From: a virus
IMG/VR virus record: IMGVR_UViG_3300029412_000011
DNA: 39,788 nt
Reading direction: 5' to 3' (one strand)
The notes below the pieces were generated by a model. That model had not been told where the DNA came from. It ran no database searches and saw only the letters and a program-made list of their open reading frames with translations. Shown piece after piece: positions 1 through 39,788 of the stretch. Within the stretch, counting starts at the first letter, position 1. Each line of letters opens with the position of its first letter. The position numbers and the translations under genes were made by a program.

Positions 1-123
1 ACAAGTGAGGCGGTAGGATGGATACACGAAATCATGAACACTACAAAGACAAAACGGCGCATGATGCGATTAGGGCAGCGGATAAGCCGCCGGATTCAGT
101 AACAAGAACAATTAATGCTATGA
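1..123 (+). repeat. Terminal direct repeat, copy 1 (assembly overlap of a circular or circularly permuted genome)
   Basis: acaagtgaggcggtaggatggatacacg...attaatgctatga is identical to 39666-39788. Confidence 0.95.
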
Positions 124-206
124 AAGCAGTAGCGGCAATAGATGAATTTGAAGTATTTGGACGGATTAAACTCAGAGATAAGAAAACAGGCAAGATTTAT
201 AGATAG
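18..206 (+). CDS. Small phage protein, unknown function
   Basis: 62-aa ORF with a purine-rich GAGG/TAGG stretch just upstream of the ATG. It precedes the late regulator. Confidence 0.55.
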   Translation: MDTRNHEHYKDKTAHDAIRAADKPPDSVTRTINAMKAVAAIDEFEVFGRIKLRDKKTGKIYR

Positions 207-225
207 CAGGAAAGAGGTGATTCCG

Positions 226-723
226 TTGGAAAAGTCAGTCCTGATCCAGTACTGCGATATGCAAGCGGAGATAAAAGAGTTAAGGAGACTCATAAAAATG
301 ACGGAGGAGCGATTAGAGAAGATTGAGAAAGAAGGAGCGGTGAGCGATGTAGTGTCAGGCGGCATGGGAGGAATACAGCATTTTAAAGTGACGGGTTTCC
401 CTACTCCAGAACACGCAAAAGTAGAACAATTATTAGTATCAAGGCGGCAACGCTTGAAAATGAAAGAAACAGAACTTCTCGAAATTACGAATCAGGCAGA
501 AGAATACATAGAATCTATCGAAAAAAGCGAACTTCGCATCATGTTCCGCCTGTATTACATTGAAGGATTGACTTGGATGCAGGTAGCTTACAGAATGAAT
601 GATTTATTTCCCAAAAGGAAGGTGGCCTACACCGAAGAGAATTGCAGGAAAAGGAATTTTAGATTTTTTGAAGAAAATTTGAAAATGTCCCCCAATGTCC
701 CCTCAGAGTATGATAAAGTGTAA
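226..723 (+). CDS. Sigma-70 region-4-like late-gene transcriptional regulator (RinA/ArpU/DUF1492-type)
   Basis: C-terminal ELRIMFRLYYIEGLTWMQVAYRMN resembles a sigma region-4 HTH. The track ORF starts at 142, but SD AAAGAGGTGA (211-220) favours TTG 226. The position upstream of the packaging genes is typical for this family. Confidence 0.65.
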   Translation: MEKSVLIQYCDMQAEIKELRRLIKMTEERLEKIEKEGAVSDVVSGGMGGIQHFKVTGFPTPEHAKVEQLLVSRRQRLKMKETELLEITNQAEEYIESIEKSELRIMFRLYYIEGLTWMQVAYRMNDLFPKRKVAYTEENCRKRNFRFFEENLKMSPNVPSEYDKV

Positions 724-758
724 AATGAAATAAAAAGGCATAGCCGCCTTGGTTATTT

Positions 759-876
759 CTCCGTAAAACTTTCTTGAAATACATCCTATAGAAATGTGGG
801 GTGTATTTTTTGTGTATTTTTGGGAATAGTATTTTGAACTGAATAGGAGTAGAATAGAAGAAAAAGTTTTACGGAG
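759..876 (+). promoter_or_regulatory. 14-bp perfect inverted repeat pair (CTCCGTAAAACTTT 759-772 / AAAGTTTTACGGAG 863-876) bracketing the leader of the 885 gene; the 3' arm overlaps its SD
   Basis: Read directly from the sequence. The 3' arm runs into GGAGGAG (873-879), 5 nt before ATG 885. Confidence 0.5.
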
Positions 877-884
877 GAGAAAAT

Positions 885-1835
885 ATGAAAAAGATTGGTT
901 TATCAGTTTATATGATAAATGTACATAGTAAAAATATGAAACAAAAATATATAAATATAAACGAAATATATAATAATAAGTCTTTTGTCGATATAGTTGA
1001 AGAGTTTTTGAATGAAATGAAGGGGGCTTATGACCGTGATGATGAATCAGAGAATATTTTTACCACTGTAAAAACAGATAGGACAGATAAGAAGGATAAA
1101 GATGGAAGACCAGACTATAAGTGCATTTTTGGTCAGATAAAAACAGGGGATTATGGAACAGCTAGTGAATTAGTAGACTCAAGAACGGGAAAAGTGTCAC
1201 ATAATAAAACGAGTAATGAAGCAGAAGTGATACCGTTTGTTTTTGGCATGCTGATTCCTGCCGGCGATAGAGATAATGGAATTATAATATTTCAAACCGA
1301 GGGAAGATTTGGAATGAAAAGCAGTTTTGAAAAAAGGTTAAGGAAGTATATTTTAGAGAAGTATCCAGATATAGATTTTAATATGGGAGCCTTACTTCCA
1401 ACAGAATATATAGAAAAGGTGATGAAGAGAGGGGTTTTGGAAAAAATAAAATTAATTTGTTTCCAAGCTCCGTTAGATACCAGGAAGGCATTATCTGTTA
1501 ACGAAGGAATAGAAATAAAGGAAGAACGCATCTACTATGGACCAACTGGATTTATCGGAAAGAAGAAAGATGCAATTTTAGGATTTTTACATGGAAAAAA
1601 TGGATTAAAAGAAATTATTGCAGATGAAAATTTTATTTATGACGAAATGAAAATGGAATTTAAGATAGGCAATAGAAAACGGACATTTAACTTGAATAAT
1701 ATAAGTAAAATTGTTCCAATAATTGATATTACAAAAGAAATGGAAGGAAGGGGGGATCATCCAGAATACGCTTTGGTAAAAAGTGAAATAAGAAAAAATG
1801 CATTAGAATTTTTGGAAGAGGTGAGAACGTCGTGA
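885..1835 (+). CDS. Uncharacterised 316-aa soluble protein (first gene of the AT-rich accessory cassette)
   Basis: Long ORF with a strong SD (GGAGGAG). AT-rich relative to its flanks. I recognise no family motif. Confidence 0.8.
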   Translation: MKKIGLSVYMINVHSKNMKQKYININEIYNNKSFVDIVEEFLNEMKGAYDRDDESENIFTTVKTDRTDKKDKDGRPDYKCIFGQIKTGDYGTASELVDSRTGKVSHNKTSNEAEVIPFVFGMLIPAGDRDNGIIIFQTEGRFGMKSSFEKRLRKYILEKYPDIDFNMGALLPTEYIEKVMKRGVLEKIKLICFQAPLDTRKALSVNEGIEIKEERIYYGPTGFIGKKKDAILGFLHGKNGLKEIIADENFIYDEMKMEFKIGNRKRTFNLNNISKIVPIIDITKEMEGRGDHPEYALVKSEIRKNALEFLEEVRTS

Positions 1836-2422
1836 TGGAAAAATATTTACATTTATTCAGAGACATCCTAAAGAACAATAATTCTATTTATTTAATAATT
1901 AGTATCTTAATATTGTTTATTATTGGAAAGAAAAGTAATATTACTTTTTTTGATTTTTCAGATATCATAAAAAAGTACACAAGTTGTTTTCGAAAAAGCA
2001 AAATAACAATATGTATAGTATTTGTATTACCTATAATTTTAGCATATATAGCAGTTAGGGAAAATAAAATAGATGATTCTACTATTAATATTATAACAAT
2101 TATAATTTCTATTTTAACGGCAATGTTTTTTACATTGATACAGGTTATCATAGATTTAAGAGAAAAATACAAATGCAAAGAAGATATAGATGCAACTAAA
2201 AGTAAGCATATAAAAGCATTAATTAATGAAACGTTTTATTTATTAATGTATGAGATAATGAATAGTATTTTTATACTTCTTTTTTGTTTTATGACTATAT
2301 TTTCAAAAAAATATGGAGAGTTAGATAGCTATATTATTTATTATTTCTCTGTGACTTTAATATTGAACTTATTTATTGTATTAAGTAGAATGTTTGACTT
2401 GATACATAATATATTAGAATAA
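1832..2422 (+). CDS. Uncharacterised 196-aa multi-pass membrane protein (about 5 hydrophobic helices)
   Basis: ATGA start/stop overlap with the upstream gene. Hydrophobic segments include IYLIISILILFIIG, ITICIVFVLPIILAYIAV, INIITIIISILTAMFFTLIQVII, FYLLMYEIMNSIFILLFCFMTIF and YIIYYFSVTLILNLFIVLS. Confidence 0.75.
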   Translation: MMEKYLHLFRDILKNNNSIYLIISILILFIIGKKSNITFFDFSDIIKKYTSCFRKSKITICIVFVLPIILAYIAVRENKIDDSTINIITIIISILTAMFFTLIQVIIDLREKYKCKEDIDATKSKHIKALINETFYLLMYEIMNSIFILLFCFMTIFSKKYGELDSYIIYYFSVTLILNLFIVLSRMFDLIHNILE

Positions 2423-2431
2423 GTATTTGAT

Positions 2432-2455
2432 AGCACCCTTCGGGGTGCTTTTCTT
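2432..2455 (+). terminator. Rho-independent terminator after the cassette
   Basis: AGCACCC-TTCG-GGGTGCT stem-loop followed by TTTCTT. Confidence 0.8.
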
Positions 2456-2513
2456 ATCCCCTTAGCTCAGTGGTAGAGCACAAATGTCCCAGGTTCGATT
2501 CCTGGAGGGGATA
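2456..2513 (+). ncRNA. tRNA-like element lacking an anticodon arm (acceptor, D and T arms only)
   Basis: Acceptor stem ATCCCCT (2456-2462) pairs with AGGGGAT (2506-2512). D-arm is GCTC-AGTGGTA-GAGC (2465-2479). T-arm is CCAGG-TTCGATT-CCTGG (2489-2505). Only 9 nt (ACAAATGTC) lie between the D and T arms. Confidence 0.6.
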
Positions 2514-2539
2514 TTTCCAAAACGAATAAAGAGGTGGTG

Positions 2540-3277
2540 ATGATGCCGAGAAAGCCGGACGAAAGAATAATTCAGGCAAAAGAACTATACCTGAAAGGAC
2601 TGAAATTAGTTGAGATTGCAAGTCAACTAAGTCTTCCGGAAGGAACAGTTAGACGATGGAAAAGTACTTATAAATGGGATAACGAACGTTCGGATAAAAA
2701 TAGCGAACGTTCGGATAAAAAGAAAGGCGGTCAGCCTAGTAATAAAAATGCAGAAAAGCATGGTTTCTTCTCGAAGTATCTTCCGGAAGAGACCTTTTCT
2801 ATTATCCAGGACATCGAGAAGAAAAATCCTCTTGATATTCTCTGGGAGAATATACAGATTGCTTATGCAGCCATCGTAAGAGCGCAGCAGATCATGTATG
2901 TAAAAGACCATGAGGATAAGACGATTGAAAAGATAGAGGAAAAAGAGGGAAATGTTATAGGTGAAAAATGGGAGGTACAACAGGCATGGGATAAACAGGC
3001 AACATTTTTAAAAGCACAGGCAAGGGCACAAGGAGAATTAAGGTCCTTGATAAAGCAATATGATGAACTGTTGCATAGTAATTATGAACTTGCAACAGAG
3101 GAGCAGAAAGCTAGGATCGAGCAGATCAGGGCGAAGACGGAGCGGTTATCTACCGAACCAACAGACAATTTGGAGGATGGAGTTGAGATTATAAATGACG
3201 CAGACGAAAAGGCAAGTCAGAATATCGGACATAGTGATACCGAAGTATCTTCCGATATTCAACGACAAGAAACATAA
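2540..3277 (+). CDS. terS: Terminase small subunit (N-terminal HTH type)
   Basis: Contains KELYLKGLKLVEIASQLSLPEGTVRRWKS HTH and lies directly upstream of terL. SD is AAAGAGGTGGTGA. Start is ATG 2540 or 2543. Confidence 0.75.
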   Translation: MMPRKPDERIIQAKELYLKGLKLVEIASQLSLPEGTVRRWKSTYKWDNERSDKNSERSDKKKGGQPSNKNAEKHGFFSKYLPEETFSIIQDIEKKNPLDILWENIQIAYAAIVRAQQIMYVKDHEDKTIEKIEEKEGNVIGEKWEVQQAWDKQATFLKAQARAQGELRSLIKQYDELLHSNYELATEEQKARIEQIRAKTERLSTEPTDNLEDGVEIINDADEKASQNIGHSDTEVSSDIQRQET

Positions 3278-4562
3278 GCATATTATTCTCACTTCTGGGC
3301 GTGCTGGAACAAAGTCAAGCTTCGCAGCAATTAAGACAGATTATCAAATTGTTGCGAATCCCCATAGTTCCGTAGTTGTTCTTCGTAAACATCATAATAA
3401 GCTGCGAAAGACAGTTTACAAAGAAATGCTCCGAGGGCTTAACCGCTTACAGATTCCTAAGAACCGCTTTCATATTACGAAAAGCCCAATGGAGATTACC
3501 TACAAAAAGTATAAAACAACAATATACTTTTCTGGATCAGATGGCATAGATGATACAAAAGGTATCATTGATGAAGAAAAGCCAATTAAGTTGGTTGTCC
3601 TGGATGAGCTGACAGAGTTTTTTGACGATGGAGATGGAGCGGATGAACTTGCAAATATAGAAGCGACATTCGTAAGAGGAAATAAAGCCGGCTTCCAGAT
3701 GATTTATTTATATAACCCACCTAAGAACCCAAATGCACCGGTAAACCTTTGGTGTAAGGAAATGGAGAAGCGGCCAGACTGCATTCATGTACATACAGAT
3801 TACAGAGATGTGCCGGTGGATTGGCTGGGGCAGGATTTGATCGATTCTGCAGAAATCATGAAGCAAACAGATATTAAGATGTATCGTTGGACATGGCTAG
3901 GCGAAGCAGTTGGTGTCGATGAACTTATCTATTATATGTTTAGCGATAGACACAGGCAGAAGGCAGAAGCTGATAGGAGATATGACCGTATTTACATTGG
4001 TGGTGACTATGGACAACAGAATGCAACAACATTTCAGGCTTTTGGGTTGGATACATATAGAAAGAAGTTTCCGGGGTTAGCAGAGTATTATTATAGTGGC
4101 CGAGAAAGCGGCAAGCAGAAAAGCCCCTCGGAATATGCAGCTGATCTGGTGGATTTCATGGATGAGCTTCATAAACAGTATGAGAACCGAGTATTTTATA
4201 TCTTTCTTGACCCGTCTGCAAAAGGGTTAGCGGAAGAGATAAGGAGAGCCACGAGAAACTTAGATTATACTGTATTTATGAGAGATGCAGAGAACGAGGT
4301 GGCATTGGGGATTAGTCGTGTACAAAAAGCATTAGTTTTTGAAATAATGAGTATATCTCCTCATCAGGAGAAAGCAATCGAAGAGTTTGGTACGTATGAA
4401 TATGATAAGAAATCCATAGAAAAAGGAAAAGAAGTACCGATAAAAGAAAAAGATCACGCGATGGATGCAATACGCTATGCCGTTATGGGTGCGTGGGATA
4501 GGATAAAATATTGGCTTCCGATAGAAGAAGCGGAGGAGGTGCAGAAAATTGAACATATTTAG
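3195..4562 (+). CDS. terL: Terminase large subunit (PBSX-like family)
   Basis: Walker A-like ILTSGRAGTKSS and Walker B-like LVVLDELTE, with a C-terminal nuclease-like region (HAMDAIRYA). The 83-nt overlap with terS leaves the exact start uncertain. Confidence 0.85.
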   Translation: MTQTKRQVRISDIVIPKYLPIFNDKKHKHIILTSGRAGTKSSFAAIKTDYQIVANPHSSVVVLRKHHNKLRKTVYKEMLRGLNRLQIPKNRFHITKSPMEITYKKYKTTIYFSGSDGIDDTKGIIDEEKPIKLVVLDELTEFFDDGDGADELANIEATFVRGNKAGFQMIYLYNPPKNPNAPVNLWCKEMEKRPDCIHVHTDYRDVPVDWLGQDLIDSAEIMKQTDIKMYRWTWLGEAVGVDELIYYMFSDRHRQKAEADRRYDRIYIGGDYGQQNATTFQAFGLDTYRKKFPGLAEYYYSGRESGKQKSPSEYAADLVDFMDELHKQYENRVFYIFLDPSAKGLAEEIRRATRNLDYTVFMRDAENEVALGISRVQKALVFEIMSISPHQEKAIEEFGTYEYDKKSIEKGKEVPIKEKDHAMDAIRYAVMGAWDRIKYWLPIEEAEEVQKIEHI

Positions 4563-5961
4563 TTATTTTAAGAAAAAAGGAATAGATACTGTAGATGCGT
4601 CCTTCTATCGGAAAATCAAGGAATGGACAAGCTGGTATAACGGCAAGGTACGAAATTTTTCCTTTTACAAAGTCTATACAGGACGAGGTACTTATAAAAG
4701 ATGCGACCGTAAGAGCCTTGGCATGGCAAAGAAGCTTTCGGAAGATATTGCGGATCTGCTTTTAAATGAGAGAGTAACGATTACTCTTGATAATGAGCGA
4801 ACAAATGAATTTGTACATAAGATTTTAGATAAGAATCATTTTTTAGTTCAAGGTAACGACTACCAGGAACGGAAAGCTTATTCCGGTACAGTGGCATACA
4901 TTCCGTATCTGGATAACATGGAAATAACGGAAGATGGAGAAATTCTTTCAGGTAATATTAAAATGAATTATGTGGATGCACCAAATATCTACCCTGTCAG
5001 TTGGAACAATGGGGAGGTTACAGAGTGCATCTTTTTATTTCCACACACAGTAAACAGAAAGAAATATGTGCAGGTACAATCACATCTGATTCAAGGCGAA
5101 GAATATGTGATTGAAAACACTGTGCTTCAATGCGTGAGTGGAAGTCAGGAAGGAGCGGAACTTCCAGAGGAAGAATGGAGAAAATTAAAACCTTTTGCAA
5201 ATATGGCAAGGCAGGTACACACAGGCAGCGATAAGCCACAGTTTGTTATTGACCGTTTGAATATAACAAATAATGCAGATGAGAGTAACCCGATGGGAAT
5301 CGCTATCTTTGCGAATGCGATAGATATCTTAAAGAAGTTAGACATAGAATTTGATTCTTATTGCAATGAGTTCCTACTTGGCCGGAAGAGAATCTTTGTT
5401 GCACCGGAACTGCTGCATAATGTGGATGGAACCCTTGCCTTCGACCCAGAAGAAGGAATCTTTTATAACCTGCCAGAAGATTACGACAGGGGGAAAGAGG
5501 GTCTTATCAAAGATATTGATATGCAGATTCGGACAGAAGCGCACAGTGCAGCAATTAATGACGACTTGAATTACTTATCATTAAAGTGCGGCTTTGGTAC
5601 GAACAGGTATCGCTTTGAATCTTCTGGAGTGAAGACAGCAACAGAAATCATTTCAGAGAACTCTGATATGTATCGGATGATTAAAAAACATGAGATTATC
5701 CTGGAAGATGCCTTGAAGCGGTTGATTAAGATTATTATCCGATTAGGGATTGTCTTAAAAGAGCCGCTTAACGAGGATACAGATATCACGATAGAATTTG
5801 ATGATTCTATCATTGAGGATAAAGAGACGGAGAGAAAGCAGGATATGCAAGATGTAGCCATAGGAGCAATGGCGATAGAAGAATACCGGGCGAAATGGTA
5901 CGGTGAAACTGTGGAACAGGCAAGAAAGAATCTTCCGGAGCAAAATCAGGTGATGGAGTAA
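4549..5961 (+). CDS. Portal protein (SPP1 gp6-like)
   Basis: 470 aa, immediately after terL. TTG start follows GGAGGAGG. The size, position and N-terminal region are typical of gp6-type portals. Confidence 0.8.
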   Translation: MNIFSYFKKKGIDTVDASFYRKIKEWTSWYNGKVRNFSFYKVYTGRGTYKRCDRKSLGMAKKLSEDIADLLLNERVTITLDNERTNEFVHKILDKNHFLVQGNDYQERKAYSGTVAYIPYLDNMEITEDGEILSGNIKMNYVDAPNIYPVSWNNGEVTECIFLFPHTVNRKKYVQVQSHLIQGEEYVIENTVLQCVSGSQEGAELPEEEWRKLKPFANMARQVHTGSDKPQFVIDRLNITNNADESNPMGIAIFANAIDILKKLDIEFDSYCNEFLLGRKRIFVAPELLHNVDGTLAFDPEEGIFYNLPEDYDRGKEGLIKDIDMQIRTEAHSAAINDDLNYLSLKCGFGTNRYRFESSGVKTATEIISENSDMYRMIKKHEIILEDALKRLIKIIIRLGIVLKEPLNEDTDITIEFDDSIIEDKETERKQDMQDVAIGAMAIEEYRAKWYGETVEQARKNLPEQNQVME

Positions 5962-5962
5962 G

Positions 5963-7687
5963 ATGAGAGATGAATATAAAAACAAGATAGCTGATAAAAT
6001 AGCAGCACGCTTTACTGATTTGGAAGAACGCATCATGAAAGATATCGTAAGAAGAATAAGAAAAACAGGAGAAATCACCAGCACAGCCGACTGGCAGATA
6101 AACAGGTTAAAGATTCTTGGGTATTCTTCGGAAGACATTGAAAAAGCGATAAAGGACACACTGAATGCTTCTTACCCAGAAATGTTTGAGCTGTATGATA
6201 AGGTCATTGACTGGGTATATGTCCGGAATAAAGACATATACGAGCAGGTTAATGCACAATTTATCCCTTACGAAGAGAATGAGCAGATGCAGCAGCAAGT
6301 AGAAGCAATCATCAGGCAAAGCCAGGAAGACTTAGAAAACATAACAAATTCGCTTGGCTTTTATTTAAACTATAATGGAAAGATGGTTGTTACTCCATTA
6401 TCACAGATTTATATCGGTTATTTAGATAATGCCTGTTATGATATTGTTTCTGGGGCATTTGATTATGGCAGCGTTTTAAGAAGGACGGTTACACAACTAA
6501 CAAACAGTGGTATGAGGACAATTGACTATCCTTCTGGATGGACCAACAGGGTTGATGTGGCTGCCAGAAGAGCAGTTTTGACAGGAGTAGCACAGGTTTG
6601 TGGGAAGATTAATGAATACCATGCACAGCAGCTTGGAACAGAATACTTTGAAGTAGACTGGCACGCAGGAGCAAGACCAACCCATGCAGTGTGGCAGGGC
6701 AGAGTATATTCGAAGCAGCAGCTTGTTTCTGTTTGTGGTTTAGGGACAGTAACGGGACTTCTTGGAGCAAACTGTTATCATATGTATTACCCTTTCTTTC
6801 CAGGCATTTCGGTAAGAAATTATACAGATGAATGGCTGGATGAGCAGAACAAGAAGGACAATACTCCCCAAAGCTTTGATGGAAAGGCGTATACGGCTTA
6901 TGAAGCAAGACAAAAACAGAGAAAAATGGAAACAGCCATGAGAGCGCAGCGGCAGAAAGTAAAACTGATGGAGAGCGGCGGAGCGGATAAAGATGAAGTT
7001 ATGCTGCATAAAGCAAAATATCAGGCTCAATTAAGTGAGTATGCAAGATTTAGTAAACGGATGGGGTTAAAACAGCAGCGAGAGCGTATCTATCTTGATA
7101 TGAGAGGGAGAGTAGCTCCGCGAAGTCTTAAAGCTGTGAAACAATTTCCACCAGAGATGATTCAAAATGCTGGAAGAGATATTGCACAGTACAGAAGATA
7201 TAAAAATGCGATAGGAGACGCAGCAGGCTCCCTTGCAGAATTTGGACAAATAAAATATAATAATAGCGAAAAGTGGAAATACTTAGAAGGGTTGAAAGAA
7301 TATCTGACGAAGTATCCTAACAGCAGTAAGAAATATTATGATGTTTACGATACTTTGAAAAAAGAGAAACTAGCAAAAGGGATTGTATTACCGCCGGTAT
7401 GCAAGCAAGCTTTCATCTTGCCAGAAGGAAAACATGAGCCGTATCATATCATGCAGAGGATGTTAAAAAGAAAAATAACAGATGATGAAATCAGAAGCTA
7501 TATGAAAAATGCGGATATAATGTTGAACCAATGGGGCGGCAAGAGGCAAGCTTTTTATAGTAAAGACGGTGTGTGTGTTATCACAAAGACTGATGAAGGT
7601 TGGATTTATAAAACGGCATGGAAAAAAGAAGATTTTGATAGTAACACAGAAAGAATCTTGGAGGTGATTAAGAAATATGTCAGATAA
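5963..7687 (+). CDS. Minor head protein, MuF / SPP1 gp7 family, with a roughly 190-aa C-terminal extension
   Basis: MuF-type core (ARRAVLTGVAQ...DWHAGARPTHAVWQGRVYS) follows the portal gene. The C-terminal region PYHIMQRMLKRKITDDEI...VCVITKT resembles a small DUF4258/RelE-like fold. Confidence 0.8.
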   Translation: MRDEYKNKIADKIAARFTDLEERIMKDIVRRIRKTGEITSTADWQINRLKILGYSSEDIEKAIKDTLNASYPEMFELYDKVIDWVYVRNKDIYEQVNAQFIPYEENEQMQQQVEAIIRQSQEDLENITNSLGFYLNYNGKMVVTPLSQIYIGYLDNACYDIVSGAFDYGSVLRRTVTQLTNSGMRTIDYPSGWTNRVDVAARRAVLTGVAQVCGKINEYHAQQLGTEYFEVDWHAGARPTHAVWQGRVYSKQQLVSVCGLGTVTGLLGANCYHMYYPFFPGISVRNYTDEWLDEQNKKDNTPQSFDGKAYTAYEARQKQRKMETAMRAQRQKVKLMESGGADKDEVMLHKAKYQAQLSEYARFSKRMGLKQQRERIYLDMRGRVAPRSLKAVKQFPPEMIQNAGRDIAQYRRYKNAIGDAAGSLAEFGQIKYNNSEKWKYLEGLKEYLTKYPNSSKKYYDVYDTLKKEKLAKGIVLPPVCKQAFILPEGKHEPYHIMQRMLKRKITDDEIRSYMKNADIMLNQWGGKRQAFYSKDGVCVITKTDEGWIYKTAWKKEDFDSNTERILEVIKKYVR

Positions 7688-7874
7688 TGAGATTAATTAT
7701 GATAAGGAACATTATTGCCCTGTTTACGGCAAGGTCGTTCATCCAGATTTGTGTTATGATTCTATGATGTGCCTGCATAGATTTTTTAAGGTATCCTCAG
7801 TAGAAGAATTGTCACAAGTAAAAGATATCGAGGCAGCAAGAGAAAAATGCCAGATGTGCAAATATAGTGAATAA
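7677..7874 (+). CDS. Small Cys-rich protein (65 aa), unknown function
   Basis: ORF overlaps the MuF stop by 11 nt. It contains 6 Cys, including CQMC. Confidence 0.5.
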   Translation: MSDNEINYDKEHYCPVYGKVVHPDLCYDSMMCLHRFFKVSSVEELSQVKDIEAAREKCQMCKYSE

Positions 7875-7936
7875 GATTACAGCACGCAGAAATGCGTGTT
7901 ATTTTTATACTTATTTTGAGAAAGGAGAGGGTTATT

Positions 7937-8224
7937 TTGATTGAAGTAAGCGTTCGAAAGAACAAGGTAGAACTAAAGGGACACGCTGGAAGAAAGGGTA
8001 AAGACGGAATTGACCGAGCGTGTACGGCTGTTTCGGCATTGACAAACAGTTTGATTAATTCATTGCAGGATTTGACAGAAGATAAGATAACAACAGACTT
8101 AGGCAGCGGATCCGCATTAATTGAGTGGAAAGAGTTGTCCGAGAAAGGAAAGCTATTAATTGATTCCTGGTTCCTTGCAATGACAGATATTAACCAGGAA
8201 TATAATTGCATACGATTCATCTAA
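7937..8224 (+). CDS. Prp-like cysteine protease (ribosomal-processing protease / DUF464 family homologue)
   Basis: Contains GHAGRKGKDGIDRACTAVSAL, matching the Prp His...Cys dyad context (GHA...D-x-x-C-x-x-VS). SD AAAGGAGAGG lies 6 nt before TTG 7937; the track ORF starts at 7892. Confidence 0.7.
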   Translation: MIEVSVRKNKVELKGHAGRKGKDGIDRACTAVSALTNSLINSLQDLTEDKITTDLGSGSALIEWKELSEKGKLLIDSWFLAMTDINQEYNCIRFI

Positions 8225-8309
8225 ACATCTGGAAGGGTGCTTTTATTATGTCCAAAACATGATGACGAAAAAAGCTCTGGAATAACACTCATGTATGGAG
8301 GTATTTATC

Positions 8310-8906
8310 ATGAAAAAGAACAGAATGAACTTAAGAATTTTTGAAAATAGCGGTGGTGCTGGTGCCGGAGAACCGGGAGGAAGTGCTGGAGGAGATAACA
8401 ATAATCAGAATAATGCTGGGAGCGGTGGACAGCCGACTTACAGTTACGCGCAGGCAGAGGAAATTGCTAACGCAAGAGCAGAGAGGGCAGAGCGTTCTGC
8501 ATTAAAATCATACTTTCAGCAGCAGGGTATGTCAGAAGAACAGGTGAACCAGGCAATTACTGATTATAAAGCCCAGCAGAAAAAGAACCAGCCGAATATT
8601 GAGCAGATGCAACAGGAACGTGATGCGGCACTTAAAGAAGCCCAGCAGATGAAGCAGGAGAAGTTCCTTTCAGGGAAAGGTGTAAAAGCGGAAGATGTTG
8701 ATTATGTCATGTTTAAGGTATCGAAGCTTGTAGATGATAAAACAACATTTGAAAAGGCTGCGGAAAAGTATTTAAAAGAGAATCCGAGATTTGTGGGAGG
8801 TTCTTCTTATAGAGTATCTACATCTACAGGAAGCGACTCTAACGGATCTGGAGGAAATGTAAATGCATCCATTAATGATGCGATTCGTGCAGCGGCAAGA
8901 AGATAG
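8310..8906 (+). CDS. Scaffolding protein
   Basis: Gly/Gln-rich N-terminus followed by a charged helical region, directly upstream of the capsid gene. GGAGG lies 8 nt before ATG 8310. The N-terminus is MKKNRMNLRIFE. Confidence 0.75.
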   Translation: MKKNRMNLRIFENSGGAGAGEPGGSAGGDNNNQNNAGSGGQPTYSYAQAEEIANARAERAERSALKSYFQQQGMSEEQVNQAITDYKAQQKKNQPNIEQMQQERDAALKEAQQMKQEKFLSGKGVKAEDVDYVMFKVSKLVDDKTTFEKAAEKYLKENPRFVGGSSYRVSTSTGSDSNGSGGNVNASINDAIRAAARR

Positions 8907-8909
8907 GAG

Positions 8910-9899
8910 ATGAATGAATTGAAAAGAGAAAGAATGAACTTAAGAATTTTTGAGGGCGATGCGACGATCATTGACCGTAGCGGTGCGGATTCCCTGATTC
9001 CGGTACAGGAAGCAAATGAGATTATCCAGGGAACAATCACACAGTCAGCGGTGCTGTCAAGAGGAAGAAAGCTTGCCAACATGACAAGCAAGCAGTATAA
9101 AGTTCCGGTTCTTGATATGTTACCAATCGCTTATTTTGTAAATGGTGATACTGGCCAGAAAAAGACAACTAAGCAGGCATGGGATAAGAAGTTTATTGTA
9201 GCAGAAGAGATTGCGGTTATTGTTCCAATCCCAGAATCTGTACTTGATGATTCAGAATATGATATTTGGGCCGAGGTAAAGCCAAGAGTAACGGAAGCTT
9301 TCGGAAAGGTTATTGATGGAGCCGTACTGTTTGGAACAGAAAAGCCATCTACATGGAGAGATGGAGTAGTTGCAACTGCAACAAAGGCAGGAACCGTAGT
9401 AACATACGGCACCGGTGATGATTTGTATGACAAGATCATGTCAGAAGATGGGGTTATCGCGAAAGTGGAAGACTGCGGCTATTTTGTAAACGGACATATG
9501 GCAGATATTTCTATGCGTGCAAAATTAAGAGGCCTTAAAGATACAAACGGAAATCCAATCTTCAAGAGCGATATGCAGGGAAGTACCAATTATGCTTTAG
9601 ATGGTTCTCCAATGAACTTCCCGAACAATGGAGCGTTTGACAAATCAAAGGCCCTTATGATTTCCGGAGATTTCAGTCAGCTTGTTTATGCAATCCGTCA
9701 AGATATTACATTTAAGTTATTTACCGAGGGCGTTGTCCAGAATACGGACGGAACGATTGCGTACAACTTGATGCAGAATGATATGGTTGCTCTTCGTGCT
9801 GTAATGCGTCTTGGATGGGAGATTCCAAACCCAATCAACTCATTAAAAACAGATAAAACAAAGAGATGTCCATTTGCTGTATTAAAAGCAGGAGAATAG
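8910..9899 (+). CDS. Major capsid protein (HK97 fold family)
   Basis: 329 aa, following the scaffold gene. The N-terminal ..KRERMNLRIFE pro-peptide matches the scaffold's. TTG 8919 is an alternative start with better SD spacing. Confidence 0.85.
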   Translation: MNELKRERMNLRIFEGDATIIDRSGADSLIPVQEANEIIQGTITQSAVLSRGRKLANMTSKQYKVPVLDMLPIAYFVNGDTGQKKTTKQAWDKKFIVAEEIAVIVPIPESVLDDSEYDIWAEVKPRVTEAFGKVIDGAVLFGTEKPSTWRDGVVATATKAGTVVTYGTGDDLYDKIMSEDGVIAKVEDCGYFVNGHMADISMRAKLRGLKDTNGNPIFKSDMQGSTNYALDGSPMNFPNNGAFDKSKALMISGDFSQLVYAIRQDITFKLFTEGVVQNTDGTIAYNLMQNDMVALRAVMRLGWEIPNPINSLKTDKTKRCPFAVLKAGE

Positions 9900-9910
9900 G
9901 CGGTGACTTT

Positions 9911-10285
9911 ATGGTAAGATATGCAGACCTTGCATTTTACATGACAGAGTACGGCGGTAATATTATCCCAAACGAGCAGTTCCAGCGTGTGATCACAAGA
10001 GCAAGCACATATATTAAGGCAATTACTTTTTCAAGAGTGGATGAAAACAATATTCCAGAGGAAGTGAAAGCTGCAGCCTGTGCAGTTGCGGAAGTTATTT
10101 ATAAAGCTGAAAGCTCTACGGAAGGGGAAAAGAAATCTGAAAATACAGATGGTTATAGCGTGACCTATGTAACAGAGCAGACAGACGGAGAAATCAAAGA
10201 AGTGATTCTTCGCAAGAAACAGTATGCTGCAGCATATCCGCATCTTGTCCTCACTGGGTTATTAAGCAGGGGGTGTTCAGGATGA
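9911..10285 (+). CDS. Head-tail connector/adaptor protein (gp6-like)
   Basis: About 124 aa, immediately after the capsid gene. Track ORF from 9866; ATG 9911 is the likely start. Confidence 0.6.
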   Translation: MVRYADLAFYMTEYGGNIIPNEQFQRVITRASTYIKAITFSRVDENNIPEEVKAAACAVAEVIYKAESSTEGEKKSENTDGYSVTYVTEQTDGEIKEVILRKKQYAAAYPHLVLTGLLSRGCSG

Positions 10286-10617
10286 TCACAAATGCATCTG
10301 CGACATTATATAGCCGGCAATATGACAATGAGAAAAGAATGGATGTCTGGAAAAAGACATTTATTGATAAAGTCTGGTGGCATGAATCAGAAGCTTCTGT
10401 GATTACTACAGAAGGATTGAAAAGCGCAGATGTTTTCGTGATTAGGATTCCAGATACATCAATTGTTATTAAAAAAGATGATTATCTCGTAAAAGGTGAG
10501 TGTGGTATTGATGTGACATCGGTCAAAGATTTAAAAGGCATGAAATATTGCAAAGTTACATCGGCAAATTACAATATATTTGGCTCTAACCAGCACATAA
10601 AAGTAGGTGGTGTATAG
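10282..10617 (+). CDS. Head closure / head-tail joining protein
   Basis: Assigned by size and position in the head-tail joining block; coupled starts and stops. Confidence 0.55.
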   Translation: MITNASATLYSRQYDNEKRMDVWKKTFIDKVWWHESEASVITTEGLKSADVFVIRIPDTSIVIKKDDYLVKGECGIDVTSVKDLKGMKYCKVTSANYNIFGSNQHIKVGGV

Positions 10618-11000
10618 TGACGGCAAAGAGAAACTTTGTAATTCAGACTCCGCGGGGAAGTATTTATACGGTAAAAACTGCAAATGGGACTGTAACAGCT
10701 AAGATGGAATGGAATCAAGGATTTTCTGGGCGAAGAGAAGCAGGTTTTAGTAAGGCACAGGGATTTATTGATTCTGAATGTATCAGAAGGATGAATCCAG
10801 AAACGCCACGATTAACAGGGGTGCTGATTAAGTCAGCAACCCTCGGAACAGTAATTGGTTCCGGAGAGATTAATCAGATCACACCCTATGCTCGTAGACA
10901 GTACTATGAACATAAAGAAAAGTCGCGTTGGTTCGAGCGAATGAAAAACAGGCATAAAGATAGTATCTTGAAAGGAGCACAGCAATATGCAGGAGGTTAA
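10617..11000 (+). CDS. Head-tail joining / minor capsid-type protein
   Basis: GTG start overlaps the upstream stop. Assigned by synteny. Confidence 0.55.
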   Translation: MTAKRNFVIQTPRGSIYTVKTANGTVTAKMEWNQGFSGRREAGFSKAQGFIDSECIRRMNPETPRLTGVLIKSATLGTVIGSGEINQITPYARRQYYEHKEKSRWFERMKNRHKDSILKGAQQYAGG

Positions 11001-11415
11001 TATTATTGATGCTATCCGTTCATTTATTCTGACTTGCCCATTTCTTGATGATTACAGGGTGAATGTAGACCATTTGTCAGAAAGTATGAGTTATTCTCTT
11101 GACCCGCTTCCTTGTGACCCAGTGTTACAGAAATATGTTGATGGTGGCAAGAAAAAACAGTTTCAGTTTGCCTTTACGAGCAAGGAGCAATATGACGAAG
11201 ATGCCAGAATCAATATCGAAAACAGCGGATTTTACCAAGCGTTTGAAGAATGGATGGAACAGCAGACAGAAAAAGGAGAAATGCCAAATCTCCCAAATGA
11301 AAAACAACATCCATATGAATTAGAAACATTAAACAGCGGCTATCTATATGATGCACAAGGCGAGTATGCCCAGTATCGTATAGAATGCCGCCTTCTTTAT
11401 ACACAGGAGGTATAA
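10987..11415 (+). CDS. Tail completion / minor capsid-type protein
   Basis: Synteny: the last gene before the major tail protein. Confidence 0.55.
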   Translation: MQEVNIIDAIRSFILTCPFLDDYRVNVDHLSESMSYSLDPLPCDPVLQKYVDGGKKKQFQFAFTSKEQYDEDARINIENSGFYQAFEEWMEQQTEKGEMPNLPNEKQHPYELETLNSGYLYDAQGEYAQYRIECRLLYTQEV

Positions 11416-11417
11416 AC

Positions 11418-11933
11418 ATGACAAAAGCAAAATTAGTTAGACGTAGCCAGAGAGTTGCGTTTTATGGCGTTCCAGTTTCTGGTAGTGAAGAAACCTCTAC
11501 ATACAACAGAATGGAGCATTTCACATCCTTGACGGAAGGAAAGAACCCAATCACATATGAGCGTCAGTATGTTGATAAAGATAGCCAGGACAGCGACGTA
11601 ACGGGATACGGAACAACTTTGGAATATGGATTTGATCATCATTCTGATGATCCAGTACTGGCGGATCTCGCAAAGGTCCAGGACGATGAACTTACTGGAG
11701 AGACACGAGATATTGTTGTAGTGGATTTCTTTGACAAGGGAGAATCTAAGAAAGATGATGAGTATGTAGCACGAAAGAGAACCTATTCCATCCTGCCAGA
11801 TTCTTCTGGAGATGGAACAGATGCATTGCAGTATTCAGGGAGTTTTTCTGTAAAAACAGATATCGTAAAGGGATATGCGAAAGTATCTCCTGACGGTAAA
11901 ACTTGTACATTCAGTGAGACAGTTACACCCTAA
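11418..11933 (+). CDS. Major tail protein
   Basis: AGGAGG SD then ATG 11418. 171 aa, in the position before the chaperones and tape measure gene. Confidence 0.7.
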   Translation: MTKAKLVRRSQRVAFYGVPVSGSEETSTYNRMEHFTSLTEGKNPITYERQYVDKDSQDSDVTGYGTTLEYGFDHHSDDPVLADLAKVQDDELTGETRDIVVVDFFDKGESKKDDEYVARKRTYSILPDSSGDGTDALQYSGSFSVKTDIVKGYAKVSPDGKTCTFSETVTP

Positions 11934-11993
11934 TGTGGCTGTCGATGTGCAGGCAGCGGAAGTAGAAGATGAAATTAAAAAGGAGATTGAGCC

Positions 11994-12410
11994 ATGAGCC
12001 AGAATGACAATGAAAGAATTTGGAAGATTAATGGACTTGAATTAGAATTGGATCTTGAAGATGCAGATATCTTTGAAAAAGTAATGAAGTCCTTTGAGCA
12101 GATGGATGCAGATGCAAATAGTCTTGATAAAGTAGGAAGTATGCCTGATTTTATTAGAGGATACTGCAATGTTCACTACAAATTCTATGACAGAGTATTT
12201 GGAGACGGAACGGGAGAGAAAATCTTTGGTGGTAAGAAAAACACCAGAATTTGTGATGAAGTCTATGATAATTTCCTTAACTTTATGCAGACAGCAGTTA
12301 AAAAAGCAAATGCAAGACGTTTTGAGATATCTAATAAGTATGCACCAAATAGAGAGCAGAGAAGAGGAAAAAAGAAGAATTTCAAATCCTATAACGGCGG
12401 TAAACGATGA
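11994..12410 (+). CDS. Tail assembly chaperone (gpG-like position)
   Basis: Acidic 138-aa protein between the major tail and tape measure genes. Confidence 0.55.
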   Translation: MSQNDNERIWKINGLELELDLEDADIFEKVMKSFEQMDADANSLDKVGSMPDFIRGYCNVHYKFYDRVFGDGTGEKIFGGKKNTRICDEVYDNFLNFMQTAVKKANARRFEISNKYAPNREQRRGKKKNFKSYNGGKR

Positions 12411-13000
12411 ATCCTTTGTACGAACCGTTTCCGGATTATGTAGTCGTAAATGACAAAAGAGTTCGGATTGTAACGGACTTCCGGGAATATATAAAGCTTA
12501 TAGATCTTTTAAAAGATGATGAAGTCAATACAATTGAGAAAGCAGAGCTCATTATGTCATGGTTTCTTGATGAACCGGCCGGAGAATTTTCAGAATGTTT
12601 GCAAGCACTATCCGACTTTGTAACGAATTATAGAGGTCGGGAAACGAGAAGCAATCGAGAGGAAGAAAACGATCAGGAGAGTGAGGAGCAGCATAATACG
12701 CCTGTAATATCATACAATCAAGATGCGCCATATATCATAGCTGGTTTTTTAGAATGCTATGGCATCGACTTAACAGAAGTGCCTTATATGCACTGGTGGA
12801 AGTTTCAGATGCTCATAGACGGCATGAATGAAGATTGTGAATTAAAGAAACGGATGGGCTATAGAAGCATTGATTTAAGTAAAATCAAAGATAAGGAAGA
12901 AAGAGAAAGGATTAGAAAAATCCAGAAGCAGATTGCGATTGTTGACCGGGTTGTAACCAGTGAAGAGATTGGAGATGCTTTTGGAAATATGATGTTTTGA
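12407..13000 (+). CDS. Tail assembly protein (Phage Gp15-like)
   Basis: ATGA overlap with the upstream gene. N-terminal YEPFPDYVVVNDKRVRIVTDFREYIKL resembles the Gp15 family. Confidence 0.55.
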   Translation: MNPLYEPFPDYVVVNDKRVRIVTDFREYIKLIDLLKDDEVNTIEKAELIMSWFLDEPAGEFSECLQALSDFVTNYRGRETRSNREEENDQESEEQHNTPVISYNQDAPYIIAGFLECYGIDLTEVPYMHWWKFQMLIDGMNEDCELKKRMGYRSIDLSKIKDKEERERIRKIQKQIAIVDRVVTSEEIGDAFGNMMF

Positions 13001-13001
13001 T

Positions 13002-13160
13002 ATGAATATAAAAGCAATTCCATTTGAGAGAAAATGGTACTCATGCCCGCACTGTGGAGCACATTTGCTGATTTATGATAACACGGCTCGAAGTAGTGGT
13101 GTTTTTTTGAAGTGTAAAAAGTGCGGAAGCGAGGTAGAAATAAAAATAAAGAATAAATGA
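13002..13160 (+). CDS. Small zinc-ribbon protein (Cys-rich KTR-like), 52 aa; below the ORF-track cut-off
   Basis: Hand translation gives MNIKAIPFERKWYSCPHCGAHLLIYDNTARSSGVFLKCKKCGSEVEIKIKNK, with CxxC...CxxC. Confidence 0.5.
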   Translation: MNIKAIPFERKWYSCPHCGAHLLIYDNTARSSGVFLKCKKCGSEVEIKIKNK

Positions 13161-13210
13161 TAGTGCATTAGTGAGCCATTGAGCCGTGCATATTCGAAAG
13201 GAGAATGTGT

Positions 13211-16200
13211 ATGGGTTACGATGGCTCTTTAAAATTTGATACGAAGATTGATGCGGATGGATTTAATTCTGGTATTTCTAAGATTAGTGGTGCTGCTAAA
13301 AAAGGACTTGCAATAACTGCTGGAGCGGTTGTTGGTGTGAGTGCAGCATTGGGAGCGATGACAAAACAATCTTTAGATTCTGTTTCCAAGCTGGAACAAA
13401 ATGTTGGCGGGGTAGAGACATTATTCAAGAAAAGTTCCAAGACTGTAATTGATAATGCAAATAAGGCTTATAAAACGGCTGGAATGTCTGCAAATGAATA
13501 TATGCAGAATGTAACTAGCTTTTCAGCATCGTTATTACAGAGTTGCGCAAAAGATACGAGCAAAGCAGCAAAAGTAGCCGATATGGCTATGATTGATATG
13601 TCTGATAATGCGAATAAGATGGGGACCAATATGGTAGATATCCAGAATGCATATCAGGGATTCGCAAAACAGAATTATACAATGCTGGATAATTTAAAGC
13701 TTGGATATGGCGGCACAAAATCGGAAATGGAAAGATTGCTTGCAGATGCGTCTAAGCTTTCAGGTGTTAAATACGATATTAGTAATCTCGCGGACGTATA
13801 CAATGCAATTCATGTCATTCAAAAAGAGTTAGGTATTACAGGAACGACATCTAAGGAAGCAGCCACAACAATCGAAGGCTCAATGAATAGCGCTAAGGCT
13901 GCATACGATAATTTTCTGAATGGTTCTGGAACCGCAGAAGAACTTGCGGACTCTATTACGGTTATGATGGAGAATATCGGTAAAAACTTAGGGGAAATTA
14001 TCCCTCGTTTAGCATCAACAATTCCTGAACTATTTAGCGATTTATGGGATGATATGCAAGGGCAGGTAGAGCAAGGAACTCAGATGGGAGCTGAAATAGC
14101 TACCAATATACTTCTTGGCATAACGCAAGGAGTTCCTGACTTTTTATCTGTAGGTGGTCAAATTATCTTGGCCTTAATAAGTTCGATAAGCTCAGCAACC
14201 CCGCGGTTGATTGAGTCGGCAGGACAAGCGGTACGTTCTATTAGTTCTGGTCTTGTTGAAGCATTGCCGCAAATTGTAGGCTGTGGAATGCAGATTGTTA
14301 CCGAAATAGGAACATCTATCACCCAGGCAGCCCCAACATTAATTCCTGAGGCAGTAGAAGTCATTGGGCAACTAGCTACCGGACTAACATCTGCATTGCC
14401 CCAGTTGATTGTAGTGGCAGGTCTGGCGATAAATGCGATTAGCACCGGAATTGTGCAGGCATTGCCGCAGTTAATTACTTATGGCTTGCAGATTATTACC
14501 CAGATAGGAAATGCAATATCACAAGCCGCTCCAGAACTGATACCTAAAGCGGCAGAAATTCTTGGACAACTTGCACTTGGATTCATCTCCGCACTCCCGC
14601 AGTTAATTACCGTAGGCATTCAGATAATCACATCAATTGCCCAGGGACTGATTAACTCAATACCACAGTTGATTGAGTATGTGCCACAGATTATTAATTC
14701 ATTCTGTGCGGCGATTGATACAGGATTATTGCAGTTAATTGCGGCCGGAGTAAAAATTATTGCCAATTTGATTATCGGAATTGTACAGGCTATACCTCAG
14801 TTAATTGCAGCATTGCCACAGATTGTTCTTGCTATTTATAACGTGTTTATGCATATTAACCTGCTCAGCGCAGGAAAGAGTATTATAGAGAGTTTAGTAA
14901 GTGGACTAAAGAGTTCAGCCACAAATGCAGTTGGAGCGGCAAAAAATATCTGTACATTCATTTGGAATCAGTTTGTAAAAACAGACTGGTTAAATCTTGG
15001 AAAGATTCTGATTAGAAAATTAGTTTCTGGAATCAGAGGAATGGGCGGCAATGCCGGAAGCGTAGCAAGGTCAATTGCACAGAAGATTTTTACAACAATT
15101 TCAAGTGTGAATTGGCTGAGTTTAGGTAAAACTGTTATTTCAAAGCTTATTTCGGGCTTGCTTAGTCTGGCCGGAAGGATGGGAAGTGCTGCAAAAAGTA
15201 TTGCAATGAAAGCGGTCAATGCGTTCAAGGGAATCAGTTGGGGAAGTGTTGGCACAAACATTGTAAGAGGTATTATTGGTGGCATTGGAGCAATGGCAGG
15301 CTCCTTGATAAGTAAAATGCAAGGACTTGCAAAAAGCGCTTTAGGTGCTGCCAAGAAAGCATTAGGGATTAAATCGCCTTCGAGAGTTTTTAAAAAACAA
15401 GTAGGTAAGCACATCGTAACCGGTATCATTGCTGGGGTTAATGCAGAGCAGAAGAATCTCAAAAAGACAATGAAAAAGCTCTGTGATACTGCTGTTTCTT
15501 CTGCGAAAAACGCTAGCAAAAAAGGAAATTTTGAAACAGTAGGCAAGACTTTTAAAGATGGTTTATCTACTGCAATTGATTCACAAGTTTCTAAGGCAAC
15601 GACAGCAGGAAAGAATCTGATAAATAAGCAGATTAAGTCTGGGAAGAATAAAGAGACAGATAAGTACGACAAAAAGATTAAGAGCTTAAATAAGCAGATT
15701 AAGAAAGCTAAAAAAGATAAGAAGAGTACAAAATCTTTAGAAAAACAGCTTGCTGAGGTTAAAAAGAAGAAAAAAGCGGTCACAGATACTTATTCCAGTT
15801 TAGGAAAATCTATGATTACCGTTTATGGCAATGCGCTAAAGCAGCAGGAAAAGAAAATCGTATCACAAGCAGAGAAAGATATTGAAGAACTATCTAAGAA
15901 GTATCAGGAAAAATACGATGATTTAATCCAGAAGCGTAGCAATATGATTTCTAAACTGAGAAGTACAGGCTCTCTGTATGACCTCGATGGAAATTTAGAA
16001 GCAATCAAAAATTACCAGAACAGAATCAAGGCATTAAAGAATAAAATCCCTGTATCATTGATGGAGCAGATTCTAGGGATGGATGTTGCAAATGCTAACG
16101 ATTACATGGAGTATCTGCAATCTTTAAGTACAAAAGATTTTAAACAGTACATAAGTAAATGGAATGAAATTTACAATGGTTCTGATAGTTTTGGAAAAGC

Positions 16201-16771
16201 TTTCTTTAAAGATGATATTGATAATCTTGGAAAAGAATATGAAGCGGTCTTATCCAAGAAATTGGATGGATTAAAAACACAATTAAATCAAATCGGCCAA
16301 AATTCTATGAAAGGTTTTATCTCTGGGATGAAATCACAAACCAAAGGAATGACAAAGGCCGTAAATGAGATGTGTAGCCAGCTAATCAAGAGTATGAAGA
16401 AGAAATTAAAAATCAAATCTCCTTCAAGAATAATGAGAGATAAGATTGGTAAATATCTTCCTCTTGGATTGGCAGCGGCATTTGAAAAATATATGCCGCA
16501 GGCAACAGCACAGATGGAAAAGGACATTGATGTTTCTTTAGATGCTATGAGAAAGAAGGTTGAGTCTGTAGAATATCCAGATACGCCAGGCTATAACGGG
16601 CAGGGTAGAAATAAGCAAGTTGTAATTGTACAGGATAATAAGCCTGTTGAAGTGAATGCAGAGATTCATACGACTGTAGAGCTGGACGGAAAGAAAGTCG
16701 GGAAACGAATAACCCCATATGTAAATAAGAATCTTGGAACGGAGCAGACGAAAGCAGAAAGGAGAAATTGA
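13211..16771 (+). CDS. Tape measure protein
   Basis: About 1186 aa. Contains helical/hydrophobic ALPQLI-type internal repeats and two KSPSR motifs. Canonical position. Confidence 0.9.
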   Translation: MGYDGSLKFDTKIDADGFNSGISKISGAAKKGLAITAGAVVGVSAALGAMTKQSLDSVSKLEQNVGGVETLFKKSSKTVIDNANKAYKTAGMSANEYMQNVTSFSASLLQSCAKDTSKAAKVADMAMIDMSDNANKMGTNMVDIQNAYQGFAKQNYTMLDNLKLGYGGTKSEMERLLADASKLSGVKYDISNLADVYNAIHVIQKELGITGTTSKEAATTIEGSMNSAKAAYDNFLNGSGTAEELADSITVMMENIGKNLGEIIPRLASTIPELFSDLWDDMQGQVEQGTQMGAEIATNILLGITQGVPDFLSVGGQIILALISSISSATPRLIESAGQAVRSISSGLVEALPQIVGCGMQIVTEIGTSITQAAPTLIPEAVEVIGQLATGLTSALPQLIVVAGLAINAISTGIVQALPQLITYGLQIITQIGNAISQAAPELIPKAAEILGQLALGFISALPQLITVGIQIITSIAQGLINSIPQLIEYVPQIINSFCAAIDTGLLQLIAAGVKIIANLIIGIVQAIPQLIAALPQIVLAIYNVFMHINLLSAGKSIIESLVSGLKSSATNAVGAAKNICTFIWNQFVKTDWLNLGKILIRKLVSGIRGMGGNAGSVARSIAQKIFTTISSVNWLSLGKTVISKLISGLLSLAGRMGSAAKSIAMKAVNAFKGISWGSVGTNIVRGIIGGIGAMAGSLISKMQGLAKSALGAAKKALGIKSPSRVFKKQVGKHIVTGIIAGVNAEQKNLKKTMKKLCDTAVSSAKNASKKGNFETVGKTFKDGLSTAIDSQVSKATTAGKNLINKQIKSGKNKETDKYDKKIKSLNKQIKKAKKDKKSTKSLEKQLAEVKKKKKAVTDTYSSLGKSMITVYGNALKQQEKKIVSQAEKDIEELSKKYQEKYDDLIQKRSNMISKLRSTGSLYDLDGNLEAIKNYQNRIKALKNKIPVSLMEQILGMDVANANDYMEYLQSLSTKDFKQYISKWNEIYNGSDSFGKAFFKDDIDNLGKEYEAVLSKKLDGLKTQLNQIGQNSMKGFISGMKSQTKGMTKAVNEMCSQLIKSMKKKLKIKSPSRIMRDKIGKYLPLGLAAAFEKYMPQATAQMEKDIDVSLDAMRKKVESVEYPDTPGYNGQGRNKQVVIVQDNKPVEVNAEIHTTVELDGKKVGKRITPYVNKNLGTEQTKAERRN

Positions 16772-17466
16772 TGTTTGATGTAAAGATTGGAGATTACAGC
16801 ATGTATAAAGATTTCGGATTACGTGCATTATCAATTGATCCAGGAACCGCAGAAGTAGATGAGAAGTTCAAGGAGATTCCTGGGAGGAATGGAGATTTAG
16901 ATTTGACAGATGCACTAACAGGATTTCCTGTCTACAAAAATACAACAATGAAACTCACATTTGATTTTAAAGATGGCAACTACGATTTATGGCTTATGCG
17001 AGCAAGTGAGTTAAGGAATACGCTGCATGGAAAAAGAATGAGGGTAGTTCTTGGGAAAGATGATTTTTTTTATGAAGGTAGGGTTTCTGTGAACACAGAG
17101 AAATTGAATAGAAGATATAGCTCTGTGGAGATAACAGTAAATCGTGATCCGTATAAATTAGAGTTGTATTCATCCTTAGAAAATTGGTTGTGGGATTCTT
17201 TTAATTTTGAAACAGGAATTGTTAGGAATTATAAAGATTTGCAAGTGAAAGGAAACTTGGAAGTTATTATTCCAGGAAGAACAATGAGGGTTATCCCGGT
17301 ATTTGATTGTAGCGAAGAAATGACGGTAAGTTATAATGGTATAATTTACAATCTTCTAAAAGGCAAGAGTAAATCCCCTGACTTATTGTTAGGGGAAGGA
17401 GATAATACGCTGATATTTACTGGGAATGGAACGGTATCTGTAGATTATCGTGGAGGCAGTTTGTAA
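16768..17466 (+). CDS. Distal tail protein (Dit, siphovirus tail component)
   Basis: Follows the tape measure gene with an ATGA overlap. 232 aa. Confidence 0.75.
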   Translation: MMFDVKIGDYSMYKDFGLRALSIDPGTAEVDEKFKEIPGRNGDLDLTDALTGFPVYKNTTMKLTFDFKDGNYDLWLMRASELRNTLHGKRMRVVLGKDDFFYEGRVSVNTEKLNRRYSSVEITVNRDPYKLELYSSLENWLWDSFNFETGIVRNYKDLQVKGNLEVIIPGRTMRVIPVFDCSEEMTVSYNGIIYNLLKGKSKSPDLLLGEGDNTLIFTGNGTVSVDYRGGSL

Positions 17467-19037
17467 TGTATAAAGTAAAAATTGGAGATGAATATTTATA
17501 TCATCCGTGGGATTCGACAAGACAAATTGCCGACCCTAAATTAGATACAGAGTTAAATAAAAATGGTTCTTTTACTTTTTCTGTATATTCGGATAATCCA
17601 TTTTACGATTCTTTCAAAAAATTAAAAACGATAATTCGGATAATTGATTTTGACACTCAGGGCAACGAAAAAGAAATCTTCTGTTCTCGAGTATTAGATG
17701 AAGAAATTGATTTTGAAGGAGAGAAGACAATAACCTGTGAAGGAAATATGGCATATCTTCTTGATTCTGTTCAGCGGCCATATAAAGGAGAATATACTCC
17801 GAGTGAACTTTTTCGATTGTATATTGGGAAACACAATGAGCAAGTAGAACCTGAAAAACAATTTAGAATTGGCAACGTGACGGTAGCGGGTGAAAAAGCC
17901 AAGTATGATGAAAGCGATTATAAAGATACCAGAACAGCAATTGATGATAAGTTATTAAATGTTTACGGGGGATATATCCGAACAAGAGAAGAAAAAGGGG
18001 AATATTATATTGATTACCTGAAGGAATATGACGATGAAACGGGGCAGGCAGTGACGTTTGGCAAGAATATCTTAGATATTACCAAATATATAAAGGCAGA
18101 TGACATAAAAACATGCATTATACCGCTTGGAGCAACAAATAGTGCAATAGGAAGACCAGTAACAATCTCAAGCGTGAATAATAATGTGGATTATATTTGT
18201 GATTTGGAAGCGGTTAAAGCTTTTGGAAAGATATTTGGTACAGTTTCCTATTCGGATGTTGAAAGTCCATCGAGATTGTTAGAAAGAGCTAAGGAAGATA
18301 TTAAAGAACTCGTAAATTTATCTATAACGATTGAACTTACAGCAATAGACCTGAAAGACTTAGGATATGATGTAAAAAATATTAATGTCGGAGATAAGAT
18401 TCCAGTCAGGTCAAAACCACACGGAATAAACGCATATATGCAAGTAAGCAAAGTAAGTAAAAATTTGAAAGATGTTAGTGATTGTAAGGTAACCTTAGGT
18501 TCAACTATAAAAACTTTGATAGAGACCCAGAATACTTATAATAGCGGAATTAAAAGTGTAGAGGCAGTAGCAAGCGGAGCGGCAGCAAGGGCAACAACAG
18601 CCGAGAAAAATGCCGCAGAAGCAATAAAGGCAGCAGGAGAAATCACATTCAACACAATCTATCCCATCGGCAGCATCTATATGAGCATAAACGACACGAA
18701 TCCGGAAAAACTTTTCGGAGGCACCTGGGTAGCCTGGGGAAGTGGAAGGGTGCCTGTGGGAGTAGATACATCTGACAGTGACTTTTCAACTATAGAGAAA
18801 ACCGGCGGCGAAAAAACACATGAATTATCAATTAATGAAATGCCGTCACACACACACGCCAATTACGCGAAACGTACAAATGTAACGATAAATAGTAGTG
18901 GGAACACATTTATTTCTTGTCATAGTTCTAATACTGGTGCATCAACAGGAAATAATATTGGAAAAACAGGTAGTAATGCCCCCCACAACAATATACAGCC
19001 GTACATTACTTGTTATATGTGGAAACGTATAGAGTAG
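17466..19037 (+). CDS. Tail-associated protein (Tal / prophage-tail minor structural protein) with a C-terminal tail-collar (MdpB-like) domain
   Basis: The N-terminus is typical of phage minor structural proteins. The C-terminus has GGEKTHELSINEMPSHTH, a collar-domain motif. Confidence 0.75.
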   Translation: MYKVKIGDEYLYHPWDSTRQIADPKLDTELNKNGSFTFSVYSDNPFYDSFKKLKTIIRIIDFDTQGNEKEIFCSRVLDEEIDFEGEKTITCEGNMAYLLDSVQRPYKGEYTPSELFRLYIGKHNEQVEPEKQFRIGNVTVAGEKAKYDESDYKDTRTAIDDKLLNVYGGYIRTREEKGEYYIDYLKEYDDETGQAVTFGKNILDITKYIKADDIKTCIIPLGATNSAIGRPVTISSVNNNVDYICDLEAVKAFGKIFGTVSYSDVESPSRLLERAKEDIKELVNLSITIELTAIDLKDLGYDVKNINVGDKIPVRSKPHGINAYMQVSKVSKNLKDVSDCKVTLGSTIKTLIETQNTYNSGIKSVEAVASGAAARATTAEKNAAEAIKAAGEITFNTIYPIGSIYMSINDTNPEKLFGGTWVAWGSGRVPVGVDTSDSDFSTIEKTGGEKTHELSINEMPSHTHANYAKRTNVTINSSGNTFISCHSSNTGASTGNNIGKTGSNAPHNNIQPYITCYMWKRIE

Positions 19038-19049
19038 AAAGGAGAAAAG

Positions 19050-20123
19050 ATGGGACTTATAAATGAGTATCTGAAAAAGATAAAAGAAGCCGTTTACGGA
19101 GAAGAAGTAAGAGATAGTATTCATGATGCGATAGAACAATGCTATAAAGATGCGACAGGGCATCCGGATAGTGTAGCGGCGACAGTGGGAGAAATAAATA
19201 AAATATCATCTAATCTCGATGGAGAAATAGCCGATCGTAAATCAGATGTAGATACAGAGCGTAAAAGAATTGATAACTTGGTTAAAGTTAAGCCAGATAA
19301 TTTTGTAGAATATACAGCAGATAATTTTTTAATGTCATGTAAAAATGATGCGCAGGCATCTACTACAGAGACAACTTTAAATGTTTTTAAAAACATTAGT
19401 TCTAAATCTGAAAATTTAGGAAATTTCATAACAATTTCCAGTGATTCGAAGATTCAGATTAAAAAAAGTGGGTTGTATTCATTTGATTGTAAAGTTCAAG
19501 TTACCGGTGTAAATGCGTCCACGGGTAGACAATATGCAAGGTTAAAAATTAATGATGTACAAAAAAACGAATACATGATTAGTTTAGTGGGAGAGACTGA
19601 CGAAGAATTTACAAATTTTATTGTTAGCTTAAATGAGGGTGATACGATTTCTTTCACTGGAGAAGCCGATTTTGATGATACGTGGATAACACTTTATACG
19701 ACTATACACATATTAGATTATGACGGAAAAGTAAAAATTCCAGATTATACAAACGAATTAGTGGATGTGAGAGTCGGTGTAGATGGCACAACGTATGACA
19801 CTGCGGGAGCAGCAGTAAGGGGGCAGATAAAAGGATTGACTGACATAATAGATTTGACTTTTGCGTTAAGTTCTTCAGTTTTAAAGAGCACTACTTTTAG
19901 TGTGAAGACCTCAAGAAAGTTAGCAATTATTATTCCGGAAGGGGTGATAGTCTATTATTATTATAGACCCGGAACCGCAGTAGCATATAAATATTCAGAA
20001 GGGAAAATACAACGGTTTAATCTTAATGCGGGTGAACAACAACATTTTGAAATACGGAGAGAGTCTAAGGATATCACTAGTAAAACATACCTAGAACTAA
20101 TGTTAATCCCAAGAATTTTATAG
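19050..20123 (+). CDS. Putative tail fibre / receptor-binding protein
   Basis: N-terminal IKEAVYGEEVRDSIHDAIEQ motif is common in fibre and appendage proteins. The central SGLYSFDCKVQV...LNEGDTISF segment is reminiscent of a C1q/TNF-like jelly roll. Confidence 0.55.
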   Translation: MGLINEYLKKIKEAVYGEEVRDSIHDAIEQCYKDATGHPDSVAATVGEINKISSNLDGEIADRKSDVDTERKRIDNLVKVKPDNFVEYTADNFLMSCKNDAQASTTETTLNVFKNISSKSENLGNFITISSDSKIQIKKSGLYSFDCKVQVTGVNASTGRQYARLKINDVQKNEYMISLVGETDEEFTNFIVSLNEGDTISFTGEADFDDTWITLYTTIHILDYDGKVKIPDYTNELVDVRVGVDGTTYDTAGAAVRGQIKGLTDIIDLTFALSSSVLKSTTFSVKTSRKLAIIIPEGVIVYYYYRPGTAVAYKYSEGKIQRFNLNAGEQQHFEIRRESKDITSKTYLELMLIPRIL

Positions 20124-20137
20124 AAGGGGGGATGAAA

Positions 20138-20854
20138 ATGCAGCCGGTATTACACTTTGTTGTAAATAATCAGATTATTACCAGGACAGATACTTTCGTA
20201 CCCGTCCGTAACAGTAGAAATTATCTATATGCAGAATTCGAATTTAAAACAGAAGACTGGGCGGGTGTAAGCAAAATCGCATTGTTTCATAATGAAGGCA
20301 ATGAGCAAATTTCAATTTTGCTCGGAGAGACGAATACATGCTTGATTCTTGCCGAGGTGCTTACGAGCACATCCTTTACTGTGTCAGTTGTTGCGAGCGA
20401 TATGATAACTGCAAACGCAGTAACAATTAAATTGTACGAGTCAGGATACCGGCAGGGGGACATCCCGGAACCGCCTCCTTCATTGTATGAACAGATTATG
20501 AATTATTTTGATGAGACTAAAGCAACTACAACCGGAGCGGCGAAAGAGGCGGAGTCTTGGGCGCATGGCCACGCAGACTATCCTGATCGGCAGAAAGATA
20601 ATGCTGCATACTATGCATCAGAGGCAAAAAATGCAGCGGAAGGCATAGATGGACGAGTCGAGGAAGGAAAGAGGGACATTGATAAATATGTTAAGGAGAA
20701 AGAAGCTTCCTTAAAAGGCGAGACAGGCAATGTTTATTTTGCAGCGTTTAATGTTACTAAAAAAGGCCGACTGATAATGTATTCTGACCCGAGTGTAGAT
20801 AAGATTCGTTTTGATCGCGAGCGCAGCCGATTGAAATATAAATTAGCATTGTAA
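20138..20854 (+). CDS. Tail fibre-associated structural protein
   Basis: Assigned by position. C-terminal AKEAESWAHGHADYPDRQKDNAAYYASEAKNAAEG resembles the helical repeats of the next fibre gene. Confidence 0.5.
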   Translation: MQPVLHFVVNNQIITRTDTFVPVRNSRNYLYAEFEFKTEDWAGVSKIALFHNEGNEQISILLGETNTCLILAEVLTSTSFTVSVVASDMITANAVTIKLYESGYRQGDIPEPPPSLYEQIMNYFDETKATTTGAAKEAESWAHGHADYPDRQKDNAAYYASEAKNAAEGIDGRVEEGKRDIDKYVKEKEASLKGETGNVYFAAFNVTKKGRLIMYSDPSVDKIRFDRERSRLKYKLAL

Positions 20855-20873
20855 TTTAGAAGGGAGAGATAAG

Positions 20874-23654
20874 ATGCCAAGTACAGAAAATAACTACGTC
20901 GCAACGGATTTGGGCAATATCGCGCTAAACCCTTGTGGGGAATATAGTAAATCAACCTTATATGAGTATCTCGACATGGTGAGCTACCAGGGAGGTTCGT
21001 ATTTCTGTAAGGTAGATTTTCCGCAGAAAATATCCGGAATTGCGCCAGAACCGGGCAAAAACACAGAAATGTGGCAGTTGTTAACTTTGCCGGGTGACAT
21101 GACGCCGGAGTACATCGCGATTCGAGACGAGGTTGTTGAGAAAGCAGAGCAGGTAGAAAGCAGCCGAGCAGCAGTAGAACTGTCTCGGCAGGAAATTGAA
21201 GACGCACAGGCAGACGTGCAACAGATGAGGCTAGACGCGCAGGAAGCGGCTGAGCAGGCTACTGCAAGCCGTGATTCCGCCGCAGGCTACGCACAGTCCG
21301 CAGAGGCATCCAGGACAGCCGCACAAGAGGCTGAGCAGAACGCAACGGCACAGGTGCAGGGGTTTGATATGCACGTCACGGAGAAAACCTCTGAGGCGGA
21401 AGAGGCGATTTCGGAAGCAAGAACATCTGCGGTAAATGTAGTAAAAAATCAGGGCGAGAGTAGTTCTAGGGATGCCAAGTCAGCCGCAACAATCGCACAG
21501 TCAAGTGCTAGTGGTGCCGCATCTGCAGCATCTAGTGCACAAAATTCTGCTCAAGCGGCAAAGGGTTCTGCAGAAGAAGCTGCATCAGCCGCAAGTGCTG
21601 CAACCTCTGCGGCAAATTCGGCATCCTCTTTTGCTAATAATGCCTCCTCGGCAAAAGATGCAGCGGAAAAAGCATCAGAAAGTGTAAGAACCGCAGCAAC
21701 GCAGGCGATTTCTGATATTTCTACAGCTAAATCCGAAGCAACGCAGGCGGTAACGTCGGAAGGAGTAAAGCAGTTAAAATCTGTAACAACCGCCGGAGAA
21801 GAGAAAGTCACGAGCATGACACAAATAAACACCGAATTTGACACAAAAAGTTCTCAAGCATTGAATGATTTACAAACAGAAAAAGACACTGCCGTAAAAA
21901 ACATTAAAGAGCTTGCGACAGAAAAAACAGACGAGATTAACACGGCCGGCACAAGCCAGAAAAACGCAGTCAATACCGCAGGGGATACAAAAGTAAAAGC
22001 AGTTACTGATGAGGGTAATAAACAGAAAAAAGCAATTCAGGAAGTAGCGGAACCGTTCTTAAGCGACATTAACCGAATCAATACAATGTTTAATTTGCTT
22101 GCTTATACGGATAAAGTGTATTCAATCGATATCCCGCTCTGGGAGACAACACAGGGCAGTGCAGGGATTAAATCGGATGATAACGCCGGATTAATTGCGT
22201 TACCTTCCACAGCCGCAGAACATCGTCAAAATGACTACGAGGAACTTCCATGGTTTAAGACGATCGATGTAAATGCTATTGTGGATGATAACGGAATCAA
22301 AAAAATCACAGCAGTAAAGGGGGATGATAATTTCTCAGAGACAGGCAGCGCAGACGTATTTGTGTGCGGACTTGCTTTCTACGAGAAATGGTCTAATCTC
22401 GGCAATGGATACATGAGATATTCCCGGTGCTTTACCCCTCGTGAGGGATACGAATTAAACAAATTAGCATACAACTTAGACGGGACAAAGAATCCTTTCT
22501 TCCTGATTGCAAAATATCCTCTCGTCAAGGGAGAAGACGGTTTATTACATTCCCAGCCGAATAAAAGATGCGCATTTCGAACGAGTGATTCCGCAACAGA
22601 AGCTATTTCGATGAATGACAGCATTACGCACATGAAAAAACGCGGAAAATACTATTCGCTAGCCTCGTTTTTAGATAACGGATATATCCAGACCACATGG
22701 CTCTTAATGTTCGGAGATATCAATAGCGATAAAACAATGACAGGATGTACAGGTAATAATTTTCAGTTTATTGCCTCGATTGAAAGCGATGAGCTGCATA
22801 CTTATTTTCCTGTCACAAATTCGCAGGCATCTAATATCGAAGTCGGTAGTTATGTATCCGTTGGACATGAATATATGAGCGGTTCAAGTCGTTCTGCAGA
22901 TAGATATGATAAGCGAATTCACGAGCTTGCATTTGATGTTAAAGTCTTAAAAATTGAAACATTAGATGATAATAACAAGGCAGTTTATCTTGATTGTGAT
23001 GCGTTTTCGACGATACATCAGGAATCTGGAGATACGCAATTAAGATGCATTATGTCCTCGATGCACTGGAGAACCGGATTTAACAAGGATGTGAAAGGTC
23101 GGACAGGAAGCCCTTGTCCTACGGTCGCAGGTCTCACGAACAGACGATATCCTATCGTTTTTCAAGGCATCGAGATGCAGCTGGGTATCTATGAGATTAT
23201 GTCTGGATTTAGCATCATTACTGGCGATAACACACGCGAGATTTATGGATTAGCAGATGCAACAAAGGCGGTAACGGCTCCTAAACAGAATCAAGCAGGC
23301 TATATTAAGTTATCGGAGATTAGCATAACAAGCAAAAACACATGGAACTATATTACGCATTTAAATTTTAAGAATGGATATCTATGTGCAGCAAGCTGTG
23401 GAGAAAGTGGTAGCGGTAGTTCGAAAGGATGCGGCGATGCGGTAAATCTGAGTGGTAGTGTCGGAGACACGAGAGAGCTCCTGTCGTTTGGCGTTCTCTG
23501 GAACTGGGATGCCTGCGGGCTGTTCTGCCTGAGTCTGATCGGTTCGGGCTTGGGGGCTGCGGGTGGCATATCGGCGGTCGCCTTTCTGTCAACGCGGTTT
23601 TACAAGAGGGGTGAATTCCGCAAGGAAGAGGGGATTCCTCCCATCATTAACTAG
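20874..23654 (+). CDS. Tail fibre, DGR variable protein (the C-terminal region carries the VR; the 3' end is uncertain because of a 2-nt indel relative to TR)
   Basis: 926 aa with an Ala/Ser/Gln-rich helical stalk. The C-terminal ..SFGVLWNWDACGLFCLSL.. aligns with the downstream TR. Confidence 0.85.
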   Translation: MPSTENNYVATDLGNIALNPCGEYSKSTLYEYLDMVSYQGGSYFCKVDFPQKISGIAPEPGKNTEMWQLLTLPGDMTPEYIAIRDEVVEKAEQVESSRAAVELSRQEIEDAQADVQQMRLDAQEAAEQATASRDSAAGYAQSAEASRTAAQEAEQNATAQVQGFDMHVTEKTSEAEEAISEARTSAVNVVKNQGESSSRDAKSAATIAQSSASGAASAASSAQNSAQAAKGSAEEAASAASAATSAANSASSFANNASSAKDAAEKASESVRTAATQAISDISTAKSEATQAVTSEGVKQLKSVTTAGEEKVTSMTQINTEFDTKSSQALNDLQTEKDTAVKNIKELATEKTDEINTAGTSQKNAVNTAGDTKVKAVTDEGNKQKKAIQEVAEPFLSDINRINTMFNLLAYTDKVYSIDIPLWETTQGSAGIKSDDNAGLIALPSTAAEHRQNDYEELPWFKTIDVNAIVDDNGIKKITAVKGDDNFSETGSADVFVCGLAFYEKWSNLGNGYMRYSRCFTPREGYELNKLAYNLDGTKNPFFLIAKYPLVKGEDGLLHSQPNKRCAFRTSDSATEAISMNDSITHMKKRGKYYSLASFLDNGYIQTTWLLMFGDINSDKTMTGCTGNNFQFIASIESDELHTYFPVTNSQASNIEVGSYVSVGHEYMSGSSRSADRYDKRIHELAFDVKVLKIETLDDNNKAVYLDCDAFSTIHQESGDTQLRCIMSSMHWRTGFNKDVKGRTGSPCPTVAGLTNRRYPIVFQGIEMQLGIYEIMSGFSIITGDNTREIYGLADATKAVTAPKQNQAGYIKLSEISITSKNTWNYITHLNFKNGYLCAASCGESGSGSSKGCGDAVNLSGSVGDTRELLSFGVLWNWDACGLFCLSLIGSGLGAAGGISAVAFLSTRFYKRGEFRKEEGIPPIIN
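23477..23586 (+). repeat. DGR variable repeat (VR)
   Basis: Aligns with 23673-23780. All 19 substitutions fall at TR adenines, and there is one 2-nt (TT, 23543-23544) insertion. Confidence 0.9.
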
Positions 23655-23672
23655 GGTTTGCGTGTCAGCACC

Positions 23673-23780
23673 GCTCCAGTCGTTTGGCAATCTCAGGAAC
23701 AGGGATACCTGCGGGCTGTTCTACCTGAATCTGAACAACAGGCTTGGGAACTACAGGTGGAATATCGGCGGTCGCAATTC
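23673..23780 (+). repeat. DGR template repeat (TR)
   Basis: Non-coding copy of the VR, starting 18 nt after the fibre stop. Its adenines sit in AAC/AAT/TAC/AGG codons of a single frame. Confidence 0.9.
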
Positions 23781-23944
23781 GAAAAAATTATACATCTAAA
23801 ATAACTTTTGACACGTATTTCGTACCTTGGCAGGACAGCGAAAGCTCCTTAGGCTCAACTAAAGTTGTAGTCTAAAAATTGTATATGAAACCGGTAGGCT
23901 AGTAATAGAAATGAAAGTCTATGCTATACAACGAAAGGATGTAA

Positions 23945-25132
23945 ATGAAACGGTTTTGCAAAAATTTTGTATTCACGGAAGAATACATAAGAAAATGTTT
24001 AAGTGATTGTTTAAAAAGAAGATGGAGGCGTAAGGATGTAGCTTATTTCCTTGCGGGATATGCTATTCGTCATAAAATGACGGATAAAAGCCTACACGAT
24101 GCGGCAAAATCAATCCGTCACTATGTATATAGCGATACTAAAGCGAGAAAGAATGTTAAAAAGACCCTCTTTCCTGTAATCTCTAAGGACTTATTAGAGG
24201 AGATCAATAATAATTGTATACCTCTTAGAAAAATTCATTATCAGAATCGAACTGATAAAGCGAGTGGGAAAGAGAGAAGAATCGGCATCGCAAGCATTAA
24301 ACAACAGGTTTATGATTACATCGTGATTAATGCGATTAAACCGATGTTAAATGCAAAAATCGGACCGTATCAGTGTGCAAGTATTAAAGGAAGAGGTCAA
24401 ATCTTCGGCAAGAAAGCAATAGAGCGATGGATAAGAAAGGAAGAGTCAGCAACAAAGTATTACTGCAAAGAGGATATCTATCATTATTATCCGAGTATCC
24501 CGCGTGACAGGTTAAAGAAATTACTTGCAAGGGATATTAAGAATGAAGTAATTTTGAAAGTTATCTATCGCCTCTTAGATACATACGAAGAAGGGCTGTG
24601 CATCGGCTCATATCTCTGTCAGTATTTAGCAAATTACTATCTGTCATATGCCTGGCACTATATTGATAATCATTGTTACACACTCCGAAGGAGAAAGCGA
24701 ATTAATATGATCTCTAAGAAATTATTCTATATGGATGATATTATTTTGTTTTCCTGGAATCTTAAAAATCTAAAGAAGGCTCGTAAGATACTGCACGATT
24801 TCCTAAAAGGAAAACTGGGAATAAGATTCAAGAGCGAGAATAATTATCACAGAGGTTCAGAGACAATCGACATGATGGGCTATAAAATCACAAGAACACA
24901 TACAACAATTAGAAAAAGAAACTGGAAAAGAATCAGGAGACTACTTGTAAGATATAAAAATAAAGCAAGAACAATGTGCAGAAATGTAGCAAGTAAGATA
25001 ATCTCCCGTAACGGCATGGTTAAAAATTCTGATTCAGTGATGATTTCGAGGAAATATAACATAAAAAGAACATTAAACAGAGCAAAAGAGGTGATTAGAT
25101 GCGAAGCAAAGGCTATTTTACCAGCCGTTTGA
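23945..25132 (+). CDS. DGR-type reverse transcriptase
   Basis: Contains the YMDDIILF catalytic motif, GLCIGSYLCQYLANYYL (DGR-like motif 4), KERRIGIASIKQQVYDYIV and DIYHYYPSIPRDRL. Lies immediately downstream of the TR. Confidence 0.9.
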   Translation: MKRFCKNFVFTEEYIRKCLSDCLKRRWRRKDVAYFLAGYAIRHKMTDKSLHDAAKSIRHYVYSDTKARKNVKKTLFPVISKDLLEEINNNCIPLRKIHYQNRTDKASGKERRIGIASIKQQVYDYIVINAIKPMLNAKIGPYQCASIKGRGQIFGKKAIERWIRKEESATKYYCKEDIYHYYPSIPRDRLKKLLARDIKNEVILKVIYRLLDTYEEGLCIGSYLCQYLANYYLSYAWHYIDNHCYTLRRRKRINMISKKLFYMDDIILFSWNLKNLKKARKILHDFLKGKLGIRFKSENNYHRGSETIDMMGYKITRTHTTIRKRNWKRIRRLLVRYKNKARTMCRNVASKIISRNGMVKNSDSVMISRKYNIKRTLNRAKEVIRCEAKAILPAV

Positions 25133-25443
25133 CAAAAAGCTATGATTATTTTTCGCTTCCAGATGGCACGGCGGATGTATTTATCTATGATTTAAATTCC
25201 GTTGAAGAAGTCACGCAGAAATGCGAGGAAAATGAATTTGTTCAGTTTCGCTATGACATGAACGAATTTAATATTGATTCATCTGTGATTACGCAGGAGA
25301 TGGTTGCTGCTGATTCGGCGAAATATTTAGACTATGAACCGGAAAAAGAGAAAACAGCACTGGAAATGATTGCAGAGATAAAAGAAGAAAACAACATGCT
25401 GAAGGAATGCCTGCTCGAAATGAGCGAGTTGGTCTATCAGTAA
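25099..25443 (+). CDS. Small acidic phage protein (XkdW-like position), unknown function
   Basis: SD AAAGAGG lies 6 nt before ATG 25099. Overlaps the RT 3' end by 34 nt. Confidence 0.5.
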   Translation: MRSKGYFTSRLTKSYDYFSLPDGTADVFIYDLNSVEEVTQKCEENEFVQFRYDMNEFNIDSSVITQEMVAADSAKYLDYEPEKEKTALEMIAEIKEENNMLKECLLEMSELVYQ

Positions 25444-25493
25444 TGTTAAAACTGTTAACATATTTTTACATTAAAGAAAGTAGAGGTAAAGAA

Positions 25494-25637
25494 ATGATGG
25501 CGATGTTATGGGCGCAGCAGATTATGCTAGGGAAAAAAGAGTACAAGGATGTACCGAGACTGTTAAAAGAAAAAGTGAAAGAAATTTTGATTGACAGTGG
25601 TTTTGAGGAATTGGTAACTGATAATTCAGAAAAATAA
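25494..25637 (+). CDS. XkdX-family small phage protein
   Basis: MMAMLWAQQIMLGKKEYKDVPRLLKEKVKEIL matches the XkdX pattern. This is an internal start within track ORF 25407..25637. Confidence 0.55.
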   Translation: MMAMLWAQQIMLGKKEYKDVPRLLKEKVKEILIDSGFEELVTDNSEK

Positions 25638-25649
25638 AGGAGAAGAGTT

Positions 25650-26108
25650 ATGAAAAAGAGAATGATTTTATGTGTAATGATGATGTGCTGTCTGTTATTT
25701 CCGGTTTATACGTCTGCTAGAACGGTGAATTACAATCGTACAGAAAACTATAAAAATTTTGTACGGGCTGTGACACATAAGCCGATAAAAATTTCTATCA
25801 GCTACAACACAATTGGAAAAAATGAACGAAAATTTATGTATAAATGGACGCATTTGGAAAATGCGACAGGGTACGAGCACCAGATTTCACCGGATAAAAA
25901 ATTTAAAAAAGATGTGCATAATCAGAAAGGTGGTCCAAACTGGGGTAGTGCAACGAGGGAATACACGTGCAGTTTAAATGACGAACCGTGCGCACATATT
26001 CATCAGAATTATTACATCCGTATTCGCCCGGTGTTCGGAAAATACCACGGCCGGTGGAGTAAAGTAGCAATCTGTAAAGGTAATCTGAATGAAAATAGTA
26101 GCAAATAA
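25650..26108 (+). CDS. Secreted protein with Sec signal peptide, possibly FN3-like
   Basis: Begins MKKRMILCVMMMCCLLFPVYTSA, followed by a WTHLENATGYEHQISPDKKF motif. Confidence 0.6.
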   Translation: MKKRMILCVMMMCCLLFPVYTSARTVNYNRTENYKNFVRAVTHKPIKISISYNTIGKNERKFMYKWTHLENATGYEHQISPDKKFKKDVHNQKGGPNWGSATREYTCSLNDEPCAHIHQNYYIRIRPVFGKYHGRWSKVAICKGNLNENSSK

Positions 26109-26607
26109 GGATAAAAAAAAGCGATTTCCGTGGAGGGTTATCTTAGACAACGGCCGGATTATCCCGGTCCCTTCACAGCATAATTTTAAAACGGATTTTA
26201 TCAAGCGACATGGTTGTAGCCTTGTCGCTTTTTATATGGCTTTACGCTATAAGGGCGTTAAGAAAAATATGCAGCAGACATTGCGGTACGCTCGAAGAAA
26301 ACTGAAATGTGGTGCAAAGTATCCGCTGACGGAAATTGCGAGGGGAATCAACATGATCTGCTCGGGAAAGCCGGCTGTCTATCATAGAATTATGAGTAAT
26401 GATAGACTTGAAGCACATCTTAAGAAAGGGCATATGATTTTATTCGAAGAGGGCAATCCGATTCACACAGTTGTTTTGCTTAAAGACAATAGGACAGATA
26501 AGGTATGGAGATTCTCTGATGGGCGCAAAAACGTAACGACAGTCGAAAAAGAAAACAAGAAAAAATGTACGAACAAGAAGTACAGAGGAATAGTTATCGT
26601 GAAATAG
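26089..26607 (+). CDS. Putative papain-like (C39-like) cysteine peptidase
   Basis: Candidate catalytic Cys in RHGCSLVAFYMAL and His in NPIHTVVLL. Overlaps the upstream gene by 20 nt. Confidence 0.45.
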   Translation: MKIVANKDKKKRFPWRVILDNGRIIPVPSQHNFKTDFIKRHGCSLVAFYMALRYKGVKKNMQQTLRYARRKLKCGAKYPLTEIARGINMICSGKPAVYHRIMSNDRLEAHLKKGHMILFEEGNPIHTVVLLKDNRTDKVWRFSDGRKNVTTVEKENKKKCTNKKYRGIVIVK

Positions 26608-26619
26608 GAGGAAAAGATT

Positions 26620-27048
26620 ATGTTACATGAAGTTTTTAAATTGTTAGCAGGAAATTCATTTTTTGAGATTTTATTGATTGCGGTAGCCCTGGATACAATA
26701 CTGGGAGTACTGCGTGCAATCAAGGAACACAAATTTAATTCTTGTGTGGGAATTGACGGAGCAATCAGAAAGGTAGCCATGTTGCTCTCTGTAGGTCTAT
26801 TAATGTTGACAGATATTATTATGCATATCAATGTTCTGTTTATGGTTCCGGATAAATATATTCAGTTGTTGGGCATTCAGAAGATGGGAGTATGTGAATT
26901 TTTCTGCCTTTTATTTGTATTGTATGAAGCTGTTAGCATTTTAAAGAATATGACCCTGTGCGGTTTACCTGTTCCGGAGCGAATGAAAGAGTACATACAG
27001 AAATTTTTAGATGATATGACAGATGAATTGTCAAAAGAGGAGGAGTAA
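26620..27048 (+). CDS. Holin (toxin-secretion/phage-lysis holin family)
   Basis: LLIAVALDTILGVLRAIKEHKFNSCVGIDGAIRKVAMLL matches the holin family-4 signature. Has TM helices and lies directly before the endolysin gene. Confidence 0.8.
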   Translation: MLHEVFKLLAGNSFFEILLIAVALDTILGVLRAIKEHKFNSCVGIDGAIRKVAMLLSVGLLMLTDIIMHINVLFMVPDKYIQLLGIQKMGVCEFFCLLFVLYEAVSILKNMTLCGLPVPERMKEYIQKFLDDMTDELSKEEE

Positions 27049-27050
27049 AC

Positions 27051-27929
27051 ATGAAGAAATTAATTGATGTATCGAGTTATAATGGAGTCGTAAGCTGGGA
27101 GAAGGCAAAGGCATACGGATGTCAGGGAGCTATCTTAAAGATTATTCGCAAAGATTTAAAGATTGATAACGGTTTCAACAGAAATTATCAGGCCTGCAAT
27201 GAAAATGAGCTTGCGTGGGGAGTATATAATTATTCCTACGCAACTACAGCCACAAAAGCTAAAAGTGACATGAAACTTGTCTGCGATATTCTTGATAAGA
27301 TTGACAAAACACATTTTGTCTATGGCGTGTGGTTTGACCTGGAAGATAAAGCGCAGGCAAGCCTAAGTAAAACAAAGATTGCCGAAATCGTTAACGCCGC
27401 ACAACAGGTTGTAGAGGAGAGAGGTTATTTGTTTGGTGTTTATACTGGTATGAGCTACTACAACGAACATATTGATAGAAAACTCGTAAAGTGTAATAAT
27501 TGGTGGATTGCCCGTTATTATCGTGGGGATGCTCGTATGCAGATTGCAACAAATCCGGACCAGGAGAAAAAACCTGCCGCAGCCAACATTGCATGGCAGT
27601 ACACATCTAAAGGACGTTTCCCAAAGACGATTTCAAACGGTAACAGCGGAAACTTTGACTTAAATGTACTTTATAAAGAGCCAGTGAAGAAAAAAGTTGA
27701 AGAAAATACAAAGAAACCTGTTAAGAAAAAGATTGTATACTATCCACGATATAAGGGAAAATCTAGTTCGATTGTAGATGCATTGAAATCGTTAAGTATC
27801 AATCCTTCGAAGAGTAACCGCAAAAAGATTGCAACCTTAAACGGGATTAAAAATTATACTGGCAGTGCAATGCAGAATACAAGGCTGCTGAATCTTCTAA
27901 AGAAAGGCAAGCTTATTAAGAGTAAATAA
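27051..27929 (+). CDS. Endolysin: GH25 muramidase with a C-terminal putative cell-wall-binding domain
   Basis: N-terminal IDVSSYNGVVSWEKAKAYGCQGAILKIIRKD is typical of GH25. The basic linker and the C-terminal NYTGSAMQNTRLLNLLKKGKL module resemble clostridial lysins. Confidence 0.85.
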   Translation: MKKLIDVSSYNGVVSWEKAKAYGCQGAILKIIRKDLKIDNGFNRNYQACNENELAWGVYNYSYATTATKAKSDMKLVCDILDKIDKTHFVYGVWFDLEDKAQASLSKTKIAEIVNAAQQVVEERGYLFGVYTGMSYYNEHIDRKLVKCNNWWIARYYRGDARMQIATNPDQEKKPAAANIAWQYTSKGRFPKTISNGNSGNFDLNVLYKEPVKKKVEENTKKPVKKKIVYYPRYKGKSSSIVDALKSLSINPSKSNRKKIATLNGIKNYTGSAMQNTRLLNLLKKGKLIKSK

Positions 27930-27942
27930 GTTACACCATAAG

Positions 27943-27986
27943 TTCCATCATAAGTGAGCAATAGAAATAGCACACTTATGATGGAA
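27943..27986. other. 14-bp perfect inverted repeat (TTCCATCATAAGTG ...16 nt... CACTTATGATGGAA) between the convergent endolysin and recombinase genes: attP candidate or transcription barrier
   Basis: Read directly from the sequence. No U-tract on either side. This is the canonical attP location (lysis | attP | int). Confidence 0.4.
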
Positions 27987-27999
27987 TTGATAAAAATAT

Positions 28000-29556
28000 T
28001 TAAATAAGAGGAGTTATATCAATCTCAAAAGTGCTTTTTCTCCAACGATTTCCTTTTTCCTTATCAGTTGTATATGTTATTTTTTTTATACATTTTTTTA
28101 GTAGCATATTTTTTTGTAAAATATCTATATCTGGATTCTTTAAGGCTTCCACAGTATCTGTAAAGGATATAATTTTTTCTTGGTAGTCAATTTTAACGGG
28201 TTCTTGCACCTTTGCTTCTTGAAGTTTGTCTAATAATACTTCACGCTCTTCTAATAACTTTTGCCGCCGCTTTTTGAATAATTCTGGAGTATAAATTTTG
28301 TTTTCTAACATTTCATATTGCGTTTCTTCTCGAACCTCTAGGTCTTGTAATTGTTTGCTTAAAACAGAAATAATTTGAGAGCGAACATTGAAGGAATTTC
28401 CGTCATCATTTTCTAATTTAACTTTAAAATCTTCAATATAGCATTCAAGAGCACTAATTATTTGATTTATAACATCTGTTGCTTTTGCTGATTTAGTATG
28501 GCAATTAGATTGATTATTGCATAAGTATCGAGGAGACTGCTTTTCGCTTCCGGCATCATTCTTATATGTCTTGTAACTCATTGCTCGGCCACAATTACCG
28601 CAAAATATTAATCCGGCCAAAGGGTTTATAAGTTTACTACTACTATGATTTCTTGGAGTCTTACCGTTGCACTCCTGGGCAGAATCAAAAAGAGTTTCAT
28701 CAATGATAGCTTCATGAATGCCATCTGAAATAATAGAATCATTCAAGGCTATAGGCCTTGTTTTAAGTAAAGATTCGTTTTTATATTTCATTACAGTTTT
28801 CCTGCGATTCCATCTAACCTTACCAATATATACCGGATTGTGTAAAATTTCTTTTAAACTATATGGACTCCAAGAGGTAGATTTTCTAGGTTTTATGTTC
28901 ATGGTATTTAATTTGTTTGCAATGGCAGCGTAACTCAGCGATTCATTTACATATAAATGGTAGATGAGCTGAACAACCGTTGCCTCATCAGAATTAGGCT
29001 TCAAAGTATTTACTGTGTGCTTATTTTCTTTGTAAGAATATTTATCGTAACCATACGGAGCGGTACTCCCAATATACTGTCCAGACCTTACAGAAGCAAT
29101 ACGTCCCCTAGCTTGAATCATTTTATAATATTCAAGATAATCAGAACCCTTATCTAATTCCATCTTGAACAACTTTAAATCAAAGTCATTATTCAAATCA
29201 AAAGTTTTATAAGGAGTGATGATTTTTGTATTAGTATATTTAAATACATTAATTAAATGCCCCTTATCAAGCAAATCTCCACGTGTTAAACGTTGTGGAT
29301 CAACAACAAATACCCCTTTAATTTTTTTTGACTCCATCACCTTTAATATCTGAGATATAACAGGTCTATCTGTGATTGTTTCGCCAGATACAACCTCTCG
29401 AAAGATTTTATCTTCAGGAATACGATTGCCTAAAGTGCGTTCAGCGAGTGACTGGAGTTCTGATTCGTGTTTTGCAAATACTTCTTCTAAACTAGATTTT
29501 TCGCTATCTGCACGAGACTTTCTCAAATAGATTACATAAGTTTCATTTTCCTGCAT
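28000..29556 (-). CDS. Large serine recombinase (integrase), paralogue 1
   Basis: YLRKSRAD catalytic Ser region, recombinase domain (APYGYDK...NPVYIGKVRW), zinc ribbon (CGNCGRAMSY...YLCNN) and coiled-coil tail. Confidence 0.9.
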   Translation of the reverse strand: MQENETYVIYLRKSRADSEKSSLEEVFAKHESELQSLAERTLGNRIPEDKIFREVVSGETITDRPVISQILKVMESKKIKGVFVVDPQRLTRGDLLDKGHLINVFKYTNTKIITPYKTFDLNNDFDLKLFKMELDKGSDYLEYYKMIQARGRIASVRSGQYIGSTAPYGYDKYSYKENKHTVNTLKPNSDEATVVQLIYHLYVNESLSYAAIANKLNTMNIKPRKSTSWSPYSLKEILHNPVYIGKVRWNRRKTVMKYKNESLLKTRPIALNDSIISDGIHEAIIDETLFDSAQECNGKTPRNHSSSKLINPLAGLIFCGNCGRAMSYKTYKNDAGSEKQSPRYLCNNQSNCHTKSAKATDVINQIISALECYIEDFKVKLENDDGNSFNVRSQIISVLSKQLQDLEVREETQYEMLENKIYTPELFKKRRQKLLEEREVLLDKLQEAKVQEPVKIDYQEKIISFTDTVEALKNPDIDILQKNMLLKKCIKKITYTTDKEKGNRWRKSTFEIDITPLI

Positions 29557-29571
29557 TTTGAAACACCTCGC

Positions 29572-31086
29572 TTAAAATTTAAAATAAACATCCAATTTGA
29601 CTTTTGAGTGATATCTTACTCCCTCTATATCATAATCAATTCTTTCTATACATTTCTTTAATAAATGATTTTTTTCTTTTGGGGGCATAGATTCATCTTT
29701 TAAAGCAAGAAGTGCATCTTTAAAACGCATTTTCTTGTCGTTACAAGATTCAGGAGGAGGTATCAGGGAAAGGGTGTTGATTTTGCCAATGATTTCTTGT
29801 CGTTTTTTCTCTAACTCTGCATGGCGTTGTGTGAAAACACTGGTTGAATATACTTTTGTTTCAAGTAGTTCAAATAAAGTATCCTCTTTATTGTTCAGTC
29901 TAGTTAATTCCTGACGCAATTCTCTAATTTTTTCGTCTGAACCAGATGAATTACAGTCATGAAAGGTAATATCAAAATCATCTATAGCACACTGAATTGT
30001 GTCAATAACAGCCTCTATTACTAAATCATATCTCGATGATTGAACATCGCATAATTTGTTAGGGCATGCATAACGATGTCCTCCTCGTGATTCTGCTACA
30101 TTTAGTCTTGATATTTTTCTGCCGCATCTTTTACAGTACATAATTCCGTAAAGTGGATTTTTTAAAGAGCGGTCATTCGTAAAGGATTTATTTTTAGACA
30201 GACGTTCCTGAACAGACATAAACAAAACGTGATTAACTATTGCATCATGCTTCCCATCAAATAATAGATAATCGTGTCTTTCGGGGCGATATTTTTTTAA
30301 TTTTCCATCTTCCATTACCGTTTTATTGGGGGTAAATCCCCATCGTATTTTTCCGTCATACACAGGATTTGATAAAATCCGTTTCACGCTTCCTTTAGTC
30401 CATATCTGCTTGCTAGGAGGTATATATCCTTCTGCATTTAATTCGTTTGTAACCCCACATATTGTTTTCCCTTCGGCATACTTCTGGAATATTATTCGCA
30501 CGATTCTGGCTTCATCCTCTATGGGTTCTAAAGTGGTTACTTTGCCATAACGTACTTTTCTATAGCCAAAAGGTGGAATAGGTTGAATGAAATTACCAGC
30601 TCGCACAGATGCCAGCTTTCCTCTTGCTTGAACCATCTTATAATAATCCAGGTAATCGGCCCCGTGATTCAATTCCATTTTCAGTAATTTCATATCTGTT
30701 CCGGTAGTATCGTTTAAGTCATAAGTCTTATAGGGCGTTATAATTAAAGTATTAGTATATTTAAATGCATTGATTATATGCCCTTGGTCTAATAAATCAC
30801 CACGAGAAAGCCTCTGAGGGTCAACAACAAGGACTCCTGCTATTATTCCAGATTCCATCATTTTTAAGATTTCTTTCATCAAAGGCCTGTCTTTGATGGT
30901 TCCACCAGAGACTACTTCTCTAAAAATATATTTTTCAGGAATAAGCTCGCCAAATTCACGCTTGGCAAGGGATTGAAGTTCTTCTTCATGTCGCTTTAAA
31001 ATATTTTCAACATCTTGATTATATTCGTCAGCACGCGATTTTCTGAGATACATTAAATAAATGCCTTTTGAATCATTATAGTTCAT
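29572..31086 (-). CDS. Large serine recombinase (integrase), paralogue 2
   Basis: Same architecture (YLRKSRAD, PPFGYRK, NPVYDGKIRW, CKRCGRKIS...YACPN). Clearly paralogous to 28000..29556. Confidence 0.9.
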   Translation of the reverse strand: MNYNDSKGIYLMYLRKSRADEYNQDVENILKRHEEELQSLAKREFGELIPEKYIFREVVSGGTIKDRPLMKEILKMMESGIIAGVLVVDPQRLSRGDLLDQGHIINAFKYTNTLIITPYKTYDLNDTTGTDMKLLKMELNHGADYLDYYKMVQARGKLASVRAGNFIQPIPPFGYRKVRYGKVTTLEPIEDEARIVRIIFQKYAEGKTICGVTNELNAEGYIPPSKQIWTKGSVKRILSNPVYDGKIRWGFTPNKTVMEDGKLKKYRPERHDYLLFDGKHDAIVNHVLFMSVQERLSKNKSFTNDRSLKNPLYGIMYCKRCGRKISRLNVAESRGGHRYACPNKLCDVQSSRYDLVIEAVIDTIQCAIDDFDITFHDCNSSGSDEKIRELRQELTRLNNKEDTLFELLETKVYSTSVFTQRHAELEKKRQEIIGKINTLSLIPPPESCNDKKMRFKDALLALKDESMPPKEKNHLLKKCIERIDYDIEGVRYHSKVKLDVYFKF

Positions 31087-31144
31087 TGCTTACCTCCCTA
31101 AAAAAGGGTATAAAAAATACACCCTATGCAAACAGCAGGATGTA

Positions 31145-31234
31145 TGATATAATTTATTTGAGTTTATATATCAGTCATCCGATGATTGATAAGTTACGAA
31201 TCCGGTATTGCCAGTACCGGATTTTTTTATTTAT
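31145..31234 (+). ncRNA. Candidate small RNA: extended -10 promoter (TGATATAAT 31145-31153) followed about 45 nt later by a strong intrinsic terminator
   Basis: Terminator is AATCCGGTA-TTGCCAG-TACCGGATT (31200-31224) plus TTTTTTATTT. There is no plus-strand ORF upstream. An imperfect hairpin TCAGTCAT-CCG-ATGATTGA lies within. Confidence 0.3.
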
Positions 31235-31394
31235 AGGATTATTATACAGCGTACAGAACATATGTGCAAGGAAATGTTGAAAAATGATAATGGGATAAAG
31301 ACTTTTGTTGAAAATAGGGGAGGTTTCCGGAAACCTCCATGCGTGATTTTTTTAGTCAGTATACTAAAAAATGCGTATTTAGTCAGAAAACTGA

Positions 31395-31428
31395 CTACAA
31401 AAAACAGAGCAGCTTATTCGCTGCTCTG
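31395..31428 (-). terminator. Rho-independent terminator of the lipoprotein gene
   Basis: ACAGAGCAGC-TTATTC-GCTGCTCTGT 10-bp stem, with an A-run on the plus strand that gives a U-tract on the minus strand. Confidence 0.8.
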
Positions 31429-31455
31429 TTGTAAAGAGATAATAATTGTTAATTT

Positions 31456-32103
31456 TTATTGTAAAGAAATTTCTTCTACGACTTCATTTCCATTCGGCTC
31501 AAAGTTTTCGTTTGATGGAGCGTCGGCAGTATATTTTACTGACTTAATATCTTTTGCATCAGAGTTTTTGAAGAAGTACATTAATGTACCCTCATTTTTG
31601 ATTTTTCCGTTATATTCGCCATCCATACTGTCACTAAACCATACGTTAGGAGTAGTTTTTTCTTTTGTATCAGTTACCATGTTTGCCTGATCTGCATAAA
31701 AATATGTAGTATCATCAGAAGTATTTTCAACAGTCATATGTATAGCGACTAAAGCGCCTTTATCGCCTTTTTTCATCTCTGCGGCACTTGCAATATCATC
31801 ATTGTCAAAAGTCACATTCGATACTTGTATCTGGTCGATAGTATAGTTGATTGTGCCGGTAGTTCCCTTGATATCCAGCTCTTTATTTGTGTAGTAAATT
31901 TCTTTTGTAATCCCATCAGATTTTTCGACTTTTGGTTCATTTTCATTTGTTGCCTCGGCAGCAGCTTCTGCAGCAGCAGTAGTAGCCTCGGTCTCTGCCT
32001 TAGTATCCGCCTTGGATGAAGAATTTGTATTTCCGCCACCACAGGCAGTAAATGACAATGACATTACTGCAATTAAACTAAGAGCTAATAATTTCTTTTT
32101 CAT
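31456..32103 (-). CDS. Prophage lipoprotein (possibly DUF4352-like)
   Basis: Begins MKKKLLALSLIAVMSLSFTAC with a lipobox (LSFTAC). SD AAGGAGAA precedes ATG 32103; the track ORF extends to 32166. Confidence 0.75.
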   Translation of the reverse strand: MKKKLLALSLIAVMSLSFTACGGGNTNSSSKADTKAETEATTAAAEAAAEATNENEPKVEKSDGITKEIYYTNKELDIKGTTGTINYTIDQIQVSNVTFDNDDIASAAEMKKGDKGALVAIHMTVENTSDDTTYFYADQANMVTDTKEKTTPNVWFSDSMDGEYNGKIKNEGTLMYFFKNSDAKDIKSVKYTADAPSNENFEPNGNEVVEEISLQ

Positions 32104-32568
32104 AAGTTTTTTCTCCTTTTCCTCATATGAATAAAAATTTAAATAGTTATAAGTGCAATTATACACTAAAAATTGTGAAATGTATATAAGTATTGACCGT
32201 CTTTGTGAAATGATGAAAATATATTTTTTAAATCAAAAGGGGTCTTTCAAGAAAAGAAGACTGCATTAATTTATAGGAACATTTTTAAGAAAAAATTTCA
32301 GTATAGCACATCTGAAAGAAATCACTTTTTTATAAGCAAAAAGGGGAACGGGTGGTGGAAAGGATACGTTTTGAAGCTTTCTTACAAAAATTCTTTTGAT
32401 TTTAAATTTAGTACACTGGAACTGAAAGGAGGATTAATAAAATTATTTATTACGCAATCTATCATAATATAGATAGACCTGTAATTTTATTTTGCAAAGA
32501 AACATCGTATTTTTATCGTAAATAAGATAATCCTAAGTTAAAAGCTAAAAATGCCAATAGGAGACGAG

Positions 32569-32766
32569 ATGAAAATACTTTTAGCGGAGCAAATGAAAAG
32601 AAAAGGATTATCGTATAGACAGTTAGAAATTTTAACCGGCATCAGTAAATCTACATTGCATAATATTGCTACAGGAAAGAGAGTGCCGCGAATGGACACG
32701 ATGGAGAAGCTGGCGGAACATTTGCATGTAAGAATAGAAGATTTGTACGAATCAGAATACAAATGA
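32569..32766 (+). CDS. XRE-family HTH protein (65 aa)
   Basis: MKILLAEQMKRKGLSYRQLEILTGISKSTLHNIATGKR is a classic XRE HTH. Confidence 0.75.
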   Translation: MKILLAEQMKRKGLSYRQLEILTGISKSTLHNIATGKRVPRMDTMEKLAEHLHVRIEDLYESEYK

Positions 32767-32851
32767 AAAAATGTCCACGTTTATGGACAGGACGGTTTTT
32801 GTGGTGCGAAATGTGATACAATTTAGGAAATAAGTTGACAAAAATTACAAG

Positions 32852-32880
32852 TTGACGAAAGTATGTTCGTGCTGTATAAT
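32852..32880 (+). promoter_or_regulatory. Near-consensus sigma-A promoter (TTGACG, 17 nt, TATAAT)
   Basis: -35 at 32852-32857 and -10 at 32875-32880. A second AAGTTGAC repeat lies 17 nt upstream. Confidence 0.6.
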
Positions 32881-32925
32881 GAAACAAAATCGAACATATT
32901 TTCTGAAAAGAAAGGGGTACACAAA

Positions 32926-33051
32926 ATGAAGAAAAAGGAAAGGGTAAAAGACTATGGGAAATTGATTATTGATTTGGTAGATAAGATTGACGATCAGAAT
33001 AAATTGAAACGCATATATCAATTTGTGAAATACATATATGTTCATTCCTAG
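32926..33051 (+). CDS. Small basic protein (41 aa), unknown function
   Basis: Lies downstream of the consensus promoter and is followed by a strong bidirectional terminator. Internal start within track ORF 32863..33051. Confidence 0.4.
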   Translation: MKKKERVKDYGKLIIDLVDKIDDQNKLKRIYQFVKYIYVHS

Positions 33052-33055
33052 AGAT

Positions 33056-33103
33056 AAGAAAAAGGAGCTTTACACCAAGAATAGTGCGAGCTCCTTTTTC
33101 TTA
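33056..33103. terminator. Bidirectional terminator between convergent genes
   Basis: AAGAAAAAGGAGCT / AGCTCCTTTTTCTT 13-14-bp stem flanked by A- and T-runs. Confidence 0.75.
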
Positions 33104-33460
33104 TTCTTTTACAAATATTTTTTTAATTTGTTTTTTGATTGCATCTCTGGCATCTACCGGAAGCCCCAAGTAAAAATTTAAAATGTCTCGATCGTCATCG
33201 TCCAAGTCATATTCGATGCACAACTCATCCAGAATAGTCTCTGGCAGATCTTCAAACATTTCGCCATCGCCATATGTCAGGTAATCATAATTTACCTTAT
33301 ATTCACGGCAAATAGAGATAGTCATTTGCTCGGTGAGATTACGTTTTCCATTTTCAATGGCGGAAAGTGCTGCCTTTTTGACTCCTAATTTTTCGCCAAA
33401 TTTATCAAGTGTTAGGCCTAAAGTTTTCCGCACTTCTTTTATGCGTTCGCCCTGTGTCAT
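33101..33460 (-). CDS. CI-like XRE-family repressor
   Basis: Contains the HTH GERIKEVRKTLGLTLDKFGEKLGVKKAALSAIENGKR. Divergent from the early operon. Confidence 0.8.
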   Translation of the reverse strand: MTQGERIKEVRKTLGLTLDKFGEKLGVKKAALSAIENGKRNLTEQMTISICREYKVNYDYLTYGDGEMFEDLPETILDELCIEYDLDDDDRDILNFYLGLPVDARDAIKKQIKKIFVKE

Positions 33461-33522
33461 GTTTTTCCCTCCCTTCTGTTAATAAGACAATAGCACAGTC
33501 AAAAATAAAAATCAATAAAAAA

Positions 33523-33575
33523 GTTTACAAAATAGACAAAAAAGTATTGACATAATCTATTTTGTAAACTATAAT
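33523..33575 (+). promoter_or_regulatory. Early rightward promoter (TTGACA, 17 nt, TATAAT; perfect consensus) with a 14-bp inverted-repeat operator pair
   Basis: -35 at 33547-33552 and -10 at 33570-33575. GTTTACAAAATAGA (33523-33536) and TCTATTTTGTAAAC (33556-33569, inside the spacer) are exact reverse complements. Confidence 0.75.
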
Positions 33576-33608
33576 GTATGCATAGCAAACAGAAAGCGAG
33601 GTGAGAAC

Positions 33609-33767
33609 ATGACAATGGCAACAAAGAAAAACAATATCGAGGAACAGAAAAACGATTTAAGAGAAATGGCTTCTTTACTTAAAGAAATGAGCAAAGAAGA
33701 TAGAAAGAAACTTAAGTATGTCATGATGGGTATGCAGATAATGAAAGGTGCTGAGAAAGCCGGATAG
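33609..33767 (+). CDS. Small early protein (52 aa), below the ORF-track cut-off
   Basis: Hand translation gives MTMATKKNNIEEQKNDLREMASLLKEMSKEDRKKLKYVMMGMQIMKGAEKAG. It is the first ORF after the early promoter. Confidence 0.45.
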   Translation: MTMATKKNNIEEQKNDLREMASLLKEMSKEDRKKLKYVMMGMQIMKGAEKAG

Positions 33768-33860
33768 AAGGGGGATAATTAATCAAGAACCAATAAAAAT
33801 AGAAGACAGACAAGCTGTTGTACATAAACATGAATATGAACATAAATGAGGAGCAATTGA

Positions 33861-34019
33861 ATGGAAAAAGAAGTAATCACTTTGGAACGTGAAAATTGTG
33901 TTATTCGTATTCACAGACCTGATATTCCGGAGGAAGAAAGACAACGGAGAATGGAAGCGTTTAAGCAGGCAGCCGCAACATTTATGAAAGCTGTTTACAG
34001 ACAAAACCAAGGAATATGA
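33861..34019 (+). CDS. Small early protein (52 aa), below the ORF-track cut-off
   Basis: GAGGAG SD lies 7 nt before the ATG. Product is MEKEVITLERENCVIRIHRPDIPEEERQRRMEAFKQAAATFMKAVYRQNQGI, a motif type common in clostridial mobile elements. Confidence 0.5.
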   Translation: MEKEVITLERENCVIRIHRPDIPEEERQRRMEAFKQAAATFMKAVYRQNQGI

Positions 34020-34118
34020 AAAAAATGTGCCTGAGGGAGCGGCAACTCCCAATGAGGCACATAGGCAATAACTCAACTAAATTGTAACACAAAACCAGAA
34101 AAATGGAAGGAGAAAATT

Positions 34119-34391
34119 ATGATTACAGAAGAAAACAAGTTTTTAGGATTGGAAGAGATTAAGCTTTTGCTCGAAAAAGTATATGCAGCACAGCAGGCGG
34201 GAAATCATGTCATTTTTAGACATAGTAACTACTCGACAGAAGTAATTGCTATGGAGGGCGAAATCTCTGAGGAAAAAGAATGGGATAAGCAATTTTATAT
34301 GCATAATAACGCACCAGAGGAGCAGAAAGCTACATATAATGAATGCATTTTGTATCTTGAAAAACTGGCAGGTGAGAAACATGATAATTAA
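34119..34391 (+). CDS. Hypothetical acidic early protein (90 aa)
   Basis: GGAAGGAG SD upstream of the ATG; coding-like composition. Confidence 0.6.
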   Translation: MITEENKFLGLEEIKLLLEKVYAAQQAGNHVIFRHSNYSTEVIAMEGEISEEKEWDKQFYMHNNAPEEQKATYNECILYLEKLAGEKHDN

Positions 34392-34510
34392 TTTTTTACT
34401 GAAAAAATATAGCCAAAATGAATCGGCTCTGCAGTTACAGCCTGCGTCTCTGCTGTATCAGAGACGCAAGGCAGCACTAACTGAATTGATTGTAATGGAT
34501 ATGAAACGAA

Positions 34511-34663
34511 ATGGAGCATTCCAGAAATAAAGAAAACCCAGCGAAAATTATTCGCTGGAAGGATGGACAATTAGAATGTTTCTGCGGAACATTAGCAGAG
34601 ACGGAAGATTATGCAAAGAACAAATCAAAAGTGATCAAACAAACCTATATCATTATTACATGA
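34511..34663 (+). CDS. Possible small ORF (50 aa)
   Basis: Hand translation gives MEHSRNKENPAKIIRWKDGQLECFCGTLAETEDYAKNKSKVIKQTYIIIT. The SD is weak. Confidence 0.25.
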   Translation: MEHSRNKENPAKIIRWKDGQLECFCGTLAETEDYAKNKSKVIKQTYIIIT

Positions 34664-34796
34664 AAAAGAGGAGGCAAATAACTGTCTCCTCTTAGTAGCA
34701 AATACCAAAGATGGTACGCTATAAAACCGTATCTAAAGTGTACTATCTGAAATTTAAAATGTCAAGAAATAATCGGGTGAAAGTCCCGTATTAACC

Positions 34797-35555
34797 TTGA
34801 TAAACGTATTAAAGATAGGACCAGAAGATATGAGTTATACGAAAAATATATATGAATTTGATAATGCAATAGAGGTTGAGGAAAAACACACTTACAGATA
34901 CCGTTCTCCAGGCATGAAAAGGGAGAAGAAAAAGAAACTCACTCCTGCTCAGATGAAAGCTGTCAATCAGAAGAATAAGGAGAAGACCTGTAGAAGAAAG
35001 CTGAGAAAACACTTCGAAGAGAACGATTACTTTGTATGTCTTACATACGAAAAAGAAAAACGTCCGTCCGACATGACAGAAGCAAAGAGAGATTTTTCGG
35101 ATGCAATGAAGGTGATCCGGAGGGAATACGGGAAGGCAGGATACAAAGTGAAATGGATACGCAACATTGAGGTAGGAACCAAGAACGGATGGCATGTCCA
35201 TCTGGTAATAAACAGAATACCAGATACAGATTTGATATTGCGGAAAGCCTGGAAGAAAGGAAAAGTAATTTGCCAACTAATGTACGAAAAAGGTGAGTTT
35301 AAAGACCTGGCCGCATACATCACTAAAACTCCGGAAACGGACAAACGTCTAAGAGAGACAAGCTATTCCACATCAAGAAATCTTCCACTGCCAGAGCCAA
35401 AAAAGAAGACATATGTAAGATGGAAAACCTGGAACAAAATCAGGATTCCAAAAGGATATTACTTAGACGAGGAAACAGTACATGAGGGAAATAATCCTTT
35501 TACTGGTTATCCCTATCGAGAATATACCTTGCTAAAATTAAAGAGGAGGGAATGA
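34797..35555 (+). CDS. HUH-superfamily rolling-circle-type replication initiator (Rep)
   Basis: Motif 1 YFVCLTY, motif 2 WHVHLVIN (HUH), motif 3 LAAYITKT (catalytic Tyr-xx-K). Start is either TTG 34797 or ATG 34830. Confidence 0.7.
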   Translation: MINVLKIGPEDMSYTKNIYEFDNAIEVEEKHTYRYRSPGMKREKKKKLTPAQMKAVNQKNKEKTCRRKLRKHFEENDYFVCLTYEKEKRPSDMTEAKRDFSDAMKVIRREYGKAGYKVKWIRNIEVGTKNGWHVHLVINRIPDTDLILRKAWKKGKVICQLMYEKGEFKDLAAYITKTPETDKRLRETSYSTSRNLPLPEPKKKTYVRWKTWNKIRIPKGYYLDEETVHEGNNPFTGYPYREYTLLKLKRRE

Positions 35556-35556
35556 G

Positions 35557-35985
35557 ATGGAAGTACATATCTACATAGGGACAGACAGTAAAGCCCCAAG
35601 AGTACAACCCCGCAAATACGGATATGTGCTTGCCTGCACACTAAAAGGAAAACTAGCAACAAAACAGGGGTTCAAGGAAACAACAGGAACATACAATAGG
35701 GCTACCTTGGAAGCCATAACGGAAGCAGTAGCCCGGGTAGTAAAACAAAGTGAAATACATATCCATACGGAAAATGCCTTTATTCTCACAATGCTAGAAG
35801 AAAATTTAGACAAATGGGAACAAAATGGATATGTAACCACAAAAGGAGAACCAGTGGCAAATGGAGACTTGTGGAAGCAACTGAAAGAAAAAGCTAGGGA
35901 GCATCTGCTTTTGTCAGAACCGGGGAAGCACGAATACAGTATGTGGATACAAGAACAGCTAAAAAGAGCAACTATAAATTGCTAA
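35557..35985 (+). CDS. RNase H-like protein
   Basis: IYIGTDS..., TYNRATLEAITEA, IHIHTENAF and VANGDLWKQL parallel the RNase HI D-E-D-D segments. Confidence 0.6.
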   Translation: MEVHIYIGTDSKAPRVQPRKYGYVLACTLKGKLATKQGFKETTGTYNRATLEAITEAVARVVKQSEIHIHTENAFILTMLEENLDKWEQNGYVTTKGEPVANGDLWKQLKEKAREHLLLSEPGKHEYSMWIQEQLKRATINC

Positions 35986-36039
35986 AACCCGCATAAATCC
36001 CAAATAGGGGAGCGATTTTGAAAAGTAGTAAGAAAGAAG

Positions 36040-36070
36040 TTATCCACAGGTTTGTGGATAATGTGGATAA
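36040..36070. promoter_or_regulatory. Cluster of three perfect DnaA boxes (TTATCCACA 36040-36048; TGTGGATAA 36053-36061 and 36062-36070)
   Basis: Exact matches to the 9-mer consensus, one in forward and two in reverse orientation, followed by an AT-rich stretch. Confidence 0.65.
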
Positions 36071-36120
36071 TTAATAGAGAGGATGAAAAGGGATATTTGA
36101 TAAATTTGGAGAAATAGCTG

Positions 36121-36223
36121 GACAACCTCCAGAGGTTTTACATATTACAGCAACTTGTTAACGGTTCCGTGAGAACTATATGCCATTGATTCCTCCGGGA
36201 ATCCGGAGGAGAAAGGAATCAAA
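36121..36223 (+). ncRNA. Conserved structured leader element, copy A
   Basis: Shares AACTTGTTAAC, CTATATGCCATTGATT and AGAAAGGAA blocks with 37889-38010. Hairpins are GTTC-CGTGA-GAAC and CCTCCGG-GAAT-CCGGAGG. Ends at ATG 36224. Confidence 0.5.
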
Positions 36224-36799
36224 ATGTTTTTGAACCATAAAATTTTAAAAAAGTTATTAAAAGAAGCGTATAAGCATAGAACCCTTTATCTTGCTTGCAA
36301 AGCAGAAAGCTTATATATAGCAGCAGGATACTGGGAGATGGAATTTTTAAAAGAATACATTCCAAAAGAAACATTAGGGGATATTGTAGCACTTTCGGGA
36401 ATGCTTCCAGAAGATGGACAGCGGTATCAAGTTTTAGAATCAGGTAATCAGTTAGAGACTGGATTGCCACTTGAAATAGAAAGATATATGGATATGCGCC
36501 CAACAGAGGTGACAAATTGGTTAAATATTTCAAGTGCAAGCAGAATATTACGAGTATTGCAGGATGCGTCTGGTGAAACCAAATTAGTAGATGATACCTG
36601 CGTAAAAGCGGTAGACAGTAGTTATTGCGAAACAGAAAAAGGAGAAACAGCACCAGCAAGTCCTACTTATAACGAATGGTCTGTTGTATGGGAAAATAAT
36701 GTTGGCAAATTCAGAGTAATGCTTCACCGAATGGATGAAGATAAAGAGGGAGTATTAAAACAATTAGGAATGGTAGATTTGAGGAGGAATCCTGATTGA
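36224..36799 (+). CDS. Hypothetical replication-module protein (191 aa)
   Basis: ORF directly follows element copy A. No recognisable motifs. Confidence 0.7.
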   Translation: MFLNHKILKKLLKEAYKHRTLYLACKAESLYIAAGYWEMEFLKEYIPKETLGDIVALSGMLPEDGQRYQVLESGNQLETGLPLEIERYMDMRPTEVTNWLNISSASRILRVLQDASGETKLVDDTCVKAVDSSYCETEKGETAPASPTYNEWSVVWENNVGKFRVMLHRMDEDKEGVLKQLGMVDLRRNPD

Positions 36800-37122
36800 A
36801 AAAACGAAAGAAACATAAATCGAGTATATTACAACAAAAGGGAGAACCTTGTTACCTCTGCATGAAATTAAAACCAATGCAAGAGTGGAGACGAGCGGTA
36901 CATGAACACCATATATTTGGCGGTTCGAACAGAAACAAGTCGGAAGCGGAAGGATTAAAAGTTTATCTTTGCCTGGAACATCATATCAGTGGCAAGGAAG
37001 CGGTACATAACAATGCTGAAATGATGAGATTACTTAGAGAAGATGGACAAAGAGCTTTCGAACAGAAATATACAAGAGAGGAGTTTATGAAGATGTTTGG
37101 TAAAAATTACTTAGAAGAATGA
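36796..37122 (+). CDS. HNH-type nuclease-like protein (Ref / RecA-dependent nuclease-like pattern)
   Basis: Pattern CYLC...HEHHIFGGSNRNKSEAEGLKVYLCLEHH...AVHNN. ATGA-type overlap with the upstream gene. Confidence 0.5.
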   Translation: MKKRKKHKSSILQQKGEPCYLCMKLKPMQEWRRAVHEHHIFGGSNRNKSEAEGLKVYLCLEHHISGKEAVHNNAEMMRLLREDGQRAFEQKYTREEFMKMFGKNYLEE

Positions 37123-37904
37123 AAGGCGATAAAATGAACGATTTAATGATTTTTGAAAATGCAGAATTTGGGAAAGTACGAACTATGAATATCAATAATG
37201 AACCATGGTTTTGTTTATTGGATATATGTAAGGCTTTAGAAATTAAAAATATTAGTCAGCTGAAAACTAGACTGAATGGAGATGGGGTCATTATTAATGA
37301 GGTCATCGATAACGTAGGAAGAAAGCAAAATGCAAACTTTGTGAATGAGGCTAATTTGTATAAAGTTATTTTTCAGAGCCGAAAGGCATCTGCAAATAGA
37401 TTCATTGACTGGGTAGCGGGAGAAGTTCTCCCATCTATTCGTAAAAACGGTGGGTACATAATGAATCAGGAATGTATGACTCCAGAAGAAATCATGGCTG
37501 CTGGATTAAAAGCAGCGCAGAAGATAATTGAGAGTAAAGACAAAGAGATTCATCGCATGAAACCCAAGGAAATTTTTGCAGATGCAGTGGCTACTAGCGA
37601 GACTTCTATTTTGATTGGGGAGTTAGCGAAAATCATCAAGCAAAATGGAGTAAGCATGGGACAGAATAAATTGTTCTCCTGGATGCGTGAGAATGGATAT
37701 TTAATTAAACGCAAGGGCAGTGATTATAATATGCCAACACAAAAATCTATGGAGATGGGACTTTTCGAAATAAAGGAGACAAGTATTACAAAGCCAGATG
37801 GATCTACTCACATCACAAAAACAACAAAAGTAACTGGAAAGGGACAACAATATTTTATCAACAAATTTTTAAAGAATAACAAGAAGCGGACACACCTCTC
37901 CTGA
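37119..37904 (+). CDS. Bro-N / KilA-C (ANT) antirepressor-type protein
   Basis: N-terminal LMIFENAEFGKVRTMNINNEPWFCLLDICKAL indicates Bro-N. C-terminal ILIGELAKIIKQNGVSMGQNKLFSWMRENGYL indicates KilAC. ATG 37134 is an alternative start. Confidence 0.8.
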   Translation: MKGDKMNDLMIFENAEFGKVRTMNINNEPWFCLLDICKALEIKNISQLKTRLNGDGVIINEVIDNVGRKQNANFVNEANLYKVIFQSRKASANRFIDWVAGEVLPSIRKNGGYIMNQECMTPEEIMAAGLKAAQKIIESKDKEIHRMKPKEIFADAVATSETSILIGELAKIIKQNGVSMGQNKLFSWMRENGYLIKRKGSDYNMPTQKSMEMGLFEIKETSITKPDGSTHITKTTKVTGKGQQYFINKFLKNNKKRTHLS

Positions 37905-38010
37905 GGTTTGTACATACACATTGCAGTAACTTGTTAACCGCTCCATGTGCGAGCACGGAGCTATATGCCATTGATTCCCCGGCAATGCCGGGGAGAAAGG
38001 AAAAATAAAC
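37889..38010 (+). ncRNA. Conserved structured leader element, copy B
   Basis: Same conserved blocks as copy A. Hairpins are GCTCCATG-TGCGAG-CACGGAGC and CCCCGGC-AAT-GCCGGGG. Ends at ATG 38011. Confidence 0.5.
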
Positions 38011-38634
38011 ATGACAGAAAAAAATAACCAGGCAGTAGTTGCAGGAGAAATTATCTCTGATTTTGAATTCAGCCATGAGGTTTTTGGCGAAGGATTTTAT
38101 TTTGTGAAGTTAAAAGTGAGCAGACTTAGTCGCTCAAGTGATATTATTCCGTTACTTGTATCAGAACGGCTTATTGATGTGAGTGAATCGCATATAGGTC
38201 AGTTTTTGGAAGCTCGTGGACAGTTCCGTTCGTATAACAAACAAGAAGGCAATCGAAGTCATCTGATTTTATCCTTATTCGTGATGGAACTTGAATTCAT
38301 CGACAGTATAGAGAATCGAAATCCAAATACGATTTTCCTTGATGGATATATTTGCAAAGAACCTGCCTATAGAACAACACCTCTTGGAAGAGAAATTGCA
38401 GATGTGTTATTGGCTGTAAACAGGGCTTATGGCAAGTCTGATTATATTCCGTGCATATGTTGGGGAAGGAATGCAAGATATGCGGGTAATCTTTCGGTAG
38501 GAAGTAGAATCCAGTTATGGGGACGTATTCAGAGCAGAGAATATCAGAAACAAATTGGAGAAGGTAAGGTAGTTGATAAAGTGGCCTTTGAAGTTTCTGC
38601 AAGCCAGATGGAATATATCGAGGAGGAAGAATGA
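38011..38634 (+). CDS. ssb: Single-stranded DNA-binding protein (tandem OB-fold type)
   Basis: Two OB-like halves (NQAVVAGEI...FYFVKLKVSRLSRSSDIIPLLV and NTIFLDGYICKEPAYRTTPLGREIADVLLAV) and an acidic C-terminal tail YIEEEE. Confidence 0.65.
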   Translation: MTEKNNQAVVAGEIISDFEFSHEVFGEGFYFVKLKVSRLSRSSDIIPLLVSERLIDVSESHIGQFLEARGQFRSYNKQEGNRSHLILSLFVMELEFIDSIENRNPNTIFLDGYICKEPAYRTTPLGREIADVLLAVNRAYGKSDYIPCICWGRNARYAGNLSVGSRIQLWGRIQSREYQKQIGEGKVVDKVAFEVSASQMEYIEEEE

Positions 38635-38852
38635 ATAAATGGATACCAGTAACAGAAAAATTACCAGAAAGGGATGGATTATACATAGTGACATTTGACG
38701 GGGAATTAGTTGGACAGAAAGAACCGTTCGCAAGTACCAATTATTTTGAAAATGGTCAATGGGATGATGGAGATAGTGTTATCGCATGGATGAGACTGCC
38801 GGAGCCATACAGACCGAAAGATAATAAAGAAAAACCAGCATGGGGAGATTGA
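38631..38852 (+). CDS. DUF551-like small phage protein
   Basis: MNKWIPVTEKLPERDGLYIV...AWMRLPEPY matches the DUF551 pattern. Confidence 0.6.
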   Translation: MNKWIPVTEKLPERDGLYIVTFDGELVGQKEPFASTNYFENGQWDDGDSVIAWMRLPEPYRPKDNKEKPAWGD

Positions 38853-39043
38853 ATATTAGGCGATTTTATGAAGAATTCGAAAGGCGAGAGATTATGATAA
38901 ATCCGTGTACAAAATGCATCGAAAAGGACAGGTGCGAGGGAATGCAGCAGCCATGTCGGCAGGGTAAGGCTTACCAGAGATGGAAAGCTGGCTGCAAGAG
39001 AGTGGCGGAGCATACGAAACAGGTGAATAAGAGGAAGAAGTAA
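38840..39043 (+). CDS. Small Cys-rich basic protein
   Basis: Contains INPCTKCIEKDRCEGMQQPC. ATG 38894 is an alternative start. Confidence 0.45.
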   Translation: MGRLNIRRFYEEFERREIMINPCTKCIEKDRCEGMQQPCRQGKAYQRWKAGCKRVAEHTKQVNKRKK

Positions 39044-39046
39044 ATT

Positions 39047-39262
39047 ATGAGTCACGAATACAAAATATTAGAACAAATGCTTATCAAAGGACAAATAAGC
39101 CGCCAGGAATTTAAAGAGAGGATAGATGCTGAATACAATAAATTGGAGAAGGAGCTTATGAACGATGAGATCACACCGGATGAACATGTTGAGAGATATA
39201 ATGCTTTGATGGAGCTGGAGCCTCAGTCGTTCGGGTCACCGGAATTGCATGAGCATATATAA
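39047..39262 (+). CDS. Hypothetical acidic small protein (71 aa)
   Basis: ORF tightly packed after the previous stop. Confidence 0.55.
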   Translation: MSHEYKILEQMLIKGQISRQEFKERIDAEYNKLEKELMNDEITPDEHVERYNALMELEPQSFGSPELHEHI

Positions 39263-39371
39263 GCGGAAATTTACAAAATAACATGAAAAATAAGAGATAC
39301 TTGACAAAAAACCATTATACACAAGAAATAATAACCAGTTTATTTGTAAAGCAAAAGAAAGGGACGATAAA

Positions 39372-39599
39372 ATGAAGAAAGCAAAAACAATTAAAATTTT
39401 TCCTGCACCACATGTAGAAATTAGATTGCATGTATCTGAGGAAATGGAAGAAGATTTCAAGAAATGCTACTTCTCAGAAGGAATGTATAGTTGCAGAAAG
39501 TGCAGTTGGTGCAAAGTAAAAATGGAAGGTACAATAATCTGCCGTTTTAGCACTTTTAAAAGAGAGATGCTTAGACAACTTGGATTGGAGCAAAAATGA
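39372..39599 (+). CDS. Hypothetical Cys-containing small protein (75 aa)
   Basis: AAAGGGACGATAAA precedes the ATG. Contains CRKCSWC. Confidence 0.55.
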   Translation: MKKAKTIKIFPAPHVEIRLHVSEEMEEDFKKCYFSEGMYSCRKCSWCKVKMEGTIICRFSTFKREMLRQLGLEQK

Positions 39600-39673
39600 G
39601 TATAACAGAAGCAATAGTAATTATAGCAGCATTAACTTATACAGGATTTGTATTTTACATACTTAACAAGTGA
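39596..39673 (+). CDS. Possible 25-aa single-TM peptide
   Basis: ATGA overlap with the upstream stop. Product is MSITEAIVIIAALTYTGFVFYILNK. Confidence 0.25.
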   Translation: MSITEAIVIIAALTYTGFVFYILNK

Positions 39674-39788
39674 GGCGGTAGGATGGATACACGAAATCAT
39701 GAACACTACAAAGACAAAACGGCGCATGATGCGATTAGGGCAGCGGATAAGCCGCCGGATTCAGTAACAAGAACAATTAATGCTATGA
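39666..39788 (+). repeat. Terminal direct repeat, copy 2
   Basis: Identical to 1-123. It contains the start of the same ORF as 18..206 (ATG at 39683). Confidence 0.95.

What the first reader, a model, noticed from the sequence alone, without database searches (positions are those of the whole stretch)
2456..2513. tRNA-like element with intact acceptor, D and T arms but no anticodon arm, 21 nt upstream of the terS ribosome-binding site
A 7-bp acceptor stem (ATCCCCT/AGGGGAT), a canonical D-arm (GCTC-AGTGGTA-GAGC) and a canonical T-arm (CCAGG-TTCGATT-CCTGG) are all present. Only 9 nt (ACAAATGTC) occupy the space where a 17-nt anticodon stem-loop plus variable loop should be, giving 57 nt in total plus discriminator A. 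It cannot decode. It retains everything that RNase P, RNase Z and the CCA-adding enzyme recognise (the acceptor/T 'top half'). It sits exactly between the cassette terminator and the start of the late (packaging) operon. Possible roles are a processing or punctuation signal defining the 5' end of the late mRNA, a stable decoy for tRNA-binding host or defence factors, or a decayed tRNA gene.
Basis: partly seen in the sequence, partly recalled or inferred. Interest (0 to 1): 0.7.

Follow-up and report, generated by a model that had tools for sequence, protein, structure and literature searches.

The report
Phage tRNA-like RNA lacking anticodon arm
Just upstream of this gut phage's DNA-packaging genes sits a conserved 58-nt RNA gene shaped like a tRNA with its anticodon arm removed, and it belongs to a widespread, apparently unstudied class of phage tRNA look-alikes that cannot decode and probably serve as cutting signals or decoys.

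Summary
Window 2456-2513 (+) has a 7-bp acceptor stem, a D-arm and a T-arm, with 9 nt where the 17-nt anticodon arm and variable loop should be (Rfam tRNA 49 bits; ARAGORN silent). It is not a decayed tRNA. In 40 of 88 phages with a related terS the tRNA-like core stays 98-100% identical while terS DNA falls to ~80%. Stem changes other than at pair 1-72 keep pairing, and only the connector varies (6, 9, 13 or 14 nt). No relative has a full tRNA at that site. The arm-less form is a discrete class, found in more than 70 lineages. These come from phages and prophages of Firmicutes, Actinobacteria, Bacteroidota and Proteobacteria, including cultured Lactobacillus and Polaribacter phages, where it is labelled "tRNA-OTHER". 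Recurrent context is a hairpin abutting the 5' end and a start codon 18-33 nt after the 3' end. About a third sit in phage tRNA arrays, and one jumbo phage carries ~20 mini versions. Best reading (inferred, not shown): it is an L-shaped tRNA body cut out by host RNase P and RNase Z. That would separate upstream RNA from the late packaging mRNA, as plant-mitochondrial t-elements do, and release a small stable RNA. A trans-acting decoy role is the main rival. I found no published description.

The parts
2432..2455 (+). GC-rich hairpin AGCACCC-TTCG-GGGTGCT (2432-2449) plus U-rich tract TTTCTT (2450-2455), abutting the element's 5' end. It is terminator-like. It would be the 3' end of the upstream RNA after RNase P cleavage, and the U-rich tract would serve as the 5' leader.
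   Evidence: Terminator scan. 35 of 40 family loci have such a hairpin ending 7 nt or less before the element. There are two stem types with covarying stems and loops, joined to at least five different upstream sequences.
2456..2462 (+). Acceptor stem, 5' strand (AUCCCCU).
   Evidence: Family variants C3U, C4U and C6U all keep G.U pairs, and only position 1 varies freely.
2463..2479 (+). U8-A9 and the D-arm (GCUC / AGUGGUA / GAGC), carrying A14, G15, G18, G19 and A21.
   Evidence: These positions are invariant or nearly so across 59 class representatives. The G15-C48 tertiary pair covaries as G-C or A-U in 65 of 71 lineages and forms a standard pair in 58 of 59 aligned representatives.
2480..2488 (+). 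Connector ACAAAUGUC, made of position 26, a 3-nt bridge (CAA), and the variable-loop equivalent AUGUC (44-48). It replaces the anticodon stem-loop.
   Evidence: The Rfam alignment collapses 17 nt to 3 nt. Family variants are AATGTC, ACAAATGTC, ATAAATGTC, ATAAAGCAATGTC, ACAGATTTATGTC and ATAAACTGAATGTC.
2489..2505 (+). T-arm (CCAGG / UUCGAUU / CCUGG).
   Evidence: Family changes are C49U, A51G and C61U, all giving G.U pairs. The full compensatory changes are CCGGG/CCCGG in L007 and GGTGG/CCATC in L020.
2506..2513 (+). Acceptor stem 3' strand (AGGGGAU) and discriminator A73. No CCA is encoded; UUU follows.
   Evidence: The 3' strand is unchanged in 14 of the 16 family variants. Across the class, 44 of 71 have A73 and only 4 of 71 encode CCA.
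2514..2539 (+). terS leader UUUCCAAAACGAAUAAAGAGGUGGUG, comprising the conserved CAAAAC...ACGAAU box and a strong SD. It would be the 5' end of the late mRNA after RNase Z cleavage.
   Evidence: The leader box is conserved in terS relatives with and without the element. The SD and start are read.
2540..3277 (+). Terminase small subunit gene (terS), the first gene of the packaging and late module. terL is at 3195-4562 and the portal gene at 4549-5961.
   Evidence: PHROG phrog_509, E 2e-76. Pfam Terminase_5 and Phage_terminase. terL hits phrog_2 and Terminase_3. The portal hits phrog_533.

Best explanation
Window 2456-2513 encodes a non-decoding 'tRNA body'. This is an RNA that folds into the L-shaped tRNA core (acceptor/T-arm stack, D-arm, D-loop/T-loop elbow, 15-48 tertiary pair). 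The anticodon stem-loop is replaced by a 3-nt bridge. It is transcribed on the + strand as part of the RNA that runs from the upstream region through the hairpin into terS. Because it keeps the parts that tRNA-processing enzymes read, host RNase P would cut at its 5' end. That leaves the upstream RNA ending in the protective hairpin. RNase Z would cut after A73, which is CCA-less and followed by UUU. The late packaging mRNA then gets a defined 5' end about 17 nt before its strong SD, and a 57-58-nt tRNA-like RNA is released that can receive CCA. In effect it is a phage version of tRNA punctuation, or of a t-element, placed at the early/moron-to-late boundary. Shown here: the structure, its conservation under purifying selection as a plus-sense RNA, its class membership and its recurrent context. 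Inferred: transcription through the hairpin, cleavage by RNase P and RNase Z, and the benefit to late-gene expression.
For: Structure: Rfam tRNA 49 bits with the arm deleted and a matching MFE fold.

Selection within the family: 40 of 88 terS-homologue loci carry the element, in 16 variants. Stem substitutions away from pair 1-72 preserve pairing: C-to-U opposite G, A-to-G opposite U, and double compensatory changes in L007 and L020. Pairing is lost only at pair 1-72. The connector has 6-, 9-, 13- and 14-nt forms. The core is 98-100% identical where terS DNA is ~80%, the leader 77% and the upstream 40 nt ~60%. G.U-tolerant changes occur on one strand only, which indicates a plus-sense RNA rather than a DNA hairpin.

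Class level: 98.3% of cells are paired, against 68% in shuffles and 40-50% when partners are slid. The covariation score is 0.81 against 0.19. The spacing distribution is bimodal with a sharp peak for complete arm loss.

Context consistent with a cis processing signal: a hairpin ends 7 nt or less before the element in 35 of 40 family loci. Across the class, 25 of 69 lineages have an abutting hairpin against 12 of 69 control windows, and upstream MFE is -11.5 against -8.1 (p = 6e-4). An SD-preceded start lies 18-33 nt after the 3' end in 11 of 37 lineages, where ~1.4 would be expected. The genes so coupled include terS, terL, portal, head-tail adaptor and nucleases. The same terminator-element-ATG layout occurs in the unrelated Polaribacter phage Danklef_1. 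U at position -1 occurs in 33 of 71 and A73 in 44 of 71, and CCA is rarely encoded, all compatible with RNase P and RNase Z substrates.

Cassette-less relatives place the element directly after a conserved 130-nt non-coding block. In another phage that block directly precedes an unrelated terS, which puts the element in the late leader.

Precedent: plant-mitochondrial t-elements define mRNA ends through RNase P/Z, and are CCA-tailed but not aminoacylated (PMC1920247; bioRxiv 10.1101/2024.09.09.612099; PMC5499578).
Against: No transcript data exist, so neither read-through of the hairpin nor any cleavage is shown.

The hairpin looks like a competent intrinsic terminator. If it is efficient, little RNA would reach the element. 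No promoter could be placed: the sigma-70 scans were negative or at chance.

About a third of class members sit inside tRNA arrays. In Lactobacillus phage 3-SAC12 a promoter drives an arm-less element, a tetraloop-capped tRNA-like and tRNA-Met. Jumbo-phage locus L033 has ~20 same-strand mini elements in ORF-free stretches. None of these needs mRNA punctuation, and all suggest a trans function.

A bare acceptor/T minihelix suffices for RNase P and RNase Z (established enzymology). The strict retention of the D-arm and the 15-48 pair therefore hints at an additional partner.

Some close relatives (L120, L148, L150, L153) lack the element, and more distant terS clades manage with only hairpin plus leader. 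The element is therefore not essential for terS expression.

Pair 1-72 is A-U here and is variable or mismatched in the family, which is not the G1-C72 that RNase P prefers.
Confidence: 0.45

Rival explanations
1. Trans-acting tRNA-body RNA. The element's main product is the excised ~58-nt L-shaped RNA, which binds a protein that recognises the tRNA acceptor end, T-arm or elbow but not the anticodon. It might act as a decoy or competitive inhibitor of tRNA-targeting immunity or toxins that act on the acceptor end. From general knowledge these include CapRel/toxSAS pyrophosphokinases, MenT/AbiEii nucleotidyltransferases and GNAT acetyltransferases. Alternatively it might titrate or recruit a host tRNA enzyme. 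Its position before terS would then simply be the permissive slot where phage tRNA genes and morons accumulate.
For: About one third of class members lie in phage tRNA arrays on the same strand. 3-SAC12 has a promoter (TGTTATAAT) driving an arm-less element, a tRNA-like with a UUAU-capped anticodon stem, and tRNA-Met. L033 has 4 arm-less elements plus ~16 mini elements of 43-47 nt in ORF-free stretches, all on one strand (21 hits on that strand against 0 on the other, 0.36 in shuffles). The full D-arm, elbow and 15-48 pair are retained beyond what RNase P or RNase Z need. A subset carries the anticodon-independent alanine identity G3:U70, mostly with A73 (9 of 71, plus Danklef). A second lineage near terS keeps the body while the anticodon region is degenerate, tetraloop-capped or scrambled.
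Against: No conserved protein partner gene was found next to the elements; the downstream and upstream genes are heterogeneous. No defence or anti-defence gene was detected in the window's cassette (PADLOC). A stoichiometric decoy against an enzyme needs high expression, but the window's copy sits behind a terminator with no visible promoter. The tight spacing to the next start codon and the abutting hairpin are not explained by a purely trans role. Acceptor sequences are extremely diverse, so no single specific tRNA is being mimicked.
Confidence: 0.3
2. A 5'-terminal structure that stays on the late mRNA. RNase P or transcription initiation leaves the tRNA-like fold at the 5' end of the terS transcript, and it is not removed by RNase Z. 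There it protects the mRNA from 5'-exonucleolytic decay (RNase J-type in Firmicutes), or it positions the ribosome-binding site.
For: The 3' end lies a fixed 18-33 nt from the start codon in 11 lineages. In cassette-less relatives the element lies immediately after the probable late-promoter block, so it would be at the very 5' end of the transcript. The fold is very stable and compact.
Against: Any stable hairpin would do this job. It does not explain conservation of the T-loop, the D-loop GG, the 15-48 pair and a 7-bp acceptor stem. It does not explain members in arrays. A73 followed by UUU without CCA is the classic RNase Z context (established knowledge for B. subtilis RNase Z; not tested here).
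Confidence: 0.12
3. A DNA-level element: a conserved sequence acting as a recombination junction for module exchange, or a packaging or recognition site near terS, whose tRNA-like appearance is only a relic of ancestry.
For: Mosaic breakpoints coincide with the element's ends. The same element is joined to at least five upstream modules and to two unrelated downstream genes: terS phrog_509, and a phrog_940/8680 nuclease-like gene in L027, L054 and L073. L192 lost the 5' acceptor strand. L098 keeps the element plus about 10 terS codons as a relic upstream of a replacement terS. Connector variants are shuffled relative to terS similarity.
Against: Substitutions preserve RNA base pairing, including G.U on one strand only, together with compensatory double changes. 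A protein-binding DNA site or a DNA cruciform would not show this. No partial copies or target-site duplications exist in the window. Breakpoints at the edges are what is expected for any selected block in a mosaic region.
Confidence: 0.08
4. A decaying tRNA pseudogene: a lineage-specific deletion of the anticodon hairpin with no function.
For: Hairpin deletions by replication slippage are easy. Some close relatives have lost the element altogether (L120, L148, L150, L153). Annotators flag such genes as pseudo or tRNA-OTHER.
Against: The core is 98-100% conserved while the neighbouring coding DNA is ~80%. Only pair-preserving stem changes are seen away from pair 1-72. The spacing distribution is bimodal, with a discrete peak for complete arm loss and a trough at intermediate lengths. 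Well-formed elements make up 70 of 119 pattern hits in viral contigs but only 18 of 113 in cellular genomes. No relative has the intact tRNA at this site.
Confidence: 0.05

Closest known systems
Plant-mitochondrial t-elements (Hanic-Joyce 1990; Forner et al. 2007, PMC1920247)
   Same: They are tRNA-derived, non-decoding cloverleaf remnants with a conserved GGTTCRANYCC T-arm. They are embedded next to mRNAs, and their ends coincide with mRNA termini. They are cut by RNase P and RNase Z and are CCA-tailed but not aminoacylated. At least one, at nad6, lacks the anticodon arm (PMC5499578). The position just upstream of a coding region mirrors the cox1, rps4 and ccmFN1 t-elements.
   Different: t-elements are organellar, few, heterogeneous in which arm is degenerate, and processed by protein-only RNase P. 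The phage elements form a discrete architecture: an intact D-arm, elbow and 15-48 pair, with an 8-9-nt connector as the commonest form. They occur in many bacterial phyla, often with an abutting hairpin, and also occur in tRNA arrays. No processing data exist for them.
tRNA punctuation and tRNA-mRNA co-transcripts (animal mitochondria; bacterial operons such as thrU-tyrU-glyT-thrT-tufB; general knowledge)
   Same: A tRNA-shaped unit inside a polycistronic RNA directs RNase P and RNase Z cuts that liberate the flanking mRNAs.
   Different: Those units are real decoding tRNAs. Here the unit cannot decode, so processing or a non-translational role is its only possible function.
mascRNA / MALAT1 and MEN-beta tRNA-like 3' modules (mentioned)
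   Same: A tRNA-like fold with a reduced anticodon arm is cleaved by RNase P and RNase Z and then CCA-tailed. This defines the end of the long RNA and releases a ~60-nt small RNA.
   Different: It is eukaryotic and nuclear, lies at the 3' end of a lncRNA, and keeps a short anticodon stem. There is no homology.
tmRNA tRNA-like domain
   Same: It has an acceptor stem plus T-arm without an anticodon, and is charged via G3:U70. A subset of the phage class (9 of 71, plus Danklef_1) has G3:U70, mostly with A73.
   Different: tmRNA has no D stem, contains a large mRNA-like insert with pseudoknots, and needs SmpB. The window's element has C3:G70 and an intact D-arm, and ARAGORN finds no tmRNA.
Pseudo-tRNAs with regulatory roles (for example Bacillus cereus tRNA-Other; general knowledge) and entries annotated 'tRNA-OTHER / Undet(NNN)'
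   Same: These are non-decoding tRNA-like genes picked up by tRNAscan-type tools. Lactobacillus phage 3-SAC12 and Polaribacter phages Danklef_1-5 carry class members annotated exactly this way.
   Different: B. cereus tRNA-Other keeps an anticodon arm. The database labels carry no functional interpretation.
RNase P-matured phage regulatory RNAs (P1/P7 C4 RNA, phi80 M3 RNA; listed in PMC11143913)
   Same: These are phage small RNAs whose maturation depends on host RNase P.
   Different: They are antisense or oop-type RNAs, not tRNA-shaped. phi80 M3 is annotated as an oop homologue.

Membership tests
Canonical tRNA (Rfam RF00005) | Score at or above the family gathering threshold | tested here: met
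   49.0 bits against a gathering score of 29, E 1.2e-07.
Canonical tRNA (Rfam RF00005) | 7-bp acceptor stem, D-arm and T-arm with the conserved U8, A14, G18, G19 and T-loop UUCGAUU | tested here: met
Canonical tRNA (Rfam RF00005) | Anticodon stem (5 bp) with a 7-nt loop presenting an anticodon | tested here: not met
   The 17-nt arm is replaced by 3 nt. ARAGORN makes no call. The same is true in all family members.
Plant-mitochondrial t-elements (works-like comparison) | Non-canonical tRNA-like fold with a conserved T-arm motif GGTTCRANYCC | tested here: met
   GGTTCGATTCC at 2492-2502. The motif definition comes from PMC1920247.
Plant-mitochondrial t-elements (works-like comparison) | Located at the 5' or 3' boundary of an mRNA on the same strand | tested here: met
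   26 nt lie between the element and the terS ATG, and the hairpin of the upstream genes abuts the 5' end.
Plant-mitochondrial t-elements (works-like comparison) | Element ends coincide with mapped transcript termini; cleavage by RNase P and RNase Z; non-templated CCA | not testable with these tools
   No transcriptome or biochemical data are available.
Plant-mitochondrial t-elements (works-like comparison) | Homology or shared descent with organellar t-elements | tested here: not met
   The genetic system is different (a phage of gut Clostridia). The class derives from many different tRNA bodies.
tmRNA tRNA-like domain | G3:U70 alanine identity, absence of a D stem, mRNA-like ORF and pseudoknots between the two halves | tested here: not met
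   Pair 3:70 is C:G, the D stem is intact, and the element is a contiguous 58 nt. ARAGORN finds no tmRNA.
Integration-derived tRNA gene fragment (attP/attL/attR remnant; PMC9897764) | A partial tRNA, usually the 3' part from the anticodon or T-loop onward, next to an integrase or at a prophage end | tested here: not met
   Both acceptor strands, the D-arm and the T-arm are present. The large minus-strand ORFs that may encode recombinases lie at 28000-31086, about 25 kb away. The window is a complete genome with a 123-nt terminal repeat.
Phage arm-less tRNA-like class (defined here; model R1) | Acceptor 6-7 of 7 bp, D-arm, T-arm, R15-Y48 pair, and a connector of about 6-14 nt between the D and T stems (8-9 nt in most of the class) | tested here: met
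   The window scores 74.0 bits with R1, against 47 bits or less for canonical tRNAs. The connector is 9 nt and 15-48 is G-C.

The most novel reading that the evidence does not exclude
Phages across many bacterial phyla encode a discrete, so far uncharacterised class of 'tRNA bodies'. These are L-shaped RNAs with the anticodon arm deleted. In some phages the D-arm is also gone, or the anticodon loop is replaced by a tetraloop. They are excised by the host tRNA-processing machinery and act in trans. One possibility is that they are decoys or inhibitors for immunity factors and toxins that recognise the tRNA acceptor end or elbow. Another is that they hijack tRNA enzymes, with a subset even being charged with alanine. 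The terS-proximal copy in this window would be one such gene.
Probability: 0.25. Interest if true: 0.9.

Novelty: new variant of a known kind. Interest (0 to 1): 0.78.

Why it matters
Phage tRNA genes are usually discussed only in terms of codon usage or of escaping anticodon nucleases. A conserved, widespread family of phage tRNA genes that cannot decode shows that the tRNA body itself is a selected module. If it works as a processing signal, it brings the mitochondrial idea of tRNA punctuation and t-elements into bacterial viruses. It would also explain how morons with their own terminators can sit in front of late operons. If it works in trans, it is a new type of phage small RNA aimed at tRNA-binding host factors.

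In practical terms, these elements are currently unannotated or labelled "tRNA-OTHER" or pseudo. Cultured Lactobacillus and Polaribacter phages carry them, so the question is directly testable. The covariance model built here separates them cleanly from real tRNAs.

Tried and rejected
1. Phage phi80 M3 RNA, a classic RNase P substrate, as a historical member of the class. It is annotated in JX871397 as an oop-RNA homologue (60 nt, antisense) and is not tRNA-shaped.

2. Cronobacter phage GAP32 'tRNA-Lys' and Pectobacterium phage CBB 'tRNA-Phe'. One BLAST piece suggested short D-to-T spacing. On inspection it is a 127-nt tRNA with a long insertion, and Rfam does not call it.

3. The upstream cassette as a Kiwa-like or other defence system. 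PADLOC and Pfam gave no hits, and there is no similarity to the DUF4868 protein next to the JNU_P5 element (E = 1.1).

4. The element as a cassette insertion site with target duplication. L119 shows a suggestive TTCTTCTCCTT remnant, but the window has no partial copies above chance.

5. A sigma-70 promoter between the hairpin and terS, or in the conserved 130-nt block. None was found. The block matches no Rfam family and is not significantly structured (z = -0.8).

6. Close DNA relatives among cultured phages. There is no megablast hit. The nearest terS is in Acutalibacter phage Fontainebleau at 55%.

7. Universal alanine identity. G3:U70 occurs in only 9 of 71 lineages and not in the window.

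8. Literature. Eight full-text searches found no description of arm-less tRNA-like genes in phages. The library is open-access only, so absence is not proof.
Full report
**1.

Window 2456-2513 (+) reads ATCCCCT-TA-GCTC-AGTGGTA-GAGC-ACAAATGTC-CCAGG-TTCGATT-CCTGG-AGGGGAT-A. Rfam's tRNA covariance model matches exactly these coordinates at 49.0 bits (gathering score 29, E 1.2e-07). It aligns every part of a tRNA except the anticodon arm, whose 17 positions are replaced by 3 nt. This is the only Rfam hit in the 39.8-kb window. ARAGORN reports no tRNA or tmRNA. The predicted minimum-energy fold is exactly acceptor, D and T helices (-22.1 kcal/mol, z = -2.8).

Directly upstream is a terminator-like hairpin (2432-2449) plus TTTCTT, ending at 2455. 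Downstream, after the leader TTTCCAAAACGAATAAAGAGGTGGTG, come terS (phrog_509, E 2e-76), terL and the portal gene. Upstream lie a late-regulator-like gene (142-723, phrog_36) and a two-gene cassette of unknown function (885-2422). The window has a perfect 123-nt terminal repeat, so it is a complete genome of about 39.7 kb. Its nearest cultured relative by terS is Acutalibacter phage Fontainebleau at 55%, so the host is probably a gut Clostridia member.

**2. It is conserved, not decayed**

I fetched 80 viral contigs by terS homology, independently of the RNA, and read the DNA upstream of terS in each. There are 16 sequence variants.

- Stem changes other than at pair 1-72 keep the base pair. 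These are C-to-U opposite G in the acceptor, D and T stems, A51G opposite U63, and double compensatory changes in L007 and L020. Position 1-72 varies freely.
- The acceptor 3' strand is unchanged in 14 of the 16 variants. G.U-tolerant changes therefore fall on one strand, as expected for a plus-sense RNA and not for a DNA hairpin.
- The connector that replaces the anticodon arm has 6-, 9-, 13- and 14-nt forms.
- Where the first 600 nt of terS have diverged to ~80% identity, the leader to 77% and the 40 nt upstream to ~60%, the tRNA-like core is still 98-100% identical.

More distant terS clades have only hairpin plus the conserved CAAAAC...ACGAAT leader. Four close relatives have lost the element, so it is beneficial rather than indispensable.

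**3. A second lineage tells the same story**

In the 62%-identity terS clade, a different tRNA body (acceptor CGGAACA) lies about 125 nt upstream of terS. L141 has the canonical form, tRNA(UAU), about 1 kb upstream. L178-type copies have a 4-bp anticodon stem with A33 in place of the near-universal U33. L190 has an AAAG tetraloop cap. L165 and L191 have a chimeric 44-nt insert. Acceptor, D and T arms are invariant throughout. Again the body is kept and decoding is lost.

**4. It belongs to a widespread, discrete class**

Of 119 hits, 70 (59 unique sequences) have a complete 6-7-bp acceptor stem, D-arm and T-arm.

- Extending the allowed spacing showed a bimodal distribution. There is a sharp peak at 11-12 nt, where the arm is entirely gone (31 of 58 unique well-formed elements). 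A trough follows at 13-20 nt. Near-normal tRNAs appear at 22-24 nt, many with 6-nt or tetraloop anticodon loops.
- The same pattern in 185,579 cellular genomes gave mostly chance hits. Only 18 of 113 were well-formed. Several of these are identical to viral-contig elements or sit by phage-type tRNA clusters, in Corynebacterium, Streptococcus, Glutamicibacter, Microbacterium and Lacticaseibacillus. The class is therefore phage or prophage-associated and spans Firmicutes, Actinobacteria, Bacteroidota and Proteobacteria.
- On an alignment of 59 representatives, 98.3% of cells form pairs, against 68% in shuffles and 40-50% with slid partners. The covariation score is 0.81 against 0.19. The stems were partly pre-filtered, which is a caveat.
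- The tertiary R15-Y48 pair was not part of my filter. It is G-C or A-U in 65 of 71 lineages and forms a standard pair in 58 of 59 aligned representatives.
- A covariance model built from the alignment scores arm-less elements at 50-75 bits and normal tRNAs at 47 bits or less.

Cultured phages carry class members. These are Lactobacillus phages LBR48, Lb and 3-SAC12 (annotated 'tRNA-OTHER', pseudo), JNU_P5 and LFP01, and Polaribacter phages Danklef_1-5 ('tRNA-OTHER, Undet NNN'). Eight literature searches found no description of such elements in phages. The library is open-access only.

**5. Context**

Two features recur in independent lineages.

- A GC-rich hairpin abuts the 5' end. In the family, 35 of 40 loci have one ending 7 nt or less before position 1. 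There are two stem types whose stems and loops covary, attached to at least five unrelated upstream modules, so the hairpin travels with the element. Across the class, 25 of 69 lineages have one against 12 of 69 control windows, and upstream folding energy is -11.5 against -8.1 kcal/mol (p = 6e-4).
- An SD-preceded start codon lies 18-33 nt after the 3' end in 11 of 37 scorable lineages, where about 1.4 would be expected. The genes include terS of several PHROG families, terL, portal, head-tail adaptor and nucleases.

Polaribacter phage Danklef_1 shows the identical layout: terminator, 4 nt, element, 13 nt, ATG. Cassette-less relatives (L134, L145, L007, L095) place the element right after a conserved ~130-nt non-coding block. 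In L098 that block directly precedes the RBS of an unrelated terS, and in L119 it precedes a moron cassette. This is most simply the late promoter and leader region, although no sigma-70 promoter or known RNA family is detectable in it.

Other contexts point the opposite way. About a third of class members lie in phage tRNA arrays. In 3-SAC12 a TGTTATAAT promoter drives an arm-less element, a tRNA-like with a UUAU-capped anticodon stem, and tRNA-Met. The jumbo-phage locus L033 has 4 arm-less elements and ~16 mini elements of 43-47 nt, each an acceptor stem plus T-arm plus a GG-containing connector. All are on one strand in ORF-free stretches (21 hits against 0 on the other strand, 0.36 in shuffles).

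**6. Mechanism**

What is shown: a plus-sense RNA structure retaining the acceptor/T-arm stack, the D-arm and the elbow is under purifying selection, while the anticodon arm is dispensable.

What follows from established enzymology is inference. Bacterial RNase P reads the acceptor/T stack, the elbow and a U-rich leader. RNase Z cleaves CCA-less precursors after the discriminator. The CCA-adding enzyme reads the top half. On that basis the element should be excised like a tRNA. Class statistics are compatible with this: U at -1 in 33 of 71, A73 in 44 of 71, and CCA encoded in only 4 of 71.

My best explanation (confidence 0.45) is a phage t-element or punctuation module. RNase P cleavage leaves the upstream RNA ending in the hairpin. 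RNase Z cleavage gives the late mRNA a defined 5' end just ahead of its strong SD. A ~58-nt tRNA body is released.

The main rival (0.30) is that the released RNA is the point, acting as a trans-acting decoy or cofactor for proteins that bind tRNA without reading the anticodon. The arrays support this, as does the retention of more structure than RNase P or RNase Z need. A G3:U70 (alanine-identity) subset also fits (9 of 71 plus Danklef_1), although the window's copy is C3:G70. The two readings are not exclusive.

Lesser rivals are a retained 5' stabiliser (0.12), a DNA-level recombination or packaging site (0.08; contradicted by the RNA-type covariation) and a decaying pseudogene (0.05; contradicted by sections 2-4).

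**7. Comparison with known systems, and novelty**

Functionally the closest known systems are plant-mitochondrial t-elements. These are cleaved by RNase P and RNase Z at mRNA ends, are CCA-tailed and base-modified, and are not aminoacylated; the nad6 element lacks the anticodon arm. Also close are mascRNA-type modules and classical tRNA punctuation.

The element is not a canonical tRNA, because the anticodon arm test fails. It is not a tmRNA domain, an integration remnant or a Y-RNA-type mimic (see the membership table).

I rate it a new variant of a known kind: tRNA-like processing or mimic elements, here as a discrete arm-less architecture in bacteriophages. Interest is high because the class is widespread, conserved, apparently unstudied and present in cultured phages, so it can be tested directly.

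Noticed in passing
L033 (IMGVR_UViG_2529292852_000001, 180-kb contig), minus strand: 350-410, 2052-2113, 3556-3610, 10701-10761; mini elements at 2520-3100 and 10850-12880: A jumbo-phage locus has 4 arm-less tRNA-likes plus ~16 'mini' elements of 43-47 nt. Each mini element has an acceptor stem, a T-arm and a 14-15-nt GG-containing connector, with no D stem and no anticodon arm. Most belong to a repeated family UGGCACG...GUGCCAA at ~110-130-nt spacing in ORF-free DNA. There are 21 hits on one strand, 0 on the other and 0.36 in shuffles. ARAGORN finds no tRNA there.
   Followed up: partly
L425 (Lactobacillus phage 3-SAC12, MK504442) 2620-2688; L231; L190 3804-3874: These are tRNA-like genes whose 5-bp anticodon stem is capped by a 4-nt loop (UUAU, UUCG, AAAG) instead of a 7-nt anticodon loop. 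This is another non-decoding tRNA form in phages. In 3-SAC12 it sits between an arm-less element and tRNA-Met, behind a TGTTATAAT promoter.
   Followed up: partly
L199, L200, L210, L227, L253, L298 and other loci: Many viral-contig tRNA-like genes have 6-nt anticodon loops, which ARAGORN reports as 'tRNA-???' with a 2-nt anticodon. One recurrent family is GCGGAAATAGCTCATCGGTAGAGCGTTGGTATTCCAGCCAAAGAGTGGGGTTCGA..., seen in at least 6 contigs. They may form a further population of non-standard phage tRNAs.
   Followed up: no
L165 3776-3875, L191; L178 3802-3873; L141 1489-1560: A second tRNA-body lineage (acceptor CGGAACA) lies near terS in a sister clade. It runs from canonical tRNA(UAU), to an A33 variant, to a tetraloop, to a chimeric 44-nt duplication that combines two variants. 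The body is invariant throughout.
   Followed up: yes
L134 3776-3905; L119 2104-2222; L098 9045-9170; L007, L145, L095: A conserved ~130-nt non-coding block ends in GGTGCTGGCATACGTGTTTTA. It precedes the element plus terS, or a moron cassette, or directly the RBS of an unrelated terS. It is probably the late promoter and leader, but it has no sigma-70 match, no Rfam match and no significant fold. The window lacks it.
   Followed up: partly
window 2517-2539 and the equivalent position in L118-L197: The leader motif CCAAAAC-(n)-ACGAAT-(n)-GAGGTG directly upstream of terS is conserved across the whole terS family (61-100% identity), with or without the tRNA-like element. Its function is unknown; it may be a translation, packaging or regulatory signal.
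   Followed up: no
L098 8911-9030: This is a relic of module replacement. An arm-less element, the leader and the first ~10 codons of the window-type terS (MPRKPEK...) are stranded upstream of a terminator, the 130-nt block and a different-type terS.
   Followed up: partly
window 885-2422: A two-gene AT-rich cassette (316 aa with a weak phrog_15676 hit; 196 aa that reads as hydrophobic, possibly membrane-spanning) sits between the late regulator and the element. It has no Pfam or PADLOC hit. Relatives carry different cassettes at the same place, so this looks like a moron hotspot.
   Followed up: partly
window 1-123 and 39666-39788: There is a perfect 123-nt direct terminal repeat, so the window is a complete circularly closed or terminally redundant genome of ~39,665 bp.
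   Followed up: yes
window 23477-23586 and 23673-23780: Two adjacent segments of 62 and 40 nt are repeated ~195 nt downstream at 83-87% identity. They straddle the end of the 926-aa ORF (20874-23654), and look like a local duplication at the 3' end of a large ORF of unassigned function in the structural-gene region.
   Followed up: no
L058, L086, L115, L330 (about 25 nt upstream of their arm-less elements): Four different arm-less elements share a conserved upstream motif, CCTTGTAAYGGAGATTGTTAA, located just after a short ORF. This looks like a sub-family with its own flanking signal.
   Followed up: no
L033 396-2051 (minus strand): A 551-aa TnpB/IS605-type transposase ORF starts immediately after an arm-less element, with 0 nt between them. 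Similar transposases are common in large Firmicutes myophages. The juxtaposition may be incidental.
   Followed up: partly

What the first reader, a model, noticed from the sequence alone, without database searches (positions are those of the whole stretch)
36121..36223. Roughly 100-nt structured element present twice (36121-36223 and 37889-38010) with compensatory base changes, each ending at the start codon of a replication-module gene
The two copies share identical single-stranded blocks: AACTTGTTAAC (36152-36162 / 37928-37938), CTATATGCCATTGATT (36176-36191 / 37961-37976) and AGAAAGGAA (36210-36218 / 37994-38002). Between the blocks lie hairpins at equivalent positions whose sequences differ while pairing is kept. 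Hairpin 2 is CCTCCGG-GAAT-CCGGAGG in copy A and CCCCGGC-AAT-GCCGGGG in copy B, with three stem positions changed on both strands. Hairpin 1 is GTTC-CGTGA-GAAC in A and GCTCC(A)TG-TGCGAG-CA(C)GGAGC in B. Both copies begin with a small CCTC..GAGG hairpin (..ACCTCCAGAGGTTT.. / ..ACCTCTCCTGAGGTTTG..). Both end with the SD and ATG of a gene: the 191-aa protein and the SSB. Conserved loops with covarying stems argue for a functional folded nucleic acid. Candidates are an mRNA leader (translational or stability control, for example autoregulation by the SSB) or a structure formed in ssDNA, such as an ssDNA promoter or initiation signal like those known upstream of ssb genes on conjugative plasmids. 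I do not recognise it as any named RNA family.
Basis: seen in the sequence. Interest (0 to 1): 0.75.

Follow-up and report, generated by a model that had tools for sequence, protein, structure and literature searches.

The report
Structured intergenic cassette of gut phages
The two look-alike 110-125-base stretches are real copies of an undescribed, three-hairpin intergenic element that over a hundred human-gut phage contigs carry between varied early genes; it most likely works as folded mRNA and also marks where these phages swap genes, but its function is not established.

Summary
Copy A (36117-36226) and copy B (37885-38013) share exact 11-, 16- and 9-nt blocks separated by three hairpins whose stems differ but stay paired.

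- **Family.** The same element occurs in at least 100 IMG/VR gut-phage contigs, with 61 distinct sequences. It is always co-oriented with the genes. It starts at or over the stop codon of at least 10 different upstream genes. It ends with a Shine-Dalgarno (SD) ribosome-binding site and start codon of at least 12 different, mostly unannotated, downstream genes.
- **Structure.** 99% of stem cells pair, and 7 pairs change on both sides. However, only three alleles of the third hairpin exist, and hairpin alleles reassort between phages.
- **Databases.** No match in Rfam, GenBank phages or plasmids.
- **Rejected readings.** It is not an Frpo-type ssDNA promoter, not a sigma-70 promoter, not protein-coding and not specific to the ssb gene.
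- **Best reading (about 0.45).** A cis-acting RNA module inside the early operon transcript that controls processing, stability or translation. Its conserved linkers also act as recombination points. In that respect it resembles the PeSL cassettes of T4-type phages.
- **Not excluded.** A DNA-level role or an antitermination role.

It is novel as a family, but its function is unproven.

The parts
36117..36226 (+). Copy A of the element, whole (5' block, H0, linker J01, H1, linker J12, H2, SD, ATG)
   Evidence: Covariance-model R1 hit of 98.8 bits, E 6e-20; nhmmer E 3e-25.
36117..36124 (+). 5' block GCTGGACA, nearly invariant in the family. With the 5' arm of H0 it matches the universal 16S rRNA 3' end GCTGGATCACCTCC at 12 of 14 positions.
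   Evidence: Conservation in alignment A3. 16S comparison; this comparison was made after the fact.
36124..36137 (+). Hairpin H0 of copy A (AACCT-CCAG-AGGTT)
   Evidence: Folds. Family stem classes CCC/GGG and CCTC/GAGG.
36138..36163 (+). Linker J01 (..ACATATTACAG-CAAC-TTGT-TAAC), conserved core with a yAAC-N4-yAAC pattern
36164..36176 (+). Hairpin H1 of copy A, short allele GTTC-CGTGA-GAAC
   Evidence: Family pair counts UG 34, CG 19, UA 7 at pair 65-85.
36176..36191 (+). Linker J12, CTATATGCCATTGATT. It is the anchor used to find the family, so its invariance in the first set is by ascertainment. A scan not anchored on it still found it, with only two variants. It contains an ATG that does not behave as a conserved start codon.
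   Evidence: (variants GATATTCC and GTCATTGACC).
36190..36211 (+). Hairpin H2 of copy A, allele I (CCTCCGG-GAAT-CCGGAGG) plus two U-A / U.G pairs at its base
36210..36226 (+). SD AGAAAGGAA and ATG (36224) of the 191-aa ORF of unknown function
37885..38013 (+). Copy B of the element, whole. The Ant gene stop codon (37902-37904) lies inside its H0.
   Evidence: R1 hit at 37889-38010, 90.4 bits.
37890..37911 (+). Hairpin H0 of copy B (core ACCTC-TCCT-GAGGT at 37894-37907, extended by ACA/TGT)
37940..37961 (+). Hairpin H1 of copy B, long allele GCTCC(A)TG-TGCGAG-CA(C)GGAGC
37961..37976 (+). Linker J12 of copy B, identical to that of copy A
37977..37993 (+). Hairpin H2 of copy B, allele III (CCCCGGC-AAT-GCCGGGG)
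37994..38013 (+). SD AGAAAGGAA and ATG (38011) of the 207-aa SSB-like gene
33547..33575 (+). Consensus early promoter TTGACA-17-TATAAT, divergent from the repressor gene. It is the likely source of the transcript that carries both copies.
   Evidence: 12 of 12 match, and no + strand terminator-like site between it and the window end at 39788.
36040..36070 (.). Three perfect DnaA boxes just upstream of copy A. They are context only and belong to window-type phages, not to the family element.

Best explanation
The element is a modular, cis-acting RNA segment of the phage early polycistronic transcript, read from the + strand.

**Proposed mechanism.** It is transcribed from the early promoter and folds into three short hairpins (H0, H1, H2) separated by near-invariant single-stranded linkers. 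I propose that a trans-acting host or phage factor, such as an RNase, an RNA-binding protein or the transcribing or translating machinery, recognises the linkers. This sets the fate of the distal early mRNA: cleavage or stabilisation, plus independent translation start at the SD that directly follows H2. It does so for whichever gene lies downstream.

**Secondary consequence.** Because the linkers are so conserved, the element is also a preferred point of homologous recombination. That shuffles both the flanking genes and the hairpin alleles. In this sense it is a 'mobile regulatory cassette'.

**Shown:** the sequence family, hairpin conservation, fixed orientation and junctions, mosaic contexts, and the absence of a promoter, a terminator or a coding frame.

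**Inferred:** that it is transcribed, that it acts as RNA, that a factor binds the linkers, and what the regulatory outcome is.
For: - **Orientation and junctions.** The element is always on the coding strand. It starts 0-23 nt around the stop codon of the upstream gene (at least 10 gene families; some ORFs read into it, ending ...LDTLRG*). It ends with AGAAAGGA and a start codon of at least 12 gene families. 104 instances have a downstream ORF starting at the element's 3' end.
- **Transcription context.** A 12/12 sigma-70 promoter lies at 33547-33575. No + strand terminator-like site lies between it and the window end, so both copies are inside the early operon.
- **Hairpin conservation.**
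  - 99.0% of 985 stem cells form standard pairs, against 44-73% when partners are slid by 1-3 columns.
  - 7 pairs change on both sides, and 0 of 500 shuffles reach the observed values.
  - H2 exists as CCTCCGG/CCGGAGG, CCCCGAC/GTCGGGG and CCCCGGC/GCCGGGG.
- **Wobble pairs.** Common alleles carry U.G pairs on the + strand that would be A.C mismatches on the other strand. H1 pair 65-85 is UG 34, CG 19, UA 7. At the H2 base, one pair is UG 60 and the next is UG 34, UA 25.
- **No promoter.** 45 of 60 distinct sequences contain no sigma-70-like promoter even at 8 of 12 matches, and none sits at a consistent position.
- **Recombination.** H0, J01, H1 and H2 alleles occur in many combinations. Gene insertions and deletions sit exactly at the 3' edge. 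The 191-aa ORF is present in the window but absent in L199/L208/L222. A 139-aa gene lies between the element and ssb in L118. L049 keeps a 5-codon remnant of a gene.
- **Precedent in the same phages.** Majority-type relatives carry hammerhead type II ribozymes in the same early operon, likewise starting at a stop codon.
Against: - No transcript data exist, so RNA rather than DNA function is not proven.
- Rare stem variants give as many + strand A.C mismatches as G.U pairs (L021, L026, L044 against L014, L104). The wobble argument therefore rests only on the common alleles.
- Independent covariation events are few: three H2 alleles and two H0 stem classes. Hairpin loops flip as whole palindromes (AGAA/TTCT, ATTTATT/AATAAAT), which is a DNA-level process.
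- Predicted SD accessibility is no better with the native element than with shuffled upstream sequence (0.59 against 0.59).
- Only 1-2 copies occur per phage and the downstream genes are unrelated. This argues against gene-specific translational control.
- Ribosomes terminating inside H0 would melt it in many contexts.
- No trans-acting partner gene was found to co-occur consistently.
Confidence: 0.45

Rival explanations
1. It is a DNA-level element. The conserved blocks would be bound as double-stranded DNA, or the hairpins used as cruciforms or ssDNA. The role could be a recombination 'linker' or module-boundary sequence, an origin-associated or priming site, or an operator. On this reading the hairpin potential is maintained by palindrome dynamics or by protein recognition, not by RNA folding.
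For: - Mosaic junctions sit exactly at the element, and its parts reassort internally.
- Whole-hairpin inversions are seen.
- Copy A lies 47 nt downstream of three perfect DnaA boxes and next to a rolling-circle (HUH) Rep gene and an RNase H gene.
- DNA-parameter folds are better than shuffles for both copies and both strands (z -3.0 to -3.6).
- A tyrosine recombinase gene ends 10 nt before the element in L088, L007, L062 and L074.
Against: - DnaA boxes, Rep and RNase H occur only in window-type phages, not across the family.
- There are no iterons and no AT-rich unwinding region.
- The hairpin arms change sequence while staying complementary, and spacing varies. This argues against a sequence-specific dimeric DNA-binding protein.
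- The strict junction with an SD and start codon is unexplained by a DNA role.
- Most loci have no recombinase nearby.
Confidence: 0.2
2. It is a processive antitermination RNA, in the manner of HK022 put or Bacillus EAR. The folded transcript would modify RNA polymerase so that it reads through the strong terminator that precedes the terminase genes.
For: - 1-2 copies per phage, intercistronic, 105-130 nt, with hairpins plus conserved unpaired bases.
- Independence from the identity of the next gene.
- A strong intrinsic terminator lies downstream before terS, both in the window (2433-2455) and in L017 (2234-2209 on the - strand).
Against: - No sequence or structure match to the EAR or put models or to any other Rfam family.
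- Inclusion of the SD and the flush junction to the start codon are not needed for antitermination.
- A -10-like hexamer (TAGAAT, 2415-2420; read by eye, no -35 checked) lies just upstream of the terminator hairpin. If it is a promoter, this would suggest a separate Q-type late control.
- No terminator readthrough data exist.
Confidence: 0.12
3. It is a promoter plus 5' UTR cassette. J01 and J12, or GGACA plus a downstream hexamer, would be -35/-10 elements for the host or a phage sigma factor. H2 would be a 5'-terminal stabiliser hairpin of the resulting mRNA.
For: - Copy A scores TGGACA-16-CATATT at 9 of 12.
- With short H1 alleles, TTGTTA and TATATG are 16-17 nt apart.
- The truncated copies in L203/L216 keep exactly H2 plus the SD.
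- The layout resembles PeSL cassettes (PMC2839356).
Against: - 45 of 60 distinct sequences have no sigma-70-like site at 8 of 12 or better, and the best sites are at inconsistent positions.
- TATATG lacks the invariant final T of a -10 hexamer.
- Long H1 alleles stretch the putative spacer to 25 nt.
- The motif occurs nowhere else in the window, so it is not a regulon-wide phage promoter.
Confidence: 0.07
4. It is a translational operator for the phage SSB (autoregulation, in the manner of T4 gp32 or f1 gene V protein), or an Frpo/ssi-type ssDNA promoter. These are the first reader's two candidates.
For: - Copy B and about 25 homologues directly precede the SSB-like gene.
- SSB-mediated translational repression and ssDNA promoters upstream of ssb are established elsewhere (PMC11541004 for Frpo).
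Against: - At least 11 other gene families follow the element.
- SSB homologues at about 51-59% identity lack it and carry a different leader.
- The host is a tailed phage with terminase and tail genes, not a conjugative leading region.
- The hairpins are 3-9 bp and do not rebuild -35/-10 boxes.
- No similarity to any PLSDB plasmid.
Confidence: 0.05

Closest known systems
PeSL (promoter-early stem-loop) mobile regulatory cassettes of T4-type phages (PMC2839356, PMC4122927)
   Same: - Conserved short intergenic cassettes containing stem-loops.
- They flank non-essential genes of unknown function.
- Recombination within the cassette causes insertions, deletions and replacements of the flanking genes.
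- Chimeric cassettes are observed.
   Different: - PeSLs contain a consensus sigma-70 promoter and a GC-rich terminator stem-loop, and occur many times per genome in lytic myoviruses.
- This element has no promoter and no terminator.
- It has three hairpins with long invariant linkers and carries an SD.
- It occurs once or twice per genome, in temperate siphovirus-like gut phages.
HK022 putL/putR and Bacillus EAR processive-antitermination RNAs
   Same: - Cis-acting structured RNAs of 70-120 nt inside operons.
- Two copies per phage (put) or an intercistronic position (EAR).
- Covarying stems with conserved unpaired bases.
- Function independent of the adjacent gene.
   Different: - No match to any Rfam model.
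- No demonstrated link to terminators.
- This element is fused to an SD and start codon.
Phage T7 RNase III processing sites
   Same: Repeated, related structured elements between cistrons of a polycistronic phage mRNA, just upstream of translation starts. They affect mRNA stability and translation.
   Different: T7 sites are single long irregular hairpins of about two helical turns. Here the hairpins are 3-9 bp and the conserved parts are single-stranded.
Frpo/ssi single-stranded-DNA promoters of conjugative plasmids (PMC11541004)
   Same: Repeated structured sequences upstream of ssb and other early genes, all on one strand.
   Different: Frpo is a long hairpin that mimics duplex -35/-10 boxes on the transferred strand of a plasmid. 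None of that is present here.
Hammerhead type II ribozymes in the same phage group
   Same: Intercistronic, begin at a stop codon in the same early operon (L001, L017, L053).
   Different: The element does not match any ribozyme model in Rfam. Self-cleavage is untested.

Membership tests
Any Rfam 15 family | Score at or above the family's gathering threshold | tested here: not met
   The only window hit is a tRNA-like sequence at 2456-2513. In 35900-38100 at E<=10 there are only chance hits; the best is Plastid-rpl20 at 29.5 bits against a threshold of 53.
Frpo/ssi ssDNA promoter | Long imperfect hairpin in ssDNA that reconstitutes -35 and -10 boxes | tested here: not met
   DNA folds give only three hairpins of 4-9 bp. 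45 of 60 sequences have no sigma-70-like site.
Frpo/ssi ssDNA promoter | Located in the leading region of a conjugative element, on the transferred strand | tested here: not met
   The window is a tailed phage with small terminase, a 1188-aa ORF of tape-measure size, a repressor and an antirepressor.
Frpo/ssi ssDNA promoter | Sequence similarity to known Frpo/ssi elements or to plasmid homologues | tested here: not met
   No blastn match of copy A to 72,556 plasmids at E<=0.01. Known Frpo sequences were not compared directly.
PeSL cassette | Consensus sigma-70 early promoter inside the cassette | tested here: not met
PeSL cassette | Stem-loop acting as a terminator (GC-rich stem, T-run) | tested here: not met
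   No terminator-like site on the + strand within either copy. H2 is followed by purines.
PeSL cassette | Cassettes flank variable genes of unknown function and are crossover points | tested here: met
put/EAR-type antitermination RNA | Lies in a transcript upstream of terminators that it helps read through | tested here: inconclusive
   Strong terminators lie before terS in the window and in L017. No functional link can be tested with these tools.
put/EAR-type antitermination RNA | Match to the family's covariance model or consensus structure | tested here: not met
   No such Rfam hit.
SSB translational operator (gp32 / gene V type) | Element specifically associated with the SSB gene or its regulon | tested here: not met
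   12 or more downstream gene families. Absent upstream of the SSB homologues of about 51-59% identity.
Self-cleaving ribozyme (known classes) | Match to hammerhead, twister, pistol, hatchet, HDV-like or similar models | tested here: not met
   Cleavage activity itself cannot be tested with these tools.
Protein-coding or leader-peptide ORF | Conserved open frame, or consistent frame relation of the J12 ATG to the main ORF | tested here: not met
   Stop codons occur in all frames in many alleles. The J12 ATG is in frame with the main ORF in about one third of contexts, as expected by chance.
Integron attC or IS200/IS605-PATE-type ssDNA recombination site | Associated integrase or HUH transposase, and a defined target or core sites at the ends | tested here: not met
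   The HUH Rep gene is found only in window-type phages. A tyrosine recombinase is next to the element in only four loci. The 5' flanks share no target motif. GTTAAC does not fit the integron core site GTTRRRY (read from the sequence).

The most novel reading that the evidence does not exclude
The element is a new class of intercistronic RNA-processing signal. It would be either self-cleaving or a mimic that recruits host rRNA-maturation factors.

- Its 5' end (GCUGGACAACCUCC, followed by a CCUC...GAGG hairpin) resembles the 3' end of pre-16S rRNA. There, GCUGGAUCACCUCCUUUCU|AAGGAG can form an anti-SD/SD-like hairpin.
- This resemblance could direct the 16S 3'-end machinery (YbeY, Era or 3' exonucleases) to cut the phage early mRNA at the element.
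- The cut would release a downstream message that starts with protective hairpins and an SD.
Probability: 0.07. Interest if true: 0.85.

Novelty: new variant of a known kind. Interest (0 to 1): 0.55.

Why it matters
If the element acts as proposed, it would be a portable expression and processing module that gut temperate phages place in front of whatever accessory gene they acquire. The same module would also drive the gene shuffling that makes their early regions mosaic.

- It would add a new structured-RNA family to a very abundant but uncultured phage group.
- It would give a concrete and testable case of regulatory cassettes mediating modular evolution outside T4-type phages.
- It would provide a compact insulating leader that synthetic biologists could try in Firmicutes.

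If it proves to be a processing signal or a ribozyme, the interest would be considerably higher.

Tried and rejected
- **Rfam.** Gathering thresholds on the whole window and E<=10 on 35900-38100 gave no family.
- **Sequence databases.** blastn of the copies against 50,697 GenBank phages and 72,556 plasmids gave nothing. The longer region hit only the Ant gene.
- **Species-representative genomes.** The 18-mer gave only one true hit, in an unnamed metagenome-assembled genome, so the host was not identified.
- **Sigma-70 promoter.** Rejected.
- **Protein-coding or leader peptide.** Rejected.
- **'Insulator that keeps the SD open'.** No difference from shuffled controls.
- **Linker pairing with 16S rRNA.** J01 and J12 do no better than shuffles.
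- **Partner genes.**
  - Rep, RNase H and the 191-aa ORF are confined to window-type phages.
  - The 108-aa Cys/His-rich ORF, which looks HNH-like by eye, lies in the same held locus as 77 of 136 element instances, mostly about 500 nt upstream.
  - No protein family was universal in the partial loci.
- **More H2 alleles.** Three targeted scans found only one point mutant, so there are three alleles in all.
- **Long-range pairing or pseudoknot between linkers.** Only AU-rich 4-5-mers by eye, with no covariation possible because the linkers barely vary.
- **Chi-site, sigma-54 and sporulation-sigma readings of the conserved blocks.** Considered from memory and dropped because the matches are not conserved across alleles.
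- **Not used.** The metagenome scan was not run.
Full report
**1. The observation**

The region 35400-38700 was read directly. Each occurs exactly twice in the 39.8-kb window on either strand.

A pairwise alignment gives 77% identity, with the differences concentrated in the hairpins. RNA and DNA folding of the + strand recover three hairpins in each copy:
- H0: A 36124-36137, B 37890-37911.
- H1: A 36164-36176, B 37940-37961.
- H2: A 36192-36209, B 37977-37993.

H2 is CCTCCGG/CCGGAGG in A and CCCCGGC/GCCGGGG in B, so three positions are changed on both arms.

Each element in fact begins about 4 nt earlier than reported, with a conserved block GCTGGACA (36117). In copy B the stop codon of the antirepressor gene (37902-37904) lies inside H0.

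Single-sequence fold energies are only moderately unusual. As RNA, z is -1.1 for A and -3.4 for B. As DNA, z is about -3 for both.

**2. Context in the window**

The window is a tailed temperate phage. It has a small terminase subunit at 2534, a long run of + strand ORFs that includes one of 1188 aa (tape-measure size), and a repressor at 33101-33460 on the - strand.

A perfect TTGACA-17-TATAAT promoter at 33547-33575 points into a tightly packed + strand early operon:
- small ORFs,
- a rolling-circle (HUH) Rep protein (PF23343),
- RNase H,
- copy A,
- a 191-aa ORF of unknown function,
- a 108-aa Cys/His-rich ORF of unknown function (it looks HNH-like by eye, but has no Pfam hit; PHROGs lists it as unknown),
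- a Bro-N/KilAC antirepressor,
- copy B,
- a 207-aa SSB-like protein,
- a DUF551 protein, and further ORFs.

No + strand terminator-like site lies between the promoter and the end of the window. Both copies are therefore very probably inside the early transcript.

Three perfect DnaA boxes, the only ones in the window, sit at 36040-36070, just 5' of copy A.

**3. A family**

The 16-mer CTATATGCCATTGATT was scanned against IMG/VR. Of these, 94 carry the whole element, giving 49 distinct sequences with the two window copies.

Further loci came from a scan anchored on the other linker and from loci encoding SSB homologues. nhmmer finds the element in 133 held loci; some are the same contig fetched twice.

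A covariance model, R1 (121 positions, 17 pairs), aligned 65 instances, 61 of them distinct.

The consensus layout is:
- GCTGGACA,
- H0,
- a variable stretch,
- ACAyATTrCAG-yAAC-N4-yAAC,
- H1,
- CTATATGCCATTGATT,
- H2,
- (G/A)GAAAGGA, then 3-10 nt, then the start codon.

The second linker (J12) varies little even when it is not used as the search anchor. One variant has a 2-nt insertion (GATATTCC) and one is GTCATTGACC.

There is no match in Rfam, in 50,697 GenBank phages or in 72,556 plasmids. Only one true hit occurs among 185,579 species-representative genomes, in an unnamed metagenome-assembled genome. Exact copies of the window's SSB lie on human-gut metagenome contigs. The host is undetermined.

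**4. Structure**

On alignment A3:
- 99.0% of 985 stem cells form standard pairs, against 44-73% when the 3' partners are slid by 1-3 columns.
- 7 of 17 pairs show changes on both sides.
- None of 500 column shuffles reaches the observed pairing, covariation score or number of double changes.

Three caveats apply:
- A3 was fitted to the model's structure.
- H2 has only three alleles. Three targeted scans for others found one point mutant.
- H0 has two stem classes (CCC/GGG and CCTC/GAGG), and H1 has a constant 5-bp base with short and long extensions.

Hairpin loops also occur as reverse complements of each other on identical stems (AGAA and TTCT; ATTTATT and AATAAAT). This means whole palindromes invert at the DNA level and the loop sequences are not constrained.

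The hairpins are therefore real and maintained, but the number of independent compensatory events is small.

**5. Which strand, and RNA or DNA?**

Common alleles have U.G pairs on the + strand:
- H1 pair 65-85: UG 34, CG 19, UA 7.
- H2 base pairs: UG 60 at one pair; UG 34 and UA 25 at the next.

These would be A.C mismatches on the - strand, which favours + strand RNA.

Rare variants, however, produce + strand A.C mismatches about as often as G.U pairs. This argument is suggestive only.

Stronger support comes from orientation and position. Every instance is co-oriented with the flanking genes. Each begins within about 0-23 nt of the upstream stop codon. Each ends with an SD and a start codon.

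**6. What it is not**

- **Not a sigma-70 promoter.** 45 of 60 distinct sequences have no site at 8 of 12 or better. The few sites found are at inconsistent positions. The only -10-like block, TATATG, lacks the final T. Long H1 alleles stretch the would-be spacer to 25 nt.
- **No terminator.** There is none on the + strand within either copy.
- **Not coding.** Many alleles have stops in all frames. The conserved ATG in J12 is in frame with the downstream gene in about one third of contexts, as chance predicts.
- **Not tied to the SSB.** At least 12 unrelated gene families follow it. Most have no Pfam domain; the exceptions are DUF6273, DUF551, a double-HTH protein and the SSB. SSB homologues at about 51-59% identity lack it.
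- **Not tied to nearby window genes.** Rep, RNase H and the DnaA boxes are confined to window-type phages.
- **Not Frpo-like.** The hairpins are short, there are no promoter boxes, the host is a tailed phage and there are no plasmid relatives (features of Frpo taken from PMC11541004).
- **Not an SD 'insulator' by prediction.** SD accessibility is 0.59 with native upstream sequence and 0.59 with shuffled upstream sequence.
- **Linkers are not complementary to 16S rRNA.** They do no better than shuffles.

**7. Mosaicism**

Upstream and downstream genes differ completely between phages, while the element stays about 80-100% identical. Several different upstream ORFs read into the element and so end with the same ...LDTLRG* or ...LDTPL* tail.

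Alleles of H0, J01, H1 and H2 occur in many combinations, so crossovers happen inside the element.

Insertions and deletions sit at its 3' edge:
- The 191-aa ORF follows copy A in the window. It is absent in L199, L208 and L222, where the 108-aa gene follows directly.
- In L118 a 139-aa gene lies between the element and ssb.
- L049 keeps only five codons of a 65-aa gene.
- In L203 and L216, close relatives of the window phage, only H2 plus the SD remains at the position of copy B.

The two window copies carry different alleles, each shared with other phages. They are not a recent duplication.

**8. Best explanation and rivals**

*Best explanation.* The features fit a cis-acting RNA module of the early operon that is not specific to the next gene. 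It combines structure, conserved single-stranded recognition sequences and an SD, and it doubles as a recombination hotspot.

The nearest described analogue in behaviour is the PeSL cassette of T4-type phages (PMC2839356, PMC4122927). Those carry a consensus promoter and a terminator and occur in many copies, which this element does not.

Majority-type relatives carry hammerhead type II ribozymes elsewhere in the same operon, also starting at a stop codon. So RNA processing is used by these phages.

I put 0.45 on the RNA-module reading (processing, stability or translation).

*Rivals.*
- **DNA-level role, 0.20.**
- **put/EAR-like antitermination, 0.12.** Strong terminators do precede terS. A possible -10 hexamer just before the window's terminator would, if real, suggest separate late control.
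- **Promoter cassette, 0.07.**

*A speculative lead.* GCTGGACAACCTCC (copy A) matches the universal 16S rRNA 3' end GCTGGATCACCTCC at 12 of 14 positions. H0 resembles the hairpin that the anti-SD can form with the AAGGAG that starts the spacer in three Firmicutes. This was noticed after the fact; a match this close is expected somewhere in a 40-kb window about one time in four. It does, however, coincide with the most conserved 5' block.

**9. Verdict**

This is a real, previously undescribed, phylogenetically narrow family of structured intergenic cassettes in human-gut temperate phages. The function is unproven.

Noticed in passing
window 36040-36048 (+), 36053-36061 (-), 36062-36070 (-): Three perfect DnaA boxes (TTATCCACA), the only perfect ones in the window. 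They lie between the RNase H gene and copy A, next to a rolling-circle (HUH) Rep gene. This may be the phage origin or a DnaA-controlled promoter (TCCACA-17-GATAAT at 36043-36071). In the survey of loci held at that stage, such boxes were found only upstream of window copy A; the window-type relatives fetched later were not checked.
   Followed up: partly
window 2433-2513: A strong terminator hairpin (GCACCCTTCGGGGTGC plus a T-run) is immediately followed by a 58-nt tRNA-like sequence that has the acceptor, D and T arms but no anticodon arm. Rfam scores it as tRNA at 49 bits; ARAGORN finds nothing. It sits 20 nt before the small terminase gene. It could be a processing signal for the late mRNA or an attachment-site remnant.
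   Followed up: partly
L017 10578-10644 (-), L001 3251-3317 (+), L053 6993-7059 (-): Hammerhead type II ribozymes (45.7-52.8 bits against a threshold of 37) lie in the early operon of the majority-type phages that also carry the element. In L017 the ribozyme starts at the stop codon of a small ORF, about 170 nt before the antirepressor gene; in L001 the Ant match begins about 160 nt after it.
   Followed up: partly
L132 about 3160-3250, L138, L194, L181, L186, L188, L191, L193, L197, L135 (the 130 nt before the SSB-like gene): SSB-like genes at about 51-59% identity to the window's carry a different unannotated leader. Directly after the upstream stop codon comes a hairpin with at least six different complementary stems and a conserved loop, CCGaCCAAAGCA. 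A second hairpin then abuts the SD. The six of these loci scanned (L132, L135, L138, L181, L188, L194) gave no Rfam hit there. This may be a second new motif, and one that is specific to ssb.
   Followed up: partly
window 36117-36137; family-wide 5' end: The 5' block plus the H0 arm (GCTGGACAACCTCC) matches the universal 16S rRNA 3' terminus GCTGGATCACCTCC at 12 of 14 positions. The H0 hairpin mimics the anti-SD/AAGGAG hairpin possible at the pre-16S 3' end in Subdoligranulum, C. difficile and B. subtilis. The comparison was made after the fact and is untested.
   Followed up: partly
L203 8320-8360 and L216 1592-1718: In close relatives of the window phage, the position of copy B holds only the last hairpin plus the SD (TTCCCCGG-TTACGG-CCGGGG-AGAAAGGAAACAATG), in front of a DUF551-type gene. 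So the H2-SD part can persist without the rest of the element.
   Followed up: yes
L194 2413-2580 (-): A FuFi-1 RNA (143.7 bits) is encoded about 1.4 kb upstream of the SSB-like gene, on the opposite strand to it, in an unrelated phage contig.
   Followed up: no
window 36796-37122 and homologues: The 108-aa ORF (PHROG 7566, 'unknown function') has a CxxC...HHIFGG...N...LCxxHH pattern that by eye resembles an HNH nuclease. A homologue lies in the same held locus as 77 of 136 element instances, mostly about 500 nt upstream.
   Followed up: partly
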